From NCBI GenBank assembly GCA_041648735.1, contig JBAZOO010000005.1:1862-65861 (forward strand): a stretch of DNA of 64,000 nt, in the 5' to 3' direction. The notes under the pieces were generated by a model that saw only the letters and a program-made list of their open reading frames with translations, did no database searches and had not been told where the DNA came from. This document shows, piece by piece, positions 1 through 64,000 of the stretch. The position numbers were made by a program, and so were the translations under genes. Position 1 is the first letter of the stretch, and every line of letters begins with the position of its first letter. The DNA comes from Lentisphaeria bacterium. GTDB taxonomy: Bacteria > Verrucomicrobiota > Lentisphaeria > Oligosphaerales > CAITYL01.

Positions 1-720
1 CGCACCCGGCTGGGGCTCCACGCGGACGTGCTCTCGCACTGCTCGGAACACGGGCTGATCTTCTGCGAACTCGTGGGGGATCCGGCGAAGCACGCGGAAC
101 TCTGCCGCAAGCTCAACCTGTTGAAGGACGTCCACGCCCAACTCGTCACCCTGGGGCTGCCCGTGGCGAAAGAGAATGCCGTGCGCAAGGCGTTGGCGGC
201 GAAAGCCCCGAAGGCCACAACGCTCACCAAGCCCGCGGCGAAGCCGGCCGCGAAAGCCGTGAAGAAGCTGGCCAAGAAGCCGGTGCGCGCCGTCCCGGCC
301 GCCAAGGCCTCCCCCGCCAAGGCGGTGAAAGCGGTCAAGGTCGTGAAGGAATCCGCCAAGCCGGCGGCTTCCGCGAAGCCGGCCAAGGCGGCCGCTGCCA
401 AAGCCGCCCCGGTGAAGAAGGTGGCGAAAGTGGCGAAACCAGCACCGAAGCCGGCCGCCAAGCCCGCGAAAGCGCCGGCCAAGCCGGTCGCCGCGCCGAA
501 GAAAACAGCCGCGAAGGCCGTCAAGCCGGCGGCGGTGAAACCGGCCAAGCCCGCGGCGGTGAAGCCAGTTGCCAAAGGCAAGCCCCAGGCGAAGAAAGCG
601 GCCGCCAAGCCGGCCGCCAAGCCCGCGGTCGCGCCGAAAAAGGCGGCGGTGAAGCCAGTGGCGAAAAAGGCGGCAGCTCCGGCCAAGCCGGCGAAAAGCA
701 AAGCCAAAGCCAAAGCCTGA
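1..720 (+). CDS. Partial CDS (5' end outside window): short globular segment followed by a ~170-aa Lys/Ala/Pro-rich histone-H1-like (AlgP-like) tail
   Basis: Frame 1 is open from base 1, with no stop before the listed ATG at 28. The C-terminal two thirds is AKPAAKPA/KKxA repeats ending KSKAKAKA. Stop at 718-720. Confidence 0.5.
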   Translation, partial: RTRLGLHADVLSHCSEHGLIFCELVGDPAKHAELCRKLNLLKDVHAQLVTLGLPVAKENAVRKALAAKAPKATTLTKPAAKPAAKAVKKLAKKPVRAVPAAKASPAKAVKAVKVVKESAKPAASAKPAKAAAAKAAPVKKVAKVAKPAPKPAAKPAKAPAKPVAAPKKTAAKAVKPAAVKPAKPAAVKPVAKGKPQAKKAAAKPAAKPAVAPKKAAVKPVAKKAAAPAKPAKSKAKAKA

Positions 721-749
721 TGACCCCGGAACCCGAGGAGACCTGACCC

Positions 750-1244
750 ATGATCACCCCCAAGATGGCCCAGGCCATCAACAAGCAAATCAACGCGGAG
801 CTGGCTTCGGCCTACCTCTATCTGGCGATGGCCGCCTGGTTCAAGAGCCAGAACCTCGACGGCGCCGCCAAATGGCTGGAGATCCAGGCCCAGGAGGAGC
901 AGGGCCACGCGATGAAGTTCTTCCATTTCCTGGGCGACCGCGGGGGGGTGGTGGAGCTCGCCGCCCTTGCCAAGCCCGCGGCGAAATGGAAATCCGCCCT
1001 TGACGCCTTCAAGGTGGTCGCCGCCCATGAGGCGATGGTGACCGGCCTGATCAACGGCCTCATGGAGCTGGCGGTGGCGGAGAAGGACTACGCGGCCCAG
1101 GAACAGCTCCAGTGGTTTGTCAAGGAGCAGGTCGAGGAGGAGGCCAGCGCCGGCGCCATTGTCGCCAGGCTGGCGATGGTCGGCGAATCCAAGAGCGGCC
1201 TGCTGATGATGGACTACAAGCTGGCCAAGCGCGGCCAGTCCTGA
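750..1244 (+). CDS. ftn: Ferritin (non-haem, ferritin-like four-helix bundle)
   Basis: 164 aa. INAELASAYLYLAMAAWF...EEQGHAMKFFHFL is typical of the bacterial ferritin ferroxidase centre. Size is typical. Confidence 0.9.
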   Translation: MITPKMAQAINKQINAELASAYLYLAMAAWFKSQNLDGAAKWLEIQAQEEQGHAMKFFHFLGDRGGVVELAALAKPAAKWKSALDAFKVVAAHEAMVTGLINGLMELAVAEKDYAAQEQLQWFVKEQVEEEASAGAIVARLAMVGESKSGLLMMDYKLAKRGQS

Positions 1245-1270
1245 GCCGTCGCCTGGCGCGTCTGCGCCCC

Positions 1271-1312
1271 GGCCCGCCGCCGCATTTCCCGCGGCCGGCG
1301 GGCCTTTTCCTG
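1271..1312 (+). terminator. Rho-independent terminator after ferritin
   Basis: GC-rich stem GGCCCGCCGCCGC (1271-1283) pairs with GCGGCCGGCGGGCC (1291-1304, one bulge). It is followed by TTTTCCTGTT. Confidence 0.55.
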
Positions 1313-1503
1313 TTGCCGCGGGCTGAATTCCCGGCGGGGGTGGGGCGACCAGGAAGGGGGCAAAAAAAAGTTGTCCGATTTTGCTGGAGCTGTCTTGCTT
1401 TTTCTGGACAGCATGTCATAAGTATGGACAAACACCAAGGATGCGGTTGCCGCTTCCGGTGGTGCGCCCCGAGTTCCTTCCTGGAAGGAGCCACCCCAAG
1501 ACC

Positions 1504-2931
1504 ATGAAAACCAGCCTGGCCGCCGCGCCGACGCTCCCCGCGAGCGAAGACCCATCCTCAGCCTGCCGGGCCGAGGAGCCTCCCTTGTCCGCCACGGACG
1601 AGCCTCCCTCGTGTCCCCCGACCACCGCCGCCCCCATCCTCTCCTTCTCGCTTCAAGGCGAGACGCCCCGTGACCAGTTCTTCCGCGCCCGGCACAGCCC
1701 GGCCTGGAACGACTGGCGTTGGCAGATGCGGAACCGCATCACCAGCTTTGCGCGCCTCGTCGAACTCTTTCCGGAAACCCGCGCCCACGTCGGCCTCGAA
1801 GACGCCGCCGCCAAGTTCCCGATGGCGATCACCCCCTACTACGCCTCGCTGATCCGGGAGTTCAGCGGCAGCGACCCTGTCTTCCAGATGGCCGTGCCCC
1901 AGATCCAGGAGCTGTACGACCCGCCGTACCTGAAGAACGACCCGCTGGCGGAAGACGAGCACATGCCTGTCCCCGGCCTCTGCCACCGCTACGGCGACCG
2001 CGCCCTGCTCCTGGCCACCACCACCTGCTCCATGTACTGCCGCCATTGCACCCGCAAGCGCGGCGTCGGCCATCGCGACTGCTGCATCAGCGATGAGCAC
2101 CTGCGGCAGGCGGTCGCCTATCTCCAGGGGCATCCGGAGATCCACGACGTCATCATCTCCGGCGGCGACCCCTTCACCATGGCCACCGCCGCCCTGGAAC
2201 GGGTGGTGGCCGCGGTGCGTTCGGTCGCCAGCGTCGACATCATCCGGATCGGCACCCGCACCCCGGTGGTCATGCCCATGCGGATCAACGCCGAACTGGT
2301 GAAGATGCTGCGCAAGTACGCCCCGGTCTGGGTCAACACCCATTTCAACCACCCTCACGAGCAGACGCCGGCGGCCTTCGAGGCCTGCGGCCGCCTGGTC
2401 GACGCCGGCATCCCGGTCAACAACCAGGCGGTGCTGCTCCGCGGCGTCAACGACCAGCCCCAGATCCAGGAGACGCTGGTGCGCACCCTGCTCAGGATGC
2501 GCGTCCGCCCCTACTACCTCTTCCAGTGCGACCTCGTGCGCGGCGTGGAGCATTTCCGCACCCCGATCAGCCGCGGCATCGAGATCATGGAATACCTGCG
2601 CGGGCGCGTCAGCGGCCTGGCGATCCCGAACTACGTGGTGGACGCCCCCAACGGCGGCGGCAAGATCCCGGTCATGCCGAACTACGTCATTTCGGTCAGC
2701 CCGACCCACACCGTGCTGCGCAACTTCGAGGGGATGCTGGTGAACTACCCCGAGCCGCGCGGCGCCGTCTACACCCCCGCCGTGCCGGCGCCCGACAGCC
2801 CGGTCAACGGCGTCTACGACCTCGCCACCGGCCGGCATTCGCACCTCCTCCCCCAGCAGTCCGCCCGGCTCACCCGCCAGGCGCACATGCACCAGGAGCA
2901 GGCGGCCGCCGAAGAGCCCACCGGCACCTGA
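1504..2931 (+). CDS. kamA: Lysine 2,3-aminomutase family radical SAM enzyme (KamA/AblA-like)
   Basis: CSMYCRHCTRKR (CxxxCxxC radical-SAM cluster), WNDWRWQMRNRIT N-terminal signature, GGDPF and NNQAVLLRGVND motifs. Start is uncertain (ATG 1504 chosen; 1381 and 1441 are also possible). Confidence 0.85.
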   Translation: MKTSLAAAPTLPASEDPSSACRAEEPPLSATDEPPSCPPTTAAPILSFSLQGETPRDQFFRARHSPAWNDWRWQMRNRITSFARLVELFPETRAHVGLEDAAAKFPMAITPYYASLIREFSGSDPVFQMAVPQIQELYDPPYLKNDPLAEDEHMPVPGLCHRYGDRALLLATTTCSMYCRHCTRKRGVGHRDCCISDEHLRQAVAYLQGHPEIHDVIISGGDPFTMATAALERVVAAVRSVASVDIIRIGTRTPVVMPMRINAELVKMLRKYAPVWVNTHFNHPHEQTPAAFEACGRLVDAGIPVNNQAVLLRGVNDQPQIQETLVRTLLRMRVRPYYLFQCDLVRGVEHFRTPISRGIEIMEYLRGRVSGLAIPNYVVDAPNGGGKIPVMPNYVISVSPTHTVLRNFEGMLVNYPEPRGAVYTPAVPAPDSPVNGVYDLATGRHSHLLPQQSARLTRQAHMHQEQAAAEEPTGT

Positions 2932-2965
2932 CCGGCCCGCCAACCCCAACCCCAACCCCGTCACC

Positions 2966-3001
2966 GGCCCGGCCCGGACCACCAATTCCGGCCGGGCCTT
3001 T
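2966..3001 (+). terminator. Hairpin between kamA and the first ATP-grasp gene (terminator or attenuator-like)
   Basis: GGCCCGGCCCGGA (2966-2978) pairs with TCCGGCCGGGCC (2987-2998) with one bulge and an 8-nt loop. Only a short TTT follows. Confidence 0.3.
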
Positions 3002-3038
3002 GCCACCACCCCGCCACCCCCCCAACCACCTGCCGCCC

Positions 3039-4013
3039 ATGCTCATCGGCCTCACCTACGACCTGCGCCAGGACTACCTCGCCCTTGGCTATTCCGAACT
3101 CCAGGTCGCCGAATTCGACGAAGAGCGCACCATCGCCGCCCTCGACCGCACCATCCAGGAGCTGGGCCACCGCACCGACCGCATCGGCCATGCGAAGAAG
3201 CTCTGCGAACGGCTGGTCAAGGGCGACCGCTGGGATCTCGTCTTCAACATCGCCGAAGGCGTCGCCGGCCGCAACCGCGAAGCCCAGGTGCCCGCGCTGC
3301 TCGACCTCTACGGCATCCCCCACACCTTCGCCGACGCCCTGGTCTGCGCCACCACCCTCGACAAGGCCGTCGCCAAACGCATCGTCCAGGCCTGCGGCCT
3401 GCGCACGCCGGCCTTCGCCGTGGTGCGGACTCCGCAAGAGGCCGCCGCGGTGAAGCTGCGCTATCCGCTCTTCGCCAAGCCGGTCGCCGAAGGCACCGGC
3501 AAGGGGGTCACCGGCAAGTCGCGCGTCGCGACCCCGGCGGAGCTGGCGCCGGCCTGCCAGGCGCTGTTTGCGGAGTTCGCGCAGCCGGTGCTGGTCGAGG
3601 AATACCTGCCCGGCCGCGAGTTCACCGTCGCCGTCCTCGGCACCGGCAGCCGGGCCCGCGCCCTCGGCACCATGGAGATCCACGTCCAGGATTCCGCGGG
3701 CAGCGGCATCTATTCCCACGACAACAAGGAGAACTGGGAGGGGCGCGTCCGCTATTCCAGCCCGGCGCGGGACGCCTTCCGCGCCGCCATCGAGAAGCTG
3801 GCCGTGGATTGCTATGTCGCCCTCGAATGCCGCGATGCCGGCCGGGTTGACATCCGCCTCGACGCCGACGGCCAGCCCAGCTTCATGGAGGTCAACCCCC
3901 TGGCCGGCCTCAACCCCGGCCACTCCGACTTGCCGCTGATCGCCGAACGCGAGGACCTTTCCTACCGCGACCTGATTGGCGCCATCCTTGACAGCGCCAA
4001 GGAACGGCTCTGA
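3039..4013 (+). CDS. ATP-grasp ligase, D-alanine--D-alanine ligase-like
   Basis: Real start MLIGLTYDL at 3039; the upstream part of the listed ORF is a Pro/Arg shadow. DKAVAKRIVQACGLRTP...YPLFAKPVAEGTGKGV...VLVEEYLPGREFTV...EVNPLAG is the ATP-grasp fold pattern. Confidence 0.75.
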   Translation: MLIGLTYDLRQDYLALGYSELQVAEFDEERTIAALDRTIQELGHRTDRIGHAKKLCERLVKGDRWDLVFNIAEGVAGRNREAQVPALLDLYGIPHTFADALVCATTLDKAVAKRIVQACGLRTPAFAVVRTPQEAAAVKLRYPLFAKPVAEGTGKGVTGKSRVATPAELAPACQALFAEFAQPVLVEEYLPGREFTVAVLGTGSRARALGTMEIHVQDSAGSGIYSHDNKENWEGRVRYSSPARDAFRAAIEKLAVDCYVALECRDAGRVDIRLDADGQPSFMEVNPLAGLNPGHSDLPLIAEREDLSYRDLIGAILDSAKERL

Positions 4014-4045
4014 GCCTCCGCCCGCCCCGCCCGGAGCGCCCGCCC

Positions 4046-5071
4046 ATGCCTGACCATTCCGTCCTGATCCTCCACAACGCCCCGCCGGCCGACGCGCTCG
4101 AAAGCGAGAAGGGCGTGCTGGCGGAAGTCGCCGCCGTCGCCGGGGCGCTGGGGGAGCTGCGGATTCCGCACCGCATTGCCGGGGTTGCGGAGTCCGCGGC
4201 GCTGGCCGGCGTGCTGGCCGCCGCGCCGGAAGCGGTGGTCTTCAATCTCGTCGAAGGCTTTCCCGGCGATCCCGCCGCCGCCAACGCCGTCCCCGATCTC
4301 TGCCGGGCTGCTGGCAAGGAATGCACCGGCAACTCGACCGCGGCGCTGGCGCTGGCTTTGGACAAGGCCCGGGCCAAGGCGGCGCTGCAGGCCGCCGGCC
4401 TGCCCTGTCCCGGCGGCGTCCAAATCCTCCCCGGCGAAGCGGTCCCGCATGGACTCCTGCCCCGGGGCACCGTGATCCTCAAGCCCGCCGCCACCGACGC
4501 CAGCGAGGGGATTGACGAGGACGGGGTGCTCGACAGTGCGGACTCCGCACGGCTGGAGGCGGTCCTGCGCCGGCTGCACGCGCAATTCCGCCAGCCGGTG
4601 CTGGTGGAGCCGTTCATTGACGGCCGCGAGCTGAACGTCGCCGCCTTCGAGCAGGCTGGCGAACTCCGCGTGCTGCCGCTGGCGGAGATCGAGTTTGCGG
4701 AGTTCGCACCCGGCAAGCCGCGGATCGTCGGCTACCGCGCCAAATGGGACGAGGGGAGCTTCGAATGCCGCAACACCCGCCGCGTCATCCCGGCACCGCT
4801 GCCGGAAGCCGCGGCGGCGCGGCTCCGCGCCCTGGTGCGCGCGGCCTGGCGCGCCTGCGGCCTGCGCGACTATGCCCGGGTGGATTTCCGCCTCGATGCC
4901 GCCGGCGAGCCGTTCATCCTCGAAGTGAACCCGAACCCGGACATCGCCCCCGACGCCGGCTTCGCCGCCGCCCTCGCCGCCGGCGGCGTCCCGTTCCGCG
5001 AGTTTGTGGAAATGATGGTCGCCAATGCCCGCGGCCGCCTCGCCACCGCCACCGCGGCGGCGCGCCCCTGA
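4046..5071 (+). CDS. Second ATP-grasp ligase, Ddl-like
   Basis: DKARAKAALQAAGLP...VILKPAATDASEGI...VLVEPFIDGRELNV...ARVDFRLD...ILEVNPNPD. Sits 32 nt after the previous gene. Confidence 0.75.
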   Translation: MPDHSVLILHNAPPADALESEKGVLAEVAAVAGALGELRIPHRIAGVAESAALAGVLAAAPEAVVFNLVEGFPGDPAAANAVPDLCRAAGKECTGNSTAALALALDKARAKAALQAAGLPCPGGVQILPGEAVPHGLLPRGTVILKPAATDASEGIDEDGVLDSADSARLEAVLRRLHAQFRQPVLVEPFIDGRELNVAAFEQAGELRVLPLAEIEFAEFAPGKPRIVGYRAKWDEGSFECRNTRRVIPAPLPEAAAARLRALVRAAWRACGLRDYARVDFRLDAAGEPFILEVNPNPDIAPDAGFAAALAAGGVPFREFVEMMVANARGRLATATAAARP

Positions 5072-5106
5072 ACGAACGAGACCCTGCTTCCCACGGACAA
5101 CCGGCC

Positions 5107-5589
5107 ATGCCTTCCCCCGTCCTCATCCGCCGCACCGCCGCCGCCGACCGCGAGGCCATTGTCGCGCTGGTCCGCGCCACAAACTTCTTCCGGCCCGACG
5201 AGGTCGAAACTGCCGCCGAAGTGCTGGACGAGGCCATCGCCAAGGGGCCGGCCGGGCATTACCAGTCGTTCACCGCCGAGGTGGCGGGAGAAGTCGTCGG
5301 CTGGGTCTGCCACGGGCCGACCCCCTGTACGCTCGGCACCTACGACATCTACTGGCTGGCCGTCCACCCCGCCCGGCAGGGGCACGGCCTGGGCCGCAAG
5401 CTGCTGGCGCATGCCGAGGCGGAGATCCGGGCCCGGGGCGGCCGCCTGGCGGTGGCCGAGACTTCCGGCAAGGCGGAGTACGCCAGCACCCGCGCCTTCT
5501 ACCTGCGCGTCGGCTACCAGGAGGCCGCGCGGCTGCCGGACTTCTATGCGCCTGGCGACGACAAGGTCTTTTACCTGAAACGGCTGTGA
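5107..5589 (+). CDS. GNAT family N-acetyltransferase
   Basis: Start MPSPVLIRR at 5107. The acetyl-CoA binding motif is LAVHPARQGHGLGRKLL. 160 aa. Confidence 0.8.
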   Translation: MPSPVLIRRTAAADREAIVALVRATNFFRPDEVETAAEVLDEAIAKGPAGHYQSFTAEVAGEVVGWVCHGPTPCTLGTYDIYWLAVHPARQGHGLGRKLLAHAEAEIRARGGRLAVAETSGKAEYASTRAFYLRVGYQEAARLPDFYAPGDDKVFYLKRL

Positions 5590-5602
5590 AAGGGCCCCCG
5601 CC

Positions 5603-6037
5603 ATGGAAAACGCCTACCGCCACCGGCTGGAACTGGAGGTGCGCGATTACGAGTGCGACCTCCAGGGGGTGGTCAACAACGCCAACTACCAGCATTACCT
5701 GGAGCATGCGCGCCACCTCTTCCTGAAGACGCTGGGGATCGACTTCGCCGGCATGGCCGCCCAGGGGGTCAACCTGGTGGTGGCCCGGATCGAGATTGAC
5801 TACAAGACGCCGCTGAAGAGCGGCGACCGCTTCGTGGTCGGCTCGAACCTGGAGCGGGTCTCGCCGGTGCGCTTCGGCTTCCGCCAGGACATCTACCGGC
5901 TGCCGGACTTGCGCCCGGTGGTCCAGGCCCGAGTCATTGGCACCGCGGTCAACGCCCGTGGCCGCCCCTGCCTCCCGCCCGAGCTGGATGTCGCCTTCGG
6001 GCAGCTTCCCCCGCCCGCCGCCGATTCCGCCTGGTGA
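5603..6037 (+). CDS. 4-hydroxybenzoyl-CoA thioesterase family (YbgC-like) acyl-CoA thioesterase
   Basis: VRDYECDLQGVVNNANYQHYLEHAR is the hot-dog thioesterase N-terminal signature. 144 aa. Sits 13 nt after the GNAT gene. Confidence 0.8.
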   Translation: MENAYRHRLELEVRDYECDLQGVVNNANYQHYLEHARHLFLKTLGIDFAGMAAQGVNLVVARIEIDYKTPLKSGDRFVVGSNLERVSPVRFGFRQDIYRLPDLRPVVQARVIGTAVNARGRPCLPPELDVAFGQLPPPAADSAW

Positions 6038-6046
6038 GGCCGCGGC

Positions 6047-7858
6047 TCAGGCGCGGCGGCCGAAGCGGCGTTCCAGTTCGGGGTGGGGGATGGTGATCAT
6101 GACCGGGCGGCCGTGGGGGCAGGTGTAGGGCATTTCGGCGGCGGCGAGGTCATGGAGGAGCTGGTTGACTTCGAGGGGGCGGAGGGGATCCTCGGCCTTG
6201 ACGGCGTGCTTGCAGGCGGCCTGGGCGATGCGGAGTTCGTCGGGGCGCGGGGTGCTGGCGGCGGCTTGGCGGAGGTCGTCGAGGATGTCGCGGAGCAGGC
6301 CGCCGAGGTTTTCGCCGGGGAAGCCGGCGGGGACGGCGGTGACGAGGAAGCTGTTGCCGCCGAAGGCGTCGAGGCCGAAGCCGAGTTTGTGGAAGTGCTC
6401 CAGGTGGTGGCGGAGCAGGGCGGCGTCGGCCGGGGCGAGGTCGAGGTGGACGGGGATGAGCAGCGGCTGTCCCTCGGCTTGGGCGGACTCGGCGGCGCGC
6501 AGCAGTTTCTCGAAGAGGATGCGTTCGTGGGCGGCGTGCTGGTCAATGAGGACGAGGCCGGCGGCGCCTTCGGCGACGAGGTAGAGGTTGTTGAGGGTGC
6601 CGAGGATGCGGAGGGCGCGGATTTCCGCGCGGGTGGCGCTGGAGACGGAGGTGCCGGCGGGGGCGGTGGCCGGGGCGCTGGGCGGTGGGGCGTTCCGTGG
6701 CGGGGTGGGGGTGAGGCCGGCCATTTCCGGCTGCTGTTCCGGCGGGGTGAGGGTGAGGGGTTGGGGCGGCGTGGGGAAGCGGGCGCCCTGGCTGGCGAGC
6801 GGCCGGCCGGGGGCGGCGGGCGTGGCGGCGGCGACGGCGGCGAGGGAGGGCTGGAGGGCGGGTTCGCCGGCGAGGGCGCGCAGGGCGCGGCGCACGGCGG
6901 CGGCGACGACCTGGCCGGTGAGGAGGGCGTCGCGGAAGCGGACTTCGCGCTTGGCCGGATGGACGTTGACGTCCACGGCGTCGGGGGGGGCCTCGACATA
7001 GAGGATCAGCGGCGGGTAGCGCCCTTTCATCACCAGGGTGTGGTAGGCGTCGCGGGCGGCGAAGAAGAGGCAGTCGGCGGCGGCGGGGCGGCCGTTGACG
7101 AAGAAGCGCTGTTCGCGGCGGGTGCCGCGGGTGAAGCCGGGGCGGGCGATGAAGCCATGGACGCGGATGCCGGCTTCCTCGTAGGCGACGGGCAGGAGGG
7201 CGGCGAAGAGGTCGCGCCCGAGGAGCATGGCGACGCGGGTGCCGGGGTCGCCGCTGGCGGAGACCTGGAGCGCGGGCTGGTCGTCCACGATCAGTTCGAA
7301 GGCGACGCCGGGGTGGGCGAGGGCCTGGAGGAGGACCGTCTCCTGGATGTGCTCGCTCTCGGTGGTGGCGCCGCGGAGGAACTTGCGCCGGCCGGGCAGG
7401 TTGAAGAAGAGCTGGGCGACGCGGACGCTGGTGCCGGGGGCGCAGCCGCAGGCCCGGCAGTCGCGGAGGGTGCCGCCTTCGACCCGCACCTCGGTGCCCT
7501 CCAGGGCGTCGGCCTGGCGCGTCTGGAGCTGGAAGCGGCTGACGGAGGCGATGCTGGGCAGGGCTTCGCCGCGGAAGCCGAGGGTGACGATGTGCTCGAT
7601 GTCGGCGGCCTGGCGGATCTTGCTGGTGGCGTGGGGTTCGAGGCAGAGCAGGGCGTCGTCGCGGTCCATCCCGCCGCCGTCGTCCTGGACTTGGATCAGG
7701 CTTTTGCCGCCGTTGCGGCTGTGGATGACGATGCGGCGGGCGCCGGCATCGATGGCGTTTTCGGCCAGTTCCTTGACGACGGAGGCGGGGCGTTCGATGA
7801 CCTCGCCGGCGGCGATGCGGTTGGCGATTTCGTCGGGCAGTACGCGGATGAGGCTCAT
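6047..7858 (-). CDS. mutL: DNA mismatch repair protein MutL (endonuclease-type)
   Basis: MSLIRVLPDEIANRIAAGEVIERPASVVKELAENAIDAG (GHKL ATPase). C-terminal DQHAAHERILFE and CPHGRP motifs. The listed 1149-aa ORF reads through upstream, and the true ATG is at 7858. Confidence 0.9.
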   Translation of the reverse strand: MSLIRVLPDEIANRIAAGEVIERPASVVKELAENAIDAGARRIVIHSRNGGKSLIQVQDDGGGMDRDDALLCLEPHATSKIRQAADIEHIVTLGFRGEALPSIASVSRFQLQTRQADALEGTEVRVEGGTLRDCRACGCAPGTSVRVAQLFFNLPGRRKFLRGATTESEHIQETVLLQALAHPGVAFELIVDDQPALQVSASGDPGTRVAMLLGRDLFAALLPVAYEEAGIRVHGFIARPGFTRGTRREQRFFVNGRPAAADCLFFAARDAYHTLVMKGRYPPLILYVEAPPDAVDVNVHPAKREVRFRDALLTGQVVAAAVRRALRALAGEPALQPSLAAVAAATPAAPGRPLASQGARFPTPPQPLTLTPPEQQPEMAGLTPTPPRNAPPPSAPATAPAGTSVSSATRAEIRALRILGTLNNLYLVAEGAAGLVLIDQHAAHERILFEKLLRAAESAQAEGQPLLIPVHLDLAPADAALLRHHLEHFHKLGFGLDAFGGNSFLVTAVPAGFPGENLGGLLRDILDDLRQAAASTPRPDELRIAQAACKHAVKAEDPLRPLEVNQLLHDLAAAEMPYTCPHGRPVMITIPHPELERRFGRRA

Positions 7859-10383
7859 GGCCGGATAACATAGTTCCGGCGCGTCAACCCGGTGGTGGCG
7901 GGCGCGAGCAGGGTTGGCACTTCCGCGGGGGAGGTTGCCTGGCGGATGCGGTCGAAGGCGGGGGCGGCCAGCACCAGCTTGGCAATGTCCGCCAGCGCCT
8001 GGAGATGGCGTTCGGGCGGCAGGGCGGCGGGGCTGAGGAGCACGAAGATGGCATAGGCGGGGTTGGCGAGGTCGGGGAATTCGAGTTCGTGCTGGGCGAC
8101 CCCGAGCAGCACCACCGGTTCCGCCAACCCTTCGCCATGGGTGTGCATGAGGACGACGCCGGGGGTGATTTCCAGGGTGCCGGCCGCCAGCTTGGCCGCC
8201 AGTCCGGCGGCGTCGGTCGCCGCGCCGTCCGCGCCGCGCCAGTTGCCGCCGCGGCTTGCCAGGAAGTCGCCCAGCATCTCGGTGATGGCTTCCTGGGCGG
8301 TGGGCGCCGCCAGTCCCAGGCGCAGGTTTTCCGGCTGCACCGGGAAGCCGGCCGGGATTGCGGGCGCCTCCTCGCCGGCGCCGGCCGGGGTTTCGGGCGG
8401 ATAGGCCACCACCACGCCCGCCGCCGGGGCGGTGCGCGCCAGCCGCTGGGGCAGCCGATCCGTGCCTGGCAGCCAGGCGAGGCTGCCTTTGCGGCAGCTC
8501 ACCAGGAAGAGCAGGTCGTTCTCCCCAAGCTGCAGCTTCGCCAGTTCCTTCCAGAGCTGCGACCAGACCTCCAGGGTGACGAGCCGCGGCCGTTCGGGCC
8601 CCTCCACCTTCACGTGCCGCCGCACGCCGGGCAAGTCTGGCGCCAGGCCGACGATGGTCAGATGCAGCCCGCCTTGGCGTACCAGGGTCACAGCCGTGCG
8701 CAGCACCTCCGCGAACCCCGCCATCCGGATGGCCAGCGGCGGGACGAGCAGCACCAGCCGCTTCAGGGTCGCCACTGGATGGCCAAGCCGGCAGACCAGC
8801 AGCATTTCCGGGCTTTCCAGGAGCACCCGGTCCAGGATGCGGCCGAAGACGACCTGGGGGGCGAAGGCGGTGCCGCTGTTCCAGCCGATGAGCAGGCAGG
8901 TGGCGCGCAGCTCCTTGGCGGCGCGGACGATGGCGGCGGCGATTTCGGGGTCCACGCGGGTTTCGGCGCGCACTGGCACGTCGGCGGCGGCGGCATGGAC
9001 AACGGCTTGGCTGAGGATTTTCTCGGACCGGGCCAGTTCGGCGTCGAGGTCGCCGCTGTCGCTGACGACCGAGAGCGGGTGGATTGGCTGGGCCGAGTGG
9101 CGGTCGCGGAGCATGAAGGCCAGGTCCATGAGGGGGGCGGCGGTGGCGGGGTTGGCCAGGGGCACCAGGATGCGCTGGGGGCGGTGGCCGGCGTGGCCGG
9201 CGCCGGGGAGGGGCTTGGCGAGGGCCAGGCGGCGGGCGGCCCAGTCGGTCGCCCAGGGGCCGATCAGGCAGCTCACCAGGATCATGAGGATGGTGCCGTT
9301 GAGCACGGCGTCGTCCAGCAATCCCAGGCGGTGGCCGACCAGCACCGCCGCCAGGGTCGCCGCCGCCTGGTTGACGGAGAGGCCGAAGACCAGCACCCCC
9401 TGTTCCCGGCTGAAGTTGAAGGCCCATTGGGTGCCCCTGGCGGCGGCGTACTTGGTCGCGAGCACGGTCGCCACCATGGTCCCCGCCACGAGCCACGCCG
9501 CGGCGCCGGCGCGGAAGACCCGCACGTCCACCAGCATGCCGACGGCAAGGAGGAAGAAGGGGATGAACAGGGTGTTGCCGATGAACTGGACGCGGTTCAT
9601 CAGCCGGCTCTGTTCCGGCACCAGGCTGTTGAGCGCCAGCCCGGCCAGGAAGGCGCCGATGATTGCCTCCAGCCCGGCGGCCTCGGAGAGCAGCGCGACC
9701 ACCAGCAGCGAGGCGAAGAGGAAGAGGAACTCCGGCGCGTCCTCCGCCGCCAGGTTGCGGTAGAACCAGCGGCCGAGCCGCGGCAGTAGCCAGACGCTGG
9801 CCAGCACCAGTCCGCCGATGCCGAGGAGCAGGCGCAGGCCGTATTGCAGGTCCAGGCTGCCGGCGTGCAGGCGGGCGATGACGGCCAGCACCAGCAGGGC
9901 GAGGCAGTCGGTGATCATGGTGCCGCCGACCGTGGCGGTCACGGCGGGGTCCCGGGCCAGCCCCAGGCGGCTGACCTGGGCATAGGGCAGGAGGGTGTGG
10001 GAGGCGAAGAGGCTGCCCAGCAGGATGGCGCTGGGCCAGCCCATGCCGAGCAGCGCCCGCCCCAGGATGCTCCCCACCAGTTGCGGGATGAGGAAGGTCA
10101 GCATCCCGAAGCCGAACGCCGTCCGCCGGTGCTTGCGGAACTGGATCAGGTCGATCTCCAGCCCGGCGATGAACATGATGTAGAGCAGCCCGACGCTGCC
10201 CAGCAGTTCCACGCCGCCGCCGCGGGCGACCAGGTTGAGCCCCTTGGGGCCGATCACGGTGCCGCAGAGGATCAGCGCCACGATGGCCGGCACCCGCACC
10301 CGGGCCGCCAGCAGCGGCACGATGAGCAGCAGCAATGCCAGGACGGCGAAGACCGCGACGGGATTGGCGATCGGCAAGTCCAT
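7855..10383 (-). CDS. Cation:proton antiporter (Kef/CPA2-like) with cytoplasmic USP-like region and C-terminal PTS-EIIA(type 2)-like domain
   Basis: About 400 aa of TM helices (ILCGTVIGPKGLNLV..., SLLVVALLSEAAGLEAIIGAFLAGLAL). The C-terminus VVLMHTHGEG...AIFVLLSP...HLQALADIAKL resembles EIIA-2. Overlaps the mutL start by 4 nt. Confidence 0.8.
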   Translation of the reverse strand: MDLPIANPVAVFAVLALLLLIVPLLAARVRVPAIVALILCGTVIGPKGLNLVARGGGVELLGSVGLLYIMFIAGLEIDLIQFRKHRRTAFGFGMLTFLIPQLVGSILGRALLGMGWPSAILLGSLFASHTLLPYAQVSRLGLARDPAVTATVGGTMITDCLALLVLAVIARLHAGSLDLQYGLRLLLGIGGLVLASVWLLPRLGRWFYRNLAAEDAPEFLFLFASLLVVALLSEAAGLEAIIGAFLAGLALNSLVPEQSRLMNRVQFIGNTLFIPFFLLAVGMLVDVRVFRAGAAAWLVAGTMVATVLATKYAAARGTQWAFNFSREQGVLVFGLSVNQAAATLAAVLVGHRLGLLDDAVLNGTILMILVSCLIGPWATDWAARRLALAKPLPGAGHAGHRPQRILVPLANPATAAPLMDLAFMLRDRHSAQPIHPLSVVSDSGDLDAELARSEKILSQAVVHAAAADVPVRAETRVDPEIAAAIVRAAKELRATCLLIGWNSGTAFAPQVVFGRILDRVLLESPEMLLVCRLGHPVATLKRLVLLVPPLAIRMAGFAEVLRTAVTLVRQGGLHLTIVGLAPDLPGVRRHVKVEGPERPRLVTLEVWSQLWKELAKLQLGENDLLFLVSCRKGSLAWLPGTDRLPQRLARTAPAAGVVVAYPPETPAGAGEEAPAIPAGFPVQPENLRLGLAAPTAQEAITEMLGDFLASRGGNWRGADGAATDAAGLAAKLAAGTLEITPGVVLMHTHGEGLAEPVVLLGVAQHELEFPDLANPAYAIFVLLSPAALPPERHLQALADIAKLVLAAPAFDRIRQATSPAEVPTLLAPATTGLTRRNYVIRP

Positions 10384-10496
10384 GCGCGGGGCTTTCGGGG
10401 GGCGGTGGGCGGTGGCGGGTGGCGCGATCCTCTCCGCAACCTAACCCCAGCTTGCGGACTCCGCAACCGCCTCCGAAGCCGCGGTTTTCTGCGTTT

Positions 10497-11210
10497 TCAG
10501 CTCTTGCTGGCTTCGGCGCCCTTGCCTTGGAGGAACTGCTTCGCCTCCTGTTCCATGATCAGGCGGATGATCTCCGCGGCGGTCGGGGCCCGGCGGCAGG
10601 CGTCCACGAACTCATTGTCCTGCAAGAGATGGGCGAGGGCGCCCATGAGGTGGAGGTGGAGTTCGATGTTCTGGCAGACGAGCAGGAAGAAGAGGTGTAC
10701 GGGGGCATTGTCCACCGCCTGGAACTCCACCCCTTGGGCACTGCGGCCGACAATGATGATGGCGGGCTCGCGGAGGGTCGGGATCGGGTCGCGCGGATGG
10801 GGGATGGCGATGCCGTGGCCGATGCCGGTGCTGAGCAGTTTTTCCCGGGCCAGCAGGCGCGCCTTGAGATCCTGCACGTCCAGCAGCAGGGTCTTCTTGG
10901 TGATCGGCTCGCACAGCTCCGGGATGACCCCCTCCATGTCGCGGGAGTGCATCTCCAGGATCATCCGGTCTTCCTTGACCAGCCGGCTGACGGGCACCGG
11001 CTGGCGGGCCGGGACGAAGTCGCTGAGCGGCACCACGTCCGGGCCGCTCACCGGGGCCTGGGGGAAGAACAACTGGTCGATCTGGCTGCCGTTGAACCGC
11101 CACTGGCCGCCGATTTTCACGCCTTGGATCTGGCCGGACTTGAGCATCCGCAGAATGGTGCGTTCGTTCACGCGCAGATAATCGGCCAGCTCTTTCAGGG
11201 TCAAAATCAT
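10497..11210 (-). CDS. Excisionase/MerR-type HTH domain fused to PTS EIIA type-2 (EIIA-Ntr-like) domain
   Basis: N-terminus LTLKELADYLRVNERTILRMLKSGQIQGVKIGGQWRF. C-terminus STGIGHGIAIPHPRD...HLFFLLVCQ...HLHLMGALAHLL. Confidence 0.75.
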   Translation of the reverse strand: MILTLKELADYLRVNERTILRMLKSGQIQGVKIGGQWRFNGSQIDQLFFPQAPVSGPDVVPLSDFVPARQPVPVSRLVKEDRMILEMHSRDMEGVIPELCEPITKKTLLLDVQDLKARLLAREKLLSTGIGHGIAIPHPRDPIPTLREPAIIIVGRSAQGVEFQAVDNAPVHLFFLLVCQNIELHLHLMGALAHLLQDNEFVDACRRAPTAAEIIRLIMEQEAKQFLQGKGAEASKS

Positions 11211-11265
11211 TGGCCAGTCCTTTCCCGGTGGACAACGTCGCTGTCAGCATTTGTCTATGGTTGGC

Positions 11266-11293
11266 AAAATATCGCCGTTTGGCGGTTTGACAA
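11266..11293 (-). promoter_or_regulatory. Possible sigma70-type promoter for the HTH-EIIA gene
   Basis: Minus strand reads TTGTCA-N16-TATTTT, about 55 nt upstream of the ATG at 11210. Confidence 0.3.
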
Positions 11294-11336
11294 GAGGCGG
11301 CCCCGATTTTTTTTGGCGGCCGCTGTCCTGTCACCT

Positions 11337-13436
11337 TTACGCTTTCCCCAGGGGACGGTTGGCCAGCCCCAGCTCGGCGAGGGCGGCCAGGAAGGTGGCG
11401 GCCAGCAGCCAGGGCCAGAGCGGCCGGCCGAAGCGGGCCAGTTGCAGGTTCCGTCCCTGCTCCGCGGCGGTGCGGGCGGCCAGCACCGGCAGCGGCGCGA
11501 AGCGGGTGGTGAAGGTGTCGAGCCCGGCGTAGTCCAGCTCCGCCTCTTCCGGCGGGGTGTTGACCGCCACCTGGCGCGTGATGCCGTCCCGGCTCACGGT
11601 CCAGATGCCGGGTTCGGAAAAGCCGCTGAGCACGAAAGGTTCGGCGGGCGTCCGGCGGCGGCTGGGCCGGCGGCGGGGCGGGCCGCCGGCGGGTGGCGTC
11701 AGTTCGAAGGTGGCTTCCAGCAGCGGTTCGGCCCAGGGCAGCGCCAGACTGCCGCCGGCAACCGTTTCCAGCGGGGGGTGGAGCCGGGCGGCGGCCGTGC
11801 GGAGGATTTCCTGCTGGAGGATGAGGAAGAACGGGGTCAGGGGGAAGTCCGACCAGCCGCGGTCGGCGGCGACGCTGCCCAGCCAGAGCTGGCCGGTGCC
11901 GTGGGGGAGGCCCACCAGGAAGGGGGTGCGGTCGGGGTATTCCAGCACCGCCTCGGCGGTCGCGGGCAAGTGCCTGAACAGGAGGCGGCGGCTGATGGGG
12001 AAGGTGGGGGGGGCGGCGACGATGCTCCGCAGCCGTTTTTCCACGTCCGTCGGCTGGGTGCGGGGCAGGAGGACGACCGGTTCCGCCGTGGCCGCGGCGC
12101 GCTCCGCGATGCCCAGGCCGGCCAGCACCGCCCAGCCGCGGAACCCCGGATCAACCAGGCCGCCGGCGTCACCGGGGAAGAGCAGGACGGACGAGCCGGC
12201 GGCCAGCAGGGCTTCGACCTTTTGCAGGACGGCCGGCTCGGGTGGCGGCGGATTGCAGAGCACCAGCAGGCAGCCGGGTGGCGGCTCCCGTGCCGCCAGC
12301 TCGGCCCAGGTCAGGGTTTCCAGGCGGAAGCCGGCGGCCTGGCTGGCGGTGCCGCCCGGCTGGATCGCGGCTTCGGCGAAGAGGCTTTCCGCCGGGCGGT
12401 CGCGCACGAGCCAGACCGGGATGCCGGCGTCGCGGGGGAGCACGGCATAGTGGCGGTTGTCGGGGGCGAAGGCGTCGTCGCCGAGGCGGATGGTCGCCGC
12501 GACGGCGGTGCCGGTGTCGGGGGTGGCGCCATGCAGGATGAGGGTTTGCCGTTCCCCTGGCGGTGCGGGGGGCGCGGGGCGCGTGTCCTGTTCGCTGCCG
12601 TTGAACAGCAGGGTGGCGCTCACCGTGCCGTCCCAGTCCGGGGTGGTCGCGATCTGGACGGTTGCCCGGACCGGTTCGGCGGCGAAGGCGGCGGCGGGCT
12701 GGAAGCTGGCTTGGCGGATGCCGGCGTTGGCAATTGCCTCCGGCCGGACCTGGTTGAGGAAGAGCAGCGGCTGCCGGCGGCGCAGCCGTTCCGCCAGGGT
12801 TGGCAGCCGATCCAGGGGCCAGGAGCTTTGCTGGAAATCGCTGCAGACATGGATTTCCAGGTCACGCGGCTCCAGCCCGGCCGGGGGTGTCTCCAGCCAG
12901 TTGGCGAGGGAGGTGGCGAAATCGGCCTGGATCTGGCCGGGGGCGAGGGCGGCCAAGGCGGCGCGGAGCTTGGCCTTGTCGGCGGTGGGGGGGAGCACGA
13001 CGGCCGGTTCGGGCAGGCCCGGGACGAGAAGGGCCGCCTTGTCGGACTCGCCCAGGGAGGCGAGCACGGTTTCCGCCCGCTGCCGGGCCAGGTCGAAGGC
13101 GCTTTCGGCGCCGTGGCGGAACTGCATGCTGGCGCTGGCGTCCAGGATGATCAGGGCGGTTCGCTGCTGGCCGCCGCCGCCGCCGGCCCGGGGCAAGGCC
13201 AGTTTGGGCTGGGCGAAGGCCAAGGCGAGGCAGAGCAGGATGAGCACCCGCAAGCTCAGCAGCAGCAGTTGGGTCAGCCGGCGGGAGTGGCGGGTGCGCA
13301 CCACCGCCTCCCGCAGGAAACGGAGCGTGCTGAACGGCACCGCCCGCGGCTTGCGCCGCCAGAGCAGGTGCAGGCCGACGGGGACCAGCGCCGCCGCCGC
13401 CGCCAACAGGAGCCATGGTGCGAGAAACACGGGCAT
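11337..13436 (-). CDS. BatA-like protein: N-terminal double-transmembrane domain plus vWA-like (MIDAS DxSxS) region
   Basis: MPVFLAPWLLLAAAAALVPVGLHLLWRRKPRAVPFSTLRFL is the aerotolerance BatA-type N-terminus. ALIILDASASM is MIDAS-like. C-terminal TM helix. Confidence 0.65.
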   Translation of the reverse strand: MPVFLAPWLLLAAAAALVPVGLHLLWRRKPRAVPFSTLRFLREAVVRTRHSRRLTQLLLLSLRVLILLCLALAFAQPKLALPRAGGGGGQQRTALIILDASASMQFRHGAESAFDLARQRAETVLASLGESDKAALLVPGLPEPAVVLPPTADKAKLRAALAALAPGQIQADFATSLANWLETPPAGLEPRDLEIHVCSDFQQSSWPLDRLPTLAERLRRRQPLLFLNQVRPEAIANAGIRQASFQPAAAFAAEPVRATVQIATTPDWDGTVSATLLFNGSEQDTRPAPPAPPGERQTLILHGATPDTGTAVAATIRLGDDAFAPDNRHYAVLPRDAGIPVWLVRDRPAESLFAEAAIQPGGTASQAAGFRLETLTWAELAAREPPPGCLLVLCNPPPPEPAVLQKVEALLAAGSSVLLFPGDAGGLVDPGFRGWAVLAGLGIAERAAATAEPVVLLPRTQPTDVEKRLRSIVAAPPTFPISRRLLFRHLPATAEAVLEYPDRTPFLVGLPHGTGQLWLGSVAADRGWSDFPLTPFFLILQQEILRTAAARLHPPLETVAGGSLALPWAEPLLEATFELTPPAGGPPRRRPSRRRTPAEPFVLSGFSEPGIWTVSRDGITRQVAVNTPPEEAELDYAGLDTFTTRFAPLPVLAARTAAEQGRNLQLARFGRPLWPWLLAATFLAALAELGLANRPLGKA

Positions 13437-13517
13437 GCGCGTACCATAGCCACAAAAAAGCCGGGAGGCGGGGGCCTCCCGGCTTGGGTGGTGGGTGGGG
13501 CGGCGTCCAGCCGCGGA

Positions 13518-16310
13518 TCAGTAGCGGAAGTCGGGGATTCCGCGGACTTCGCTGCTGCGCATCGGCAGGCCGGAGGGATAGACCAGGCGCGGCGTGACGA
13601 AGATCAGGAGGTTGTATTTCTCCTTGTTCTTGCCGGAGGAGTGGAAGAGGCGGCCGATGAGGGGGAGGTCGCCGAGGAGCGGCACCTTGTCCTTGTAGGT
13701 GGTCTCCCGCTCGCCGATGAAGCCGCCGAGGACGACGGTCTCGCCGTCCCAGACGATCACGTTGGTCTCGACGGTGCGTTCGTCGAAGATCGGCATGTTG
13801 TAGAGCCACTCACTCTCCACCGCACCAGTCTCCGAATTTATCCGGCGAGGGCTGTTCAGGGAGGTGTCATAGCCGAGGAACTCGCGGACTTCCGGCTTCA
13901 GTTCGAGGCTGATGGAGTACTTGTCGGCGCCGACGACCGGGGTGACGGTGAGGATCACGCCGACGTCGGTGGCCTCGTCGTCAAACTGCGGTTCGGCGGC
14001 GGGGAGTTCAACGACTGTCGTACCAGTGCCGGTTCCACCACCGACGTTGACGTCCGGGTTTTCCCAGGAGGAGACGAACCTCTGGCGCTTGGCCTTGCGC
14101 AGGACGGCGGTCTTGCCGCTGATGGTGGTGACCTTGGGCGCGGAGAGGATGTCGGCCGAGCCGCTCTGGCTGAGGGCGTCCATGACCACCGAGAAGTCGG
14201 CGTCGCCGATGATGGCGCGGCCGTTGAGGATGGAAGTGGCCAAGGAGGTGGGGAGGCCGAGGCCGGTGGTCGCGCTGCGCAGGCCGGAGGTGATGGTGCT
14301 GGGGTTCATGACGCCGGTGGTGGTGCCGCGGATGAGCTTGCCGGTCTCGGCGAACGGGACCAGCACGGGGTTACCGGTGATCGGGTCGATTGCCGATCCG
14401 GGGACGCTGGAGCTTCCGATGTTGTTGTTCAGGGTCCACTGGAAACCGAACATGTCGAGGTTCTTCATGGAGACCTCGACGAACTTCGCCTCGATCGTCA
14501 CCTGTGGGGTGGGGGTGTTGACTTCCAGCATGAGATCCTCGAACTTGCGCAACTGCTCGGGGGTGTTGCGCACGACCAGCTTGCTGGTGCGGGGGTTGAA
14601 GGAGACGCTGGCGCCACGGGGGAACTCGACGCCCATGCCGCTGAAGAATCCCATCAGGCGGGCGCTGTCGTTCACCATCCCTTCGCCGCCGCCGCCGCCG
14701 ACTTCCTGGGCGGCTTCACCGCCGAGGCCGCCGAGCCCCGTGGCGGTGGTTTTCTGGGCGAAGACCTCGATCACGCCGGGCTCGATCGGGAAGAAGCGGG
14801 TCTCCATGGGATCCAGCTCGACGCTCTTGTCGGCGATCACCACGGCGTGGGTTTCGATGCGGTACTTCAGGCCGGCCGCCTGGCAGACATACTGCAGCGC
14901 CGAGCCGAGCGGGACGTTGGTGATGCTCATGGTGACGGTGCGGCTGGTGACGGGGGGCAGCGCCGCCATTGCCGCGGGGGCGGGGGCGGGCTCCAATTCG
15001 CCAAAGCCGACTCCGGGTTCAGCGCCAAACTCGGGGGCGGGGGCGGGGGCGGCGGGTTCCAGGCGGGGGGCGGTGCCGGCGGGGGCGGTTTCCTGGTGGA
15101 AGATGATGTTGACGCCTTCGCCGGTCTCCTTGTCATAGTCCTTGCTCATCTTGCGGAGATAGGCGACCACTTGCGGGATGGTGGCCTCCTCGAATTCGAG
15201 CGACGGGACGATGATGGTCTGGAGCTTGGCGCGGATGCCGGAGAGCTTGCCGACGCCCTCGAGCCCCGGCCCTTCGGGCTGGGCGCGCGGCACCGGCACC
15301 GGCTCGACCCAGGACCAGCGGGTCTTGGCCATGCGCTCCTTGATCGTGGTTTCGCGGCGGGCGTCGCCGGCCTCTTCCATCTTGACGTAGAGCTGGCGCA
15401 GGGCGCGGGTGGCGGTGGGGTGGTAGGGGTCGCGGAGCAGGACGCGCTCGAACATGTCGCGGGCGTCGCTGTAGCGGCGGTTGGCCATCAGCACCTTGCC
15501 CTGTTCGACCATGGTCTCGAGGCTGGTCTCGCGCTCCGGCTTTTCCGGGTCGATGTAGGCTTCGGCGGTCGCGGCGCGGAACTTGATGTCGCGCTTGGCG
15601 GCGAACATCTCCTTGATCCGCGCGTCCATCTCCGTCTGCATTTTCGGATTGGCCTTTGCGGCCTCGTCGCAGCGGCGGATCGCTTCGTCGTACTTGCCTT
15701 CGTCGGCGAACTTTTCCCCCTGCCGCTCCAGGTCGTCGGCCCAGGCCGCGTAGACGTCACCCTTGGCTTCGACGATCTTGCCGTGCCGGGCGAGGACCGC
15801 CTTGTCGCTGCTGCTGACCTTGGACCAGGCGGCGTCCGCCTGGGCATACTTTTCCAGGGCATCCTTGTACTGGCCGGCGCGGAGGGCCTTGGCGGCCTCG
15901 GTTTCGAGCTGCTGGGCCTTGAGCCGCTGCTCCTCCCGCTGGATCCGTTCCCGCTGCGATTCCTGTTCCACCACGGAAGCGGCGGCGGTGGGTTCGCCCA
16001 TCGCGGGCGCGACCGTTTCGGCGGCGGCGGGGGCTGTGGCGGGTTCGGCAACTTCGGGCTTGGGGGCCTCGGCGGCGGCGGGAACGGCGGCTTCCGCGGC
16101 CGGCGCTTCGGCGGCCTCGGCTTCAGGGGCGGCTTCCGCGGCCGGCGCGGCGGGGGCTTCGGCTTCAGGAGCGGCGGCCGGTTCCGGCGTCACGGCGGCG
16201 GCGGCTTCCTCTTGCGCTTGGGCGACGGGCAAGGCAAGGAAGAGAAGAGACGCCGCCCCGGTGAGGGAGCAGACGACCAAGTGGCGAATCCACGCACGCT
16301 GGTTTTGCAT
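13518..16310 (-). CDS. pilQ: Secretin (type II/type IV pilus secretin family, PilQ/GspD-like; Amuc_1098-like position)
   Basis: C-terminal secretin signature VPLLGDLPLIGRLFHSSGKNKEKYNLLIFVTPRLV. Signal peptide after MQNQRAWIRHLVV...AQAQ (ATG 16310, AGGAGA RBS). Ala/Glu/Pro-rich and TPR-like N-terminal region. Confidence 0.85.
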   Translation of the reverse strand: MQNQRAWIRHLVVCSLTGAASLLFLALPVAQAQEEAAAAVTPEPAAAPEAEAPAAPAAEAAPEAEAAEAPAAEAAVPAAAEAPKPEVAEPATAPAAAETVAPAMGEPTAAASVVEQESQRERIQREEQRLKAQQLETEAAKALRAGQYKDALEKYAQADAAWSKVSSSDKAVLARHGKIVEAKGDVYAAWADDLERQGEKFADEGKYDEAIRRCDEAAKANPKMQTEMDARIKEMFAAKRDIKFRAATAEAYIDPEKPERETSLETMVEQGKVLMANRRYSDARDMFERVLLRDPYHPTATRALRQLYVKMEEAGDARRETTIKERMAKTRWSWVEPVPVPRAQPEGPGLEGVGKLSGIRAKLQTIIVPSLEFEEATIPQVVAYLRKMSKDYDKETGEGVNIIFHQETAPAGTAPRLEPAAPAPAPEFGAEPGVGFGELEPAPAPAAMAALPPVTSRTVTMSITNVPLGSALQYVCQAAGLKYRIETHAVVIADKSVELDPMETRFFPIEPGVIEVFAQKTTATGLGGLGGEAAQEVGGGGGEGMVNDSARLMGFFSGMGVEFPRGASVSFNPRTSKLVVRNTPEQLRKFEDLMLEVNTPTPQVTIEAKFVEVSMKNLDMFGFQWTLNNNIGSSSVPGSAIDPITGNPVLVPFAETGKLIRGTTTGVMNPSTITSGLRSATTGLGLPTSLATSILNGRAIIGDADFSVVMDALSQSGSADILSAPKVTTISGKTAVLRKAKRQRFVSSWENPDVNVGGGTGTGTTVVELPAAEPQFDDEATDVGVILTVTPVVGADKYSISLELKPEVREFLGYDTSLNSPRRINSETGAVESEWLYNMPIFDERTVETNVIVWDGETVVLGGFIGERETTYKDKVPLLGDLPLIGRLFHSSGKNKEKYNLLIFVTPRLVYPSGLPMRSSEVRGIPDFRY

Positions 16311-16410
16311 CGGTTTTCTCCTGAAGGATGGCTGGCGAGTCATGCTTAACAAGTTTCACACTTTACCGCGTGAAAGGGACAATACAACAATCGGGAAAAC
16401 GTTTGGGGCC

Positions 16411-17574
16411 TTACGGCATTGCGGGCAGCGGATTGGTGAAGATCCCCCGGCGGGCCGCCGCCCGGTAGTCCCGGGCGGGGTCGAGCCGCGGGATCCGGGC
16501 CTCGGGGCCGGGCGTCCCGTCCGCCTTGAGCGTCTGGACAATGACCGTCGGCGGCTCCACGCCTTTGACGACCACCGTCTCCACCGGCGCACTGCCGAGC
16601 CGCAAATCGATCCGGGAGCCCGCCTTCAGTTCGCCGAGCCGTTCGGTCTGGCTAGGATCGGCCGGATTGCGGATGAAGGCGAAATCCACCAGCGACCCCG
16701 CCGCAAAGGCGACTTGGTTGATGCCCAGGGGGTGCGACTCCTCCCCTTCCTTCTGGACCACGACTGCCGATTGATCAATGGTCAGCTTGGCGCCGCGGAT
16801 GGTGGGATGGGGGACTTCCCGGACGTTGGGCTTGACTTCCACCAGCTTGTAGTCGCTGCCTTCGATCATCTGGCCGAGCTGGCCCCAGCGGGTTTTGCCG
16901 CCGACCTCGAACTGGAATTGCCAGTTCTCCACGTTCTCGCCGGTGCGCATCATCTTGCGGAAGACGATGTCCAGCGGGGTCTGGCGGATGTGGAGCCAGC
17001 GGAGGCGGCTGGCGAGGGGGGGGCGGGAGGTGGCCAGGGCCAGGTCGGTGCCGGCCTTGTATTCCTCGAGGTTGGTGAAGCCGTCGTTGTCGGAGTCGCC
17101 CCAGGCGTCCTCGGGGTTCTGGGGGTCGAGGAAGGCGTGCTTCGCCTCGACCTCGTCGGGGATGCCGTCGCCGTCACTGTCGAGGCCGGCGGGGATGGTC
17201 CCCGCCTTTTCTTCGCCCTGGGGGGTGCCGCAATCGGGGCAGATGGCGTACTCGATGGGGACGAGGTAGGCGCAGGCGGCATTGGCGCAGCGGATGTAGC
17301 GGTAGGGGTCGAAAAGGCCGCCGGCGGTGGGATCGGTGGCGGGGTTCCAGAAATGGCTTTTGTCGGCCAGCAGCGCGCTGTTGTCCAAGGCGGCCGGATC
17401 CAGCGGCGTGAACGGCCTCTTGCGCTGGAAATCGGAACCCAGGCTGCCGGTGGCGCCGGTGACCTTGGCGTCGGTGGCCCCGAGGTTGCGCCAGACCAGC
17501 ACGCAGAGTCCGAGCATGGCGACGAGAAACAGCCCGAGCACGACCTTCTCGTAATGTCTCTTCAAGAATTCCAA
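16411..17574 (-). CDS. Pilus-cluster membrane-anchored protein with zinc-ribbon-like CxxC...CxxC and Asp-rich (thrombospondin type 3-like) repeats
   Basis: N-terminal anchor MEFLKRHYEKVVLGLFLVAMLGL. CANAACAYLVPIEYAICPDCG. DSDGDGIPDEVE and DSDNDGFTNLEEY. Confidence 0.5.
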   Translation of the reverse strand: MEFLKRHYEKVVLGLFLVAMLGLCVLVWRNLGATDAKVTGATGSLGSDFQRKRPFTPLDPAALDNSALLADKSHFWNPATDPTAGGLFDPYRYIRCANAACAYLVPIEYAICPDCGTPQGEEKAGTIPAGLDSDGDGIPDEVEAKHAFLDPQNPEDAWGDSDNDGFTNLEEYKAGTDLALATSRPPLASRLRWLHIRQTPLDIVFRKMMRTGENVENWQFQFEVGGKTRWGQLGQMIEGSDYKLVEVKPNVREVPHPTIRGAKLTIDQSAVVVQKEGEESHPLGINQVAFAAGSLVDFAFIRNPADPSQTERLGELKAGSRIDLRLGSAPVETVVVKGVEPPTVIVQTLKADGTPGPEARIPRLDPARDYRAAARRGIFTNPLPAMP

Positions 17575-17578
17575 GGGG

Positions 17579-18538
17579 TTACCTCTCCTCTGCCGGTTTC
17601 TTGAATTCGATGTAGTCCACCACCAGGGTGGCGGAGACCTCGTGCGGGTTGAACACCACCCGTTCTTCCTTGCTCAGTTCGAGCAGCCGCGTGCCGGTTC
17701 CGGCGTCCTCCGGCCCCAGGGCGCCGGAGGTTTTCCGGGCGGCTGGGCGGGGCGGTTGGGGGCTGCTGCCGGGGCGCGGGCGCGCATCCTCCTTCACGGG
17801 CGGCTTGAACTCGGGCAGGGTGTTGTTGGCGGCCTGGTCCACGGCCTGCAAGTCAAGGGAGCGCAGGACGAAGAAGGCCCGGTTGGCATCCCCCTGCAAC
17901 TGGTTGACGAACAGGGCGACGCCGGGATAGCTGCCCATGACCTTGATTTCCAGTGGGGTCGTATCATGAAGTTGGCCTGGCAGCGGTTGGAGGTTGGGGG
18001 AAAGCTGGGCAACCCGGTTCAACTGGGCGATGCCCTGATTGCGCAGCACCAGGTTGGCGACGGCCTCGACAATCCGGTATTGCTTCATCAGCAGCGGCAC
18101 CTCGGTTTCGCTGGGAATCGCCTCCGTGCGGACGGCGCCCAAGGAGAAGTCGCCCCAATTCTCGCCGAGCTTGATCCCCCGCTTCTTCAATTCACCGTCC
18201 AGATAGGTGAGGCCGGCGGCCACTTCGTTCTTGGTGCGCAGCGTCCCCAGCATCCGTTCCTCGGGGAAGCCATACTTGGCATGGAGCGTCCCCTGGAAGG
18301 TCTGGAAGGCGTGGGTGGCGACCTTCTGGTTTTGGGTGGCGACCGCCAGGTTTTCGGCGCTGATCGCCAGCTTGGACTGGCGCAGGCGATCCATTTCGCT
18401 GACGAGTTCGGCGAGTTTCAGCCGCTTCCCCGCGAGCTGCCGTTGCTGGATGCCGCCTAGGAAGGCCAGCACCGCGAAAATCACGGCGGCCGCCACCAGG
18501 AAGAGGCATAATCCGATATTCCGTTTCAGGAACTCCAT
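17579..18538 (-). CDS. Amuc_1100-like / PilO-like pilus-associated membrane protein
   Basis: 319 aa. N-terminal anchor MEFLKRNIGLCLFLVAAAVIF, coiled-coil, then TTPLEIKVMGSYPGVALFVNQLQG...FFVLRSLDLQA and a Pro-rich tail. Architecture, size and gene position match my recollection of Akkermansia Amuc_1100. Confidence 0.5.
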   Translation of the reverse strand: MEFLKRNIGLCLFLVAAAVIFAVLAFLGGIQQRQLAGKRLKLAELVSEMDRLRQSKLAISAENLAVATQNQKVATHAFQTFQGTLHAKYGFPEERMLGTLRTKNEVAAGLTYLDGELKKRGIKLGENWGDFSLGAVRTEAIPSETEVPLLMKQYRIVEAVANLVLRNQGIAQLNRVAQLSPNLQPLPGQLHDTTPLEIKVMGSYPGVALFVNQLQGDANRAFFVLRSLDLQAVDQAANNTLPEFKPPVKEDARPRPGSSPQPPRPAARKTSGALGPEDAGTGTRLLELSKEERVVFNPHEVSATLVVDYIEFKKPAEER

Positions 18539-18578
18539 AGGGCTGTCATCACCTTTGGGGTTGTGGCGTCCGCCGCGG

Positions 18579-20435
18579 TCAGCGCTTCACTTGGATGGGT
18601 TGCTTCAAATGGATCCGCATCGCAAATCCGAACAGGTTGGGGACGCTGGTCGATTGCAGGTAGGAGGTGATGTCCGTCAGCTTCCGGTCGCTGTTGAACA
18701 GCGGATGGTTGCGGAGGCTTTCGATGTAGAGCCCTTCCGGCGAGACCGCGCTGTGCTGGGGGGCGCCGGGGGCGCTGGCGGCGTCCGGCTGGGGCTTCAC
18801 GGTGACGCTGTGCCCTTGCAGTTCGAAGCCGATGATCGTGAAGGTGCCGGCCAGCGGGCTGGCGGCGCCGGCCGGGGCCCGCCCCGGTTCCGGCATGGAT
18901 GGGGCGCCTGGGAAGCCGCCGAACCCCTGGGGCCCGCCCGGGAAGCCGCCGAAGCCCTGGGGCGGGGCTGAGGGGGTGCCGCTGGCCGGCGTTGGCGCGC
19001 CGCCTTCATAGATGGGGGTGAGGCGCGTCAGCCAGAGGCCGGCGGGGCGCAATTCCTGCAAGGCGTTGAGCACCTGGGGCAACTGGCGGCGCTGCTGGAA
19101 GACGGCCTTGAGGGTCTCGCTGGCCGCGATGGCGGCGGCGGTGCGATCCTGCCCCTGCTTGATCTCCTGCTCCAGCTCCTTCCGCTGCTGCATGGGCTGG
19201 CTGTAACGCTCCAGCACCGCGTCAAAGCGGGCGCGTTCGGCGCGGACGCCCAACCCCCAGAGTCCGACCCCGGCCACGGCGGCCGCGGCGGCCGCCGCCA
19301 GGTACGGCTTCTTGTGATTGAAGGCCTGGATCTTGCGGATGGTTTCCGGGACCAGGGAGATTTCCACCGGGCATTGCACCCGGTAGCGCAGCCCCAAGCC
19401 CACCACTTCGCTGAAGACATGGGCGGCCTCCTCCAGTTTCTTGACATTGATGGCGGGGCCGATGGCGACGACCTGGAAGGGGTTGAGGTAGGAGACTTCA
19501 ACGTCGCAGGCTTCCCGGAAGAAGCGGTCGGTGTAGCCCATGATCGAGCTGCCGCCGGCCAAGTACATGCGGGTCGGCCGGTTCCCCTTCTGCTGGGAAC
19601 GGTAGACGGTGATCGAGCGGTTGATCTCGCCATGGAGCCGGGCCATCACGCTGCGGACGATCTTGGAGACGGTGGCGGCCACGGCCGACTCGGGCTCCTC
19701 GAAGGCGCCGCCCAAGGCGACGAAGCCGTGCCGGCGCTTCATTTCCTCCGCCTCGGCCAGGCCGATGTTGAACTCCTTGGCGATCTGCTGGGTGATGGCA
19801 TGGCCGGCAATGGGGATGGTGCGGGCGAAGAAGCGGGTCTTGTCGGCGAAGAGGAGGTTGCAGCTCCGGGAGCCGATGTTGAGGATCACCGAGCATTCGT
19901 CGTCCCCCACATGGTTGGCGCGGGCGGCATTGTACCCGGCGACCGGGGCGATGTCCACCACCACCGGTTCCAGCCCCAGCTTGGCCACGATGTCGGTGAG
20001 GTGCTCGACGATCTCGTTCTTGATGACGACGAACATCACATCCATCTCGCCCGTGTCGGGGGAGGCGATGAGCTGGTAGTCCCAAATCACTTCCGCCATT
20101 GGGAAGGGGACGTTCTGGCGGGCCTCGAACTCGACGATCTGGCGGACGCGCCGTTCGTCCTCGGAGACCAGCGGCAGCTTCACGAAGCGGATGAAGGCGG
20201 ACTGCCCCGAGATGGAGAGCATGACCTTGCGGGCGGTGAAGCCCTCCTCGACCAGCAGGGCATGGATGGCGCGGCCAATCGCCGCGGAGCGCTCGGCCTC
20301 GGCGAGGGCGTCATCGTATTCCTTGACGGCAAACCCCGTCAAGGTGACCGCCCCGCCAGCACCGTATTCGAACTCGCCGGCCTTGATGCTGGCCGCGCCG
20401 ATGTCCAGAGCCAAAACCTTTTCCGTACGCGCCAT
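18579..20435 (-). CDS. pilM: Type IV pilus assembly protein PilM (actin-like ATPase) with TM segment and long C-terminal PilN/O-like extension
   Basis: KVLALDIGAASIKAGEF...ILNIGSRSCNLLF...MYLAGGSSIMGY are actin-fold motifs. TM helix YLAAAAAAAVAGVGLWGLG is followed by a coiled coil and a Gly/Pro-rich region. Confidence 0.8.
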   Translation of the reverse strand: MARTEKVLALDIGAASIKAGEFEYGAGGAVTLTGFAVKEYDDALAEAERSAAIGRAIHALLVEEGFTARKVMLSISGQSAFIRFVKLPLVSEDERRVRQIVEFEARQNVPFPMAEVIWDYQLIASPDTGEMDVMFVVIKNEIVEHLTDIVAKLGLEPVVVDIAPVAGYNAARANHVGDDECSVILNIGSRSCNLLFADKTRFFARTIPIAGHAITQQIAKEFNIGLAEAEEMKRRHGFVALGGAFEEPESAVAATVSKIVRSVMARLHGEINRSITVYRSQQKGNRPTRMYLAGGSSIMGYTDRFFREACDVEVSYLNPFQVVAIGPAINVKKLEEAAHVFSEVVGLGLRYRVQCPVEISLVPETIRKIQAFNHKKPYLAAAAAAAVAGVGLWGLGVRAERARFDAVLERYSQPMQQRKELEQEIKQGQDRTAAAIAASETLKAVFQQRRQLPQVLNALQELRPAGLWLTRLTPIYEGGAPTPASGTPSAPPQGFGGFPGGPQGFGGFPGAPSMPEPGRAPAGAASPLAGTFTIIGFELQGHSVTVKPQPDAASAPGAPQHSAVSPEGLYIESLRNHPLFNSDRKLTDITSYLQSTSVPNLFGFAMRIHLKQPIQVKR

Positions 20436-20496
20436 GAGTGTATCCGTTCACTTCTCGGTCAGGTGAGGTGAGGGGGGGGGCTTGGCGGGACCGGCG

Positions 20497-21144
20497 TCAC
20501 CGGCCGCCGGCGGGGCCGGGCTTGATCTGTTCGTAGAAGTCGTAGTCGTAGGGGGCGAAGGGGGTCTGGTCGCGGGTCAGCAGCTCCTCGTTGAAGGGGG
20601 CCACCCGCCGTTCGTCGACAATCCACCATTGGCCGGCGCGGCCGTTGGCGCTGTCATGGCGGGCCACCAGCCGATCCTTGGCCTTCAGCTCCACATAGAA
20701 CTGGACATCCCGGTAGGAGACGTTCTTGAGGTGGCGCTCGAGGAAGCCGGGGCGGATGTAGAAGTCCGCCACGTGCGGTTCGGAACGGTCCTCGACGTCG
20801 ATGTAGGTGACGGAGCGCTTCATCAGGATGCCGCGGGCGCCCTTCACCGGCGCCGGCGCCAGGATCGTCAGGTCGAGGGTGATCTCGTCCTGCCAGGTGC
20901 TGCGGCTGCCGGGGGTTGTCCGGCCGCCGGCGGTGTCGTATTCGACTTGCAGCAGCCACCAGTCGGCGCGGTTGCGGGCGCGGCCGTCGGTGGCCTTGAT
21001 GTCCGGCGGCCGGATTCGCCGGGAGTCAGTCTTGCGGATCTGGAAGCCGGCAATGCCGGCCGCCTGGGCCGCGGCCCGCTCCGCGCCCACCGTCGCCCCG
21101 AACACCATCACGGCCGCGATCATCAGCCAGAGACGTTTCAGCAT
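20497..21144 (-). CDS. Secreted hypothetical protein, first gene of the pilus-like cluster (Amuc_1102-like position)
   Basis: Signal peptide MLKRLWLMIAAVMVFGATVGA from ATG 21144. No motif I recognise; assignment is by position only. Confidence 0.4.
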   Translation of the reverse strand: MLKRLWLMIAAVMVFGATVGAERAAAQAAGIAGFQIRKTDSRRIRPPDIKATDGRARNRADWWLLQVEYDTAGGRTTPGSRSTWQDEITLDLTILAPAPVKGARGILMKRSVTYIDVEDRSEPHVADFYIRPGFLERHLKNVSYRDVQFYVELKAKDRLVARHDSANGRAGQWWIVDERRVAPFNEELLTRDQTPFAPYDYDFYEQIKPGPAGGR

Positions 21145-21297
21145 AACACACCCTCGCCTGGTTCCACCGTTGCCTGAATGCCAAACGTACAAAACGGTGA
21201 TAGAATAAAATCTGAAGGTCCGGAAATCAAGCCAGCCGCCGAATTTAGCCCTGAAATGATGGCCTTGTCGGACGCTGTCCGGTTCGGCTGCCCCGCT

Positions 21298-22794
21298 TCA
21301 ACTTGCCCGGTAGTTGGGCGCGTCCTTGACCACCTTCACGTCGTGCGGATGGGCTTCCTCCAGGGAAGCGTAGCTGATGCGGACGAAGCGGGCCCGCTCC
21401 CGCAACTCCCGGAGGGTCCGGGCGCCGCAATAGCCGAGGGCGAAGCGCAGGCCGCCGGAGTACTGGTGGAGCACCTCGCCGACCGGGCCGCGGTAGGGGA
21501 CGAGGCTTTCGATCCCTTGGGGCACCAGCTTGTTGGCGCTGTCCACCTCTTCGTGGCCATAGCGTTCGCGGCTGCCTTTGTTCTTCTGCATCGCCTCCAG
21601 GCTGCCCATGCCGCGGTAGACCACATAGGTCCGCCCTTGGTGCAGGATCCGTTCGCCGGGGCTTTCCTCGGTGCCGGCCAGGGCGGAGCCCATCATCACG
21701 CAGTCGGCGCCGGCGGCAATGGCCTTGGCGACGTCGCCGGAGTAGACGATGCCGCCGTCGGCGATCACCGGGACGTCGGCGCCGATGGCCTTGCGCACGC
21801 GGTAGATGGCGGTGACTTGGGGGGTGCCGACGCCGGCGACGATGCGGGTGGTGCAGATCGAGCCGGGCCCGATGCCGACCTTGACCGCGTCGGCCCCGGC
21901 TTCCACCAAGGCCCGGCCGCCTTCGCCGGTGGCGACGTTGCCGGCGACCACGTCGATGCCGGGGTGGCGGCGCTTGATGAGCTTGACGGTTTCGACGACT
22001 CCCGCGGAATGGCCGTGGGCGGTGTCGAGCACCAGCACATCCACCCCCGCCGTGGCCAGGGCGTCCAGGCGCTCTTCGTCATGGGGGCCGATGGCGGCGG
22101 CGACGCGCAACTGGTGCTGGGCATCGCGGTTGACGGTCGGCTCCAGCTTCTGCTGCAGCGTCTTCACGTCCTGGAAGCTGTAGAGGCCGGTGAGGCGGCC
22201 ATTGGCGTCGACGATCGGCAGCTTGCCCACCTTGTGCTTGAGCATCAGGTGGTAGGCCTCCTTCATCGAGGTCTTGGGGCTGGCGGTGACCAGCTCCCGG
22301 GTCATGACCGCCTCGACGCTGACGGTGAGGTCGGTGAGGAACTTGAGGTCGCGGGCGGTGAGGATGCCGGCCAGCAGGCCGTGTTCGTCAACGATGGGGA
22401 AGCCGGTGAACTGGTATTTGTGGCTCTCCTTCTCGGCAAGCAGGTCGCAGACCCGCATGGTCTTGGGGAAGACCACGGGGTTGGTGATCAGGCCGTTGAG
22501 GAAATGCTTGACCCGGCGGACCTCGGCGGCCTGGCGCTCCGCGGTCATGTTCTTGTGGATGACGCCGATGCCGCCGAGCCGGGCCATGGCAATGGCCATG
22601 CCGCTCTCGGTGACGGTGTCCATGGCGGCGCTGACGTAGGGGATGTTGAGGCCGACGTTGCGGCTGAAGCGGGAGCGCAGGTCGGTCTCGGAGGGGAGGA
22701 AGTCGGCGTACTGGGTCTCCAACGACACGTCGTCGAAGGTGATCCCCTCGAACGGGAAGGCCGCCATGAAGTCGTCAAGGAACGGATTGCTCAT
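21298..22794 (-). CDS. guaB: IMP dehydrogenase
   Basis: [13 protein letters not shown] pair, catalytic loop [19 protein letters not shown]. Confidence 0.95.
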
Positions 22795-23573
22795 GCCTCT
22801 TCCGCCTCCGTCGGTGCGGGCTTGGGGGCGGCGCTGGCCACCTGGATGGTGATGGCCTTGCGGTTGCCGCCCAAGTCCGGGCCGCTGAGGGCTTCGATGC
22901 CGCCCATGTCGCGCAGGGCCTCGTGGATCTGCTTGCGCTCGGGGGCGGAGAAGGGGCCGAGGGTCTTGGGCTGCCCCCAGAGGCGGACTTCCTTGGCCAC
23001 GTCCAGCGCCAGGTGGGCCAGTTCCTCGGGGGAGTGCTGGCCGCCGCCGTGGCGTTCCTCGCGCCCATGCCGCTCATGGCCGAACTCTTCGCGGGCGCGG
23101 CGCTCCCGGCCAAACTCCTCGCGGCCGCGCCGTTCCCGGGGCTCATGCTGCTCCCGGGGCTCATGGGGCTCCCGGGGCTCATGGGGCTCATGGGAGTGCC
23201 ACCCCGCCGCCGCCGGTTCGGCCGCCGGTTCGGCCGCCGGTTCGGCCGCCGCCGCCGCCGCGTGGGGGGCGCCTTCGGCCGCTTCCCCTTCTGCGGCCCG
23301 TTCCCGCACGCCGCGCTGGTAGCCGTCAATGTCGATGCGGATCGGGACGAACTCCTCGACGTTCTTCTGGACGATGCGGTTGAGCAGCAGCTCCAGGCTG
23401 TAGAGGTAGATGCCCTTGCGGCCGATCAGCCGGCCGGGCTTCTCGGCCTTCACGTTCAGGATGTTGAGGTCGTCATGGCTGGCATCGGTGATTTCCGCCT
23501 CCAGCCCGAGCCGGGAAATCATCTGGCGCAGGATGGCCACCGCCTCCTGCCGCTTCTCTGAAGGGAGCAACAT
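22791..23573 (-). CDS. jag: Jag/SpoIIIJ-associated RNA-binding protein (KH + R3H) with low-complexity insert
   Basis: Start MLLPSEKRQ at 23573. KH-like GRLIGRKGIYLYSLELLL. C-terminal R3H-like SAPERKQIHEALRD. Immediately downstream of yidC. Confidence 0.8.
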   Translation of the reverse strand: MLLPSEKRQEAVAILRQMISRLGLEAEITDASHDDLNILNVKAEKPGRLIGRKGIYLYSLELLLNRIVQKNVEEFVPIRIDIDGYQRGVRERAAEGEAAEGAPHAAAAAAEPAAEPAAEPAAAGWHSHEPHEPREPHEPREQHEPRERRGREEFGRERRAREEFGHERHGREERHGGGQHSPEELAHLALDVAKEVRLWGQPKTLGPFSAPERKQIHEALRDMGGIEALSGPDLGGNRKAITIQVASAAPKPAPTEAEEA

Positions 23574-23653
23574 CGAATCGTCTCCTGGTTCTGGCTCCGT
23601 CAATGCAATGCGGGAAGATAATGCAGGTTCCGTCCGCCGCCAGCCGTTCCGGG

Positions 23654-25426
23654 TCAGGCTGGCCGTTCCGCCCCGGGGTGCGGCGGAACCAGGTGCCGCA
23701 CCAGCCGGAAGGTGATCAAGGTCTGGACAATGCTCAGCCCCTGGTTCACCGTCCAGTAGAGCGTCAGGCCGGCGGGCATGCCGTAGAAGATGAAGGCGAA
23801 GAAGAGGGTCATGAAGCTCATCATCTTGGCCTGGGCCGGATCCATGGAGCTGGGGGTCAGCTTCTGTTGCAGGAACATGGTGACGCCGGTGAGGATCGCC
23901 AGTGGCCGGATGGGCAGCAGGTGGGCGAGGAACGGCAGCGTGTCGGGCTGCGAGAGGTCCGCCACCCAGAGGAAGGGGGCCTGGCGCAGCTCGATGGCGC
24001 CGCGGAAGACGTTGAACAGGGCGAAGAAGACCGGGATCTGCAGGAGGATCGGCAGGCAGCCGCCAAGCGGGTTGACCTTGTGCTCGCGGTAAAGCTCCAT
24101 GATCTTCTGCTGCATGAGCTGCGGGCTGTCCTTGTATTTCTCCTTGAGCCCGGCCATCAGCGGCTGCAACCCCTGCATCTTCTTCATCGAGATCGTGCTG
24201 TAGTGGGTGAGTGGCCAGAAGAGGAACTTGACCAGCACGGTGATGAGGATGATGGCGACGCCATAGGCCCACGGCGCCCCGATCTGCCGCTGCACCCAGA
24301 GCATGCCGCCCAGGATCAGCCGGGAGACGCTGCCCATCCACTGGGGATGGAAGAAGAAGAACAGGTCCATCTGCAGCACGGAGTCGAGGCCGTTGCCCAG
24401 GGCGCGCAGCCGCGCGAGTTCCTTGGGGCCGGCGTAGACCGTGAAGCGCTGGGCCAGCTCCCCGCCCGCCGCGACCGTCGCCGGCGGCAGGAGCAGGTTC
24501 GCCGCCACGAACTGGATCTCGCCCGCGTCTGGCTCGCCGCCGGCGGCGCTGCCGGTTTCCAGTTCCGCCCCGGCGGCCGGGGCCTCGCCGGCCATGGCGA
24601 CCAGGAAGTACTTGGTGTGGGCGGCGGCCCAGGCGGTGCGCCGGCCGGCCAGCTCCCGCCGCTCCTCCGCCTTGGCCTTGCCGATCCCCTTCGGATTGTA
24701 CAGCTTCGCCCGCGATTCGCCGGCAAAGGCGACGCTGGCGGCCAGGTCGGCGGGGGCGCCCCAGCCGCCCTTGGCCTGCGCGGCGGGCAGCTCCATGAGC
24801 CCCGCCAGCACCGTCATCGGCTTCAGCTCCAGCGGCACGGTGCCGGTGTTGCGGAAGCGCACGGTGTAGGCGAGCTGGTAGGGGCGATCCGGAACCGCGG
24901 CCCATTCCTGGCGGAGGACAAGGCCGTCCGCCAGCGGCCGTTCGAGCACCAGCCGCTGGGCGGCCTGTTCGACGACCACGGCCGGGCCCTGGCCAGCCAG
25001 CGGCTGGCCCGCCAGCCGGATCTCGCCGGCGGCGCGCCCCGCATGGCCGAGCGTCATCGCGGCCGTCCGGGCGTCGTTCGGGTACTGCTCCAGCTCGACT
25101 TCGGCCAGGGCCCCCGTCCGCAGGTCGATGTGGGCCTGGTAGAAGCCGGGGACGGCGAGGTTGGCGAAGGCCGGCGTGCCGGTTGCCGCCGCGCCGGTTG
25201 CTGTGGGCGCGGGTTCAAGCGCCACGGCGGCGGGCGCCGCGGCGGTTGCGGTCGCCTGGCTGGCGGCGGTCGTCAGCGGGGGCGGTTCCGCCGGCGTCGC
25301 GGCGGCGGCCGGGCCGCTGGCGGGCGGCTCCGGCGCCGGCAGCAGCCCGAGCTGGCGCAGCAAGGGGTTCCAGGCCAGGATCAGCACCACGCAAAGGGCA
25401 ATGGCGGCAAGGCTCTTTTTATCCAT
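23654..25426 (-). CDS. yidC: Membrane protein insertase YidC
   Basis: Start [15 protein letters not shown] at 25426. C-terminal [16 protein letters not shown]...[18 protein letters not shown]. Confidence 0.9.
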
Positions 25427-25712
25427 GGGGAGTCCTAGTCCTTGGGGCTGGGGCGGCTGGCGGTGGGGGATCCCACAGCGGCCCACGGTAGAAGGGGTGG
25501 CATTTCAGGAGGCGGCGGAGGGCGAGCCAGCCGCCCCGGATGACGCCGAAACGGAGGACGGCTTCCAGGGCGTAGGCGGAACAGGTCGGCGTGAAGCGGC
25601 AGCAGGGAGGCTTGAAGGGGGAAAGGGCGAAGCGGTAGAAGCGCAGCCCCGCCGCCACGGCCAGGGCCGCGGTGCGCCGCCAGCCGGTGGGCGGCCGGGG
25701 GAGGGGGCTCAT
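25419..25712 (-). CDS. yidD: Membrane protein insertion efficiency factor YidD
   Basis: [27 protein letters not shown]...[15 protein letters not shown]. Confidence 0.85.
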
Positions 25713-26155
25713 GGCGCCTCCGGCGGCGGCGGGGGTGGCTGCCAGATGCCCAGCCGGGAACCGAAATGGAGCACTTCCGCCGCCACCGGCGCGAGCTTCT
25801 GCTTCTTGATCGGCTGGCGGGGAAGGAAGAGGAACCAGCAGGGCTGGATTCCCGGAGCCATCTGGCGGACGGCCTCGCGCAACAGGCGGCGCGCCCGGTT
25901 GCGCTCCACCGCCAAGGTGCTGAACCGGCGGGAGATGATGATCGCCACCCGTGGCTGGCCGTCGGGCGCCGGCAAGGCCTTCACCACCACGAACCGGCCG
26001 GCCCGGCTCTTCCCTTCGGCATGGACCAGTTGCAACTGCTGCCGGTTCCGCAGCCGGCTCTCCCGGGTGAAGGGGCGCCAGACGCGGGGCCGGGCCGTCG
26101 CGCCGGGCTGGCCGGCGGGCTCATGGGTGCTTGCGCTCGCCGGAAGCGTCGTCAC
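25709..26155 (-). CDS. rnpA: Ribonuclease P protein component
   Basis: [17 protein letters not shown]...[24 protein letters not shown]. Sits between rpmH and yidD. Start uncertain. Confidence 0.75.
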
Positions 26156-26171
26156 CAGCCCATCTCCTGGC

Positions 26172-26306
26172 TCAAACGGTCAGACGCTTGCGGCCTTTGC
26201 GCCGGCGGTTGGCCAGGATGGCCCGGCCGGCGCTGGTCTTCATGCGGGTGCGGAAGCCATGGACGCGCTTCCGGCGCAGTTTCGAGGGCTGGTAGGTCCG
26301 TTTCAT
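26172..26306 (-). CDS. rpmH: 50S ribosomal protein L34
   Basis: [44 protein letters not shown] (44 aa). This is the internal ATG of the listed 75-aa ORF. Confidence 0.95.
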
Positions 26307-26370
26307 GGGGGCATCCTCTTCTCGGTTGGCGCGCCGCGGCGCGTGGAGTGGCGGGAAAAAATGAAACCGT

Positions 26371-26399
26371 ACTATAGCTTGCCCGCGCCCTCCCGCCAA
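26371..26399 (-). promoter_or_regulatory. Likely sigma70 promoter of rpmH-rnpA-yidD-yidC-jag
   Basis: Minus strand reads TTGGCG-N17-TATAGT, about 65 nt upstream of the rpmH ATG. Confidence 0.4.
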
Positions 26400-26579
26400 T
26401 GGGCGTTGCGCACGGGAAACTGGAAACTGGGGTGTCCGTCCCCAATGTCCGGCTCACGGCCTACGGCTCACGGCTTGCGGCGGGCCGGGGAGGGGGCGGC
26501 TGGCGCTATATAGTACAGGGGTTGCCGCCGAGCCGCACCATCCCACACCCCATCATCCCCCTTTTCGGGCATTGACCTC

Positions 26580-28469
26580 ATGGCCACCCCTGATTTCGCT
26601 TCCGCCATCCGTGATCGCGTCCTGGTTTTTGACGGGGCCATGGGCACCGAGCTGTACCGGCGCCACGTCTTCACCAACCGCTGCTTCGACGAGCTGTGCG
26701 TCTCCTCGCCGGAGCTGGTCCGCGAGATCCACCAGGCCTACGCCGCGGCGGGGGCGGACGTGCTGACGACCAATTCCTACGGGGCCAACCGCCTGGCGCT
26801 GGGGCGCTATGGCTTCGGCGAGCAGGTGGCGGCGATCAACCGGGCGGCGGCGGCGGTGGCGCGCGCCGTGGCGGATGCGGCGGCGGGCGGGCGGCTGTTG
26901 GTCGCCGGCTCGGTGGGGCCAGTGCCGGCCACCGGCACGGACGCCGCCGGGCGGGTGGCAATGATGGCCGAGCAGATCGGGGCGCTGGCCGCCGGCGGGG
27001 CGGACTTGATCCTTTTTGAGACCTTGCCGAACCGGGAGGCGGCGGTGGAGGGCTGCCAGGCGATCCAGGCGGCCGCGGCGGGGCGGCCGTTCGTGCTGTC
27101 GTTCGCGGCGTATGACGACGACGACCGGACGATCGCCGAAACGCTCGGCCGGCTGCTGGCACCGCTGCCCGCCGGGCTGCCGGCGCCGGCGGCCCTCGGC
27201 TTCAACTGCGGCGCCGGCCCGGAACGGCTGCTGGCGGTGCTGGAGCGGGCGGTGCGCCTGACCGCGCTGCCGCTGGTCGTCCAGCCCAACGCTGGCCAGC
27301 CGCGGCTGGTGGAGAACCGCCAGCTCTACCTGTGCTCCCCCGAATACCTGACGAGCTATGCCCGGCGCTATGTGGAGCTTGGCGCCCGTGCCGTTGGCGG
27401 CTGCTGCGGCACCACGCCGGAGCACATCCGCGAGGTGGCGCGGGCGATCAAGCCGCTGGCGCGCCAACGGCTGGAGATCAAGGAGATCACGCCGCCGGCC
27501 GAGGCGCCGCTCAAGGCGCCGCTGCCGCTGGCGGAGAAGTCGCGGCTGGGGTGGAAGCTGGCCAACCGGCAGTGGGTGACCACGGTGGAGCTGCTGCCGC
27601 CCCGCGGCCATGAGCTGGCCGAGGTGGTGGCGAAGGCGGAACTCTGCCACCGGCGGGGGGTTGACGCGGTGAACATCCCCGACGGGCCGCGGGCGGCGCC
27701 CCGGCTGTCGCCGCTGGTCACCGCGCTGCGGCTCCAGGAGCGGGCCCGGATCGACACCGTGCTGCATGTCTGCTGCCGCGACCGCAACGTCATCAGCCTG
27801 CAGGCCGACCTGCTGGCCTGTGCCGCCTGCGGAGTCCGCAACCTGCTGTTCATCACCGGCGATCCGCCGAAGCTGGGCAACTACAGTTTTGCCTCGGGGG
27901 TGTTCGACACCGATTCCATCGGGCTGGTGGGGTTGCAGGCGCGGCTGAACCGTGGCGTCGACTTGGGGGGGCAGGTGGTCGAGCCGGCCACGGCGGCGGC
28001 GATTGGCGTCGGCGCCGACCCGGGTGCCCTGGATTTCGACCGGGAGGTGCGCCGCTTCCGCGCCAAGGTGGCGGCCGGCGCGGAGTTCGCCATCACCCAG
28101 CCGGTCTTCGCGGTGGCGCCGCTCTTCCGCTTCCTTGATGCCATTGCGGACTTGGAGATCCCGGTGATCGCCGGGATTTGGCCGCTGGCCAGCCTGCGCA
28201 ACGCCCTGTTCCTGAAGCATGAAGTGCCTGGCGTCACCGTTCCGGACGCGCTCATCAGCCGGATGGCGGCGGTGGCGACGAAGGAGGGGCAGCGGCAGGC
28301 CGGGATCGAGATCGCGCGGGAGGCGGTCGTCGCGGTCCGTGGCCGGGTGGCGGGGATCCAGGTCAGCGCGCCGTTGGGGAATGTGCTGACGGCGTTGGCG
28401 GTGGCGGAGTGTCCGGTGGTGTTGGCGGGCGCTGACGCTCCTGGGCGAGCTTGGTGCGGCCAGGCCTGA
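26580..28469 (+). CDS. yitJ: Bifunctional homocysteine S-methyltransferase / 5,10-methylenetetrahydrofolate reductase (YitJ-type fusion)
   Basis: The N-terminus is FDGAMGTELY...ADVLTTNSYGAN...GGCCGTTPEHI (Hcy-binding domain). The C-terminal half is MTHFR-like: TVELLPPRG...HVCCRDRN...LFITGDPP. Confidence 0.85.
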   Translation: MATPDFASAIRDRVLVFDGAMGTELYRRHVFTNRCFDELCVSSPELVREIHQAYAAAGADVLTTNSYGANRLALGRYGFGEQVAAINRAAAAVARAVADAAAGGRLLVAGSVGPVPATGTDAAGRVAMMAEQIGALAAGGADLILFETLPNREAAVEGCQAIQAAAAGRPFVLSFAAYDDDDRTIAETLGRLLAPLPAGLPAPAALGFNCGAGPERLLAVLERAVRLTALPLVVQPNAGQPRLVENRQLYLCSPEYLTSYARRYVELGARAVGGCCGTTPEHIREVARAIKPLARQRLEIKEITPPAEAPLKAPLPLAEKSRLGWKLANRQWVTTVELLPPRGHELAEVVAKAELCHRRGVDAVNIPDGPRAAPRLSPLVTALRLQERARIDTVLHVCCRDRNVISLQADLLACAACGVRNLLFITGDPPKLGNYSFASGVFDTDSIGLVGLQARLNRGVDLGGQVVEPATAAAIGVGADPGALDFDREVRRFRAKVAAGAEFAITQPVFAVAPLFRFLDAIADLEIPVIAGIWPLASLRNALFLKHEVPGVTVPDALISRMAAVATKEGQRQAGIEIAREAVVAVRGRVAGIQVSAPLGNVLTALAVAECPVVLAGADAPGRAWCGQA

Positions 28470-28561
28470 CCAAAGAAAAGCGGACTCCGCGGCCCTGGGG
28501 GCGCAGAGTCCACTGGGGAAACGAGCCTAGCAGTTGCCGCCGGCCGCCACGGACGCGGTGG
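28463..28561. repeat. 99-bp direct repeat, copy 1 (left boundary of island 1)
   Basis: GGCCTGACCAAAGAAAAGCGGACTCCGCGGCCCTGGGGG...GAAACGAGCCTAGCAGTTGCCGCCGGCCGCCACGG. Matches 33101-33199 with 4 substitutions and no indel. Confidence 0.9.
28470..28513 (-). terminator. Degenerate copy of the motif-hairpin terminator (downstream of the methyltransferase operon)
   Basis: Minus strand reads GTGGACTCTGC..loop..GCGGAGTCCGC then TTTTCTTTGG. Two stem mismatches relative to the copy at 33108-33151. Confidence 0.35.
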
Positions 28562-28712
28562 TGCGGCTCATCTTTGCGGCGTGGGGCTACAGCACCCCGG
28601 CGGAGCGGGCCCGGGCCGCCGCCCAGCCGCGGATCGAATCCTGGCCGCTGGGGCGCTTCACCGCCGCCCCCCATTCCCGCTGACTAGGCAGCGCAAGCTC
28701 CCGCTGCCAACG

Positions 28713-29831
28713 TCACGGGTCATGCGCGGCGGGTACGCCGTCGCATGCACCCGTTTGTTGGACCTTGTATTCTGCCTTTTCTTCAAACAAGACCATTTGC
28801 CTAACTTCATCACTTGATACTATCAAGTCATCTCTTGATGCCCGTGTGCTGCTACCGCTCTTGAAGCTGCAGAATACATCTTCAAGAGTCACGTTTGCGT
28901 CGTCGGAAACAAGTTCCGCAAGAACCTTACGGACAGACTCAAGGGGTCTTCCCTCAAGAAAGCGGAAAGCGGAAGCCGCCAAGTAGTCTCTGCTTAGGTC
29001 AAACGTCAGCCATCTGCGACCAAGCGCTTCTGCGGCAAATCCCGTTGTATTCGACCCACCGAAGAGATCCAAGACTATGTCTCCTTCATCGGTCAGCATC
29101 TTGATGAAGAATGTGGGCACTTCGACAGGGAACCGGGCAGGATGGCGTTCCAGTCCGAACTCCTTGCAGAGCCAAAGGTAACTGGAATTGCTGTCGGTAT
29201 TGGGGATGGTGAGCAGGTTCGATGGTATGGCACCGCCGTTGTCCTTGCCGAAGCCGGCACTGATGTCATGCCCGGATGGGCGTTTCTTCGGTTTGTAGAA
29301 ACTCCCGGGATCCTCAAGCAGTTTCTTCATCCGCTCGGAGTACGGGGCCAGGACCTTCCGTACGTCGGCTTTCGGAGAATCCGTTTTGCTGAACCACCAA
29401 ACCGTATTGACGGAGTCCTTGGCCCGAATCTTGCGCTTGTTCACCCACTCGATGGGGGATGGCAGCTTGGCTGGATTGAACCAGTAAAAATCCTCGGCTA
29501 GGTGAAAACCAACAGTATCGCAGAAGGTAAGCAGAACCCTGAAGTTGTAAAGCGAGCGTGACGGGACACCTGCTCGATAAGCACCGCCAAGATCAAGGAC
29601 AAAACTCCCGGTCTTCTTGAGAACTCTAAAGACCTCTCTGCCAAAAGGCGTAATCCAAGCTACATACTCTGTTTCCTCAACATTGCCGTATGATTTCTGC
29701 CGCCTCAGGGCAAACGGTGGGGAGGTCACTACAAGATCGATGCTTTCGTCCTCCATTTCCTTGAGGAGAGCCAAAGCATCGCCCACAACGGCCCGCCCGT
29801 AGCGTGTGACGTATAGCGGCGGAGTTCGCAT
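28713..29831 (-). CDS. Beta-class DNA methyltransferase (N4-cytosine or N6-adenine; SPPF motif favours N4-cytosine)
   Basis: Motif IV DLVVTSPPFAL precedes motif I DIVLDLFGGSNTTG (beta permutation, PF01555-type). AT-richer than flanks. The last ~15 codons run into high-GC DNA. Confidence 0.85.
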   Translation of the reverse strand: MRTPPLYVTRYGRAVVGDALALLKEMEDESIDLVVTSPPFALRRQKSYGNVEETEYVAWITPFGREVFRVLKKTGSFVLDLGGAYRAGVPSRSLYNFRVLLTFCDTVGFHLAEDFYWFNPAKLPSPIEWVNKRKIRAKDSVNTVWWFSKTDSPKADVRKVLAPYSERMKKLLEDPGSFYKPKKRPSGHDISAGFGKDNGGAIPSNLLTIPNTDSNSSYLWLCKEFGLERHPARFPVEVPTFFIKMLTDEGDIVLDLFGGSNTTGFAAEALGRRWLTFDLSRDYLAASAFRFLEGRPLESVRKVLAELVSDDANVTLEDVFCSFKSGSSTRASRDDLIVSSDEVRQMVLFEEKAEYKVQQTGACDGVPAAHDP

Positions 29832-29832
29832 T

Positions 29833-31308
29833 CTAGAACTCCCTCAAGCCGTCAACCCAACTTTCGAGAATCTGCCACAGGACACTTGCCGCGAAATAGA
29901 CCTCCGGGTCTGACTTACATATTGCACCTACGTCGGCTTCGGCAAGGTGATCCCTGCCGTGGCCGACGATGTAACTGACCCATTTCCTGAGGTTATCGTC
30001 CGCGCCAACGAGGACGGCGTTCGGGTCGAAACCGCCTGATCGCGCAAGTACCCAAGAAAGTCCGTCTCTCTGATCTGGCGAGCACGTCTTCAGCAAATCC
30101 ACCACATGAGCAACTTGTGGCCCTGTGATCCTGAGAAGTGATCTTGCCGCTTCTGTCTTCACATCCAGTGCGGTTGAGTTGAAGGTATCAACGAGAGCAC
30201 TTGCGGCAGTGCGGGTAGCGAACTGCCCGAGTGCCCAGGCCGCTCCTGCCCTGAGTTCCTCGTCGCGCCTACCATCTCGCAAGACATCGATGAGTAGGTT
30301 CTCGCTTCTGGGGTTCGGGATTTCCGAGACTACAATCACCGTTTCCAGTTGAGTCTCAAGCGGGACATCCATAACTGCACTACGCAGTTTGCTCTCTATG
30401 AATGCCCATCCTTCGGGATGGTCACACGCCGCGAGCGCTGCGGCTGCTTCGAGTTGCACGTAGATGTCTTCTTCCGCGTGGATAATCCTGTCTGCAAGCG
30501 CAGCGCGCGCGCTCGTGTACCCTCGATAGCGCAATGCCTTGGCGGCAGCATACCGCTCGCTTAGGTTGATACTGGTGAGCTTGGCAACAAAATACGCCTC
30601 ATCGACCGAGGGCGGGCAGGACACTGAGACTGTCACCGGAACGGAGGCCGCAACGATCTGGTTGGCTTCAACTGCGTCACCAACACGAACCTGCGGCTCC
30701 AGCGTGTTCGCTCCCTTACTGCGAAACAACTGGATCGTCTGAATGCGACCAGATGGTTGATGCGTCAACTGGATGCGCTTTGCCGAAACCTCGGAGACGG
30801 TTGACAGTTGCTTGGCTATTGCGGAGGGCCACACCACACGGATTTCCGAGCCTTCTTCGACCCCCTTCGGCTTGGTGATGGAGACGCGCTTCTGGGCAAA
30901 TGCGTCGCGCAAGTCCTTCACCTTGATGAACAGTACCGGCGAGATGCGTTTCAAGTCGATGGGTGACTTGGCGCTCTGCTGGAAGACGACGATCGAAACG
31001 AAGTCACCATCCCGCATTCCCGCATCCCATGCGCGCTTAGGGTCCTTCAGCGAGTGGGACATCGAGATTTCCGGCTTGGTCTTGCCTCTGGATTCAAAAC
31101 GCAGGCCTGTCTGCAGGCACAGAATGTCGGGTACGCGGACACGTTTGATCTTGATCTTCTTCCATATCTTGAAGCCGGTGGAGCCCCGCTCCAGCTCAAT
31201 CGGCCTGAAACCAAGTGCGGTCAAGCGGTCAATCGGTGCATTCGTCCCGGCAGCTCCCACCGCCAGTTTTCGTAAGAAACTGTCATCGCTTTTGAAGTTA
31301 GCCGCCAC
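29833..31308 (-). CDS. Putative restriction-endonuclease-like N-terminal domain fused to C-terminal HEAT (PBS-lyase-type) repeats
   Basis: GTG start with GAGG RBS. Stop lies 1 nt before the methyltransferase ATG. The candidate PD-(D/E)xK-like segment is VRVPDILCLQTGLRFESRGK. HEAT-like repeats include ERYAAAKALRYRG, ELRAGAAWALGQFA and VKTEAARSLLRITG. Confidence 0.45.
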   Translation of the reverse strand: MAANFKSDDSFLRKLAVGAAGTNAPIDRLTALGFRPIELERGSTGFKIWKKIKIKRVRVPDILCLQTGLRFESRGKTKPEISMSHSLKDPKRAWDAGMRDGDFVSIVVFQQSAKSPIDLKRISPVLFIKVKDLRDAFAQKRVSITKPKGVEEGSEIRVVWPSAIAKQLSTVSEVSAKRIQLTHQPSGRIQTIQLFRSKGANTLEPQVRVGDAVEANQIVAASVPVTVSVSCPPSVDEAYFVAKLTSINLSERYAAAKALRYRGYTSARAALADRIIHAEEDIYVQLEAAAALAACDHPEGWAFIESKLRSAVMDVPLETQLETVIVVSEIPNPRSENLLIDVLRDGRRDEELRAGAAWALGQFATRTAASALVDTFNSTALDVKTEAARSLLRITGPQVAHVVDLLKTCSPDQRDGLSWVLARSGGFDPNAVLVGADDNLRKWVSYIVGHGRDHLAEADVGAICKSDPEVYFAASVLWQILESWVDGLREF

Positions 31309-31417
31309 AAAACCTCATGTCGCTCTCGTCTGCCTGTAGGTAATTCACGTGTATCATCTTTCCGGCCCAACGCCGCCGGTCTGCGACGAGCGGAGCGAAG
31401 TCCGCAGCATCGGCTGG

Positions 31418-31591
31418 TTATGTCAATATCTTGAGGATGTGGCGGGCCAAGTTCTCGTCGATCTCAGTATGCCGCGGAACCGGTTGCCGCTTGCCCGTTT
31501 TCGGATTCACGAATAGATCGTGGCGTCCGCCTGCTCGTACGAAGACGCATCCGGCGGCGGTCAATCGCCGTATGAGTTCCTTGCGTTTCAT
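31418..31591 (-). CDS. hicA: HicA-family toxin (mRNA interferase)
   Basis: 57 aa, not in the ORF track: MKRKELIRRLTAAGCVFVRAGGRHDLFVNPKTGKRQPVPRHTEIDENLARHILKILT. The ATG overlaps the hicB stop (ATGA). Confidence 0.8.
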   Translation of the reverse strand: MKRKELIRRLTAAGCVFVRAGGRHDLFVNPKTGKRQPVPRHTEIDENLARHILKILT

Positions 31592-31785
31592 ACGGCCAAC
31601 ACGATCTCTCTGGTCTTGTGTTCAGTCGGAACATTATCAAGGATCATCAACCGGAAAGCGTCCAGCATGTTCTCTTCGAGTTCTTCGATGGTCTCGCCTT
31701 GGGTCATAATCTCCGGGTGGTCAACCAGTTTGCCGACCCAGAACTTCTCCCCCTTCCAGTAGATCATCTTCAACTTTGTCTTCAT
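31588..31785 (-). CDS. hicB: HicB-family antitoxin (N-terminal domain type)
   Basis: WVGKLVDHPEIMTQGETIEELEENMLDAFRLMI is typical of the HicB/UPF0150 fold. Translationally coupled to hicA. Confidence 0.7.
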   Translation of the reverse strand: MKTKLKMIYWKGEKFWVGKLVDHPEIMTQGETIEELEENMLDAFRLMILDNVPTEHKTREIVLAV

Positions 31786-31891
31786 CAGTCAACTCCTTTA
31801 TCTTTGATCATCCTCATGCGACATAACGTCTGCACTCATGGTTTTGGCGCGCTAGCGACAAATACCATGCAGTGCTTGGTTCGCATTTCCT

Positions 31892-32209
31892 TCAGTTGTA
31901 GCAACTGTAAACCATTATGACGACAAACAAAACGCCAGCGAGAAAGGGGATTGCACACACAATGCGTTTCAGCCATGAACCGGCGATTAGGACTGGAATT
32001 GACATGGCGGCAATGCCCAGCAGGCAGGCACACAGTGCAATGCCGACGGCCCTGTTGACCGCTGGTGACGGTGGTCCGGGGACAACACCGATGATGGGCA
32101 CTGTTCCTGAGTACCCACTCATGATGTGGCCATATACCAAAAGGATGGCTGCACCGAGGAGTGCCCAAGCCACTGAGACTTTTACCCAAGATGGATTCTT
32201 GATATTCAT
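31892..32209 (-). CDS. Small integral membrane protein (3 predicted TM helices), unknown function
   Basis: 105 aa with hydrophobic segments VSVAWALLGAAILLVYG, AVGIALCACLLGIAAMSIPVLIAG and VCAIPFLAGVLFVVIMV. AT-richer island. Confidence 0.45.
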   Translation of the reverse strand: MNIKNPSWVKVSVAWALLGAAILLVYGHIMSGYSGTVPIIGVVPGPPSPAVNRAVGIALCACLLGIAAMSIPVLIAGSWLKRIVCAIPFLAGVLFVVIMVYSCYN

Positions 32210-32407
32210 CTCATCATGCTAACTTATTATTCAACGGTTTTTCCGGGTTTGCCGGCCGAATCGGACGGGGCGGCGGTTCCCGCCGCGGCGGGCCAGCAGA
32301 AGGCACTGTATCTGCCGCCCGGGGGAAAGCAAGCCTCCGGTTCCGCCGAAGCACTTCGCGCGCCCGGCCCCGCCACCGGGCAGGCCAACCCATTTTCATT
32401 TGTGCAT

Positions 32408-32450
32408 GAAACCAACGGGTTGCGGCAGGAATGCCGTTGCCGTTGGTTTC
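32408..32450 (+). other. Strong orphan hairpin (possible terminator of an unannotated transcript)
   Basis: GAAACCAACGG (32408-32418) pairs perfectly with CCGTTGGTTTC (32440-32450). Inner stem GCGGCA/TGCCGT with a GGAA loop. Followed by TTCGTTTCC. Lies in about 490 nt without a credible ORF. Confidence 0.4.
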
Positions 32451-32604
32451 TTCGTTTCCCCCATTTGGCCTTTCACCTTGGCTTGGCCTGGGGCATTTTC
32501 GCCGATCCACTCGGAACCTGCCATTCCGGACTCCGACTCCGTGGATTCCGTGTGCTCCGGGCGAACGAAGGGGGCTTGGGTTTCACGGGGAGAGGCGCCG
32601 GCAC

Positions 32605-32632
32605 TTGCCTGTCCTGAAATATATGCTATTAT
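32605..32632 (+). promoter_or_regulatory. Possible sigma70 promoter of ssb
   Basis: TTGCCT-N16-TATTAT in the only AT-rich patch upstream of the ssb ATG (32707). Confidence 0.4.
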
Positions 32633-32706
32633 TAATTGGCATCCATCAAGGGTGCGGCCGCCCGCGCGGCGGCCAGCCATGCTCCCAGCCAGGAAAGGGC
32701 ACCGCC

Positions 32707-33168
32707 ATGAACGATCTGAACAAGGTCCTGATCACCGGCAACCTGGTGTGCGACCCCGAGTGCAAGCAACTGCCAGCCGGCAGCCGGGCCTGCGAACTCC
32801 GCATCGGCGTCAACCGCCAGTTCAACGACCGGGAAGGAACGGCCAAGACGGAAGCCTGCTTCGTCAACATTGACCTGTTCGGCGCCGTGGCCGAAATCGC
32901 CGGCAACTCCCTGCGGCGCGGTTCCGCCGTGTTCATCGAGGGGCGGCTCAAGCTCGACCAATGGGAGGACAAGCAAAGCGGCAAGCGCCTGAGCCGCCTC
33001 CGGATCATTGGCGAGCAGGTGCGTTGCCTCCAGCCGGTGGCTGCCGGCCGCGCCGCCGCCCCGAAACCCTTGGCGGCGGCGCCTTCCCCAGCGGCATCCC
33101 GGCCTGACCAAAGAAAAGCGGACTCCGCGGCCCTGGGGGGGCGGAGTCCGCTGGGGAAACGAGCCTAG
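32707..33168 (+). CDS. ssb: Single-stranded DNA-binding protein, OB fold intact, canonical acidic C-terminal tip absent
   Basis: LNKVLITGNLVCDPECKQLP...CFVNIDLFGAVAEIAGNSLRRGSAVFIEGRLKLDQWEDK. The last ~23 codons (from 33101) are encoded by the 99-bp repeat and end ...SPLGKRA instead of a D-D-D-I-P-F-type tip. Confidence 0.85.
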   Translation: MNDLNKVLITGNLVCDPECKQLPAGSRACELRIGVNRQFNDREGTAKTEACFVNIDLFGAVAEIAGNSLRRGSAVFIEGRLKLDQWEDKQSGKRLSRLRIIGEQVRCLQPVAAGRAAAPKPLAAAPSPAASRPDQRKADSAALGGRSPLGKRA

Positions 33169-33199
33169 CAGTTGCCGCCGGCCGCCACGGGCGCGGTGG
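33101..33199. repeat. 99-bp direct repeat, copy 2 (right boundary of island 1)
   Basis: See copy 1. This copy carries the intact inverted pair GCGGACTCCGC / GCGGAGTCCGC. Confidence 0.9.
33108..33151 (-). terminator. Rho-independent terminator of the GGGtGRT/NifU-like operon, built from an inverted pair of the abundant motif
   Basis: Minus strand reads GCGGACTCCGC-11 nt loop-GCGGAGTCCGC (perfect 11-bp stem) followed by TTTTCTTTGG. Lies 64 nt after the stop at 33215. Confidence 0.6.
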
Positions 33200-33214
33200 C
33201 GGCCGGTTCCGGGT

Positions 33215-34216
33215 TCACTGCTTCAGCGCTTCCTCGATGGCGACGGCGACGGCGACGGTGGCGCCGACCATCGGGTTGTTGCCCATGCCGATCAGCCCCA
33301 TCATTTCGACGTGGGCCGGCACCGAGGAGGAGCCGGCGAACTGGGCGTCGGAATGCATCCGCCCCATGGTGTCGGTCATGCCGTAGGAGGCGGGGCCGGC
33401 GGCCATGTTGTCCGGGTGGAGGGTGCGGCCGGTGCCGCCGCCGGAGGCGACGGAGAAGTAGCGGCGGCCCTTCTCGACGCATTCCTTCTTGTAGGTGCCG
33501 GCGACCGGGTGCTGGAAGCGGGTCGGATTGGTGGAGTTGCCGGTGATCGAGACGTCCACCCCTTCCTTCCACATGATCGCCACCCCCTCGCGCACGTCGT
33601 CGGCGCCATAGACGCGGACCTTGGCCTTGTCGCCCGTGGAGAAGGGCTTCTCGGCGACGATGGCGAGTTCGCCGGTGGCGTAGTTGAACTGGGTCTTGAC
33701 GTAGGTGAAGCCGTTGATGCGGCTGATGATGTAGGCGGCGTCCTTGCCCAGGCCGTTGAGGATGACGCGGAGCGGCTGCTGGCGCACCTTGTTGGCGGAC
33801 TTGGCGATGCCGATGGCGCCCTCGGCGGCGGCGAAGGACTCGTGGCCGGCGAGGAAGCAGAAGCACTGGGTCTGCTCGCGCAGCAGCATGGCGGCGAGGT
33901 TGCCGTGGCCGATGCCGACCTTGCGGTCGTCGGCGACGGAGCCGGGGATGCAGAAGGCCTGGAGCCCTTCGCCGATCGCCTCGGCGGCGGCGGCGGCCTT
34001 GGTGCAGCCCTTCTTCAGGGCGATGGCGGCGCCGACCACGTAGGCCCAGCCGGCGTTCTCGAAGGCGATGGACTGGATGTCCTTGGTGATCTTGCAGGGG
34101 TCAATGCCCTTGCCCTTGCAGATCGCCTCGGCTTCCTCGATGGAGCCGATGCCGTGCTTCTTCAGCGCCGCGAGGATCTGCGGCAGGCGGCGGTCGTAGG
34201 ATTCAAAGAGAGCCAT
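33215..34216 (-). CDS. GGGtGRT family protein (conserved, function unknown)
   Basis: Contains the eponymous SVASGGGTGRTLHPDN. 333 aa. Confidence 0.85.
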   Translation of the reverse strand: MALFESYDRRLPQILAALKKHGIGSIEEAEAICKGKGIDPCKITKDIQSIAFENAGWAYVVGAAIALKKGCTKAAAAAEAIGEGLQAFCIPGSVADDRKVGIGHGNLAAMLLREQTQCFCFLAGHESFAAAEGAIGIAKSANKVRQQPLRVILNGLGKDAAYIISRINGFTYVKTQFNYATGELAIVAEKPFSTGDKAKVRVYGADDVREGVAIMWKEGVDVSITGNSTNPTRFQHPVAGTYKKECVEKGRRYFSVASGGGTGRTLHPDNMAAGPASYGMTDTMGRMHSDAQFAGSSSVPAHVEMMGLIGMGNNPMVGATVAVAVAIEEALKQ

Positions 34217-34243
34217 GATGGGAAACTCCTTCCGTGGGATGGG

Positions 34244-34936
34244 TCATTCGTGGCGCGGATCAATGGTCTTGGCGGCGTCGGCGAAGCGGCCGTAGGTGCC
34301 GGTGGCCTTCTTCAGCGCCTCGGCGGCGGCGGTGCCCTTCTTGATCAGGTCAAGCATGGCGCCCAGGCGGATGAACTCATAGCCGATGATCTCGCCGTCC
34401 GCGTCGAGGGCGAGCCGGGTGACGTAGCCTTCGGCCATCTCCAGGTAGCGCGGCCCCTTGGCCTGGGTGCCGTACATGGTGCCGACCTGGGAGCGGAGCC
34501 CCTTGCCGAGGTCTTCAAGGCCGGCGCCGATGGGCAGGCCGCCCTCGGAGAAGGCCGACTGGGTGCGGCCATAGGCGATCTGGAGGAACAGCTCGCGCAT
34601 GGCGGTGTTGATGGCGTCGCACACCAGGTCGGTGTTCAGCGCTTCCAGGAGGGTCTTGCCGGGGAGGATTTCCGCGGCCATGGCGGCGGAATGGGTCATG
34701 CCGGAGCAGCCGATGGTCTCGACCAGGCATTCCGCGATGACGCCGGCCTTGACGTTGAGGGTGAGCTTGCAGGCGCCCTGCTGCGGGGCGCACCAGCCGA
34801 CGCCGTGGGTCAGGCCGGAGATGTCCTTGATTTCCTTGGCCTGCACCCACTTGCCTTCCTCGGGGATGGGGGCCGGGCCGTGGTCGCAGCCCTTCTTGAC
34901 GCAGCACATCTGCTGGACTTCGTGCGAGTAGATCAT
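34244..34936 (-). CDS. NifU/IscU-like iron-sulfur cluster scaffold-like protein
   Basis: Start MIYSHEVQQ at 34936. Cys-rich VGWCAPQQGACKL...ETIGCSGMTHSAAMAAE...LEALN resembles the IscU N-terminal domain. Usual partner of GGGtGRT genes. Confidence 0.7.
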   Translation of the reverse strand: MIYSHEVQQMCCVKKGCDHGPAPIPEEGKWVQAKEIKDISGLTHGVGWCAPQQGACKLTLNVKAGVIAECLVETIGCSGMTHSAAMAAEILPGKTLLEALNTDLVCDAINTAMRELFLQIAYGRTQSAFSEGGLPIGAGLEDLGKGLRSQVGTMYGTQAKGPRYLEMAEGYVTRLALDADGEIIGYEFIRLGAMLDLIKKGTAAAEALKKATGTYGRFADAAKTIDPRHE

Positions 34937-35113
34937 GTCGTGTCGCGGTTCCTGTGTTGGGGACTCGGGGGGCGGTTTTGCCCGGGGCGGGAAGCTGGCT
35001 ACTATAAAAGTGGGGGCTGGAAACGCCACTTGGGGGGAGGGGGGCGCCATTCCTTTCCGTTCGGGCCGGCGGCGGGCTATACTACGGCATGGCCGCAATC
35101 CCGGAGGTGTACG

Positions 35114-35437
35114 ATGGCGGAGCGCTACCACCAAATGGTCGTGTATGTGCCGGCAACCCATGTCGAGGAAGTGAAGGCGGCGCTGTTCGGGGGCGGCGCG
35201 GGGCGGCTAGGGAACTACGAATGCTGCTGCTGGCAGACCGTTGGCACCGGCCAGTTCCGGCCGTTGGCGGGGAGCAGCCCGGCGATTGGGTGCCAAGGGA
35301 TTGTCGAGTCGGTGGCGGAGGTCAAGCTGGAGGTTATTTGCCCGGAAGCCGCCCTGCCGGCCGTGATCGCCGGCTTGCGCCAGGCCCATCCCTACGAAAC
35401 CCCGGCCTTCATGCATTGGCCGGTCTCCCTGGACTGA
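35114..35437 (+). CDS. Stand-alone YqfO/NIF3 insert-domain (PII-like fold) protein
   Basis: MVVYVPATHVEEVKAALFGGGAGRLGNYECCCWQTVGTGQFRPL...AHPYETPAF closely follows the insert domain of B. subtilis YqfO as I recall it. Confidence 0.7.
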   Translation: MAERYHQMVVYVPATHVEEVKAALFGGGAGRLGNYECCCWQTVGTGQFRPLAGSSPAIGCQGIVESVAEVKLEVICPEAALPAVIAGLRQAHPYETPAFMHWPVSLD

Positions 35438-35599
35438 CCGCCCGGCGGCGGCCACCGCGCCGCGCCGAAACTTTTTCGGGCGGTTATAGTCCTATCCAGT
35501 GTAGGCATGATGAACGGCGATCAGAGGCCCGTCGGGACACGCGGCCGGCGCATGGGGCGGTGGCCGCGGAAGGGCCGGAAGCGAACCGGAGGTGAGACT

Positions 35600-35947
35600 A
35601 TGCTGGACCTGCTGAAGAAAGGCATCTACATCGGCCTTGGCCTGGCGAGCATGACCAAGGAGAAGGCCGACGCGCTGGCCAAGGAGGTTACGGAAAAGGC
35701 CAAGCTGACCGAGGAGGAGGGGCGCAAGTTCGCCAGCGCGCTGGAGGAGGAGTCGAAGAAGGCGCAGGATCAGTTGCGCACGACCGTCGAGGCGCTGGTC
35801 GAGAAGGCGGTGAAGGTTTGCCCCGGCTGCAAGCTGGTCAAAGGGCTGGAGCGGCGGCTGGCCGCGCTCGAAGCCAAGTGCGGCGGCGCGCCCGCCGGCG
35901 AGGCGGAGCCGCCCTGCGACGAGCCCGGCTGTTCCTGCAATTCGTGA
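35600..35947 (+). CDS. Phasin-like / PHA-granule regulator-like coiled-coil protein with Cys-rich C-terminus
   Basis: MLDLLKKGIYIGLGLASMTKEKADALAKEV... (COG3937-like). C-terminus CPGCK...CDEPGCSC. GGAGGTGAG RBS. Confidence 0.5.
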   Translation: MLDLLKKGIYIGLGLASMTKEKADALAKEVTEKAKLTEEEGRKFASALEEESKKAQDQLRTTVEALVEKAVKVCPGCKLVKGLERRLAALEAKCGGAPAGEAEPPCDEPGCSCNS

Positions 35948-35971
35948 ACGGCGGCCCGGCCCGAGCGACTG

Positions 35972-37255
35972 ATGAGCGAGCCTTTTTCGCCCGGGGATGA
36001 AGCGCGGTTCTTCGCGTTGTTCACCCCTTATTTCGACCTGGAAAAGCAGACGGCGCAGGCCCACACCGCCCAGCATTATTCGCTGGAGCGGATGGCCGAA
36101 TTGGCCCGGCTGGCCGGGAACCCGGAGCGCGCCCTGCGGATCGTCCACGTGGCGGGGACGAAGGGGAAGGGCTCCACCTGCTTTTTCCTGGATGCGCTGC
36201 TGCGGGCGGCGGGGCGGAGCTGCGGCGTCTTCACCAGCCCGCATCTGCTGAGCGTGCGGGAACGCTTCCAGGCGCATGGCCGGCCGGTGGCGTACGGGCC
36301 GCTGCTGGCCGCCGCGGGGCGGCTGGTGGCGGCGATCCGCGCCGCCGGCCTGACGCCGACCCTGTTCGAGATCATGACCGTGCTGGCGCTGCAACTGGTG
36401 CGGGAGGCCCGTTGCGAGTGGTGCGTCTTCGAGGCCGGCATTGGCGGCTTGCTGGATTCGACCAACTATGTGCCGCGGCCGGAATGCTGCGTGATCACGG
36501 CCATCAGCTTCGACCACACCCAGCTTTTGGGGGACACGATCGCGGCGATCGCGGCGCAGAAGGCCGGCATCCTCAAGCCAGGGGTTCCCGCCGTGCTTGG
36601 GCGCCAACCCTATCCGGAGGCGGAGACGGTGGTCGCGGAAGCGGCGCGCCGCCTGGGCTGCGGACTCCGCACGGCCGACCAGGAACGCCCCTTGGACGCC
36701 TGGCCGGCGGTGCTGGCCCTGCCGGATTTCCTCCAGGAGAATTTCCGCACGGCGCTGGCCGTGCTCGACGTGCTGGGGATCCGGGCCGAGCCGGCCCGGT
36801 TCGAGCTGCCGCCGCTGCCGGGGCGGTTCCAACTGCTGCGCCGCACGCCGCCGGTGGTGATTGACGCCGCGCACAATGCGGACTCCGCACGGCGGTTGGC
36901 CGCGGCGCTGGCGGCGGCCTTCCCCGGCGTCCGTTTCACGGTTGTGCTCGGGGTCGTCCAGGGCAAGGATGTGGCGGGGATTTTCCGGGAATTGCAACCG
37001 GTGGCCGCGGAGTTCGTGCTGACGCATCCGCGCAATCCCGGCAAGGGTTCCGAGCTGCCGGCGCTGCAACGGTTGGCGGCGGCCGCCGGGAGCCCGCACC
37101 GGACGCTGCCGGAACTGGTTCGGGCGGAGCAGCTACCCGGCGGGGCGGCGCTGCTCTTCACCGGCTCCTTCTTCACCGCGCTCATCGGCGCCGAGCTGTT
37201 CGGGGCGGCGGCCCCGGCGACAGCGATGGTGGCAAAAGTCCGGCCGGCGGGTTAG
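35972..37255 (+). CDS. folC: Folylpolyglutamate synthase / dihydrofolate synthase
   Basis: VHVAGTKGKGSTC P-loop, FTSPHLLSVRERF, ITAISFDHTQLLG, DAAHNADSA. Confidence 0.9.
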   Translation: MSEPFSPGDEARFFALFTPYFDLEKQTAQAHTAQHYSLERMAELARLAGNPERALRIVHVAGTKGKGSTCFFLDALLRAAGRSCGVFTSPHLLSVRERFQAHGRPVAYGPLLAAAGRLVAAIRAAGLTPTLFEIMTVLALQLVREARCEWCVFEAGIGGLLDSTNYVPRPECCVITAISFDHTQLLGDTIAAIAAQKAGILKPGVPAVLGRQPYPEAETVVAEAARRLGCGLRTADQERPLDAWPAVLALPDFLQENFRTALAVLDVLGIRAEPARFELPPLPGRFQLLRRTPPVVIDAAHNADSARRLAAALAAAFPGVRFTVVLGVVQGKDVAGIFRELQPVAAEFVLTHPRNPGKGSELPALQRLAAAAGSPHRTLPELVRAEQLPGGAALLFTGSFFTALIGAELFGAAAPATAMVAKVRPAG

Positions 37256-37335
37256 AATGTGGGTGCAGCGGCTGGCGGCGGGTTGCCTGCCGGCGGCGTT
37301 GGCGGCAGGCGAAGAATGACGCAAGGAGGTGGCAA

Positions 37336-37758
37336 ATGGTTGCGAAGCGCAGGATTGGGAATGGCCACTGGCTGGCATTGGTGATGGCCTTGGCAGGCGG
37401 GCTGCTGGCGGCGCCGGGGTGCGTGCTCTTCGTGGCGGGGGCCGCCGCCGGCGCGGGCGCCGCCGGGGTGGCTTACGTCAAGGGGGAGATGCGGGGCCGG
37501 ATGGAGGCCGAGCCGCGGGGGGTCGAGAAGGCCGCCGTGAAGGCGTTCGAAGTCCTGGAGATCCGCAAGATTTCGGCGGGCGCCTCCGCCCTGGATGCGG
37601 AGGTGGTTGGGCGGACGGCGACCGACAAGAAGGTCACAGTCACGGCCAAGGCGGCGGGGAAGGCGGAGAGCGACGTGGCGATCCGGGTTGGCGTCTTTGG
37701 GGATGAAGCGCTGAGCCGCCGGATTTACGATGAGATCAAGGCGCAGCTTCACCACTAA
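37336..37758 (+). CDS. Lipoprotein, DUF3568-like
   Basis: Lipobox LLAAPGC. GAAGVAYVKGE...FEVLEI...VTVTAKA...IAIRVG pattern. Confidence 0.5.
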   Translation: MVAKRRIGNGHWLALVMALAGGLLAAPGCVLFVAGAAAGAGAAGVAYVKGEMRGRMEAEPRGVEKAAVKAFEVLEIRKISAGASALDAEVVGRTATDKKVTVTAKAAGKAESDVAIRVGVFGDEALSRRIYDEIKAQLHH

Positions 37759-38000
37759 GTCACGAAGGGCACGCAGTCCGAACGACGGTGATCTTCCCCT
37801 GCCATGGATCGCCCGGATGAGGGGCGTCCCTCTCCAGCGCTTTGTTGGCTTCTGCCTTCCTCGTCCTCGTTCTCGTAACCGCTGTCCGTGTCTGTCGGGT
37901 GCCGGGCCAACAAGGTCGGCGCCGGCCCGGCCGGGGGGGTGGCAACGGGATTTTTGCCCATGCCGAAACACCGGCAGGAATGGCTGGGCCACGCTCTGGG

Positions 38001-39101
38001 TCAGCGTTGGACGCGGGCGGAGCCGCCCTTGGCGAGGGCTTCGACTTCCTTGAGGGTGGCCATGGTGGTGTCGCCGGGGGTGGTCATGGCCAGGGCGCCG
38101 TGGGCGGCGCCGTATTCGACGGCCTGCTGGGGGCCGAGGCCGGCGAGGAAGCCGTAGATGAGGCCGGAGGCGAAGGAGTCGCCGCCGCCGACGCGGTCGA
38201 AGATTTCGAGGCCCGGGCGGCGGGTCGCCTCATGGAACTGGCCGTCGTGGTAGAGGATGGCGCCCCAGTCGTTGCTGGTGGCGCTGCGGACTTCGCGCAG
38301 GGTGGTGGCGACGGCCTTGAAGTTGGGGTAGGCGGCGACGGCCTGGCGGATCATCTGCTGGAAGTTGGCGGGGTCGAGGCCGGTGCAATGTTCGCCGAGG
38401 CCTTCGACCTGGAATCCGAGGGCGGCGGTGAAGTCCTCCTCGTTGCCGATCATGACATCCACCAGCTTGGCGATGCGGCGGTTGACCGCCATGGCGCGCG
38501 GGGTGCCGCCGATGGCCTTCCAGAGACTGGGGCGGTAGTTGAGGTCGTAGCTGACGATGGTGCCGTTGGCCTTGGCGCATTCCATGGCCTCGATGGCGAC
38601 GTCGGGGGTGTGTTCGCCGAGGGCGGCGAAGATGCCGCCGCAGTGGAACCAGCGGGCGCCTTCGTCCTTGAAGATCCGGTTCCAGGCGATGTCTCCCGGC
38701 TTGAGCTGGCTGACGGCGGTGTGGCCGCGGTCGGAGCAGCCGACGGCGCCGCGGACGCCGAAGCCGCGTTCGGTGAAGTTGAGGCCGACGCGGACGTTGC
38801 GGCCGATGCCGTCGTAGGGCACCCATTTGACGTGGGACATGTCCACGCCGCCTTGGAGGATGAGGTCCTCCAGGAGGCGGCCGACGGGGTTGTCGGCGAT
38901 GGCGGTGACGACGGCGGTGCGGAGGCCGAAGCAGCGGCGGAGGCCGCGGGCGACGTTGTATTCGCCGCCGCCTTCCCAGGCCTGGAAGGTGCGGGCGGTG
39001 TGGATGCGGCCGTCGCCGGGGTCGAGGCGGAGCATGACTTCGCCGAGGGAGACTTGGTCCCAGCGGCAATCAGCGGCGGGCCTGAGGGGGAGCTGGTGCA
39101 T
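38001..39101 (-). CDS. kdgK: PfkB-family sugar kinase, 2-dehydro-3-deoxygluconokinase-like
   Basis: Start MHQLPL at 39101. FQAWEGGGEYNVARGL. C-terminal DRVGGGDSFASGLIYG. Confidence 0.8.
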   Translation of the reverse strand: MHQLPLRPAADCRWDQVSLGEVMLRLDPGDGRIHTARTFQAWEGGGEYNVARGLRRCFGLRTAVVTAIADNPVGRLLEDLILQGGVDMSHVKWVPYDGIGRNVRVGLNFTERGFGVRGAVGCSDRGHTAVSQLKPGDIAWNRIFKDEGARWFHCGGIFAALGEHTPDVAIEAMECAKANGTIVSYDLNYRPSLWKAIGGTPRAMAVNRRIAKLVDVMIGNEEDFTAALGFQVEGLGEHCTGLDPANFQQMIRQAVAAYPNFKAVATTLREVRSATSNDWGAILYHDGQFHEATRRPGLEIFDRVGGGDSFASGLIYGFLAGLGPQQAVEYGAAHGALAMTTPGDTTMATLKEVEALAKGGSARVQR

Positions 39102-39214
39102 CGTGGGGGTGTCCTGGGTGGTGTCGTGGGGGTGCGGAAGGCCGCTGGCGCGCCGGCTTGGCCGCGGTGGTGGCGGGCGGGCGGCGACAGCGGCTGGTGG
39201 GGGGCGGGCGCGGC

Positions 39215-40723
39215 TCAGAGGGTCACGCCGTCCTTGAAGATGGCGATTTCGCGGAAGCCGTTCTCTTCGTTGCGGGTGCGGCGGCCGGAGGCGACGTCGA
39301 GGACATAGGCGAAGAAGCGGTTGGCCATGTCGGGCATGGTCTCGCTGTCGAGCAGCGGTCCGGCGTCGAAGTCGATCCAGCCCAGTTTGCGCTGGGCGAG
39401 TTCGCTGGTGGTGGAGACCTTGATGGTCGGGGCGGGGCTGCCGAGGGGGGTGCCGCGGCCGGTGGTGAAGAGGATCAGGTGGACGCCGGCGGCGGCGAGG
39501 GCGGTGACGGCGACGATGTCGTTGCCGGGGCCGTTGAGCAGGTTCAGCCCCGGGGTGACGATCTGGCCGCCGTATTCGACCACGTCGGTGACGGCGCTGG
39601 TGCCGCCTTTCTGGATGCAGCCCAGCGACTTCTCCTCGAGGGTGGAGATGCCGCCCGCCTTGTTGCCGGGGGAGGGGTTTTCGTAGACGGCCTGCTGGTG
39701 GCGGAGGAAATACGCCTTGAAGCCGTTGATCATCGCGACGCATTTCTCGAAGATCCCGCGGTGGGTGGCCCGTTCCATGAGCAGGTGTTCGGCGCCGAAC
39801 ATCTCGGGCACTTCGGTGAGCACGGTGGCGCCGCCTTGGGCGACCAGCAGGTCGCTGAAGGCGCCCAGGAGGGGGTTGCCGGTGAGCCCGGAGAAGGCGT
39901 CGGAGGCGCCGCACTTGAGGCCGATGCGCAGTTCGGAGACGGGGACGGGTTCGCGGGTGCAGGCGCTGGCATGGTCGAGGAGTTCGCTGACGTAGTGGTT
40001 GGCGGTGGTGAACTCGTCGCCCACTTCCTGCATGGTCATGAAGCGGTAGCGGTGGGGGTCGAGGTCGCCCAGCACCTGGCGGAAGGAGTCGAGGGTGTTG
40101 TTTTCGCAGCCGAGGCTGATGAGGAGGACGCCGCCGGCGTTGGGATGCTTGGCGAGGCCGGCGAGGATGCGCTGGGTGTTGAGGTGGTCGTCGCCGAGCT
40201 GGGAGCAGCCATAGGGATGGGGGAAGCTGAAGATGCCGTCCACGGCGGGGCGCGGCTCGGCCTTGAGCAACTGCTTCCAGTGCATGGCGACCTTTTCCGC
40301 CAGGCCGTTGGCGCAGCCCACCAGCGGGATCAGCCAGATTTCGTTGCGCACCCCGACGCTGCCGTCGCTGCGCCGGAAGCCGTTGAAGGATTGTGGCTTG
40401 AGCTTGGTGCCGGCTGCCGGGCCCGGGATCAGCTTGGGGCGGTATTCGTATTCCAGCGGCCCGCTGAGCAGGGTGCGGACATTGTGGACATGCACCCAGT
40501 CGCCGGCGGCGACGGGGCGGGTGGCCTGGCCAATGGGATGGCCGTATTTGATGATCTGGCCGCCTTCGGGGATGTCCGCGAGGGCGAACTTGTGGCCGGG
40601 GGCGATCGCTTCCCGGAGCTGGACGGCATGCCCCCCGACCTCCAGCTTGGTTCCAGCGGCCAGCGGCTTGACGGCGACGACGACGTTGTCGCTGGGCTGG
40701 ATGTGCATGGTAAGGATTTGCAT
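39215..40723 (-). CDS. uxaA: Altronate dehydratase (UxaA family hydro-lyase)
   Basis: N-terminal SAF domain (DNVVVAVKPLAAG...GHKFALADI). Core NGFRRSDGSVGVRNEIWLIP...PHPYGCSQLG...GCENN. Confidence 0.85.
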   Translation of the reverse strand: MQILTMHIQPSDNVVVAVKPLAAGTKLEVGGHAVQLREAIAPGHKFALADIPEGGQIIKYGHPIGQATRPVAAGDWVHVHNVRTLLSGPLEYEYRPKLIPGPAAGTKLKPQSFNGFRRSDGSVGVRNEIWLIPLVGCANGLAEKVAMHWKQLLKAEPRPAVDGIFSFPHPYGCSQLGDDHLNTQRILAGLAKHPNAGGVLLISLGCENNTLDSFRQVLGDLDPHRYRFMTMQEVGDEFTTANHYVSELLDHASACTREPVPVSELRIGLKCGASDAFSGLTGNPLLGAFSDLLVAQGGATVLTEVPEMFGAEHLLMERATHRGIFEKCVAMINGFKAYFLRHQQAVYENPSPGNKAGGISTLEEKSLGCIQKGGTSAVTDVVEYGGQIVTPGLNLLNGPGNDIVAVTALAAAGVHLILFTTGRGTPLGSPAPTIKVSTTSELAQRKLGWIDFDAGPLLDSETMPDMANRFFAYVLDVASGRRTRNEENGFREIAIFKDGVTL

Positions 40724-40756
40724 GGGGATCGCCTCCTTCGGTGCTCCGGGAGCGGT

Positions 40757-42280
40757 TCAGAGTTCCAGCAGTCGTCGGCTCGCCCTACCCATACCATACT
40801 CCAAAAATTCGCAAAGATGAGACGCCACGGCGGCGGTGAGGCCGGGAAGGGCGTTGAGGTCCTGCCCCCAGAAGGGAATGTGGCCAAGGACGGCCTTGGC
40901 CAGGGCGGTGGCGTCGCCGGTGGCGGCCTGGGCGCGCCAGGCGGTGGTGAAGAAGTCGAGCACGGGCTGGTCGTCGCGGATCGGGTAGGGTTTGCCGTTG
41001 CGGAGGCCGCGGAGTTCGCGCTCGCCGGCGGGTTCGCCGCGGTAGAAGGCGATCAGCGCCGCGAGGGAGAAGGCCAGGCGCGGCGGCAGCCGTTGCCGCG
41101 CCGTCAGGAAGTCGGCCAGGGAGGGGAGGACGCGCACCTTCCATTTGGCGACGGAGTTGAGGCTGATGGCGAGCAGTTCGTGGCGGATGAAGGGGTTGCG
41201 GAAGCGTTCGAGGACGGCTTCGGCGTAGGCGGCCTTGTCGGCGGCGGCCATTTGCAGCCCCGGCAGGATTTCCGCGAACACGGAGTCGCGGACGAGTTTT
41301 CCGAAGAGCGGGTCGGCCATCATCTCGCCGACGGTGTCGAGGCCGGCGAGGAAGGCGGCGAGGACGTTGGCGGTGTGGGCGCCGTTGAGGACGCGGACCT
41401 TGCGGGTGCGGTAGGGGGTCAGGTCGTCCGTCCAGACCACGTTGAGCCCGGCTTGGTGGAAGGGGAGTTCGGCGGCCAGGCTGGCCGGGCCTTCGATGAC
41501 CCAGAGGTGGAAGATTTCGCCGGTGTCGAGGAGGGCGTCCTCATAGCCGAGGGCTGCCGTGATGGCGGCGGCTTCGGTTTTGGGGTAGCCGGGGACGATG
41601 CGGTCGACCAGGGTGTTGCAGAAGAGGCAGTGGCGTTCCACCCAGGCGCGGAGGTCGGTGGCGGCCCCCCAGGCCTGGAGCTGGCGGCGGACGGCCTCGC
41701 GCAGGGTGGCGCCATTTTTCTCGATCAGTTCGCAGGGGAGGACGACCAGCCCTTTTTCCGGGGCGCCGGCAAAGGCCTGGAAGCGTTCGCGCAGCAGGGC
41801 GGCGAGCTTGGCGGGGAAGCTTTCGGGGCAGGCGTCCCGGGGGGCGGGTTCCGCCTGGTAGGCGATGCCGGCCTCGGTGGTGTTGGAGAAGACGAAGCGC
41901 AGGTCGGGGTTGCGTGCCGCGGCGAGGAAGCCAGCCCAGTCCTCGTAAGGGTTGAGGCCGCCGCGGATGCTGGTGACGAGCCGCCGGCTTTCCACGGTCT
42001 GGCCGTCCTGGATTCCGCGCAGCAGCAGGGTGTAGAGGCCGTCCTGGCCGTTGAGGAGGGGGACGAGCCCCTGGCGGATCGGCTGCACCACCTGGATGGC
42101 GCCGGTGAAGAGGCCGCGGCCGTTGAGGATGTCCACCATCCAGTCCACGAAGGCGCGGAGGAAATTGCCTTCGCCGAACTGGAGGATCCGGACAGGCGGG
42201 GGTGGTTCCAGGGGGGCGCATTCGAGGGTGGCGGGGAGGGGCGGGTGGGTGGCGAGGAAGTTGCGGGTGAGGCGGGGCAT
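40757..42280 (-). CDS. uxaB: Tagaturonate (altronate) reductase
   Basis: Start MPRLTRNF at 42280. ILQFGEGNFLRAFVDWMVD, LNGAHTANVLAAFLAGLDTV (mannitol dehydrogenase family). Confidence 0.8.
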   Translation of the reverse strand: MPRLTRNFLATHPPLPATLECAPLEPPPPVRILQFGEGNFLRAFVDWMVDILNGRGLFTGAIQVVQPIRQGLVPLLNGQDGLYTLLLRGIQDGQTVESRRLVTSIRGGLNPYEDWAGFLAAARNPDLRFVFSNTTEAGIAYQAEPAPRDACPESFPAKLAALLRERFQAFAGAPEKGLVVLPCELIEKNGATLREAVRRQLQAWGAATDLRAWVERHCLFCNTLVDRIVPGYPKTEAAAITAALGYEDALLDTGEIFHLWVIEGPASLAAELPFHQAGLNVVWTDDLTPYRTRKVRVLNGAHTANVLAAFLAGLDTVGEMMADPLFGKLVRDSVFAEILPGLQMAAADKAAYAEAVLERFRNPFIRHELLAISLNSVAKWKVRVLPSLADFLTARQRLPPRLAFSLAALIAFYRGEPAGERELRGLRNGKPYPIRDDQPVLDFFTTAWRAQAATGDATALAKAVLGHIPFWGQDLNALPGLTAAVASHLCEFLEYGMGRASRRLLEL

Positions 42281-42460
42281 GGTTGTGGGTTCCGGGGTTG
42301 CCGCGGTGGTGGTGGCGGCCTTGGCTGCAACGTTGCAGTCAAATGTAGCGCCGGCCCCCGCCCTTGCAACCGGCCAAGCCATCTCCGTCCGCACCGGCAA
42401 AAATGTCTGTGCCACGGTTCAGGCGGGCCGCCCGTCGCCACCGGCAACGCCCGTCGCCAG

Positions 42461-44029
<1,569 letters not shown>

Positions 44030-44122
44030 CGGCGGTTTTGGGGTCGGCGGACCGGAAGGGGGACTCAGGGGGCGGAGACGGCACTGGCCGCGCCGCCGGC
44101 GGGCGGCGGCGCGGGGCGGTGG

Positions 44123-45349
44123 TCAGTAGAGGTAGAGCGGGTGGGAGTCGGGGTTCTTGCCGAAGAGGGTGACGTCGTCGACCTTCTGGATCTTCGGGCC
44201 GCGCAGCAGGGCGTAGAGGCAGCGTTCGAGGCCGAGGCCGCCGCCGAAGGTGGAGGGGAAGAGGGGCTTGCCCGCCGCGTCGAGCATGGCGACGGCGGTG
44301 AGGAACGGCCCGTACCCGTCCAGCTCTTCGAGGTTGAGGATTTCGCCGTCCTTCATTTCCGGGCGGATCTTGAGGATGCGGTTGTCGAGCAGGCGTTCGA
44401 CGATCGGCTCGTAGAGCCATTCGCGGATGGCGCCGGAGAGGACTTCCCAGGCGGGCCCGCTGCTGCCGTCCAGCAGCTTGCTCTTGGCGCAGAGGTCGTA
44501 GTTGTAGATTTCGGCGGAGGCGAAGTCGGCGATGGGGCGCTTCGAGCCGTCCTCGTTGAGGTAGGGGTAGATGAGGTCGTAGTTTTCCCGCATCAGGCCG
44601 ACGATCCAGAAGAACTGGCCGGCGACGGTTTCGCCGATGGGCTTCTCGAAGGCGTGGGTGCCGGTCTTCTTGATGGCCTCGTCCCGGCGGATGCGCGGGA
44701 AGGGGGAGGTGGGGACTTCGAGGGTGACGCCGAGGGCCTTGAGGCTGTCGCCGTTTTTCGCCACCACGGCCTGGCAGCCGGCGATGATCATCCCCTCGAA
44801 GAAGGCCAGCGCCTTGTCCAGGTCGGCCTGGAGCAGTTCCGTGACCATCGGCTTCTGGTGGTAGTATTCCTCGAGGTTGACGAAGCGGTCGCGGCGCAGC
44901 TCGACGTCGAGCTGGGAGAAGTCGATCAGGTACTTGCTGCGCTGCCGGCCGTCGGGGCTTTCCAGTTCCAGGCGGATGTTGGGGGAGTCCACGAAGATCC
45001 CCTTGAGCCGTGGGTTGAAGCAGGCGAGGAACTTGGAATAGATCATCGAGTGGGTGGTCTTGTAGGGGTGCCCCTTGTAGCCGATGGTCGGCACATGCTC
45101 GATGTCATGGGCCAGCGGGTCGGTGACCGGGCTGAGCGAGACGCGTTCGAGGTTGAGCAGCCCCTGGTCGATGAGGTATTGGAGCATGGCGCTGACAAAG
45201 CTGGTGCGGATCGCCATCACCTGGTAGATGGTCTCGCCGCACCACTTGTTGACGTAGTGCTCGCGGGCAAAGCCGGAGAAGGAGGAGCCGTCCTCGGTCA
45301 GGGCGGCCTGGAAGTTGGCCAGGCTTTCGCCGATGCTGTCAATGGACAT
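44123..45349 (-). CDS. Class II aminoacyl-tRNA-synthetase-like ligase (AsnA / aspartate-ammonia ligase-like paralogue)
   Basis: Start MSIDSIGES at 45349. The motif-3-like segment is FGGGLGLERCLYALL. No anticodon-binding domain is apparent. Confidence 0.6.
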   Translation of the reverse strand: MSIDSIGESLANFQAALTEDGSSFSGFAREHYVNKWCGETIYQVMAIRTSFVSAMLQYLIDQGLLNLERVSLSPVTDPLAHDIEHVPTIGYKGHPYKTTHSMIYSKFLACFNPRLKGIFVDSPNIRLELESPDGRQRSKYLIDFSQLDVELRRDRFVNLEEYYHQKPMVTELLQADLDKALAFFEGMIIAGCQAVVAKNGDSLKALGVTLEVPTSPFPRIRRDEAIKKTGTHAFEKPIGETVAGQFFWIVGLMRENYDLIYPYLNEDGSKRPIADFASAEIYNYDLCAKSKLLDGSSGPAWEVLSGAIREWLYEPIVERLLDNRILKIRPEMKDGEILNLEELDGYGPFLTAVAMLDAAGKPLFPSTFGGGLGLERCLYALLRGPKIQKVDDVTLFGKNPDSHPLYLY

Positions 45350-45423
45350 GGCAGGAGTCCTTTCAGTTGGGAAGGGTGGCCCGGGGCGGTTGCCCGCCCC
45401 CGGGGGGGAGTCGGGGAAGCTGG

Positions 45424-47601
45424 TTACTTGATGAAGAGCATTTCCTGGTAGGTCGGGAGCGGCCAGATCTCGTCGGCCACCACCCCTTCCAGGGCGTCCG
45501 CGGCCGTGCGGAGTTCGCACATCGCGGGGACGACGTGGTCGCGCATGTACTTGGCGTGTTTCAGGGTGTTGCCATCCCCTTCGTGGGCCATGGCCGTGTC
45601 GAGCTTGGCGATGGCGGCCTGGAGCTGGGCGGCGAGGTCGCAGACCTGGTCGAGGATGGTGGTGCAGGGCTTCTTCCCCAGCTCCTTGAGGGCCAGGGCG
45701 GTGCTGGCGAGCTTCTGCTGGTAGTCGAGGGCGGCGGGGAAGATCATCGTCCGCGCCATCTCGGCCATCAGCCGGGCCTCGATGGCGATGTCCTTGACGT
45801 AGCGTTCGAGGTAGATCTCGCAGCGGCTCTCGAACTCGCGGCGGCTGAGGACGTTGTACTTCTCGAAGACCGCGGCGTGCGCCTCATTCTTGGCCATTGC
45901 CTCCCAGGCGTCCACCGTCGTCTTGAGGTTGGGCAGGCCGCGGCGGGCCGCCTCCTGGTGCCAGGCCGCGGAGTAGTTGTCGCCATTGAAGATGACCCGG
46001 CCGTGCTCCTGGATGATCGCCGCGATCACTTTCTGGACGGAGTGGTTCAGCTTCGCGGGGTCGCCGCCGGTGAGCTTTTCGATCTCGCTGGCCACGTAGT
46101 CCAACGACTCGGCGACGATGGTGTTGAGGATCATCTGTGGCCCGGCGATGGACTGGCTGGCGCCGACGGCGCGGAACTCGAAGCGGTTGCCGGTGAAGGC
46201 GAAGGGGCTGGTGCGGTTGCGGTCGCCCGGATCCTTGGGGAAGGTCGGCAGGGTGTCGACGCCGACGTTGAGGGTGCCCTTGGCCTTTGAGCTTTTGGCG
46301 CCGCCCTGGGCGATCTGCATGAAGACGTCGTTCAGCAGGTCGCCGAGGAAGATGGAGATGATCGCCGGCGGCGCCTCGTTGGCGCCGAGGCGGTGGTCGT
46401 TGCCGGCGTGGGCGACGGAGGCGCGGAGCATGACCGCGTACTTGTCCACGGCGCGGATGACGGCGGCGCAGACGATCAGGAACTGCATGTTCTCGTGGGG
46501 CGTCTCGCCGGGGTTGAGCAGGTTGCCGAGGGTGCAGCTCATGGACCAGTTGAGGTGCTTGCCCGAGCCGTTGACGCCGGCGAACGGCTTTTCGTGGAGC
46601 AGGCAGGCCATGCCGTACTTCTGGGCGACGCGGGTGAGCACGGTCATCACCAAATACTGGTGGTCGGTCGCCAGGTTGGCGGTCTCGAACACCGGGGCGA
46701 TCTCATACTGGGCCGGGGCCACCTCGTTGTGGCGGGTCTTGACCGGGACGCCGAGCTTGTAGAGCTCCCGCTCGCCTTCGAGCATGCAGGCGAGGACGCG
46801 TTCGGGGATGGCGCCGAAGTACTGGTCTTCCAGCTCCTGCCCCTTGGGCGGCTTGGCGCCGAACAGGGTGCGGCCGGCGTTGAGCAGGTCGGGGCGGGCG
46901 AAGTAGAAGTTGCGGTCGATCAGGAAGTACTCCTGCTCGGGGCCGGCGGTGGCCTTGACCAGGCCGGGGTTGCCGTTGCCGAGGATCTTGAGCAGCCGCT
47001 GGGCCTGGATGTTGAGCGCCTGGATCGAGCGCAGCAGCGGCACCTTCTTGTCCAGCGCCTCGCCGGTGTAGGAGCAGAAGGCGGTGGGGATGCAGAGGGT
47101 GGTGCCGTTGGGGTTTTCGAGGATGTAGGCGGGGCTGGTGACGTCCCAGGCGGTGTAGCCGCGGGCCTCGAAGGTGGCGCGCAGGCCGCCGGAGGGGAAG
47201 CTGGAGGCGTCGGGCTCGCCTTGGATGAGCTGCTTGCCGGAGAACTCGGCGATCACGCCGTCGCGCCCGTCCGGTTCGAGGAAGCTGTCATGCTTCTCGG
47301 CGGTGAGCCCGGTCAGGGGGTAGAAGACGTGGGCGTAGTGGGTGGCGCCCTTGTCGATCGCCCAGTCGCGCATGGCGACGGCGACGGCGTCGGCCACCGA
47401 GAGGTCGAGCTTCACCCCTTCGTCAATGGTCAGGCGCAGGGCCTTGTAGACCCCCTTGGGCAGCCGTTCGTGCATGGCGGTGTCATTGAAGACGTTCTCC
47501 CCGAAGAGGTCTTTGGACGGGGTTTTGGAGAAGTCGAGGGGCGCCTCCAGCGGCTTGTAGTTGGTCACCGCCTTGATGGCATTCTGTCGGGCGAGGTTCA
47601 T
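45424..47601 (-). CDS. glnN: Glutamine synthetase type III
   Basis: Start MNLARQNAI at 47601. 725 aa. [55 protein letters not shown]. Confidence 0.9.
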
Positions 47602-47672
47602 TGCCGGGTCTCCTGAGTTCGCTGACGGGTGCGGGTTGCGGGCAACCTTGCGGGGTTGGTGGCCAAGGATTG

Positions 47673-47688
47673 AGCAACGCCCCGGCCA
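47673..47688 (-). promoter_or_regulatory. Sigma54 (-24/-12) promoter candidate for glnN
   Basis: Minus strand reads TGGCCGGGGCGTTGCT, with exact consensus spacing of the GG and GC dinucleotides. About 70 nt upstream of the glnN ATG. A sigma54 activator is encoded nearby. Confidence 0.45.
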
Positions 47689-47702
47689 AAATTGTCGCTG
47701 GC

Positions 47703-47718
47703 TGGCCAAATCATTGCA
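47703..47718 (+). promoter_or_regulatory. Second, divergently oriented sigma54-like element
   Basis: Plus strand reads TGGCCAAATCATTGCA with consensus spacing. It points toward the 3' end of recD2 (antisense), and there is no downstream plus-strand ORF. Confidence 0.25.
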
Positions 47719-47807
47719 ATCGAGTACGATCTGTGGTGACAACCGCGCGCCGCCGGATTTGGGAAGTGACAGGACTGTATATCGCCATTGGCGGAATGAC
47801 AAATCCG

Positions 47808-50063
<2,256 letters not shown>

Positions 50064-50307
50064 CCGGTCTCCGCTCGTGGCGCGTGGGGAGTGGCGGGAC
50101 AATGTAGCCCGGTTTGCGGACTCCGCATTGGCGAAGAACCTGGATGGATAGGGTTGCAAGCCGCGGCTGCAACGGTACAGTTTTGGGGTGCCCGCCAGCG
50201 CGCGGGGCCGCCGGCCGCATTCCCATTCGGCACCCGGCAATCGAAAATCGGCATTCGGAGTTCAGCGTCACCCCCGGCACGGGGCCGGGAAAACGGAGGG
50301 CACGGGC

Positions 50308-51081
50308 ATGATCATCGGCATTTGCGGCGAGCCGGCACGGAGCGGCCTCTTCGCCGCCATGGGATTCCAGTTCCTGGAAGTGAACATCCAGGAGATGCTG
50401 GTGCCACTGGCGCCCGAGGCGGAGTTCGCGCCGAAGCTGGCGGAATTGCGGAGTTCGCGCCTGCCGGTCAAGGCCGCCAACTGCTTCTTTCCCGCCGGCC
50501 TCAAGCTCACCGGGCCCGCAGTTGATCCCGGGCGGCTCCTGGCCTATGCGGCGACCGCCTGCGAGCGGGCCGGGCGGGCCGGCATCGAGACGCTGGTCCT
50601 CGGCTCCGGCGGCGCCCGCCAGATCCCCGAGGGGTTCCCGCGGGAAGCGGCCGGGGAGCAGCTCCTGGCATTTGCCAAGAGCCTCGGCCCGGTGGCGGCC
50701 AAGGCCGGAGTGACGGTCGTCCTGGAACCGCTCAACAGCAAGGAATGCAACGTGTTCAACACGGTGCCGGAATGCGCGGCCTTCGTCCGCCAAGTCAACC
50801 ATCCCGCCATCCGCCTGCTGGTGGACGCCTACCACTGGTGCCAGGAAGGGGAGGGCGCGGCGGATTTGTTGGCGGCCGCGCCGCTCCTCGCCCATGCCCA
50901 CCTCGCCTCCTGCCCCAACCGCCGCGGCCCCGGCGAGGAGGCGTGCGACTATTCCGCCTTCTTCCAGGCGCTCCAGGCCGGCGGCTATGCGGGCCGGCTC
51001 GCGGTGGAGGCCATCTGGCTCGACCTCGAGCGCAATGGCGCCGCCGCCGTCCGCCTCCTCGAACGCCTCCTGGCGGCCTGA
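50308..51081 (+). CDS. Sugar phosphate isomerase/epimerase (xylose isomerase-like TIM barrel), intact copy
   Basis: Start MIIGICG at 50308. VVLEPLNSKECNVFNT...LLVDAYHW...AHAHLAS. Confidence 0.8.
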   Translation: MIIGICGEPARSGLFAAMGFQFLEVNIQEMLVPLAPEAEFAPKLAELRSSRLPVKAANCFFPAGLKLTGPAVDPGRLLAYAATACERAGRAGIETLVLGSGGARQIPEGFPREAAGEQLLAFAKSLGPVAAKAGVTVVLEPLNSKECNVFNTVPECAAFVRQVNHPAIRLLVDAYHWCQEGEGAADLLAAAPLLAHAHLASCPNRRGPGEEACDYSAFFQALQAGGYAGRLAVEAIWLDLERNGAAAVRLLERLLAA

Positions 51082-51122
51082 TCCCAATTCAACTTCCGTG
51101 AAGGCAAACGGCCGGGGCCGGC

Positions 51123-52283
51123 TCAGGGGATTTCGAGGCAAGCCGGGGCGCGGGTCAGCTTTTCGCAGCCGCCGGCGGTGACCACGACCACGTCCTCCAG
51201 GCGGATGCCGCCCCAGGCCGGGTCGTAGGTGCCGGGCTCGACGGTGATGACCTCCCCTTCCCGCAACGGCTCGGTGGCGGTGGAATTGACCCGCGGCGCC
51301 TCATGCACCTCCAGCCCGAGCCCGTGGCCGAGGCCGTGGAAGAAGCCGACGGGCGGATTGGCGTCCAGATCGGTGGGGAAGCCGGCGGCGTCGAGGACAC
51401 CCTTGGCGGCGAGGTGGATCTCCTTGGGGATCGCGCCGGCCCGGACCAGGGCGAGGGCCGTTTCCTGGGCCTGGCGCACCGCCGCCCAGGCCCGGCGGAC
51501 GACCGGGGCCGCCTCCCCCTTGACCACCGTCCGGGTGAGGTCGCCGAAGTAGCCGGTGCGGTCCACCCGCGGGAAGATGTCGAGCACCAACGGCTCGTGG
51601 GCGCGGATCGGCCCTTCGCCGGCCTGGTGCGGATCGGCCCCTTGCGCCCCCGGGGCCACAATGGTGTGCGCCGCGGTGCCGCCGGCCCGGGCGATGGCGG
51701 CGGCGATTTCGCCCCGGAGCCGCTCGGCGGTGAGTGCCGCCCCCTCCCACCACAGGATCCGGTCGGGGCCGGGGACGGCCTCGCGGAGGATCGCCAGCGC
51801 CCGGTCGAGGCCGAGTTCGGCCAGGGCCACCCCGTCCCGGATCCGGGCGACTTCCGCCACATCCTTCCGTTGCCGCTCGGGGAAGAAACGGTCGACGGGC
51901 ACCACCTCCAGCCCGGCGGCGGCCAGCTTCCGCGCCAGCCCGCAGGGCGTCGCCGCCGGCGTCTCCCAGCGATCCAGCCCATGCCGCCGGGCCAGCGTGG
52001 CCAGCACGGCCTCCGGTGGCAGCTTGACGGTGGACTCCAACCCGTAGCGCTCGCGGAACTCCTGCTCGGCCAGCACGGCGACGCCGGGCCGCACCGCCTT
52101 GCGGGCACGGCCGACCTCCAGCGGGCTCAGCAGCGCCGCCGTCAGCCCCGGCACGGCGAACCAGAGGAAGGCATCCGGCGTCTGCAAGCCGGTGGCATAG
52201 AGCATGTCGGCGGAACTTTCGCCGGCGGCCCAGATGAAGCGGCCGGTGGCGATGGCGGCGTTGGCGGTGGCGGCATCCGTCAT
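51123..52283 (-). CDS. pepP: Xaa-Pro aminopeptidase (M24B), copy 1
   Basis: Start MTDAATANA at 52283. HGLGHGLGLEVHE, VITVEPG, IRLEDVV. Confidence 0.85.
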   Translation of the reverse strand: MTDAATANAAIATGRFIWAAGESSADMLYATGLQTPDAFLWFAVPGLTAALLSPLEVGRARKAVRPGVAVLAEQEFRERYGLESTVKLPPEAVLATLARRHGLDRWETPAATPCGLARKLAAAGLEVVPVDRFFPERQRKDVAEVARIRDGVALAELGLDRALAILREAVPGPDRILWWEGAALTAERLRGEIAAAIARAGGTAAHTIVAPGAQGADPHQAGEGPIRAHEPLVLDIFPRVDRTGYFGDLTRTVVKGEAAPVVRRAWAAVRQAQETALALVRAGAIPKEIHLAAKGVLDAAGFPTDLDANPPVGFFHGLGHGLGLEVHEAPRVNSTATEPLREGEVITVEPGTYDPAWGGIRLEDVVVVTAGGCEKLTRAPACLEIP

Positions 52284-52330
52284 GGAACTCTCCGGGATGG
52301 GCTGGACAGCCCCCAACATAATCGCGGATT

Positions 52331-52399
52331 CCGATTCCCGGTTGCCGGTTGCCGATTCCCGGGTGCCGGTTGCCGATTCCCGGGTGCCGGTTGCCGAAT
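52331..52399. repeat. 21-bp tandem repeat, 3.3 units (1.3 units in the duplicate at 57265-57293)
   Basis: CCGATTCCCGG(T/G)TGCCGGTTG occurs three times, then CCGAATTGG. Lies between the pepP start and the GT9 fragment. Accounts for the 42-bp length difference between the two large repeats. Confidence 0.9.
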
Positions 52400-52410
52400 T
52401 GGAACCTGGC

Positions 52411-52504
52411 TCAGAGGCAATGGCAGCGGCCCAAGGGACGCCACACCCGCGGCTCGGTGGCGACGAACCGCGCCAGCACCGGGATCCCCAGCGCCGCCGC
52501 CAGG
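52411..52504 (-). pseudogene. 3'-terminal fragment (28 codons + stop) of the GT9 glycosyltransferase gene
   Basis: AALGIPVLARFVATEPRVWRPLGRCHCL is identical to the end of the intact gene at 57303-58154. Homology stops at 52504. Confidence 0.8.
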
Positions 52505-52708
52505 ATTGCCGCCCTGCCGCGCCTGGAGCTGGCCGCCACCACCACCGGAGCCGCCACGGGGCCGGCGGAGCCCGACCGCGCCGCCCTGCTGGCCGCCCTG
52601 GCACGCCTGGCGGACTCCGCACCCACGGAAGCCGTCCGCCGGGCCGTGGCGCTGCTGCGGGAGGGCGGGAAGATTCCCCCCAATGGGCAATGGCAAGTCG
52701 GCCGCTGA
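52505..52708 (+). pseudogene. Probable 3' remnant of an unidentified high-GC gene at the inner junction
   Basis: The open frame reads ...PDRAALLAALARLADSAPTEAVRRAVALLREGGKIP and ends at 52708. It has no own start and carries one copy of the abundant host motif (52610). Confidence 0.35.
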
Positions 52709-52727
52709 CCCAAGGAGGGTTCCATCA

Positions 52728-52943
52728 ATGGGAACGCAAAAAATCTGCTTGGACTGCCGCCTACGCTTCCCCATGGACGCCAAGGCGTGCCCCCGCTGCG
52801 GGGGGGATGAATACGGCATCGAGGCCGGCGAGATCACTGCCCCCCCGTTCCCGAAACCGCCAGAAGGGACCGCGCCGCCGCCAATCTCTTGGGTTTTCGC
52901 TTGTGTGCCCAGAACGCGGTGTGCTATATTGGCCACGCCTTGA
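52728..52943 (+). CDS. Small zinc-ribbon protein (71 aa), possibly truncated
   Basis: AAGGAGGG RBS 8 nt upstream. MGTQKICLDCRLRFPMDAKACPRCGG (CxxC-N12-CxxC) then a Pro-rich tail. Ends exactly where GC content drops. Confidence 0.4.
   Translation: MGTQKICLDCRLRFPMDAKACPRCGGDEYGIEAGEITAPPFPKPPEGTAPPPISWVFACVPRTRCAILATP
52901..52930 (+). promoter_or_regulatory. Possible promoter of the island-2 cassette
   Basis: TTGTGT-N18-TATATT, about 145 nt upstream of the ATG at 53075. Confidence 0.25.
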
Positions 52944-53074
52944 ATCCGTTATACCGGCTGTCTGCGGAACGCCGGGGCAGGAGACACTGCAAGAACAGGA
53001 ACGATGGCTGTCCGTTGAGTAGCGGTCGGCACTGACGGAAACGTGGGCAACGACGAGTAGAGAGGAAGTGCATC

Positions 53075-53527
53075 ATGGCGCAGTGTGTTACTTGCGGGGC
53101 AAGTCTGAAACCGGGGGCAACACGGTGCGTTAAATGTGGAACTGCGCTGGAAGTGGTTGCACCACCTCCACAAGCGCAACAGCCACAGTATGCGCCCCCT
53201 GCACAACCGTATCCTCAACAACCGCAGGTACGCTATGTTCAGCAACCGCAGCAGGCCCAAGCGCCCCGTTGTACCAAGAGCAAGACGACGGCTGCCACCC
53301 TTGCCATCCTGCTGGGCGCACTGGGTGTTCACAAGTTCTATCTCGGCAAGAAGTGGCAAGGCTTTCTCTACCTTTTCTTCCTCGACATCTCTATTAGCAA
53401 CGCATTGTGCGATGGCGAGTTGATATTATGGGTGCCGAAGATCCTGTGGTTTTTCGGATTGTGCGAGGGGATCTATTACTCGACGATGAAAGAAGAAGTG
53501 TTTTGCCAGAAGTACGGCCAGAAGTAG
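53075..53527 (+). CDS. Zinc-ribbon + Pro/Gln-rich linker + TM2-domain membrane protein
   Basis: MAQCVTCGASLKPGATRCVKCG. PQ-rich linker. LAILLGALGVHKFYLGKKWQG is the TM2-domain signature. RBS AGAGGAAG. Confidence 0.75.
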   Translation: MAQCVTCGASLKPGATRCVKCGTALEVVAPPPQAQQPQYAPPAQPYPQQPQVRYVQQPQQAQAPRCTKSKTTAATLAILLGALGVHKFYLGKKWQGFLYLFFLDISISNALCDGELILWVPKILWFFGLCEGIYYSTMKEEVFCQKYGQK

Positions 53528-53541
53528 GAGGGTTCATCGCC

Positions 53542-54351
53542 ATGACTTCACACATTCAAAGACCGACCCCAATGAAGTTTGTGTTGGCGGTGATCGGATT
53601 GACCGCCACGGCCATACTTGTGACCGCGACAGGTGGCTACCTTGTAACCGAACCACCAAGAGGCTTCATGGTTTGGGTTGGGATTGGGTTCTTATGTACA
53701 ATCGAATTCCTTGCAGGAATTCTGACGGTCAACATCTTCGCTCGTGCTCGCTGCGAGTACCGGCCAAGCGGCGCGATACTGGCAATAACTTATGGCATCA
53801 TCGGGGCGTTTGCAGCATCCGGGTTGCTGAGCATCGTGGTGTACTGGGTATTGCGGGACAGCGAGGGATCGAAGGACGGGGCTTTCACTGCCGCCATGAT
53901 GGCAATTACCGTCTTCTGGTTCATCGTTGCAGTCGTGTTATACGCATATGATTTGCACAGTCAGGCGGTCGCGCGCCCGTCCAAGGAGAAGCGTGCAGAA
54001 CACAAGAACGTCGCCAAGTCACTAGCACCGCTACTGTCCGCTCTTCGTGCATTCAAGACCACGGACGACAGCGTGCGCACCCGTGTTTCCGTAGCGCTAA
54101 AGAAGCTTGAATCCATTGATGGTGCCTTTTCGCATTCTTACGGAGGTGGCATGGGATCATGGGAAGGAGGGCGCCAACATCCTTCTCCATCAGGTGAAGA
54201 TCAAACACTTCAAGAGAACGCCGGAAGATTGGCGAGTCTCGCCCCTCGGTTCTCAGGTGGGATCGCAACCGATGTTGGATCGACGCTAACCGAAATTGAA
54301 CAATGCATTGAAACAGTGTCGCGATCTTTGGACGAGGTTGAGCTTCGATAG
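53542..54351 (+). CDS. Four-TM membrane protein with ~110-aa cytoplasmic C-terminal helical domain, unknown family
   Basis: AGGAGGG RBS. Four hydrophobic segments lie between residues ~10 and 150, followed by KEKRAEHKNVAKSLAPLLSALRAF...LTEIEQCIETVSRSLDEVEL. Sits 14 nt after the previous gene. Confidence 0.6.
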   Translation: MTSHIQRPTPMKFVLAVIGLTATAILVTATGGYLVTEPPRGFMVWVGIGFLCTIEFLAGILTVNIFARARCEYRPSGAILAITYGIIGAFAASGLLSIVVYWVLRDSEGSKDGAFTAAMMAITVFWFIVAVVLYAYDLHSQAVARPSKEKRAEHKNVAKSLAPLLSALRAFKTTDDSVRTRVSVALKKLESIDGAFSHSYGGGMGSWEGGRQHPSPSGEDQTLQENAGRLASLAPRFSGGIATDVGSTLTEIEQCIETVSRSLDEVELR

Positions 54352-54363
54352 GAGGAATCAGCC

Positions 54364-55383
54364 ATGCCAATTCTTGACATCATTGAGTTCTTTGACGACA
54401 CAGGTGAAATTATAGTCTCCAAGATCCCGTACGAAAGATCAGGTGAGTTTCGGCTTGGCACTCAACTTGTTGTACAGGAAAGTCAAAATGCCATCTTCTT
54501 CCGCGATGGACAAGCCTTGGATGGTTTTGGGCCAGGTCGCCATACGCTTTCTACTCAGAACCTGCCGCTCTTGGGCAGGATCATTGGCGCGCCTTTTGGA
54601 GGCAAGTCGCCTTTCAGAAGCTATGTCTATTTTATTGCCACAAAGACGTTCATCAATCTTGGTTGGGGAACTCAGTCGCCTGTTTTGTTCCGTGATACTG
54701 ATTTCCGCATGATTAGCCTTCGCGCACACGGGGCGTTTTCCGTCCGAATAGTGAAGCCGAGAACCTTTCTCAATACACTTGTTGGAACGCGCGGGATGGA
54801 GACGACCTTTGCTTTGGAGGAATTCTTCAGGACTGTGATCGTGTCGAGACTGAACGAGGCGCTCGGGTCGATAATGAAGTCTATTCTCGACCTTCCCGTT
54901 CACTACAACACAATCGCTTTGAAAACCAAAGAAGCCGTCGCTACGGATTTCGATCAGTATGGCATCCAGCTAGTCGACCTTCTGGTTCAAGCGATAACCC
55001 CGCATCCAGAAGTCCAAGAAATGATTAATCGTGCAAGTGGGGTTGCCGCGCAGGATGCGGAGAAGTACAAGCAAATTGCAGCGGCAGATGCCATGAGAGA
55101 CGCTGCAAAGAATCCCGGCGGCTTAGCTGGCGATGGAATGGGGGCTGGCATGGGTCTCGCGCTTGGGTTCGGCATGGCTCAACAGATGGCGCAAGGACTC
55201 GCGCCGACCCGACCGTCAGATGCGCGTCCGACAGGTGCCAGCCCACGAGAAACTGCCTCATCTAAGATGTCGCCGTCTGAATTGAAGACAAAACTGAAGG
55301 AGTTGAAGGAACTCAAGGATGAGGGGCTCATTGGCGACGCTGACTTTGAAGAGCAAAAGCGCCGACTATTGACCATGATTTAG
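54364..55383 (+). CDS. SPFH/band-7 superfamily protein of the YdjI / COG4260 (virion-core-like) type with C-terminal SHOCT-like motif
   Basis: ILDIIEFFDDTGEIIVSKIP...GTQLVVQESQNAIFFRDGQALDGFGPGRHTLSTQNLPLL matches the COG4260 N-terminus as I recall it. C-terminal LKELKELKDEGLIGDADFEEQKRRLL is SHOCT-like. GGAGG RBS, 12 nt after the previous stop. Confidence 0.8.
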   Translation: MPILDIIEFFDDTGEIIVSKIPYERSGEFRLGTQLVVQESQNAIFFRDGQALDGFGPGRHTLSTQNLPLLGRIIGAPFGGKSPFRSYVYFIATKTFINLGWGTQSPVLFRDTDFRMISLRAHGAFSVRIVKPRTFLNTLVGTRGMETTFALEEFFRTVIVSRLNEALGSIMKSILDLPVHYNTIALKTKEAVATDFDQYGIQLVDLLVQAITPHPEVQEMINRASGVAAQDAEKYKQIAAADAMRDAAKNPGGLAGDGMGAGMGLALGFGMAQQMAQGLAPTRPSDARPTGASPRETASSKMSPSELKTKLKELKELKDEGLIGDADFEEQKRRLLTMI

Positions 55384-55557
55384 AGAGCCAAACAAGGGCC
55401 TGACCGGCGCGGGGCCGCGCGTGGTCTTGATTACCTTGCGTCAACCAACCGTACCGCCTTCCTGCGCCACGTCGCCTTCTTCAGAGACGGGTAAGCTTCT
55501 GCAACCTGCCCCCGCCGCCAGGCGAACGGGATGCGCTCCACACGGCAACCCCGGATG

Positions 55558-56015
55558 TCCCCGAGGGGTTCCCGCGGGAGGCGGCCGGGGAGCAGCTCCT
55601 GGCATTTGCCAAGAGCCTCGGCCCGGTGGCGGCCAAGGCCGGGGTGACGGTCGTCCTGGAACCGCTCAACAGCAAGGAATGCAACGTGTTCAACACGGTG
55701 CCGGAATGCGCGGCCTTCGTCCGCCAAGTCAACCATCCCGCCATCCGCCTGCTGGTGGACGCCTACCACTGGTGCCAGGAAGGGGAGGGCGCGGCGGATT
55801 TGTTGGCGGCCGCGCCGCTCCTCGCCCATGCCCACCTCGCCTCCTGCCCCAACCGCCGCGGCCCCGGCGAGGAGGCGTGCGACTATTCCGCCTTCTTCCA
55901 GGCGCTCCAGGCCGGCGGCTATGCGGGCCGGCTCGCGGTGGAGGCCATCTGGCTCGACCTCGAGCGCAATGGCGCCGCCGCCGTCCGCCTCCTCGAACGC
56001 CTCCTGGCGGCCTGA
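55558..56015 (+). pseudogene. 3' fragment of the sugar phosphate isomerase gene (duplicate, lacks the first ~105 codons)
   Basis: Near-identical to 50624-51081. Homology begins abruptly at 55558. Confidence 0.85.
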
Positions 56016-56056
56016 TCCCAATTCAACTTCCGTGAAGGCAAACGGCCGGGGCCGGC

Positions 56057-57217
56057 TCAGGGGATTTCGAGGCAAGCCGGGGCGCGGGTCAGCTTTTCGC
56101 AGCCGCCGGCGGTGACCACGACCACGTCCTCCAGGCGGATGCCGCCCCAGGCCGGGTCGTAGGTGCCGGGCTCGACGGTGATGACCTCCCCTTCCCGCAA
56201 CGGCTCGGTGGCGGTGGAATTGACCCGCGGCGCCTCATGCACCTCCAGCCCGAGCCCGTGGCCGAGGCCGTGGAAGAAGCCGACGGGCGGATTGGCGTCC
56301 AGATCGGTGGGGAAGCCGGCGGCGTCGAGGACACCCTTGGCGGCGAGGTGGATCTCCTTGGGGATCGCGCCGGCCCGGACCAGGGCGAGGGCCGTTTCCT
56401 GGGCCTGGCGCACCGCCGCCCAGGCCCGGCGGACGACCGGGGCCGCCTCCCCCTTGACCACCGTCCGGGTGAGGTCGCCGAAGTAGCCGGTGCGGTCCAC
56501 CCGCGGGAAGATGTCGAGCACCAACGGCTCGTGGGCGCGGATCGGCCCTTCGCCGGCCTGGTGCGGATCGGCCCCTTGCGCCCCCGGGGCCACAATGGTG
56601 TGCGCCGCGGTGCCGCCGGCCCGGGCGATGGCGGCGGCGATTTCGCCCCGGAGCCGCTCGGCGGTGAGTGCCGCCCCCTCCCACCACAGGATCCGGTCGG
56701 GGCCGGGGACGGCCTCGCGGAGGATCGCCAGCGCCCGGTCGAGGCCGAGTTCGGCCAGGGCCACCCCGTCCCGGATCCGGGCGACTTCCGCCACATCCTT
56801 CCGTTGCCGCTCGGGGAAGAAACGGTCGACGGGCACCACCTCCAGCCCGGCGGCGGCCAGCTTCCGCGCCAGCCCGCAGGGCGTCGCCGCCGGCGTCTCC
56901 CAGCGATCCAGCCCATGCCGCCGGGCCAGCGTGGCCAGCACGGCCTCCGGTGGCAGCTTGACGGTGGACTCCAACCCGTAGCGCTCGCGGAACTCCTGCT
57001 CGGCCAGCACGGCGACGCCGGGCCGCACCGCCTTGCGGGCACGGCCGACCTCCAGCGGGCTCAGCAGCGCCGCCGTCAGTCCCGGGACGGCGAACCAGAG
57101 GAACGGATCCGGCGTCTGCAACCCGGTGGCATAGAGCATGTCGGCGGAACTTTCGCCGGCGGCCCAGATGAAGCGGCCGGTGGCGATGGCGGCGTTGGCG
57201 GTGGCGGCATCCGTCAT
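56057..57217 (-). CDS. pepP: Xaa-Pro aminopeptidase (M24B), copy 2
   Basis: Same length as copy 1. Differs in a few N-terminal residues (for example TPDPFLW versus TPDAFLW). Confidence 0.85.
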   Translation of the reverse strand: MTDAATANAAIATGRFIWAAGESSADMLYATGLQTPDPFLWFAVPGLTAALLSPLEVGRARKAVRPGVAVLAEQEFRERYGLESTVKLPPEAVLATLARRHGLDRWETPAATPCGLARKLAAAGLEVVPVDRFFPERQRKDVAEVARIRDGVALAELGLDRALAILREAVPGPDRILWWEGAALTAERLRGEIAAAIARAGGTAAHTIVAPGAQGADPHQAGEGPIRAHEPLVLDIFPRVDRTGYFGDLTRTVVKGEAAPVVRRAWAAVRQAQETALALVRAGAIPKEIHLAAKGVLDAAGFPTDLDANPPVGFFHGLGHGLGLEVHEAPRVNSTATEPLREGEVITVEPGTYDPAWGGIRLEDVVVVTAGGCEKLTRAPACLEIP

Positions 57218-57302
57218 GGAACTCTCCGGGATGGGCTGGAAAGTCCTCAACATAATCGCGGATTCCGATTCCCGGTTGCCGGTTGCCGAATTGGAACCTG
57301 GC

Positions 57303-58154
57303 TCAGAGGCAATGGCAGCGGCCCAAGGGACGCCACACCCGCGGCTCGGTGGCGACGAACCGCGCCAGCACCGGAATCCCCAGCGCCGCCGCCAGGTGCG
57401 ACACCCCCGAGTCGTTGCCCACAAACCGCCGCGCCCGCCGCCGCAGCGCCGCCGCCAGTTCCGCCAACGCCAAACCCTCCACCACTTCCGCCGCGACGCC
57501 GGCCGCCGCCAGCGCCGCCAGCACCGGCCCGCGCACGGCGGCGTCCGCCTCCCCGAACGAGACCACCACCGGCGCCCCGGCCGTCCGGAGCCGCCAGCGC
57601 CGGGCGACCTCCGCAAACCAGGCCGGCGCCGCGTTCTTCCGCGGGCTCCCGCTCCCCGGATGCAGCCACAGCGCGGCCGCCTCCCGGTTGCGGCCCGCCG
57701 CGGCCGGCTTCCCCCAGGACGCCAGTTGCGGAGTCCGCAACAAGTCGGCGGGGACGGGCAGGCCGGCGGCGCGCAGGAAGCTGGCGGCGGCGGGTTCCGG
57801 GCCGGTGGGGCGGGGGGGGATCCAGGTGGGCGTGATCCCGTGCCGGGCCAGGTTCGCGGCGAGGGTGGGATCCGCTGCCAGGAAGGCCAGGAACCGCCCG
57901 CCGCGCCAGGTTTCCGGCAGCGTTGCGGACTCCGCAAACAAGGCTGTGCCGGCCGCGGAGTCCGCATCCCGGAAGGTGATGGCCGTGGCCAGTTCCGGCG
58001 GCAGCAGGGGGCGGTAGGCGGGGCGGGAGAGCAGGATGACCGGATCGCCGCGCCGGAGCAGTTCCCGCAGCAGCGGCAGGGTCAGCAGGAAATCGCCGAG
58101 GGCGCCGTTGCGGTAGACGATGGCCGGGGCCTGGGCGGGGCGGCCGGCGCCCAT
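57303..58154 (-). CDS. Glycosyltransferase family 9 (heptosyltransferase-like), intact copy
   Basis: IVYRNGALGDFLLTLPLLREL...FVGNDSGVSHLAAALGIPVLARF. Its ATG overlaps the stop of the upstream TPR gene by 1 nt. Confidence 0.8.
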   Translation of the reverse strand: MGAGRPAQAPAIVYRNGALGDFLLTLPLLRELLRRGDPVILLSRPAYRPLLPPELATAITFRDADSAAGTALFAESATLPETWRGGRFLAFLAADPTLAANLARHGITPTWIPPRPTGPEPAAASFLRAAGLPVPADLLRTPQLASWGKPAAAGRNREAAALWLHPGSGSPRKNAAPAWFAEVARRWRLRTAGAPVVVSFGEADAAVRGPVLAALAAAGVAAEVVEGLALAELAAALRRRARRFVGNDSGVSHLAAALGIPVLARFVATEPRVWRPLGRCHCL

Positions 58155-58804
58155 CACGGGGCGAGCCGCTTCAGGGCCTCCAGCGCCTGGTCGGCCACAT
58201 TGCCCTTGGCCCCGGCGACCGCCAGGCGGTAGTGGCTTTCGGCCTCCGCCCGCTTGCCGGCGGCTTCGGCGCAGCGGCCGGCGCCCAGCCGGGCCAGGGC
58301 GGCGAGATAGTCGTCCGAGCCTTGGCTGGCCTCGGCGGCGCTGACAAAGAGGGGCAGCGCCTCGGCCGGCCGGTTTTGCGCCTCGGCCGCCACCGCCTGG
58401 CCGTAGAAGGCCTTTGCCCGCAGCACGCTTTCCGGATGCATGTTGCGGAAGACGTTGAACAGCTCCGCCGCCTTCGCGTACTGGCCGGCCTCGAGTTCGG
58501 CCTGGGCCTGGCGGAAGCGGGCGATCTCCTCGGCGCGGGTGCCGGCGTGCTCCACCACCACCTTGGCCAGCGCCTCCGGGGTCTGCGCCGCCGCCACGGC
58601 CGCCAAGGCGGAAGCCGTCTTCGCCTCCCGCCATTCGGCCGTCCAGCGCACCGCCGCCACGGCCGCGACCACGGCCACCAGGAGCCAGGTCAGGGTGTTG
58701 GCGTGCCGGGAGAGGAATTTCACCAGGGCGTCGGTGCCATTGGTCTCGTGGCCGACGGCGATTTCGCCTTCGGCAAGGGTCGGCTTGGGCTGCGGCTTGG
58801 CCAT
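58154..58804 (-). CDS. Membrane-anchored TPR-like protein (YfgM-like architecture)
   Basis: Start MAKPQPK at 58804. One TM helix (LTWLLVAVVAAVAAV) followed by Ala-rich TPR-like helices. Confidence 0.55.
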   Translation of the reverse strand: MAKPQPKPTLAEGEIAVGHETNGTDALVKFLSRHANTLTWLLVAVVAAVAAVRWTAEWREAKTASALAAVAAAQTPEALAKVVVEHAGTRAEEIARFRQAQAELEAGQYAKAAELFNVFRNMHPESVLRAKAFYGQAVAAEAQNRPAEALPLFVSAAEASQGSDDYLAALARLGAGRCAEAAGKRAEAESHYRLAVAGAKGNVADQALEALKRLAP

Positions 58805-58973
58805 GCGGTCGGGTCTCCCAGGGCGGTGGGCGGGTGGCGGTCGGAGGCATTCCCAAAGGCCGGCTAATGTATCACCTGAAACCCCGCCTGCCCGCGCTTG
58901 CATTCATCTCCGGCTTCGGTAGAGTAGGGGGCTTGGGTGGCCGCCGCCAACTGCCGCGCCTGGGGAGGGGAGA

Positions 58974-59714
58974 ATGGACGCACGCATGACGCCGAGAGCC
59001 GACAGCCCCTCCCATCCCCGACCCGTGCCGCCGCGCCAGCTCCCCGACTTCGGGCTGGTGCTGGCCGGCGGCGGCAGCGGCAGCCGCTTCGGCGCGGCAG
59101 GCAACAAGCTGTTGCTGGAATGGCGCGGCCTGGCCGTCTTCTGCCACCCCCTGCGCACCTTCCTGCCGTTCCTGGCGCCGGCGCACGTGGTGGTCACGGC
59201 GCCGCCGGCGCTGCTGGCGGAGTTCCGCGCGGCCTTGGCGGCGGCGGGGCTGCCGGTGGCCATCCGGGTGCTGCCGGGGGGCGTGACGCGGCTGGACTCG
59301 GTGGCCGCCGGGGTGGCCGCCCTGCCGCCGGCGGTGCGCCACGTGGCCGTCCAGGATGGTGCCCGCCCCTTGACTTCGGCGGAGCTGTTCCTGGCCTGTG
59401 CGGAGTCCGCACGGCGCCATGGCAGCGGCGTCGCGGCGCGGCCGGTCACCGACACGATCAAGGTGGCGGACGCCGCGGGGCTGGTCCTCGCCACCCCCGA
59501 CCGCGCCAGCTTGTGGGCCGCGGAGACGCCGCAGGTTTTCCGGCGCGACTGGCTGGAGGACGGCTTGCGCTCGGCCCGCGCCCGCGGCGTGGCGGCCACC
59601 GACGACGCCCAGGCGGTAGAGCTGGCCGGCCATCCCGTCCGCCTGGTCCGCGCCACCGCGGCCAATCCGAAGATTACCTGGCCGGATGACTTGGAACGGC
59701 TGTTGCCGGCGTGA
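58974..59714 (+). CDS. ispD: 2-C-methyl-D-erythritol 4-phosphate cytidylyltransferase
   Basis: LVLAGGGSGSRFG...VAVQDGARPL...PVTDTIK...ETPQVF...TDDAQAVE...NPKITWPDDL. Confidence 0.85.
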   Translation: MDARMTPRADSPSHPRPVPPRQLPDFGLVLAGGGSGSRFGAAGNKLLLEWRGLAVFCHPLRTFLPFLAPAHVVVTAPPALLAEFRAALAAAGLPVAIRVLPGGVTRLDSVAAGVAALPPAVRHVAVQDGARPLTSAELFLACAESARRHGSGVAARPVTDTIKVADAAGLVLATPDRASLWAAETPQVFRRDWLEDGLRSARARGVAATDDAQAVELAGHPVRLVRATAANPKITWPDDLERLLPA

Positions 59715-59790
59715 TTGCGGGCGGCTTCCGGGGCTACAGTACCGGCGTTCTTCCACCGTCCCGGCCCGAACCTTGCGGAGTCCGCACCCC

Positions 59791-60669
59791 ATGCAGCACC
59801 GCTTCTGGAAATACGAAGCCCTCGGCAACGACTATCTGGTCCTCGACCCCGCCAGTTGGGGCGAGGGCGCGCCGCCGCCGGCCGCGGCCATCCGCCGGCT
59901 GTGCGACCGCCATTTCGGCCTGGGCTCCGACGGCATCCTCTGGGGGCCGCTGCCGGCCGCCGGCGCCCTTTGCGGACTCCGCATCTTCAATCCGGACGGC
60001 AGCGAGGCGGAGAAGAGCGGCAACGGGCTGCGCATCTTTGCCCGCTTCCTGCTGGACAGCGGCCGGGCGCGGGCGGCGGCGCCCTTCCAGGTCAACACCC
60101 TGGGCGGGGTGGTGGAGTGCCGGGTGCTGGCCGGCGGCGGGCGGGTGCGGGTTGGCATGGGGCGGGTCAGCTTCCGCAGCGGCGACATTCCGGTGGCGGG
60201 GGAGGACCGGGAGACGCTCCACGAAACGACGCTGGTCGGCAGCCCCATGACCCCGATCATCTTCTGCGCCGCCTCGGTCGGCAACCCCCATTGCGTCGTG
60301 CTCAACCCGCCGACGGTGGACGAGGCGACGGCACGCCGGCTCGGGCCGCTGCTGGAGACGCACCCGCTGTTCCCCAAGCGCATCAACGTCCAGTTCCTCC
60401 AAGTGCTGGACCGGCATGCGATCCGCATCGAGATCTGGGAGCGTGGCGCGGGCTATACCCTGGCCTCGGGCAGCAGCGCCAGCGCCGCGGCGGCCGCGGC
60501 CTGCAAGCTCGGGTTGTGTGCCAGCCCCGTGCGGGTGCGGATGCCGGGCGGCGACCTGGAGGTCGAAGTCGCCCCCGACTTCCAGGTCGTCCAGACTGGC
60601 CCGGTCCGGGCCGTGGCCAGTGGTGAGGCCGCCGCCGACCTTTTGGCGGCCCTCGCCGGCGAAGGCTGA
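59791..60669 (+). CDS. dapF: Diaminopimelate epimerase homologue with Ser in place of both catalytic Cys
   Basis: FWKYEALGNDYLVLD, RIFNPDGSEAEKSGNGLRIFARF, VGNPHCVV, WERGAGYTLASGSSASAA. The fold signature is clear, but the CGNG and SGAC cysteines read SGNG and SSAS. Confidence 0.75.
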   Translation: MQHRFWKYEALGNDYLVLDPASWGEGAPPPAAAIRRLCDRHFGLGSDGILWGPLPAAGALCGLRIFNPDGSEAEKSGNGLRIFARFLLDSGRARAAAPFQVNTLGGVVECRVLAGGGRVRVGMGRVSFRSGDIPVAGEDRETLHETTLVGSPMTPIIFCAASVGNPHCVVLNPPTVDEATARRLGPLLETHPLFPKRINVQFLQVLDRHAIRIEIWERGAGYTLASGSSASAAAAAACKLGLCASPVRVRMPGGDLEVEVAPDFQVVQTGPVRAVASGEAAADLLAALAGEG

Positions 60670-60736
60670 GGGGGGGCACCCGGCGGCCGGGCACGGCGGC
60701 ATTATGGTATGCCCCATTCAACCCGAGGCGCCGCCG

Positions 60737-62074
60737 ATGCGACTGTTTGCCCGTTTGCTCCTGATTGCCTTTGCCGGCCTGCTGGCCCGCCCTTTGGCCG
60801 CCGCCGACCTGGGCGACGAATTGGATGACCAAGGCGCCTTCTGGGCCGCGGACGTCGACGCGTTCATGGCCAAGCACCGCACCGTCCTCTACTGGACCAC
60901 CGGCGACCACGCATCGGCAACCCACTATGCCAATCGCCTGCCGGAGCCGCTCCTCTTTGCCGGGCTGCCGGCCGCGGAGGCGACCGTGCGCTTTGCCGAT
61001 GGCAAGCCAGCCAAGGTCGAGCTGGTGCTGTTCAACCGCGCCGATGCGGGCGAGCAATTTGGGCGCAAGCAGTTCGAGGCGAAGGTCGCCGAGGTGCGCG
61101 GGCGGATCAGCGCCTGGGCCGGTTCCCCCGGCCGCGCCGGTGGCACCCAGAGAGTGACCGACAAGATGCGCATCGAGCAGCACTTTTGGCGGAAGGGGCC
61201 GCACCGGCTGGAACTGGCCTGGAACGCCAGCGGCGGCGCCGACCGCAAGTTCCGCGCCGAGTTCATCCAGCTCACCGTGGCGCCGGCCGCCGTTGCCGAC
61301 GCCAACGCGGGCACGGCGGCACGTCCGGCCGCCACCGCCCTGCAAGTCCGCGGCGACGCCCGCAAGGCGGACTTGAAGGCCAATGTCAAGACGGAGGAGG
61401 ATGGCAGCGTCTACATCGCGGGCGTGCCGATGGTTGACCAGGGGCCCCGCGGCTACTGCGCCGTGGCCGTCAGCGAGCGCGTCCTCCGCTACTACGGCAG
61501 CGAAGTCAACCAGCATGTGCTCGCCCAGCTTGCTGGCAGCGACGCGGGCATGGGCACGAAGGTCGAAAACCTCTTTCTAGGCTTGAAGAAGGCCGGCGCC
61601 CGGCTGGGGATCACGGTGCGCGAAGTGATCCCCCTCAACGGGAGCGAGGTGGTCAGCCGCTTCAAGGGCTACAACAGCTTCGCCAAGCGCGCCAAGGTGG
61701 AGATGGTCGCCATCCCGCGCAATGGCGGCACCATCGACCAGCTCTACGAACAGGTTGATCCCGAGCGGTTCCTGGCGTTCATGAAGGAAAAGGAGAAGGG
61801 CGACTTCCGCAAGTTCCAGGACGCCATCACCCGCACCGTGCCCACCGGCGTGCCGCTGGTCTGGACGGTCATCGTCGGGCTCTACCCCGAAACGCCGGCC
61901 CTGCCCCAGGCCCGCGGCGGCCATGCCCGGCTGATCATCGGCTACAACTTGAAGACCCAGGAAGTCCTCTACACCGATTCCTGGGGGGCGGGGCATGAAC
62001 TCAAGCGGCTGCCGTTCGACCAGGCCTTTGCCATGACCACCGGCCTGGCGACGTTCGTGCCGCGCGGCCGCTGA
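60737..62074 (+). CDS. Secreted protein with C-terminal papain-like/C39-like Cys-His peptidase-like domain
   Basis: Signal peptide MRLFARLLLIAFAGLLARPLAAA. QGPRGYCAVAVSERVLRYYG ... GGHARLIIGYN ... YTDSWG suggests a Cys/His/Asp arrangement. Confidence 0.45.
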   Translation: MRLFARLLLIAFAGLLARPLAAADLGDELDDQGAFWAADVDAFMAKHRTVLYWTTGDHASATHYANRLPEPLLFAGLPAAEATVRFADGKPAKVELVLFNRADAGEQFGRKQFEAKVAEVRGRISAWAGSPGRAGGTQRVTDKMRIEQHFWRKGPHRLELAWNASGGADRKFRAEFIQLTVAPAAVADANAGTAARPAATALQVRGDARKADLKANVKTEEDGSVYIAGVPMVDQGPRGYCAVAVSERVLRYYGSEVNQHVLAQLAGSDAGMGTKVENLFLGLKKAGARLGITVREVIPLNGSEVVSRFKGYNSFAKRAKVEMVAIPRNGGTIDQLYEQVDPERFLAFMKEKEKGDFRKFQDAITRTVPTGVPLVWTVIVGLYPETPALPQARGGHARLIIGYNLKTQEVLYTDSWGAGHELKRLPFDQAFAMTTGLATFVPRGR

Positions 62075-62201
62075 CCGGCGCCGCCCCGGCGGCACGGCCC
62101 AGCGGCCGCTTGCATTCACGCTGGCTGTGGCTACCTTGACGCTTTTCCGTAGATCCAGCGTTAAATCCAGCGGCAACCTGGAAACCAGGAGAGACGACGT
62201 G

Positions 62202-63368
62202 ATGTTTCGCAAATTGCGGATGGGCATGGTCGGCGGCGGCAAGGGCGCGTTCATTGGCGAGGTGCACCGGAAGGCCTCGCGCCTGGACGGCCAGATCGAG
62301 CTGGTCGCTGGCGCCTTCGACATTGTCCCGGAGAAGTCCCGGGAGATGGGTGCCGAGCTGGGGCTGTCCGGGCACCGGGTCTATGGAACCTACCAGGAAA
62401 TGATCGCCGGCGAGCTGGCGCTGCCGGCGGCGGAGCGGATCGATTTCGTCACCATCGTCACCCCGAACAAGAGCCACTTCCCCATCGCCAAGGCCTTCCT
62501 CGAAGCCGGCTTCCATGTCTACTGCGAGAAGCCGATGACTCTGGACGTGGCGGAGGCCAAGGCACTGGAGGAGACCGTCAAAAAGTCGGGCAAGGTCTTT
62601 GGGCTCAACCACAACTACACCGGCTACCCGATGGTGAAGCTGGCGCGCGACCTGGTCAGCCAGGGCGAACTCGGCGCCATCCGCAAGATCGTCGTCCAGT
62701 ACCCGCAGGGCTGGCTGGCCCGCGCCGAGGAAAAGGCCGGCTGCATGCAGGCCTCCTGGCGCACCGACCCGAAGCAGTCCGGCGCCGCCGGCAGCATGGG
62801 CGACATCGGCACCCACGCGGAAAACCTGGCCGAGTACATCACCGGCCTGCGGATCGTGGAAATCTGCGCCGACCTGACCGCGTTCGTGCCCGGCCGGCTG
62901 CTGGACGACGACGGCAACTGCCTGCTCCGCTTCGAGAAAGGCGCCAAGGGGCTCCTCCACGTCAGCCAGGTTTCCATCGGCGAGGAGAACGGCCTGGCCA
63001 TCTGGGTCTATGGCGAAGACGGCGGCCTCGAATGGCACCAGGAACACCCGAACTACCTTTACGTCAAGCGGATCAACGCCCCGGTCGAAGTCTGGCGCCG
63101 CGGCAACCCCTACGTCGCCGCCAAGAGCCCGGCCGCCGCCAAGGCGACCCGCCTGCCTTCTGGCCATCCCGAAGCCTTCTTCGAGGCGCTGGCCAACCTC
63201 TACTCCGGCTTCGCCGACGCCGTCCGCGCCGGCGACAGCGGCACGGAACTCCCCGCCGACGCGCTCGACTTCCCGACCGTCGCCGACGGCGTGCGCGGGA
63301 TGCAGTTCATCGAAACCGTCGTCGCCAGCTCCAAGGCCGGCGCCGTGTGGAAAAAGATGCCGGCGTGA
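62202..63368 (+). CDS. Gfo/Idh/MocA family oxidoreductase
   Basis: The Rossmann segment is [15 protein letters not shown], followed by VYCEKPMTL. Confidence 0.85.
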
Positions 63369-63438
63369 GCGCGAAACAAGTCCCACAACTCCCATCGGTC
63401 TTATAAGTCCCATTTCCCCAATCGTGAGGAGATCCGCC

Positions 63439-64000
63439 ATGTCCCGCCCCGTCACCCTGTTCACCGGCCAATGGGCCGACCTGCCCTTCGAAACCCTCTG
63501 CCAGAAGGCCAAGGAATTCGGCTACGACGGCCTGGAGCTCGCCTGCTGGGGCGACCATTTCGACATTGACGCCGCGGTGGCGGAGAAGGGCTACTGCAAG
63601 GGCCGCTGGAAAACCCTCGGCAAATACGGCCTGGACTGCTTCGCCATCTCCATGCACCTGGTCGGCCAGGCGATCTGCGACAACATTGACGCCCGCCACC
63701 AGGCGATCCTGCCCGCCGATGTCTGGGGCGATGGCAGGCCCGAGGGGGTGCGCAAGCGCGCCGCGGCGAAGATGGCCAAGGCTGCCCAAGCCTGCCGCAA
63801 CTTCCTGGACGCCAAGCCCGGCGGCGCCGGCAAGAAGGCCACCGGCGTGGTCAACGGCTTCACCGGCTCCAGCATCTGGCACAGCCTCTACGCCTTCCCC
63901 CCGACCAGCCAGGCGTACTGGGACGCCGGCTTCCAGGACTTCGCCAGGCGCTTCACCCCGATCCTCGACGCCTTTGCCCAGGTCAACGTGAACTTCGCCT
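63439..64000 (+). CDS. Sugar phosphate isomerase/epimerase (TIM barrel), 3' end outside window
   Basis: [51 protein letters not shown]. Open to the window end. Confidence 0.75.

Follow-up and report, generated by a model that had tools for sequence, protein, structure and literature searches.

A stranded integron cassette in a Lentisphaeria chromosome carries a three-gene TM2-SPFH operon conserved in many bacterial phyla

A zinc-ribbon/TM2 protein (A), a four-transmembrane (4-TM) protein (B) and a soluble SPFH protein with a C-terminal SHOCT-like motif (C) are encoded by a conserved, self-contained three-gene operon that is found in many bacterial phyla. In a subclade that includes the lineage studied here, the operon is a 2.39-kb integron gene cassette, and the copy in the analysed 64-kb stretch of DNA (hereafter the window) is an immobilised, stranded cassette in a Lentisphaeria chromosome that has lost its attC site. 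The explanation as a whole, in which a conserved A-B-C operon is present here as a stranded cassette and its products A and B anchor an SPFH ring of C, is in our judgement rather probable, and the trio probably forms a membrane scaffold and is not a proven anti-phage system.

SPFH proteins occur ubiquitously as organisers of membranes, and we know of only one system, YdjGHI (SamGHI), in which the targeting of anchorless bacterial SPFH proteins is understood. The trio would represent a second and far more widespread solution to SPFH targeting, with different parts. Two orphans would be linked to an SPFH scaffold in this way, one being the TM2 domain of bacteria and the other a 4-TM family that lacks annotation and has a strikingly invariant HSHGGG loop, and both would become part of a testable three-protein complex. 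Moreover, as the module travels as an integron cassette that is identical in three arrays, bacteria exchange it as a ready-made accessory trait.

Organization of the trio locus

The trio and its surroundings in the window comprise the following features:

50624-52504, no strand: left copy of a 1.9-kb direct repeat, with the 3' part of a TIM-barrel gene, an M24 peptidase gene and the 3' end of a heptosyltransferase gene (Pfam)
52505-55557, no strand: unique insert U, not common to the duplicated host segment on both sides, made up of 520 bp of high-GC DNA with a small ORF, the only cassette-derived part (53024-55402) and 155 bp of high-GC DNA
52728-52943, plus strand: small zinc-ribbon-like ORF of 71 aa with four cysteines (CxxC...CxxC) and the Shine-Dalgarno sequence AAGGAGG
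53024-53030, plus strand: 5' boundary of the cassette, GGTCGGC, one base off the GTTCGGC core (boundary alignment)
53075-53527, plus strand: gene A, 150 aa, with an N-terminal C4 zinc ribbon, a Pro/Gln-rich linker, a TM2 domain and a short tail
53542-54351, plus strand: gene B, 269 aa, with four TM helices and a helical tail of ~130 aa, predicted to be cytoplasmic
54364-55383, plus strand: gene C, 339 aa, a soluble Band_7_1 SPFH protein with a C-terminal SHOCT-like domain
55384-55402, plus strand: attC remnant, R''/L'' half AGAGCCAAACAAGGGCCTG, where homology to the functional cassette ends
55558-57396, no strand: right copy of the direct repeat, which runs on into the intact heptosyltransferase gene (Pfam)

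Genes A, B and C are intact and separated by gaps of exactly 14 and 12 nt, and each has its own Shine-Dalgarno sequence (GAGAGGAAG for A, AGGAGG for B and AGGAGGA for C), confirming the three tightly packed, AT-richer genes described by a first-pass annotation made from the sequence alone. The trio DNA has a GC content of ~52%, compared to ~70% for the genome; by region, the values are 0.50-0.57 at 53000-55400 and 0.69-0.78 in the flanks. This low-GC island is accounted for by the stranded integron cassette.

The two copies of the direct repeat are 99.4% identical, with 10 SNPs in the first aligned block of 1732 bp and four in the adjoining block of 138 bp, and differ by 42 nt in the copy number of a tandem repeat. 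An assembly artefact as the source of the duplication is countered by contig L008, which comes from a separate assembly of another sample and reproduces both junctions of insert U. With a length of 4858 bp, L008 is also compatible with a circular form of 4.9 kb, which is therefore possible in that sample. When both ends of insert U were searched for direct or inverted terminal repeats, only the 11-mer CCGCCGCCAGG emerged, at chance level for this composition, and thus neither a classical IS nor a classical transposon accounts for the insert. The 64-kb window contains no tRNA gene.

The small ORF upstream of gene A had been taken for a possibly truncated zinc-ribbon gene. It is present, with its four cysteines and Shine-Dalgarno sequence, but it reaches only sub-threshold scores against zinc-ribbon profiles and sits in the high-GC DNA upstream of the cassette, outside it. 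It forms a singleton cluster with no homologue in any other trio locus, and comparison with A as a possible truncated relative gave no detectable homology. It was called as a gene in one assembly and is absent from the calls in the other. It is of uncertain status and lies outside the conserved module.

Domain architecture of the three proteins

The domains first assigned to the proteins, among them a SHOCT-like motif in C, proved correct. In A, the zinc ribbon matches Zn_Ribbon_1 with 26.2 bits (cut-off 25), and the TM2 domain matches PF05154 with 51.2 bits (cut-off 27.9) over profile positions 2-38 of 51; the NCBI label is "TM2 domain-containing protein". The TM2 domain has two TM helices and is followed by a conserved short tail that reads FCQKYG. 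Compared to A of loci L113 and L031, window A possesses a lineage-specific insertion of 15-16 residues in the second TM2 helix. Sequence search of the PDB with A gave no usable match.

The hydropathy profile of B has four hydrophobic helices, and the AF2 model (pLDDT 69.6) also contains four TM helices. The tail, predicted to be cytoplasmic, bears a loop motif that is near-invariant in the family, AL-HSHGGG-x-GS-x-E, which in the window reads HSYGGG, with a Tyr in place of the second His. The family counts 112 representatives among 1.84 billion proteins, and B itself has no family match in Pfam, NCBIfam or PADLOC, nor does its model have a structural match in the PDB. A search of B and 43 homologues returned no TPM match and no other recurrent Pfam match, in agreement with the earlier view that B is unrelated to the TPM-type YdjH. 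DUF6057 was considered for B, but the matches, in eight of 44 homologues with a best E-value of 4e-4, are scattered and weak and were judged compositional.

C consists of an SPFH domain, a hydrophobic stretch rich in Gly, Met and Ala, a disordered linker and a putative two-helix SHOCT domain. It matches Band_7_1 (PF13421) with an E-value of 2e-52 and 178.3 bits (cut-off 24), and its AF2 model (pLDDT 75.3) shows an SPFH fold followed by a long helix. Foldseek search with this model retrieved stomatin, prohibitin, HflK/C, flotillin and QmcA, with E-values of 1e-10 to 1e-5 and a probability of 1.00; by sequence, C matched no PDB chain. The score against SHOCT (PF09851), 26.0 bits, is just below the cut-off of 27; at the C-terminal end of the model, helices are predicted at residues 304-319 and 325-337, in a segment conserved across 34 orthologues. 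The hydropathy profile of C has no TM helix or hydrophobic anchor segment.

Conservation of the trio across bacterial phyla

In every locus examined, gene B has gene C next to it on the downstream side. In the first 17 loci, C directly follows B in all 17 and A precedes B in 13, and six further orthologues of C (56-77% identity) are all accompanied by a TM2 protein and a Pfam-less protein of 261-270 aa, next to Band_7_1. A metagenome census considered the SHOCT-type C genes whose upstream DNA was long enough; 24 of these loci have ABC, eight have BC, and in one (L057) neither partner was recognised. The only families common to 70 locus groups are A, B and C, with no conserved fourth gene, and A-B-C is the only conserved gene set over ~40 independent contexts in at least six phyla. 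The trio is thus self-contained and co-occurs elsewhere, in line with the first-pass proposal. Most of the contexts are ordinary chromosomal DNA, with EF-Tu and ribosomal genes, a riboflavin operon, TsaD, MurD or glycosyltransferases as neighbours; on plasmids, the search found no trio, only paralogues of less than 37% identity.

The three proteins differ in divergence, with B 27-46% identical where C is 60-75% identical. The dN/dS between the window and L113 (A, 0.20; B, 0.21; C, 0.05) is as low as between two intact cassettes. The window coding regions are intact and under purifying selection.

An integron cassette stranded in the chromosome

A block of 2361-2398 bp is 100% identical in loci L113, L115 and L116, where it sits between unrelated flanks in three different cassette arrays. 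The block is bounded by attC core sites, G/TTCGGC at the start and ...CAACG/TTC at the end (the slash marks the bound), and the same GTTCGGC core starts the cassettes in all three loci and in L031, whose attC scores 46 bits with the attC model. In L113, small ORFs on the same strand are separated by more than 20 attC-type sites, of which many did not belong to the training set of the model, and the consensus structure of attC shows covariation in eight of 15 pairs. The window sequence is 82% identical to L113 over 53038-55402 (BLAST) and 71% identical to L031 over 53059-55402. The suggestion that the unit had been mobilised as a cassette is thus literally true: the trio is an integron gene cassette in close relatives, and the window homology stops at the same 5' core and within attC. 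Its horizontal acquisition, also suggested earlier, is likewise supported.

In the window, only the first 19 nt of attC are kept, and the remainder is missing or decayed. The attC model finds no match near the trio at E ≤ 10, and the fold of 55384-55450 has a z-score of +0.17 against shuffles, compared to -3.4 for the intact attC of L113. Between the small ORF and gene A (52944-53023), the model again has no match and the fold has a z-score of -0.47. The window and 21 kb of the 88-kb L113 contig were searched by jackhmmer, seeded with integrases, and no tyrosine recombinase was detected.

Similar to other integron cassettes, including the phage-resistance cassettes (BRiCs), the trio in L113, L115, L116 and L031 has a G/TT core and its own attC hairpin, and sits in same-strand arrays, with identical copies in different arrays. 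However, the trio cassette is large (2.39 kb with three genes) and has no known defence role, and in the window it is neither equipped with a functional attC nor part of a recognisable array.

A rival reading takes the SPFH gene for a routine housekeeping paralogue that was inherited vertically at this locus; in its favour, many trio copies of other phyla are surrounded by housekeeping genes and show synteny within a lineage. For the window copy, this appears highly improbable: the GC content of the trio is ~18 points under that of the host, insert U breaks up the host gene order, with a duplicated segment to its left and right, and 82% nucleotide identity links the trio to a mobile integron cassette in unrelated flanks, with homology that stops at the cassette bounds. 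The comparison covered no close relative of the host (best GSIII match 76%). Being an integron cassette, the trio is an accessory, exchangeable trait and not part of the housekeeping set of this genome.

The loss of attC raises the question of whether the window trio is a non-functional relic, that is, a stranded fragment with neither promoter nor attC, passively carried and beginning to decay. A scan for sigma-70 consensus sites found no promoter-like site upstream of A, and the neighbouring genes are read from the opposite strand, but such a scan may not suit Lentisphaeria. The helix insertion in A and the His-to-Tyr change in the near-invariant motif of B are both absent from the closest relative, and the insert lies within an unstable-looking 1.9-kb direct duplication. 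On the other hand, the motif position varies in other members of the B family (e.g. HSTGGG and HTSGGG), the three full-length ORFs have intact Shine-Dalgarno sites, C keeps every invariant residue of its family, and dN/dS between the window and L113 matches that of two intact cassettes. Altogether, we regard a relic as distinctly unlikely, and favour a stranded cassette with intact genes.

A second low-GC island of the window (28.7-31.9 kb), 21 kb from the trio, is better preserved, with three attC sites of 40.6, 33 and 20.5 bits by the same model, and carries a DNA methylase gene.

Proposed assembly and comparison to known SPFH systems

The solved SPFH assemblies of stomatin, prohibitin, HflK/C, flotillin and QmcA are rings or cages. 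For the trio, by analogy with the roles of YdjG and YdjH for YdjI, an SPFH ring held at the membrane by A and B is the likeliest arrangement. The zinc ribbon and C-terminal tail of A would be cytoplasmic, with its two TM helices in the membrane, whereas B would span the membrane with four TM helices and have both termini in the cytoplasm, its helical tail bearing the HSHGGG loop. A together with B would form the integral-membrane receptor that brings C, which has no anchor of its own, to the inner membrane face. There, C may oligomerise via the SPFH domain, the following helix and the putative SHOCT into a ring or cage similar to the solved ones. In this way a delimited microdomain would arise, with a role in stabilising or monitoring the membrane or in organising client proteins. 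Two details could differ from this scheme. The Gly/Met-rich stretch of C might itself bind the membrane, which would turn A and B from anchors into clients, and the invariant HSHGGG motif of B might serve catalysis or metal binding instead of docking.

The system most similar to the trio is PspA-YdjG-YdjH-YdjI (SamGHI) of Bacillus subtilis, in which an anchorless soluble SPFH gene likewise lies directly downstream of two membrane-protein genes, one of them encoding a zinc-ribbon protein (PMC8581546; 10.64898/2026.02.06.704340; PMC11237479). Membrane localisation of YdjI requires both YdjG and YdjH (PMC8581546; bioRxiv 10.64898/2026.02.06.704340). The parts differ, however. The zinc-ribbon partner of the trio is a TM2 protein, whereas YdjG combines two zinc ribbons with an NTF2-like domain and a TM segment; B belongs to an unannotated 4-TM family, whereas YdjH is a TPM-domain protein; and C terminates in a SHOCT-like domain, whereas YdjI terminates in a zinc finger. 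In addition, the trio is mobile as an integron cassette, and no PspA is present in or near any trio locus. A PspA_IM30 gene was found neither in the insert nor within ~8 kb in a dozen annotated contexts, so that, with no conserved fourth gene either, the absence of PspA remarked on at first reading holds.

Sister to C is a clade (L084-L112) of canonical COG4260/Band_7_1 proteins with a fused C-terminal double zinc ribbon. Like C, these proteins have the SPFH core, at 50-53% identity, and the Gly/Met-rich stretch, but carry the ribbon on the SPFH protein itself and have no adjacent TM2 or B gene, whereas in the trio the ribbon is on a separate membrane protein and the C-terminus of C is SHOCT-like. 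That the sister clade fuses a double zinc ribbon and dispenses with A and B indicates that zinc ribbon and SPFH belong together physically. HflK/C-FtsH, QmcA-YbbJ/NfeD, stomatin, prohibitin and flotillin resemble the trio in the SPFH fold with its following helix and in the operon pairing with a small membrane protein. Nevertheless, the SPFH proteins of these systems are anchored by an N-terminal TM segment or hairpin of their own, with NfeD or FtsH as partner.

A possible role in defence

A defence role of the trio is possible but unsupported. If the trio acted against phages or by abortive infection, the TM2 and/or the 4-TM protein would be kept inactive within the SPFH cage, until a membrane perturbation induced by the phage, or a phage protein, frees them to depolarise or permeabilise the membrane. 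The cassette nature of the subclade fits such a role, as it is documented that integron cassettes serve as a reservoir of phage-defence systems (10.1101/2024.07.02.601719; 10.64898/2026.03.17.712381 and its references 4-6). The L001-L004 lineage resides in integrative elements, where its direct neighbours are restriction-modification genes of the MmeI type and of type III as well as a HEPN/PLD/SNF2 gene, A and B evolve far faster than C (dN/dS 0.2 against 0.05), and the DNA methylase of the second integron-like island could be read in the same direction.

However, PADLOC-DB v2.0.0 contains no family that matches any of the four proteins at E ≤ 1, and no copy of the trio was found in 50,697 phage records, which hold only a 27% identical paralogue, or in IMG/VR, such that neither PADLOC nor the phage collections back the defence function proposed at first. 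Integrase or restriction-modification neighbours occur only in L001-L004 and L106 among 112 loci, and the ordinary chromosomal neighbourhoods of most independent contexts also speak against it. The expected enrichment in defence islands was not seen: over ~40 independent contexts, a single lineage (L001-L004) lies beside restriction-modification and HEPN genes. Searches of the literature on SPFH, TM2 and COG4260 in phage defence turned up no account of the trio, consistent with the initial impression that it is not a described system, and no paper was found that ties SPFH or TM2 to phage defence. Taken together, an anti-phage system seems rather unlikely, and a membrane scaffold remains our preferred reading.

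We entertain, with equally low confidence, a broader version in which the trio is a new membrane-guard system disseminated by integrons, acting in phage defence or in protection against acute membrane damage, with an SPFH cage that gates a small-membrane-protein effector. If true, the bacterial TM2 domain would thereby gain its first functional context; the TM2D proteins of eukaryotes, to which it is related, are to our knowledge mechanistically unexplained. Integrons have lately been recognised as banks of defence and stress genes. Since the module travels by integron and integrons bank such genes, the L113-type cassette is an obvious candidate for phage and membrane-stress screens.

Gene organization and domain architecture

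An ORF search and inspection of the sequence itself place genes A, B and C (hereafter the trio) tightly packed on the forward strand, downstream of a small ORF:

52728-52943, +, small ORF, 71 aa with four Cys, upstream of gene A
53075-53527, +, gene A, 150 aa
53542-54351, +, gene B, 269 aa, ATG at 53542, 14 nt past the gene A stop
54364-55383, +, gene C, 339 aa, starting 12 nt past the gene B stop

All three genes have strong Shine-Dalgarno sites (GAGAGGAAG, AGGAGG and AGGAGGA for A, B and C, respectively), and the GC content is 0.50-0.57 over 53000-55400, compared to 0.69-0.78 in both flanks. Protein A matches Zn_Ribbon_1 and TM2, both above the cut-off, and protein C matches Band_7_1 (E 2e-52) and SHOCT, the latter scoring 26.0 bits where the cut-off is 27. 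Searches of Pfam, NCBIfam and PADLOC gave no match for protein B.

In protein A, a Pro/Gln-rich linker joins a C4 zinc ribbon (residues 4-24) to the two TM helices of TM2, after which comes a short conserved tail, FCQKYG. Because protein A has no signal peptide and basic residues precede the first helix, both the ribbon and the tail should be cytoplasmic. The window copy has a 15-16-aa insertion inside the second TM helix, which is absent from the trio of contig L113. Protein B possesses four TM helices (residues 9-35, 41-67, 77-105 and 112-140) with the conserved loops PPRGF, YRPSGA and RD..G..DG, followed by a helical cytoplasmic tail; structure search against the PDB found no match for its fold. 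Residues 198-208 (window 54133-54165) form a disordered cytoplasmic loop with the motif AL-HSHGGG-x-GS-x-E, near-invariant across the family, in which H198 and G201-203 are invariant across 44 sequences at a mean column identity of 39%. The window has HSYGGG and L113 has HSHGGG at this loop, which might serve in metal binding, docking or catalysis.

Protein C has an SPFH core (approximately residues 1-230) predicted with high confidence. A helix comes next, then a hydrophobic stretch rich in Gly, Met and Ala (about 255-278), and a disordered linker leads on to a two-helix SHOCT. Structure search placed stomatin, prohibitin, HflK/C, flotillin, QmcA and major vault protein closest to protein C. 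No TM segment was found; protein C is an SPFH protein lacking a membrane anchor. The dN/dS ratios between the window and L113 are 0.20, 0.21 and 0.05 for A, B and C, respectively, resembling those between L113 and locus L031 for B and C (A is not calculable there, as synonymous sites are saturated). The trio genes have evolved as functional coding genes, with C far more constrained than A and B.

Conservation of the trio

Protein C is the best-conserved partner, with 2027 relatives at E <= 1e-10, the best 120 of which are all at least 51% identical. Protein B had only 19 relatives in a word-indexed search, and an exhaustive profile search found 112 cluster representatives among 1.84 billion proteins, all of ~265 aa. 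At the first-collected loci, C directly follows B in 17 of 17 cases, and a Zn-ribbon/TM2 protein lies ahead of B in 13. All six sampled C orthologues (56-77% identity) are encoded with a TM2 protein and a Pfam-less protein of 261-270 aa, which profile searches identified as B. In a metagenome census of 80 further loci, SHOCT-type C genes with enough upstream DNA comprised 24 with A-B-C, eight with B-C and one with neither recognised (L057). A, B and C constitute an obligate set of genes.

Those C genes that lack A and B mostly belong to a sister clade whose SPFH protein carries a C-terminally fused double zinc ribbon. At the sister-clade loci L084-L112 (e.g. L086 9929-11068), this fused ribbon replaces SHOCT and no TM2 or B gene lies upstream; a 236-aa soluble coiled-coil-like protein precedes the SPFH gene in L086. 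One distant branch, in Planctomycetota, has a Pmp3/YqaE-like 2-TM protein in place of A and a zinc-ribbon multi-TM protein after C. This arrangement is seen in Planctomycetota and Actinomycetota MAGs (L014 6371-9162, L015 and L016), where it adjoins an apparent tRNA gene, as judged from a translated ORF alone.

When the neighbours from 70 locus groups were clustered all against all, no further conserved gene and no PspA emerged beside the trio. The first-pass annotation had described a self-contained unit correctly. The ORFs, gaps, Shine-Dalgarno sites, GC content and domain matches all agree with its layout, TM2-zinc-ribbon and COG4260-type genes do recur together, PspA is indeed absent, and B, without any Pfam match, is unlike the TPM-type YdjH.

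Other small membrane proteins of unknown function (DUF4190, DUF4234, DUF5684, DUF4282, MamF_MmsF, DUF2752, DUF3592, DUF975 and GYF_2) often adjoin the trio, as at loci L021, L023/L024, L028, L029 and L009. None is conserved across loci, and their recurrence may hint at clients of the scaffold.

Comparison with YdjGHI

In B. subtilis, YdjI, which is a soluble SPFH protein, depends for its membrane foci on two membrane proteins, YdjH and the zinc-ribbon-bearing YdjG (PMC8581546), and YdjI loss unbalances YdjG/H signalling (10.64898/2026.02.06.704340). The link between YdjGHI and PspA has already been described (PMC8581546, PMC11237479, PMC9239133), and the Band_7_1 plus SHOCT architecture was noted in 2013 (PMC3581485). 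By analogy, the trio probably works in a similar way; however, it lacks two defining features of YdjGHI, PspA and the TPM protein, and therefore should not be filed under that system.

The sister clade has the zinc ribbon fused to C, and otherwise it sits on a membrane protein whose gene neighbours that of C. We propose that A and B together would act as a membrane receptor for C, which, once at the membrane, would oligomerise into an SPFH ring or cage marking out a membrane microdomain. Such a microdomain could act by stabilising the membrane, organising clients or gating an effector.

A three-gene integron cassette

Contigs L113-L116 were reached via P0377, a member of the 90% cluster of protein C. 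L113, L115 and L116 have in common a block of 2361-2398 bp, 100% identical and comprising just A-B-C, starting at G|TTCGGC and ending at ...GGCGCAACG|TTC, whereas the flanks differ. In L113, every intergenic region between small same-strand ORFs has an imperfect palindrome of 60-120 nt, starting with ..CGAACAAGG and ending with ..CTGAC|GTTCGGC, an arrangement characteristic of integron attC sites. Ten of these sites were aligned and gave a consensus hairpin in which the AAC core pairs with the GTT core and 8 of 15 pairs covary. The covariance model derived from the alignment found more than 20 sites in L113, many not in the training set, and the trio's own attC in L031 (46 bits), but no sites in 30 other trio loci. 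Taken together, the identical blocks with differing flanks, the core boundaries, and the palindromes with model matches identify this subclade as a three-gene integron cassette of ~2.39 kb that has moved between arrays very recently.

The L113 array (1-13300) has two attC size classes, about 68 and about 119 nt, one 119-nt site being present twice in near-identical form (4672-4790 and 11399-11517); its small ORFs are mostly Pfam-less, and DDE_5 transposases lie downstream. Just upstream of the L031 cassette, an IS91-family (Y2) transposase fragment and a tandem repeat occupy 115-801, where GC is higher (0.63 vs 0.50).

In the literature found, there is no description of a TM2 plus B plus Band_7_1 unit, of the B family or of integron carriage of the trio. 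SPFH scaffolds with trans-acting membrane adaptors are a known kind, and the mode of mobility is new.

Integron cassettes bank many phage-defence systems (10.1101/2024.07.02.601719; see also references in 10.64898/2026.03.17.712381), and one trio lineage adjoins restriction-modification and HEPN/PLD/SNF2 genes in integrative elements. Nevertheless, we consider it unlikely that the trio is a phage-defence system: PADLOC gave 0 matches for its proteins, the phage collections searched yielded no phage-borne copy, and plasmids carry only distant paralogues. Moreover, most contexts are ordinary chromosomal DNA (EF-Tu region, riboflavin operon, TsaD, MurD, glycosyltransferases and kinases), with integrase or restriction-modification neighbours restricted to L001-L004 and L106. 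Of the earlier interpretation, the composition, self-containment and mobilisation as a cassette stand, whereas the defence role is unsupported.

The window copy and its insertion site

The window copy shares 82% identity with the cassette over 53038-55402 and 71% with L031 over 53059-55402. Its 5' core, compared by eye, is kept as GGTCGGC (53024-53030), whereas homology ends 19 nt into the attC. No attC model match at E <= 10 was found near the window trio, and 55384-55450 has no folding advantage over shuffles (z +0.17), compared to z -3.4 for the intact L113 attC. With cassette homology and the 5' core kept but the attC mostly lost, the window copy is a stranded cassette.

A 1.9-kb direct repeat of host DNA (50624-52504 and 55558-57396, 99.4% identity) brackets the unique segment 52505-55557. 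Repeated in it are a TIM-barrel gene (3' part), an M24 peptidase gene and a heptosyltransferase gene (3' end). Between the two copies there are 10 SNPs in the first aligned block of 1732 bp and four more in an adjoining 138-bp block, and a 21-nt tandem repeat differing in copy number accounts for a further 42 nt; the identity of 99.4% points to either two alleles or an old event. This tandem repeat, CGGTTGCCGATTCCCGGGTGC, has three copies in the left duplicate (52325-52397) and one in the right (57259-57289); it sits immediately 5' of the M24 peptidase gene (JGI call), inside a longer minus-strand ORF extending that gene, and would encode repeated ATGTRES units.

L008, an independent 4858-bp assembly from another sample, covers both junctions, which rules out an artefact peculiar to one assembly. 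As its length is close to one repeat unit (4934 bp), a circular form is possible. We found no tRNA gene at the insertion site or in the window, no integrase or transposase at the insert, and no terminal repeats above chance at its ends. The cassette might have come to lie between duplicated host segments by Campbell-type integration of a circle carrying a host segment, or by capture at an unequal sister-strand junction. NCBI attributes proteins identical to the glutamine synthetase III, the TM2 protein and the SPFH protein to a Lentisphaeria MAG, and the nearest relative of the host glutamine synthetase III is only 76% identical.

attC-type sites in a second low-GC island

Run on the window with filters off, the attC model gave three matches, all on the minus strand in the other low-GC island (28704-31888), listed here with the genes between them:

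28704-28766, -, attC-type site, 40.6 bits, E 1e-7
28713-29831, N6/N4 DNA methylase gene
29833-31308, HEAT-repeat gene
31364-31426, -, attC-type site, 20.5 bits, E about 0.01
31820-31888, -, attC-type site, 33 bits, E 8.5e-6

The first site has the textbook cores TCCAAC ... GTTGGCA and a fold z of -5.6. An integrase search of the window found none for this island, which looks like a cluster of attC sites and cassettes lacking an integrase. These matches show that the host has taken up cassettes of the same attC type as the trio cassette.
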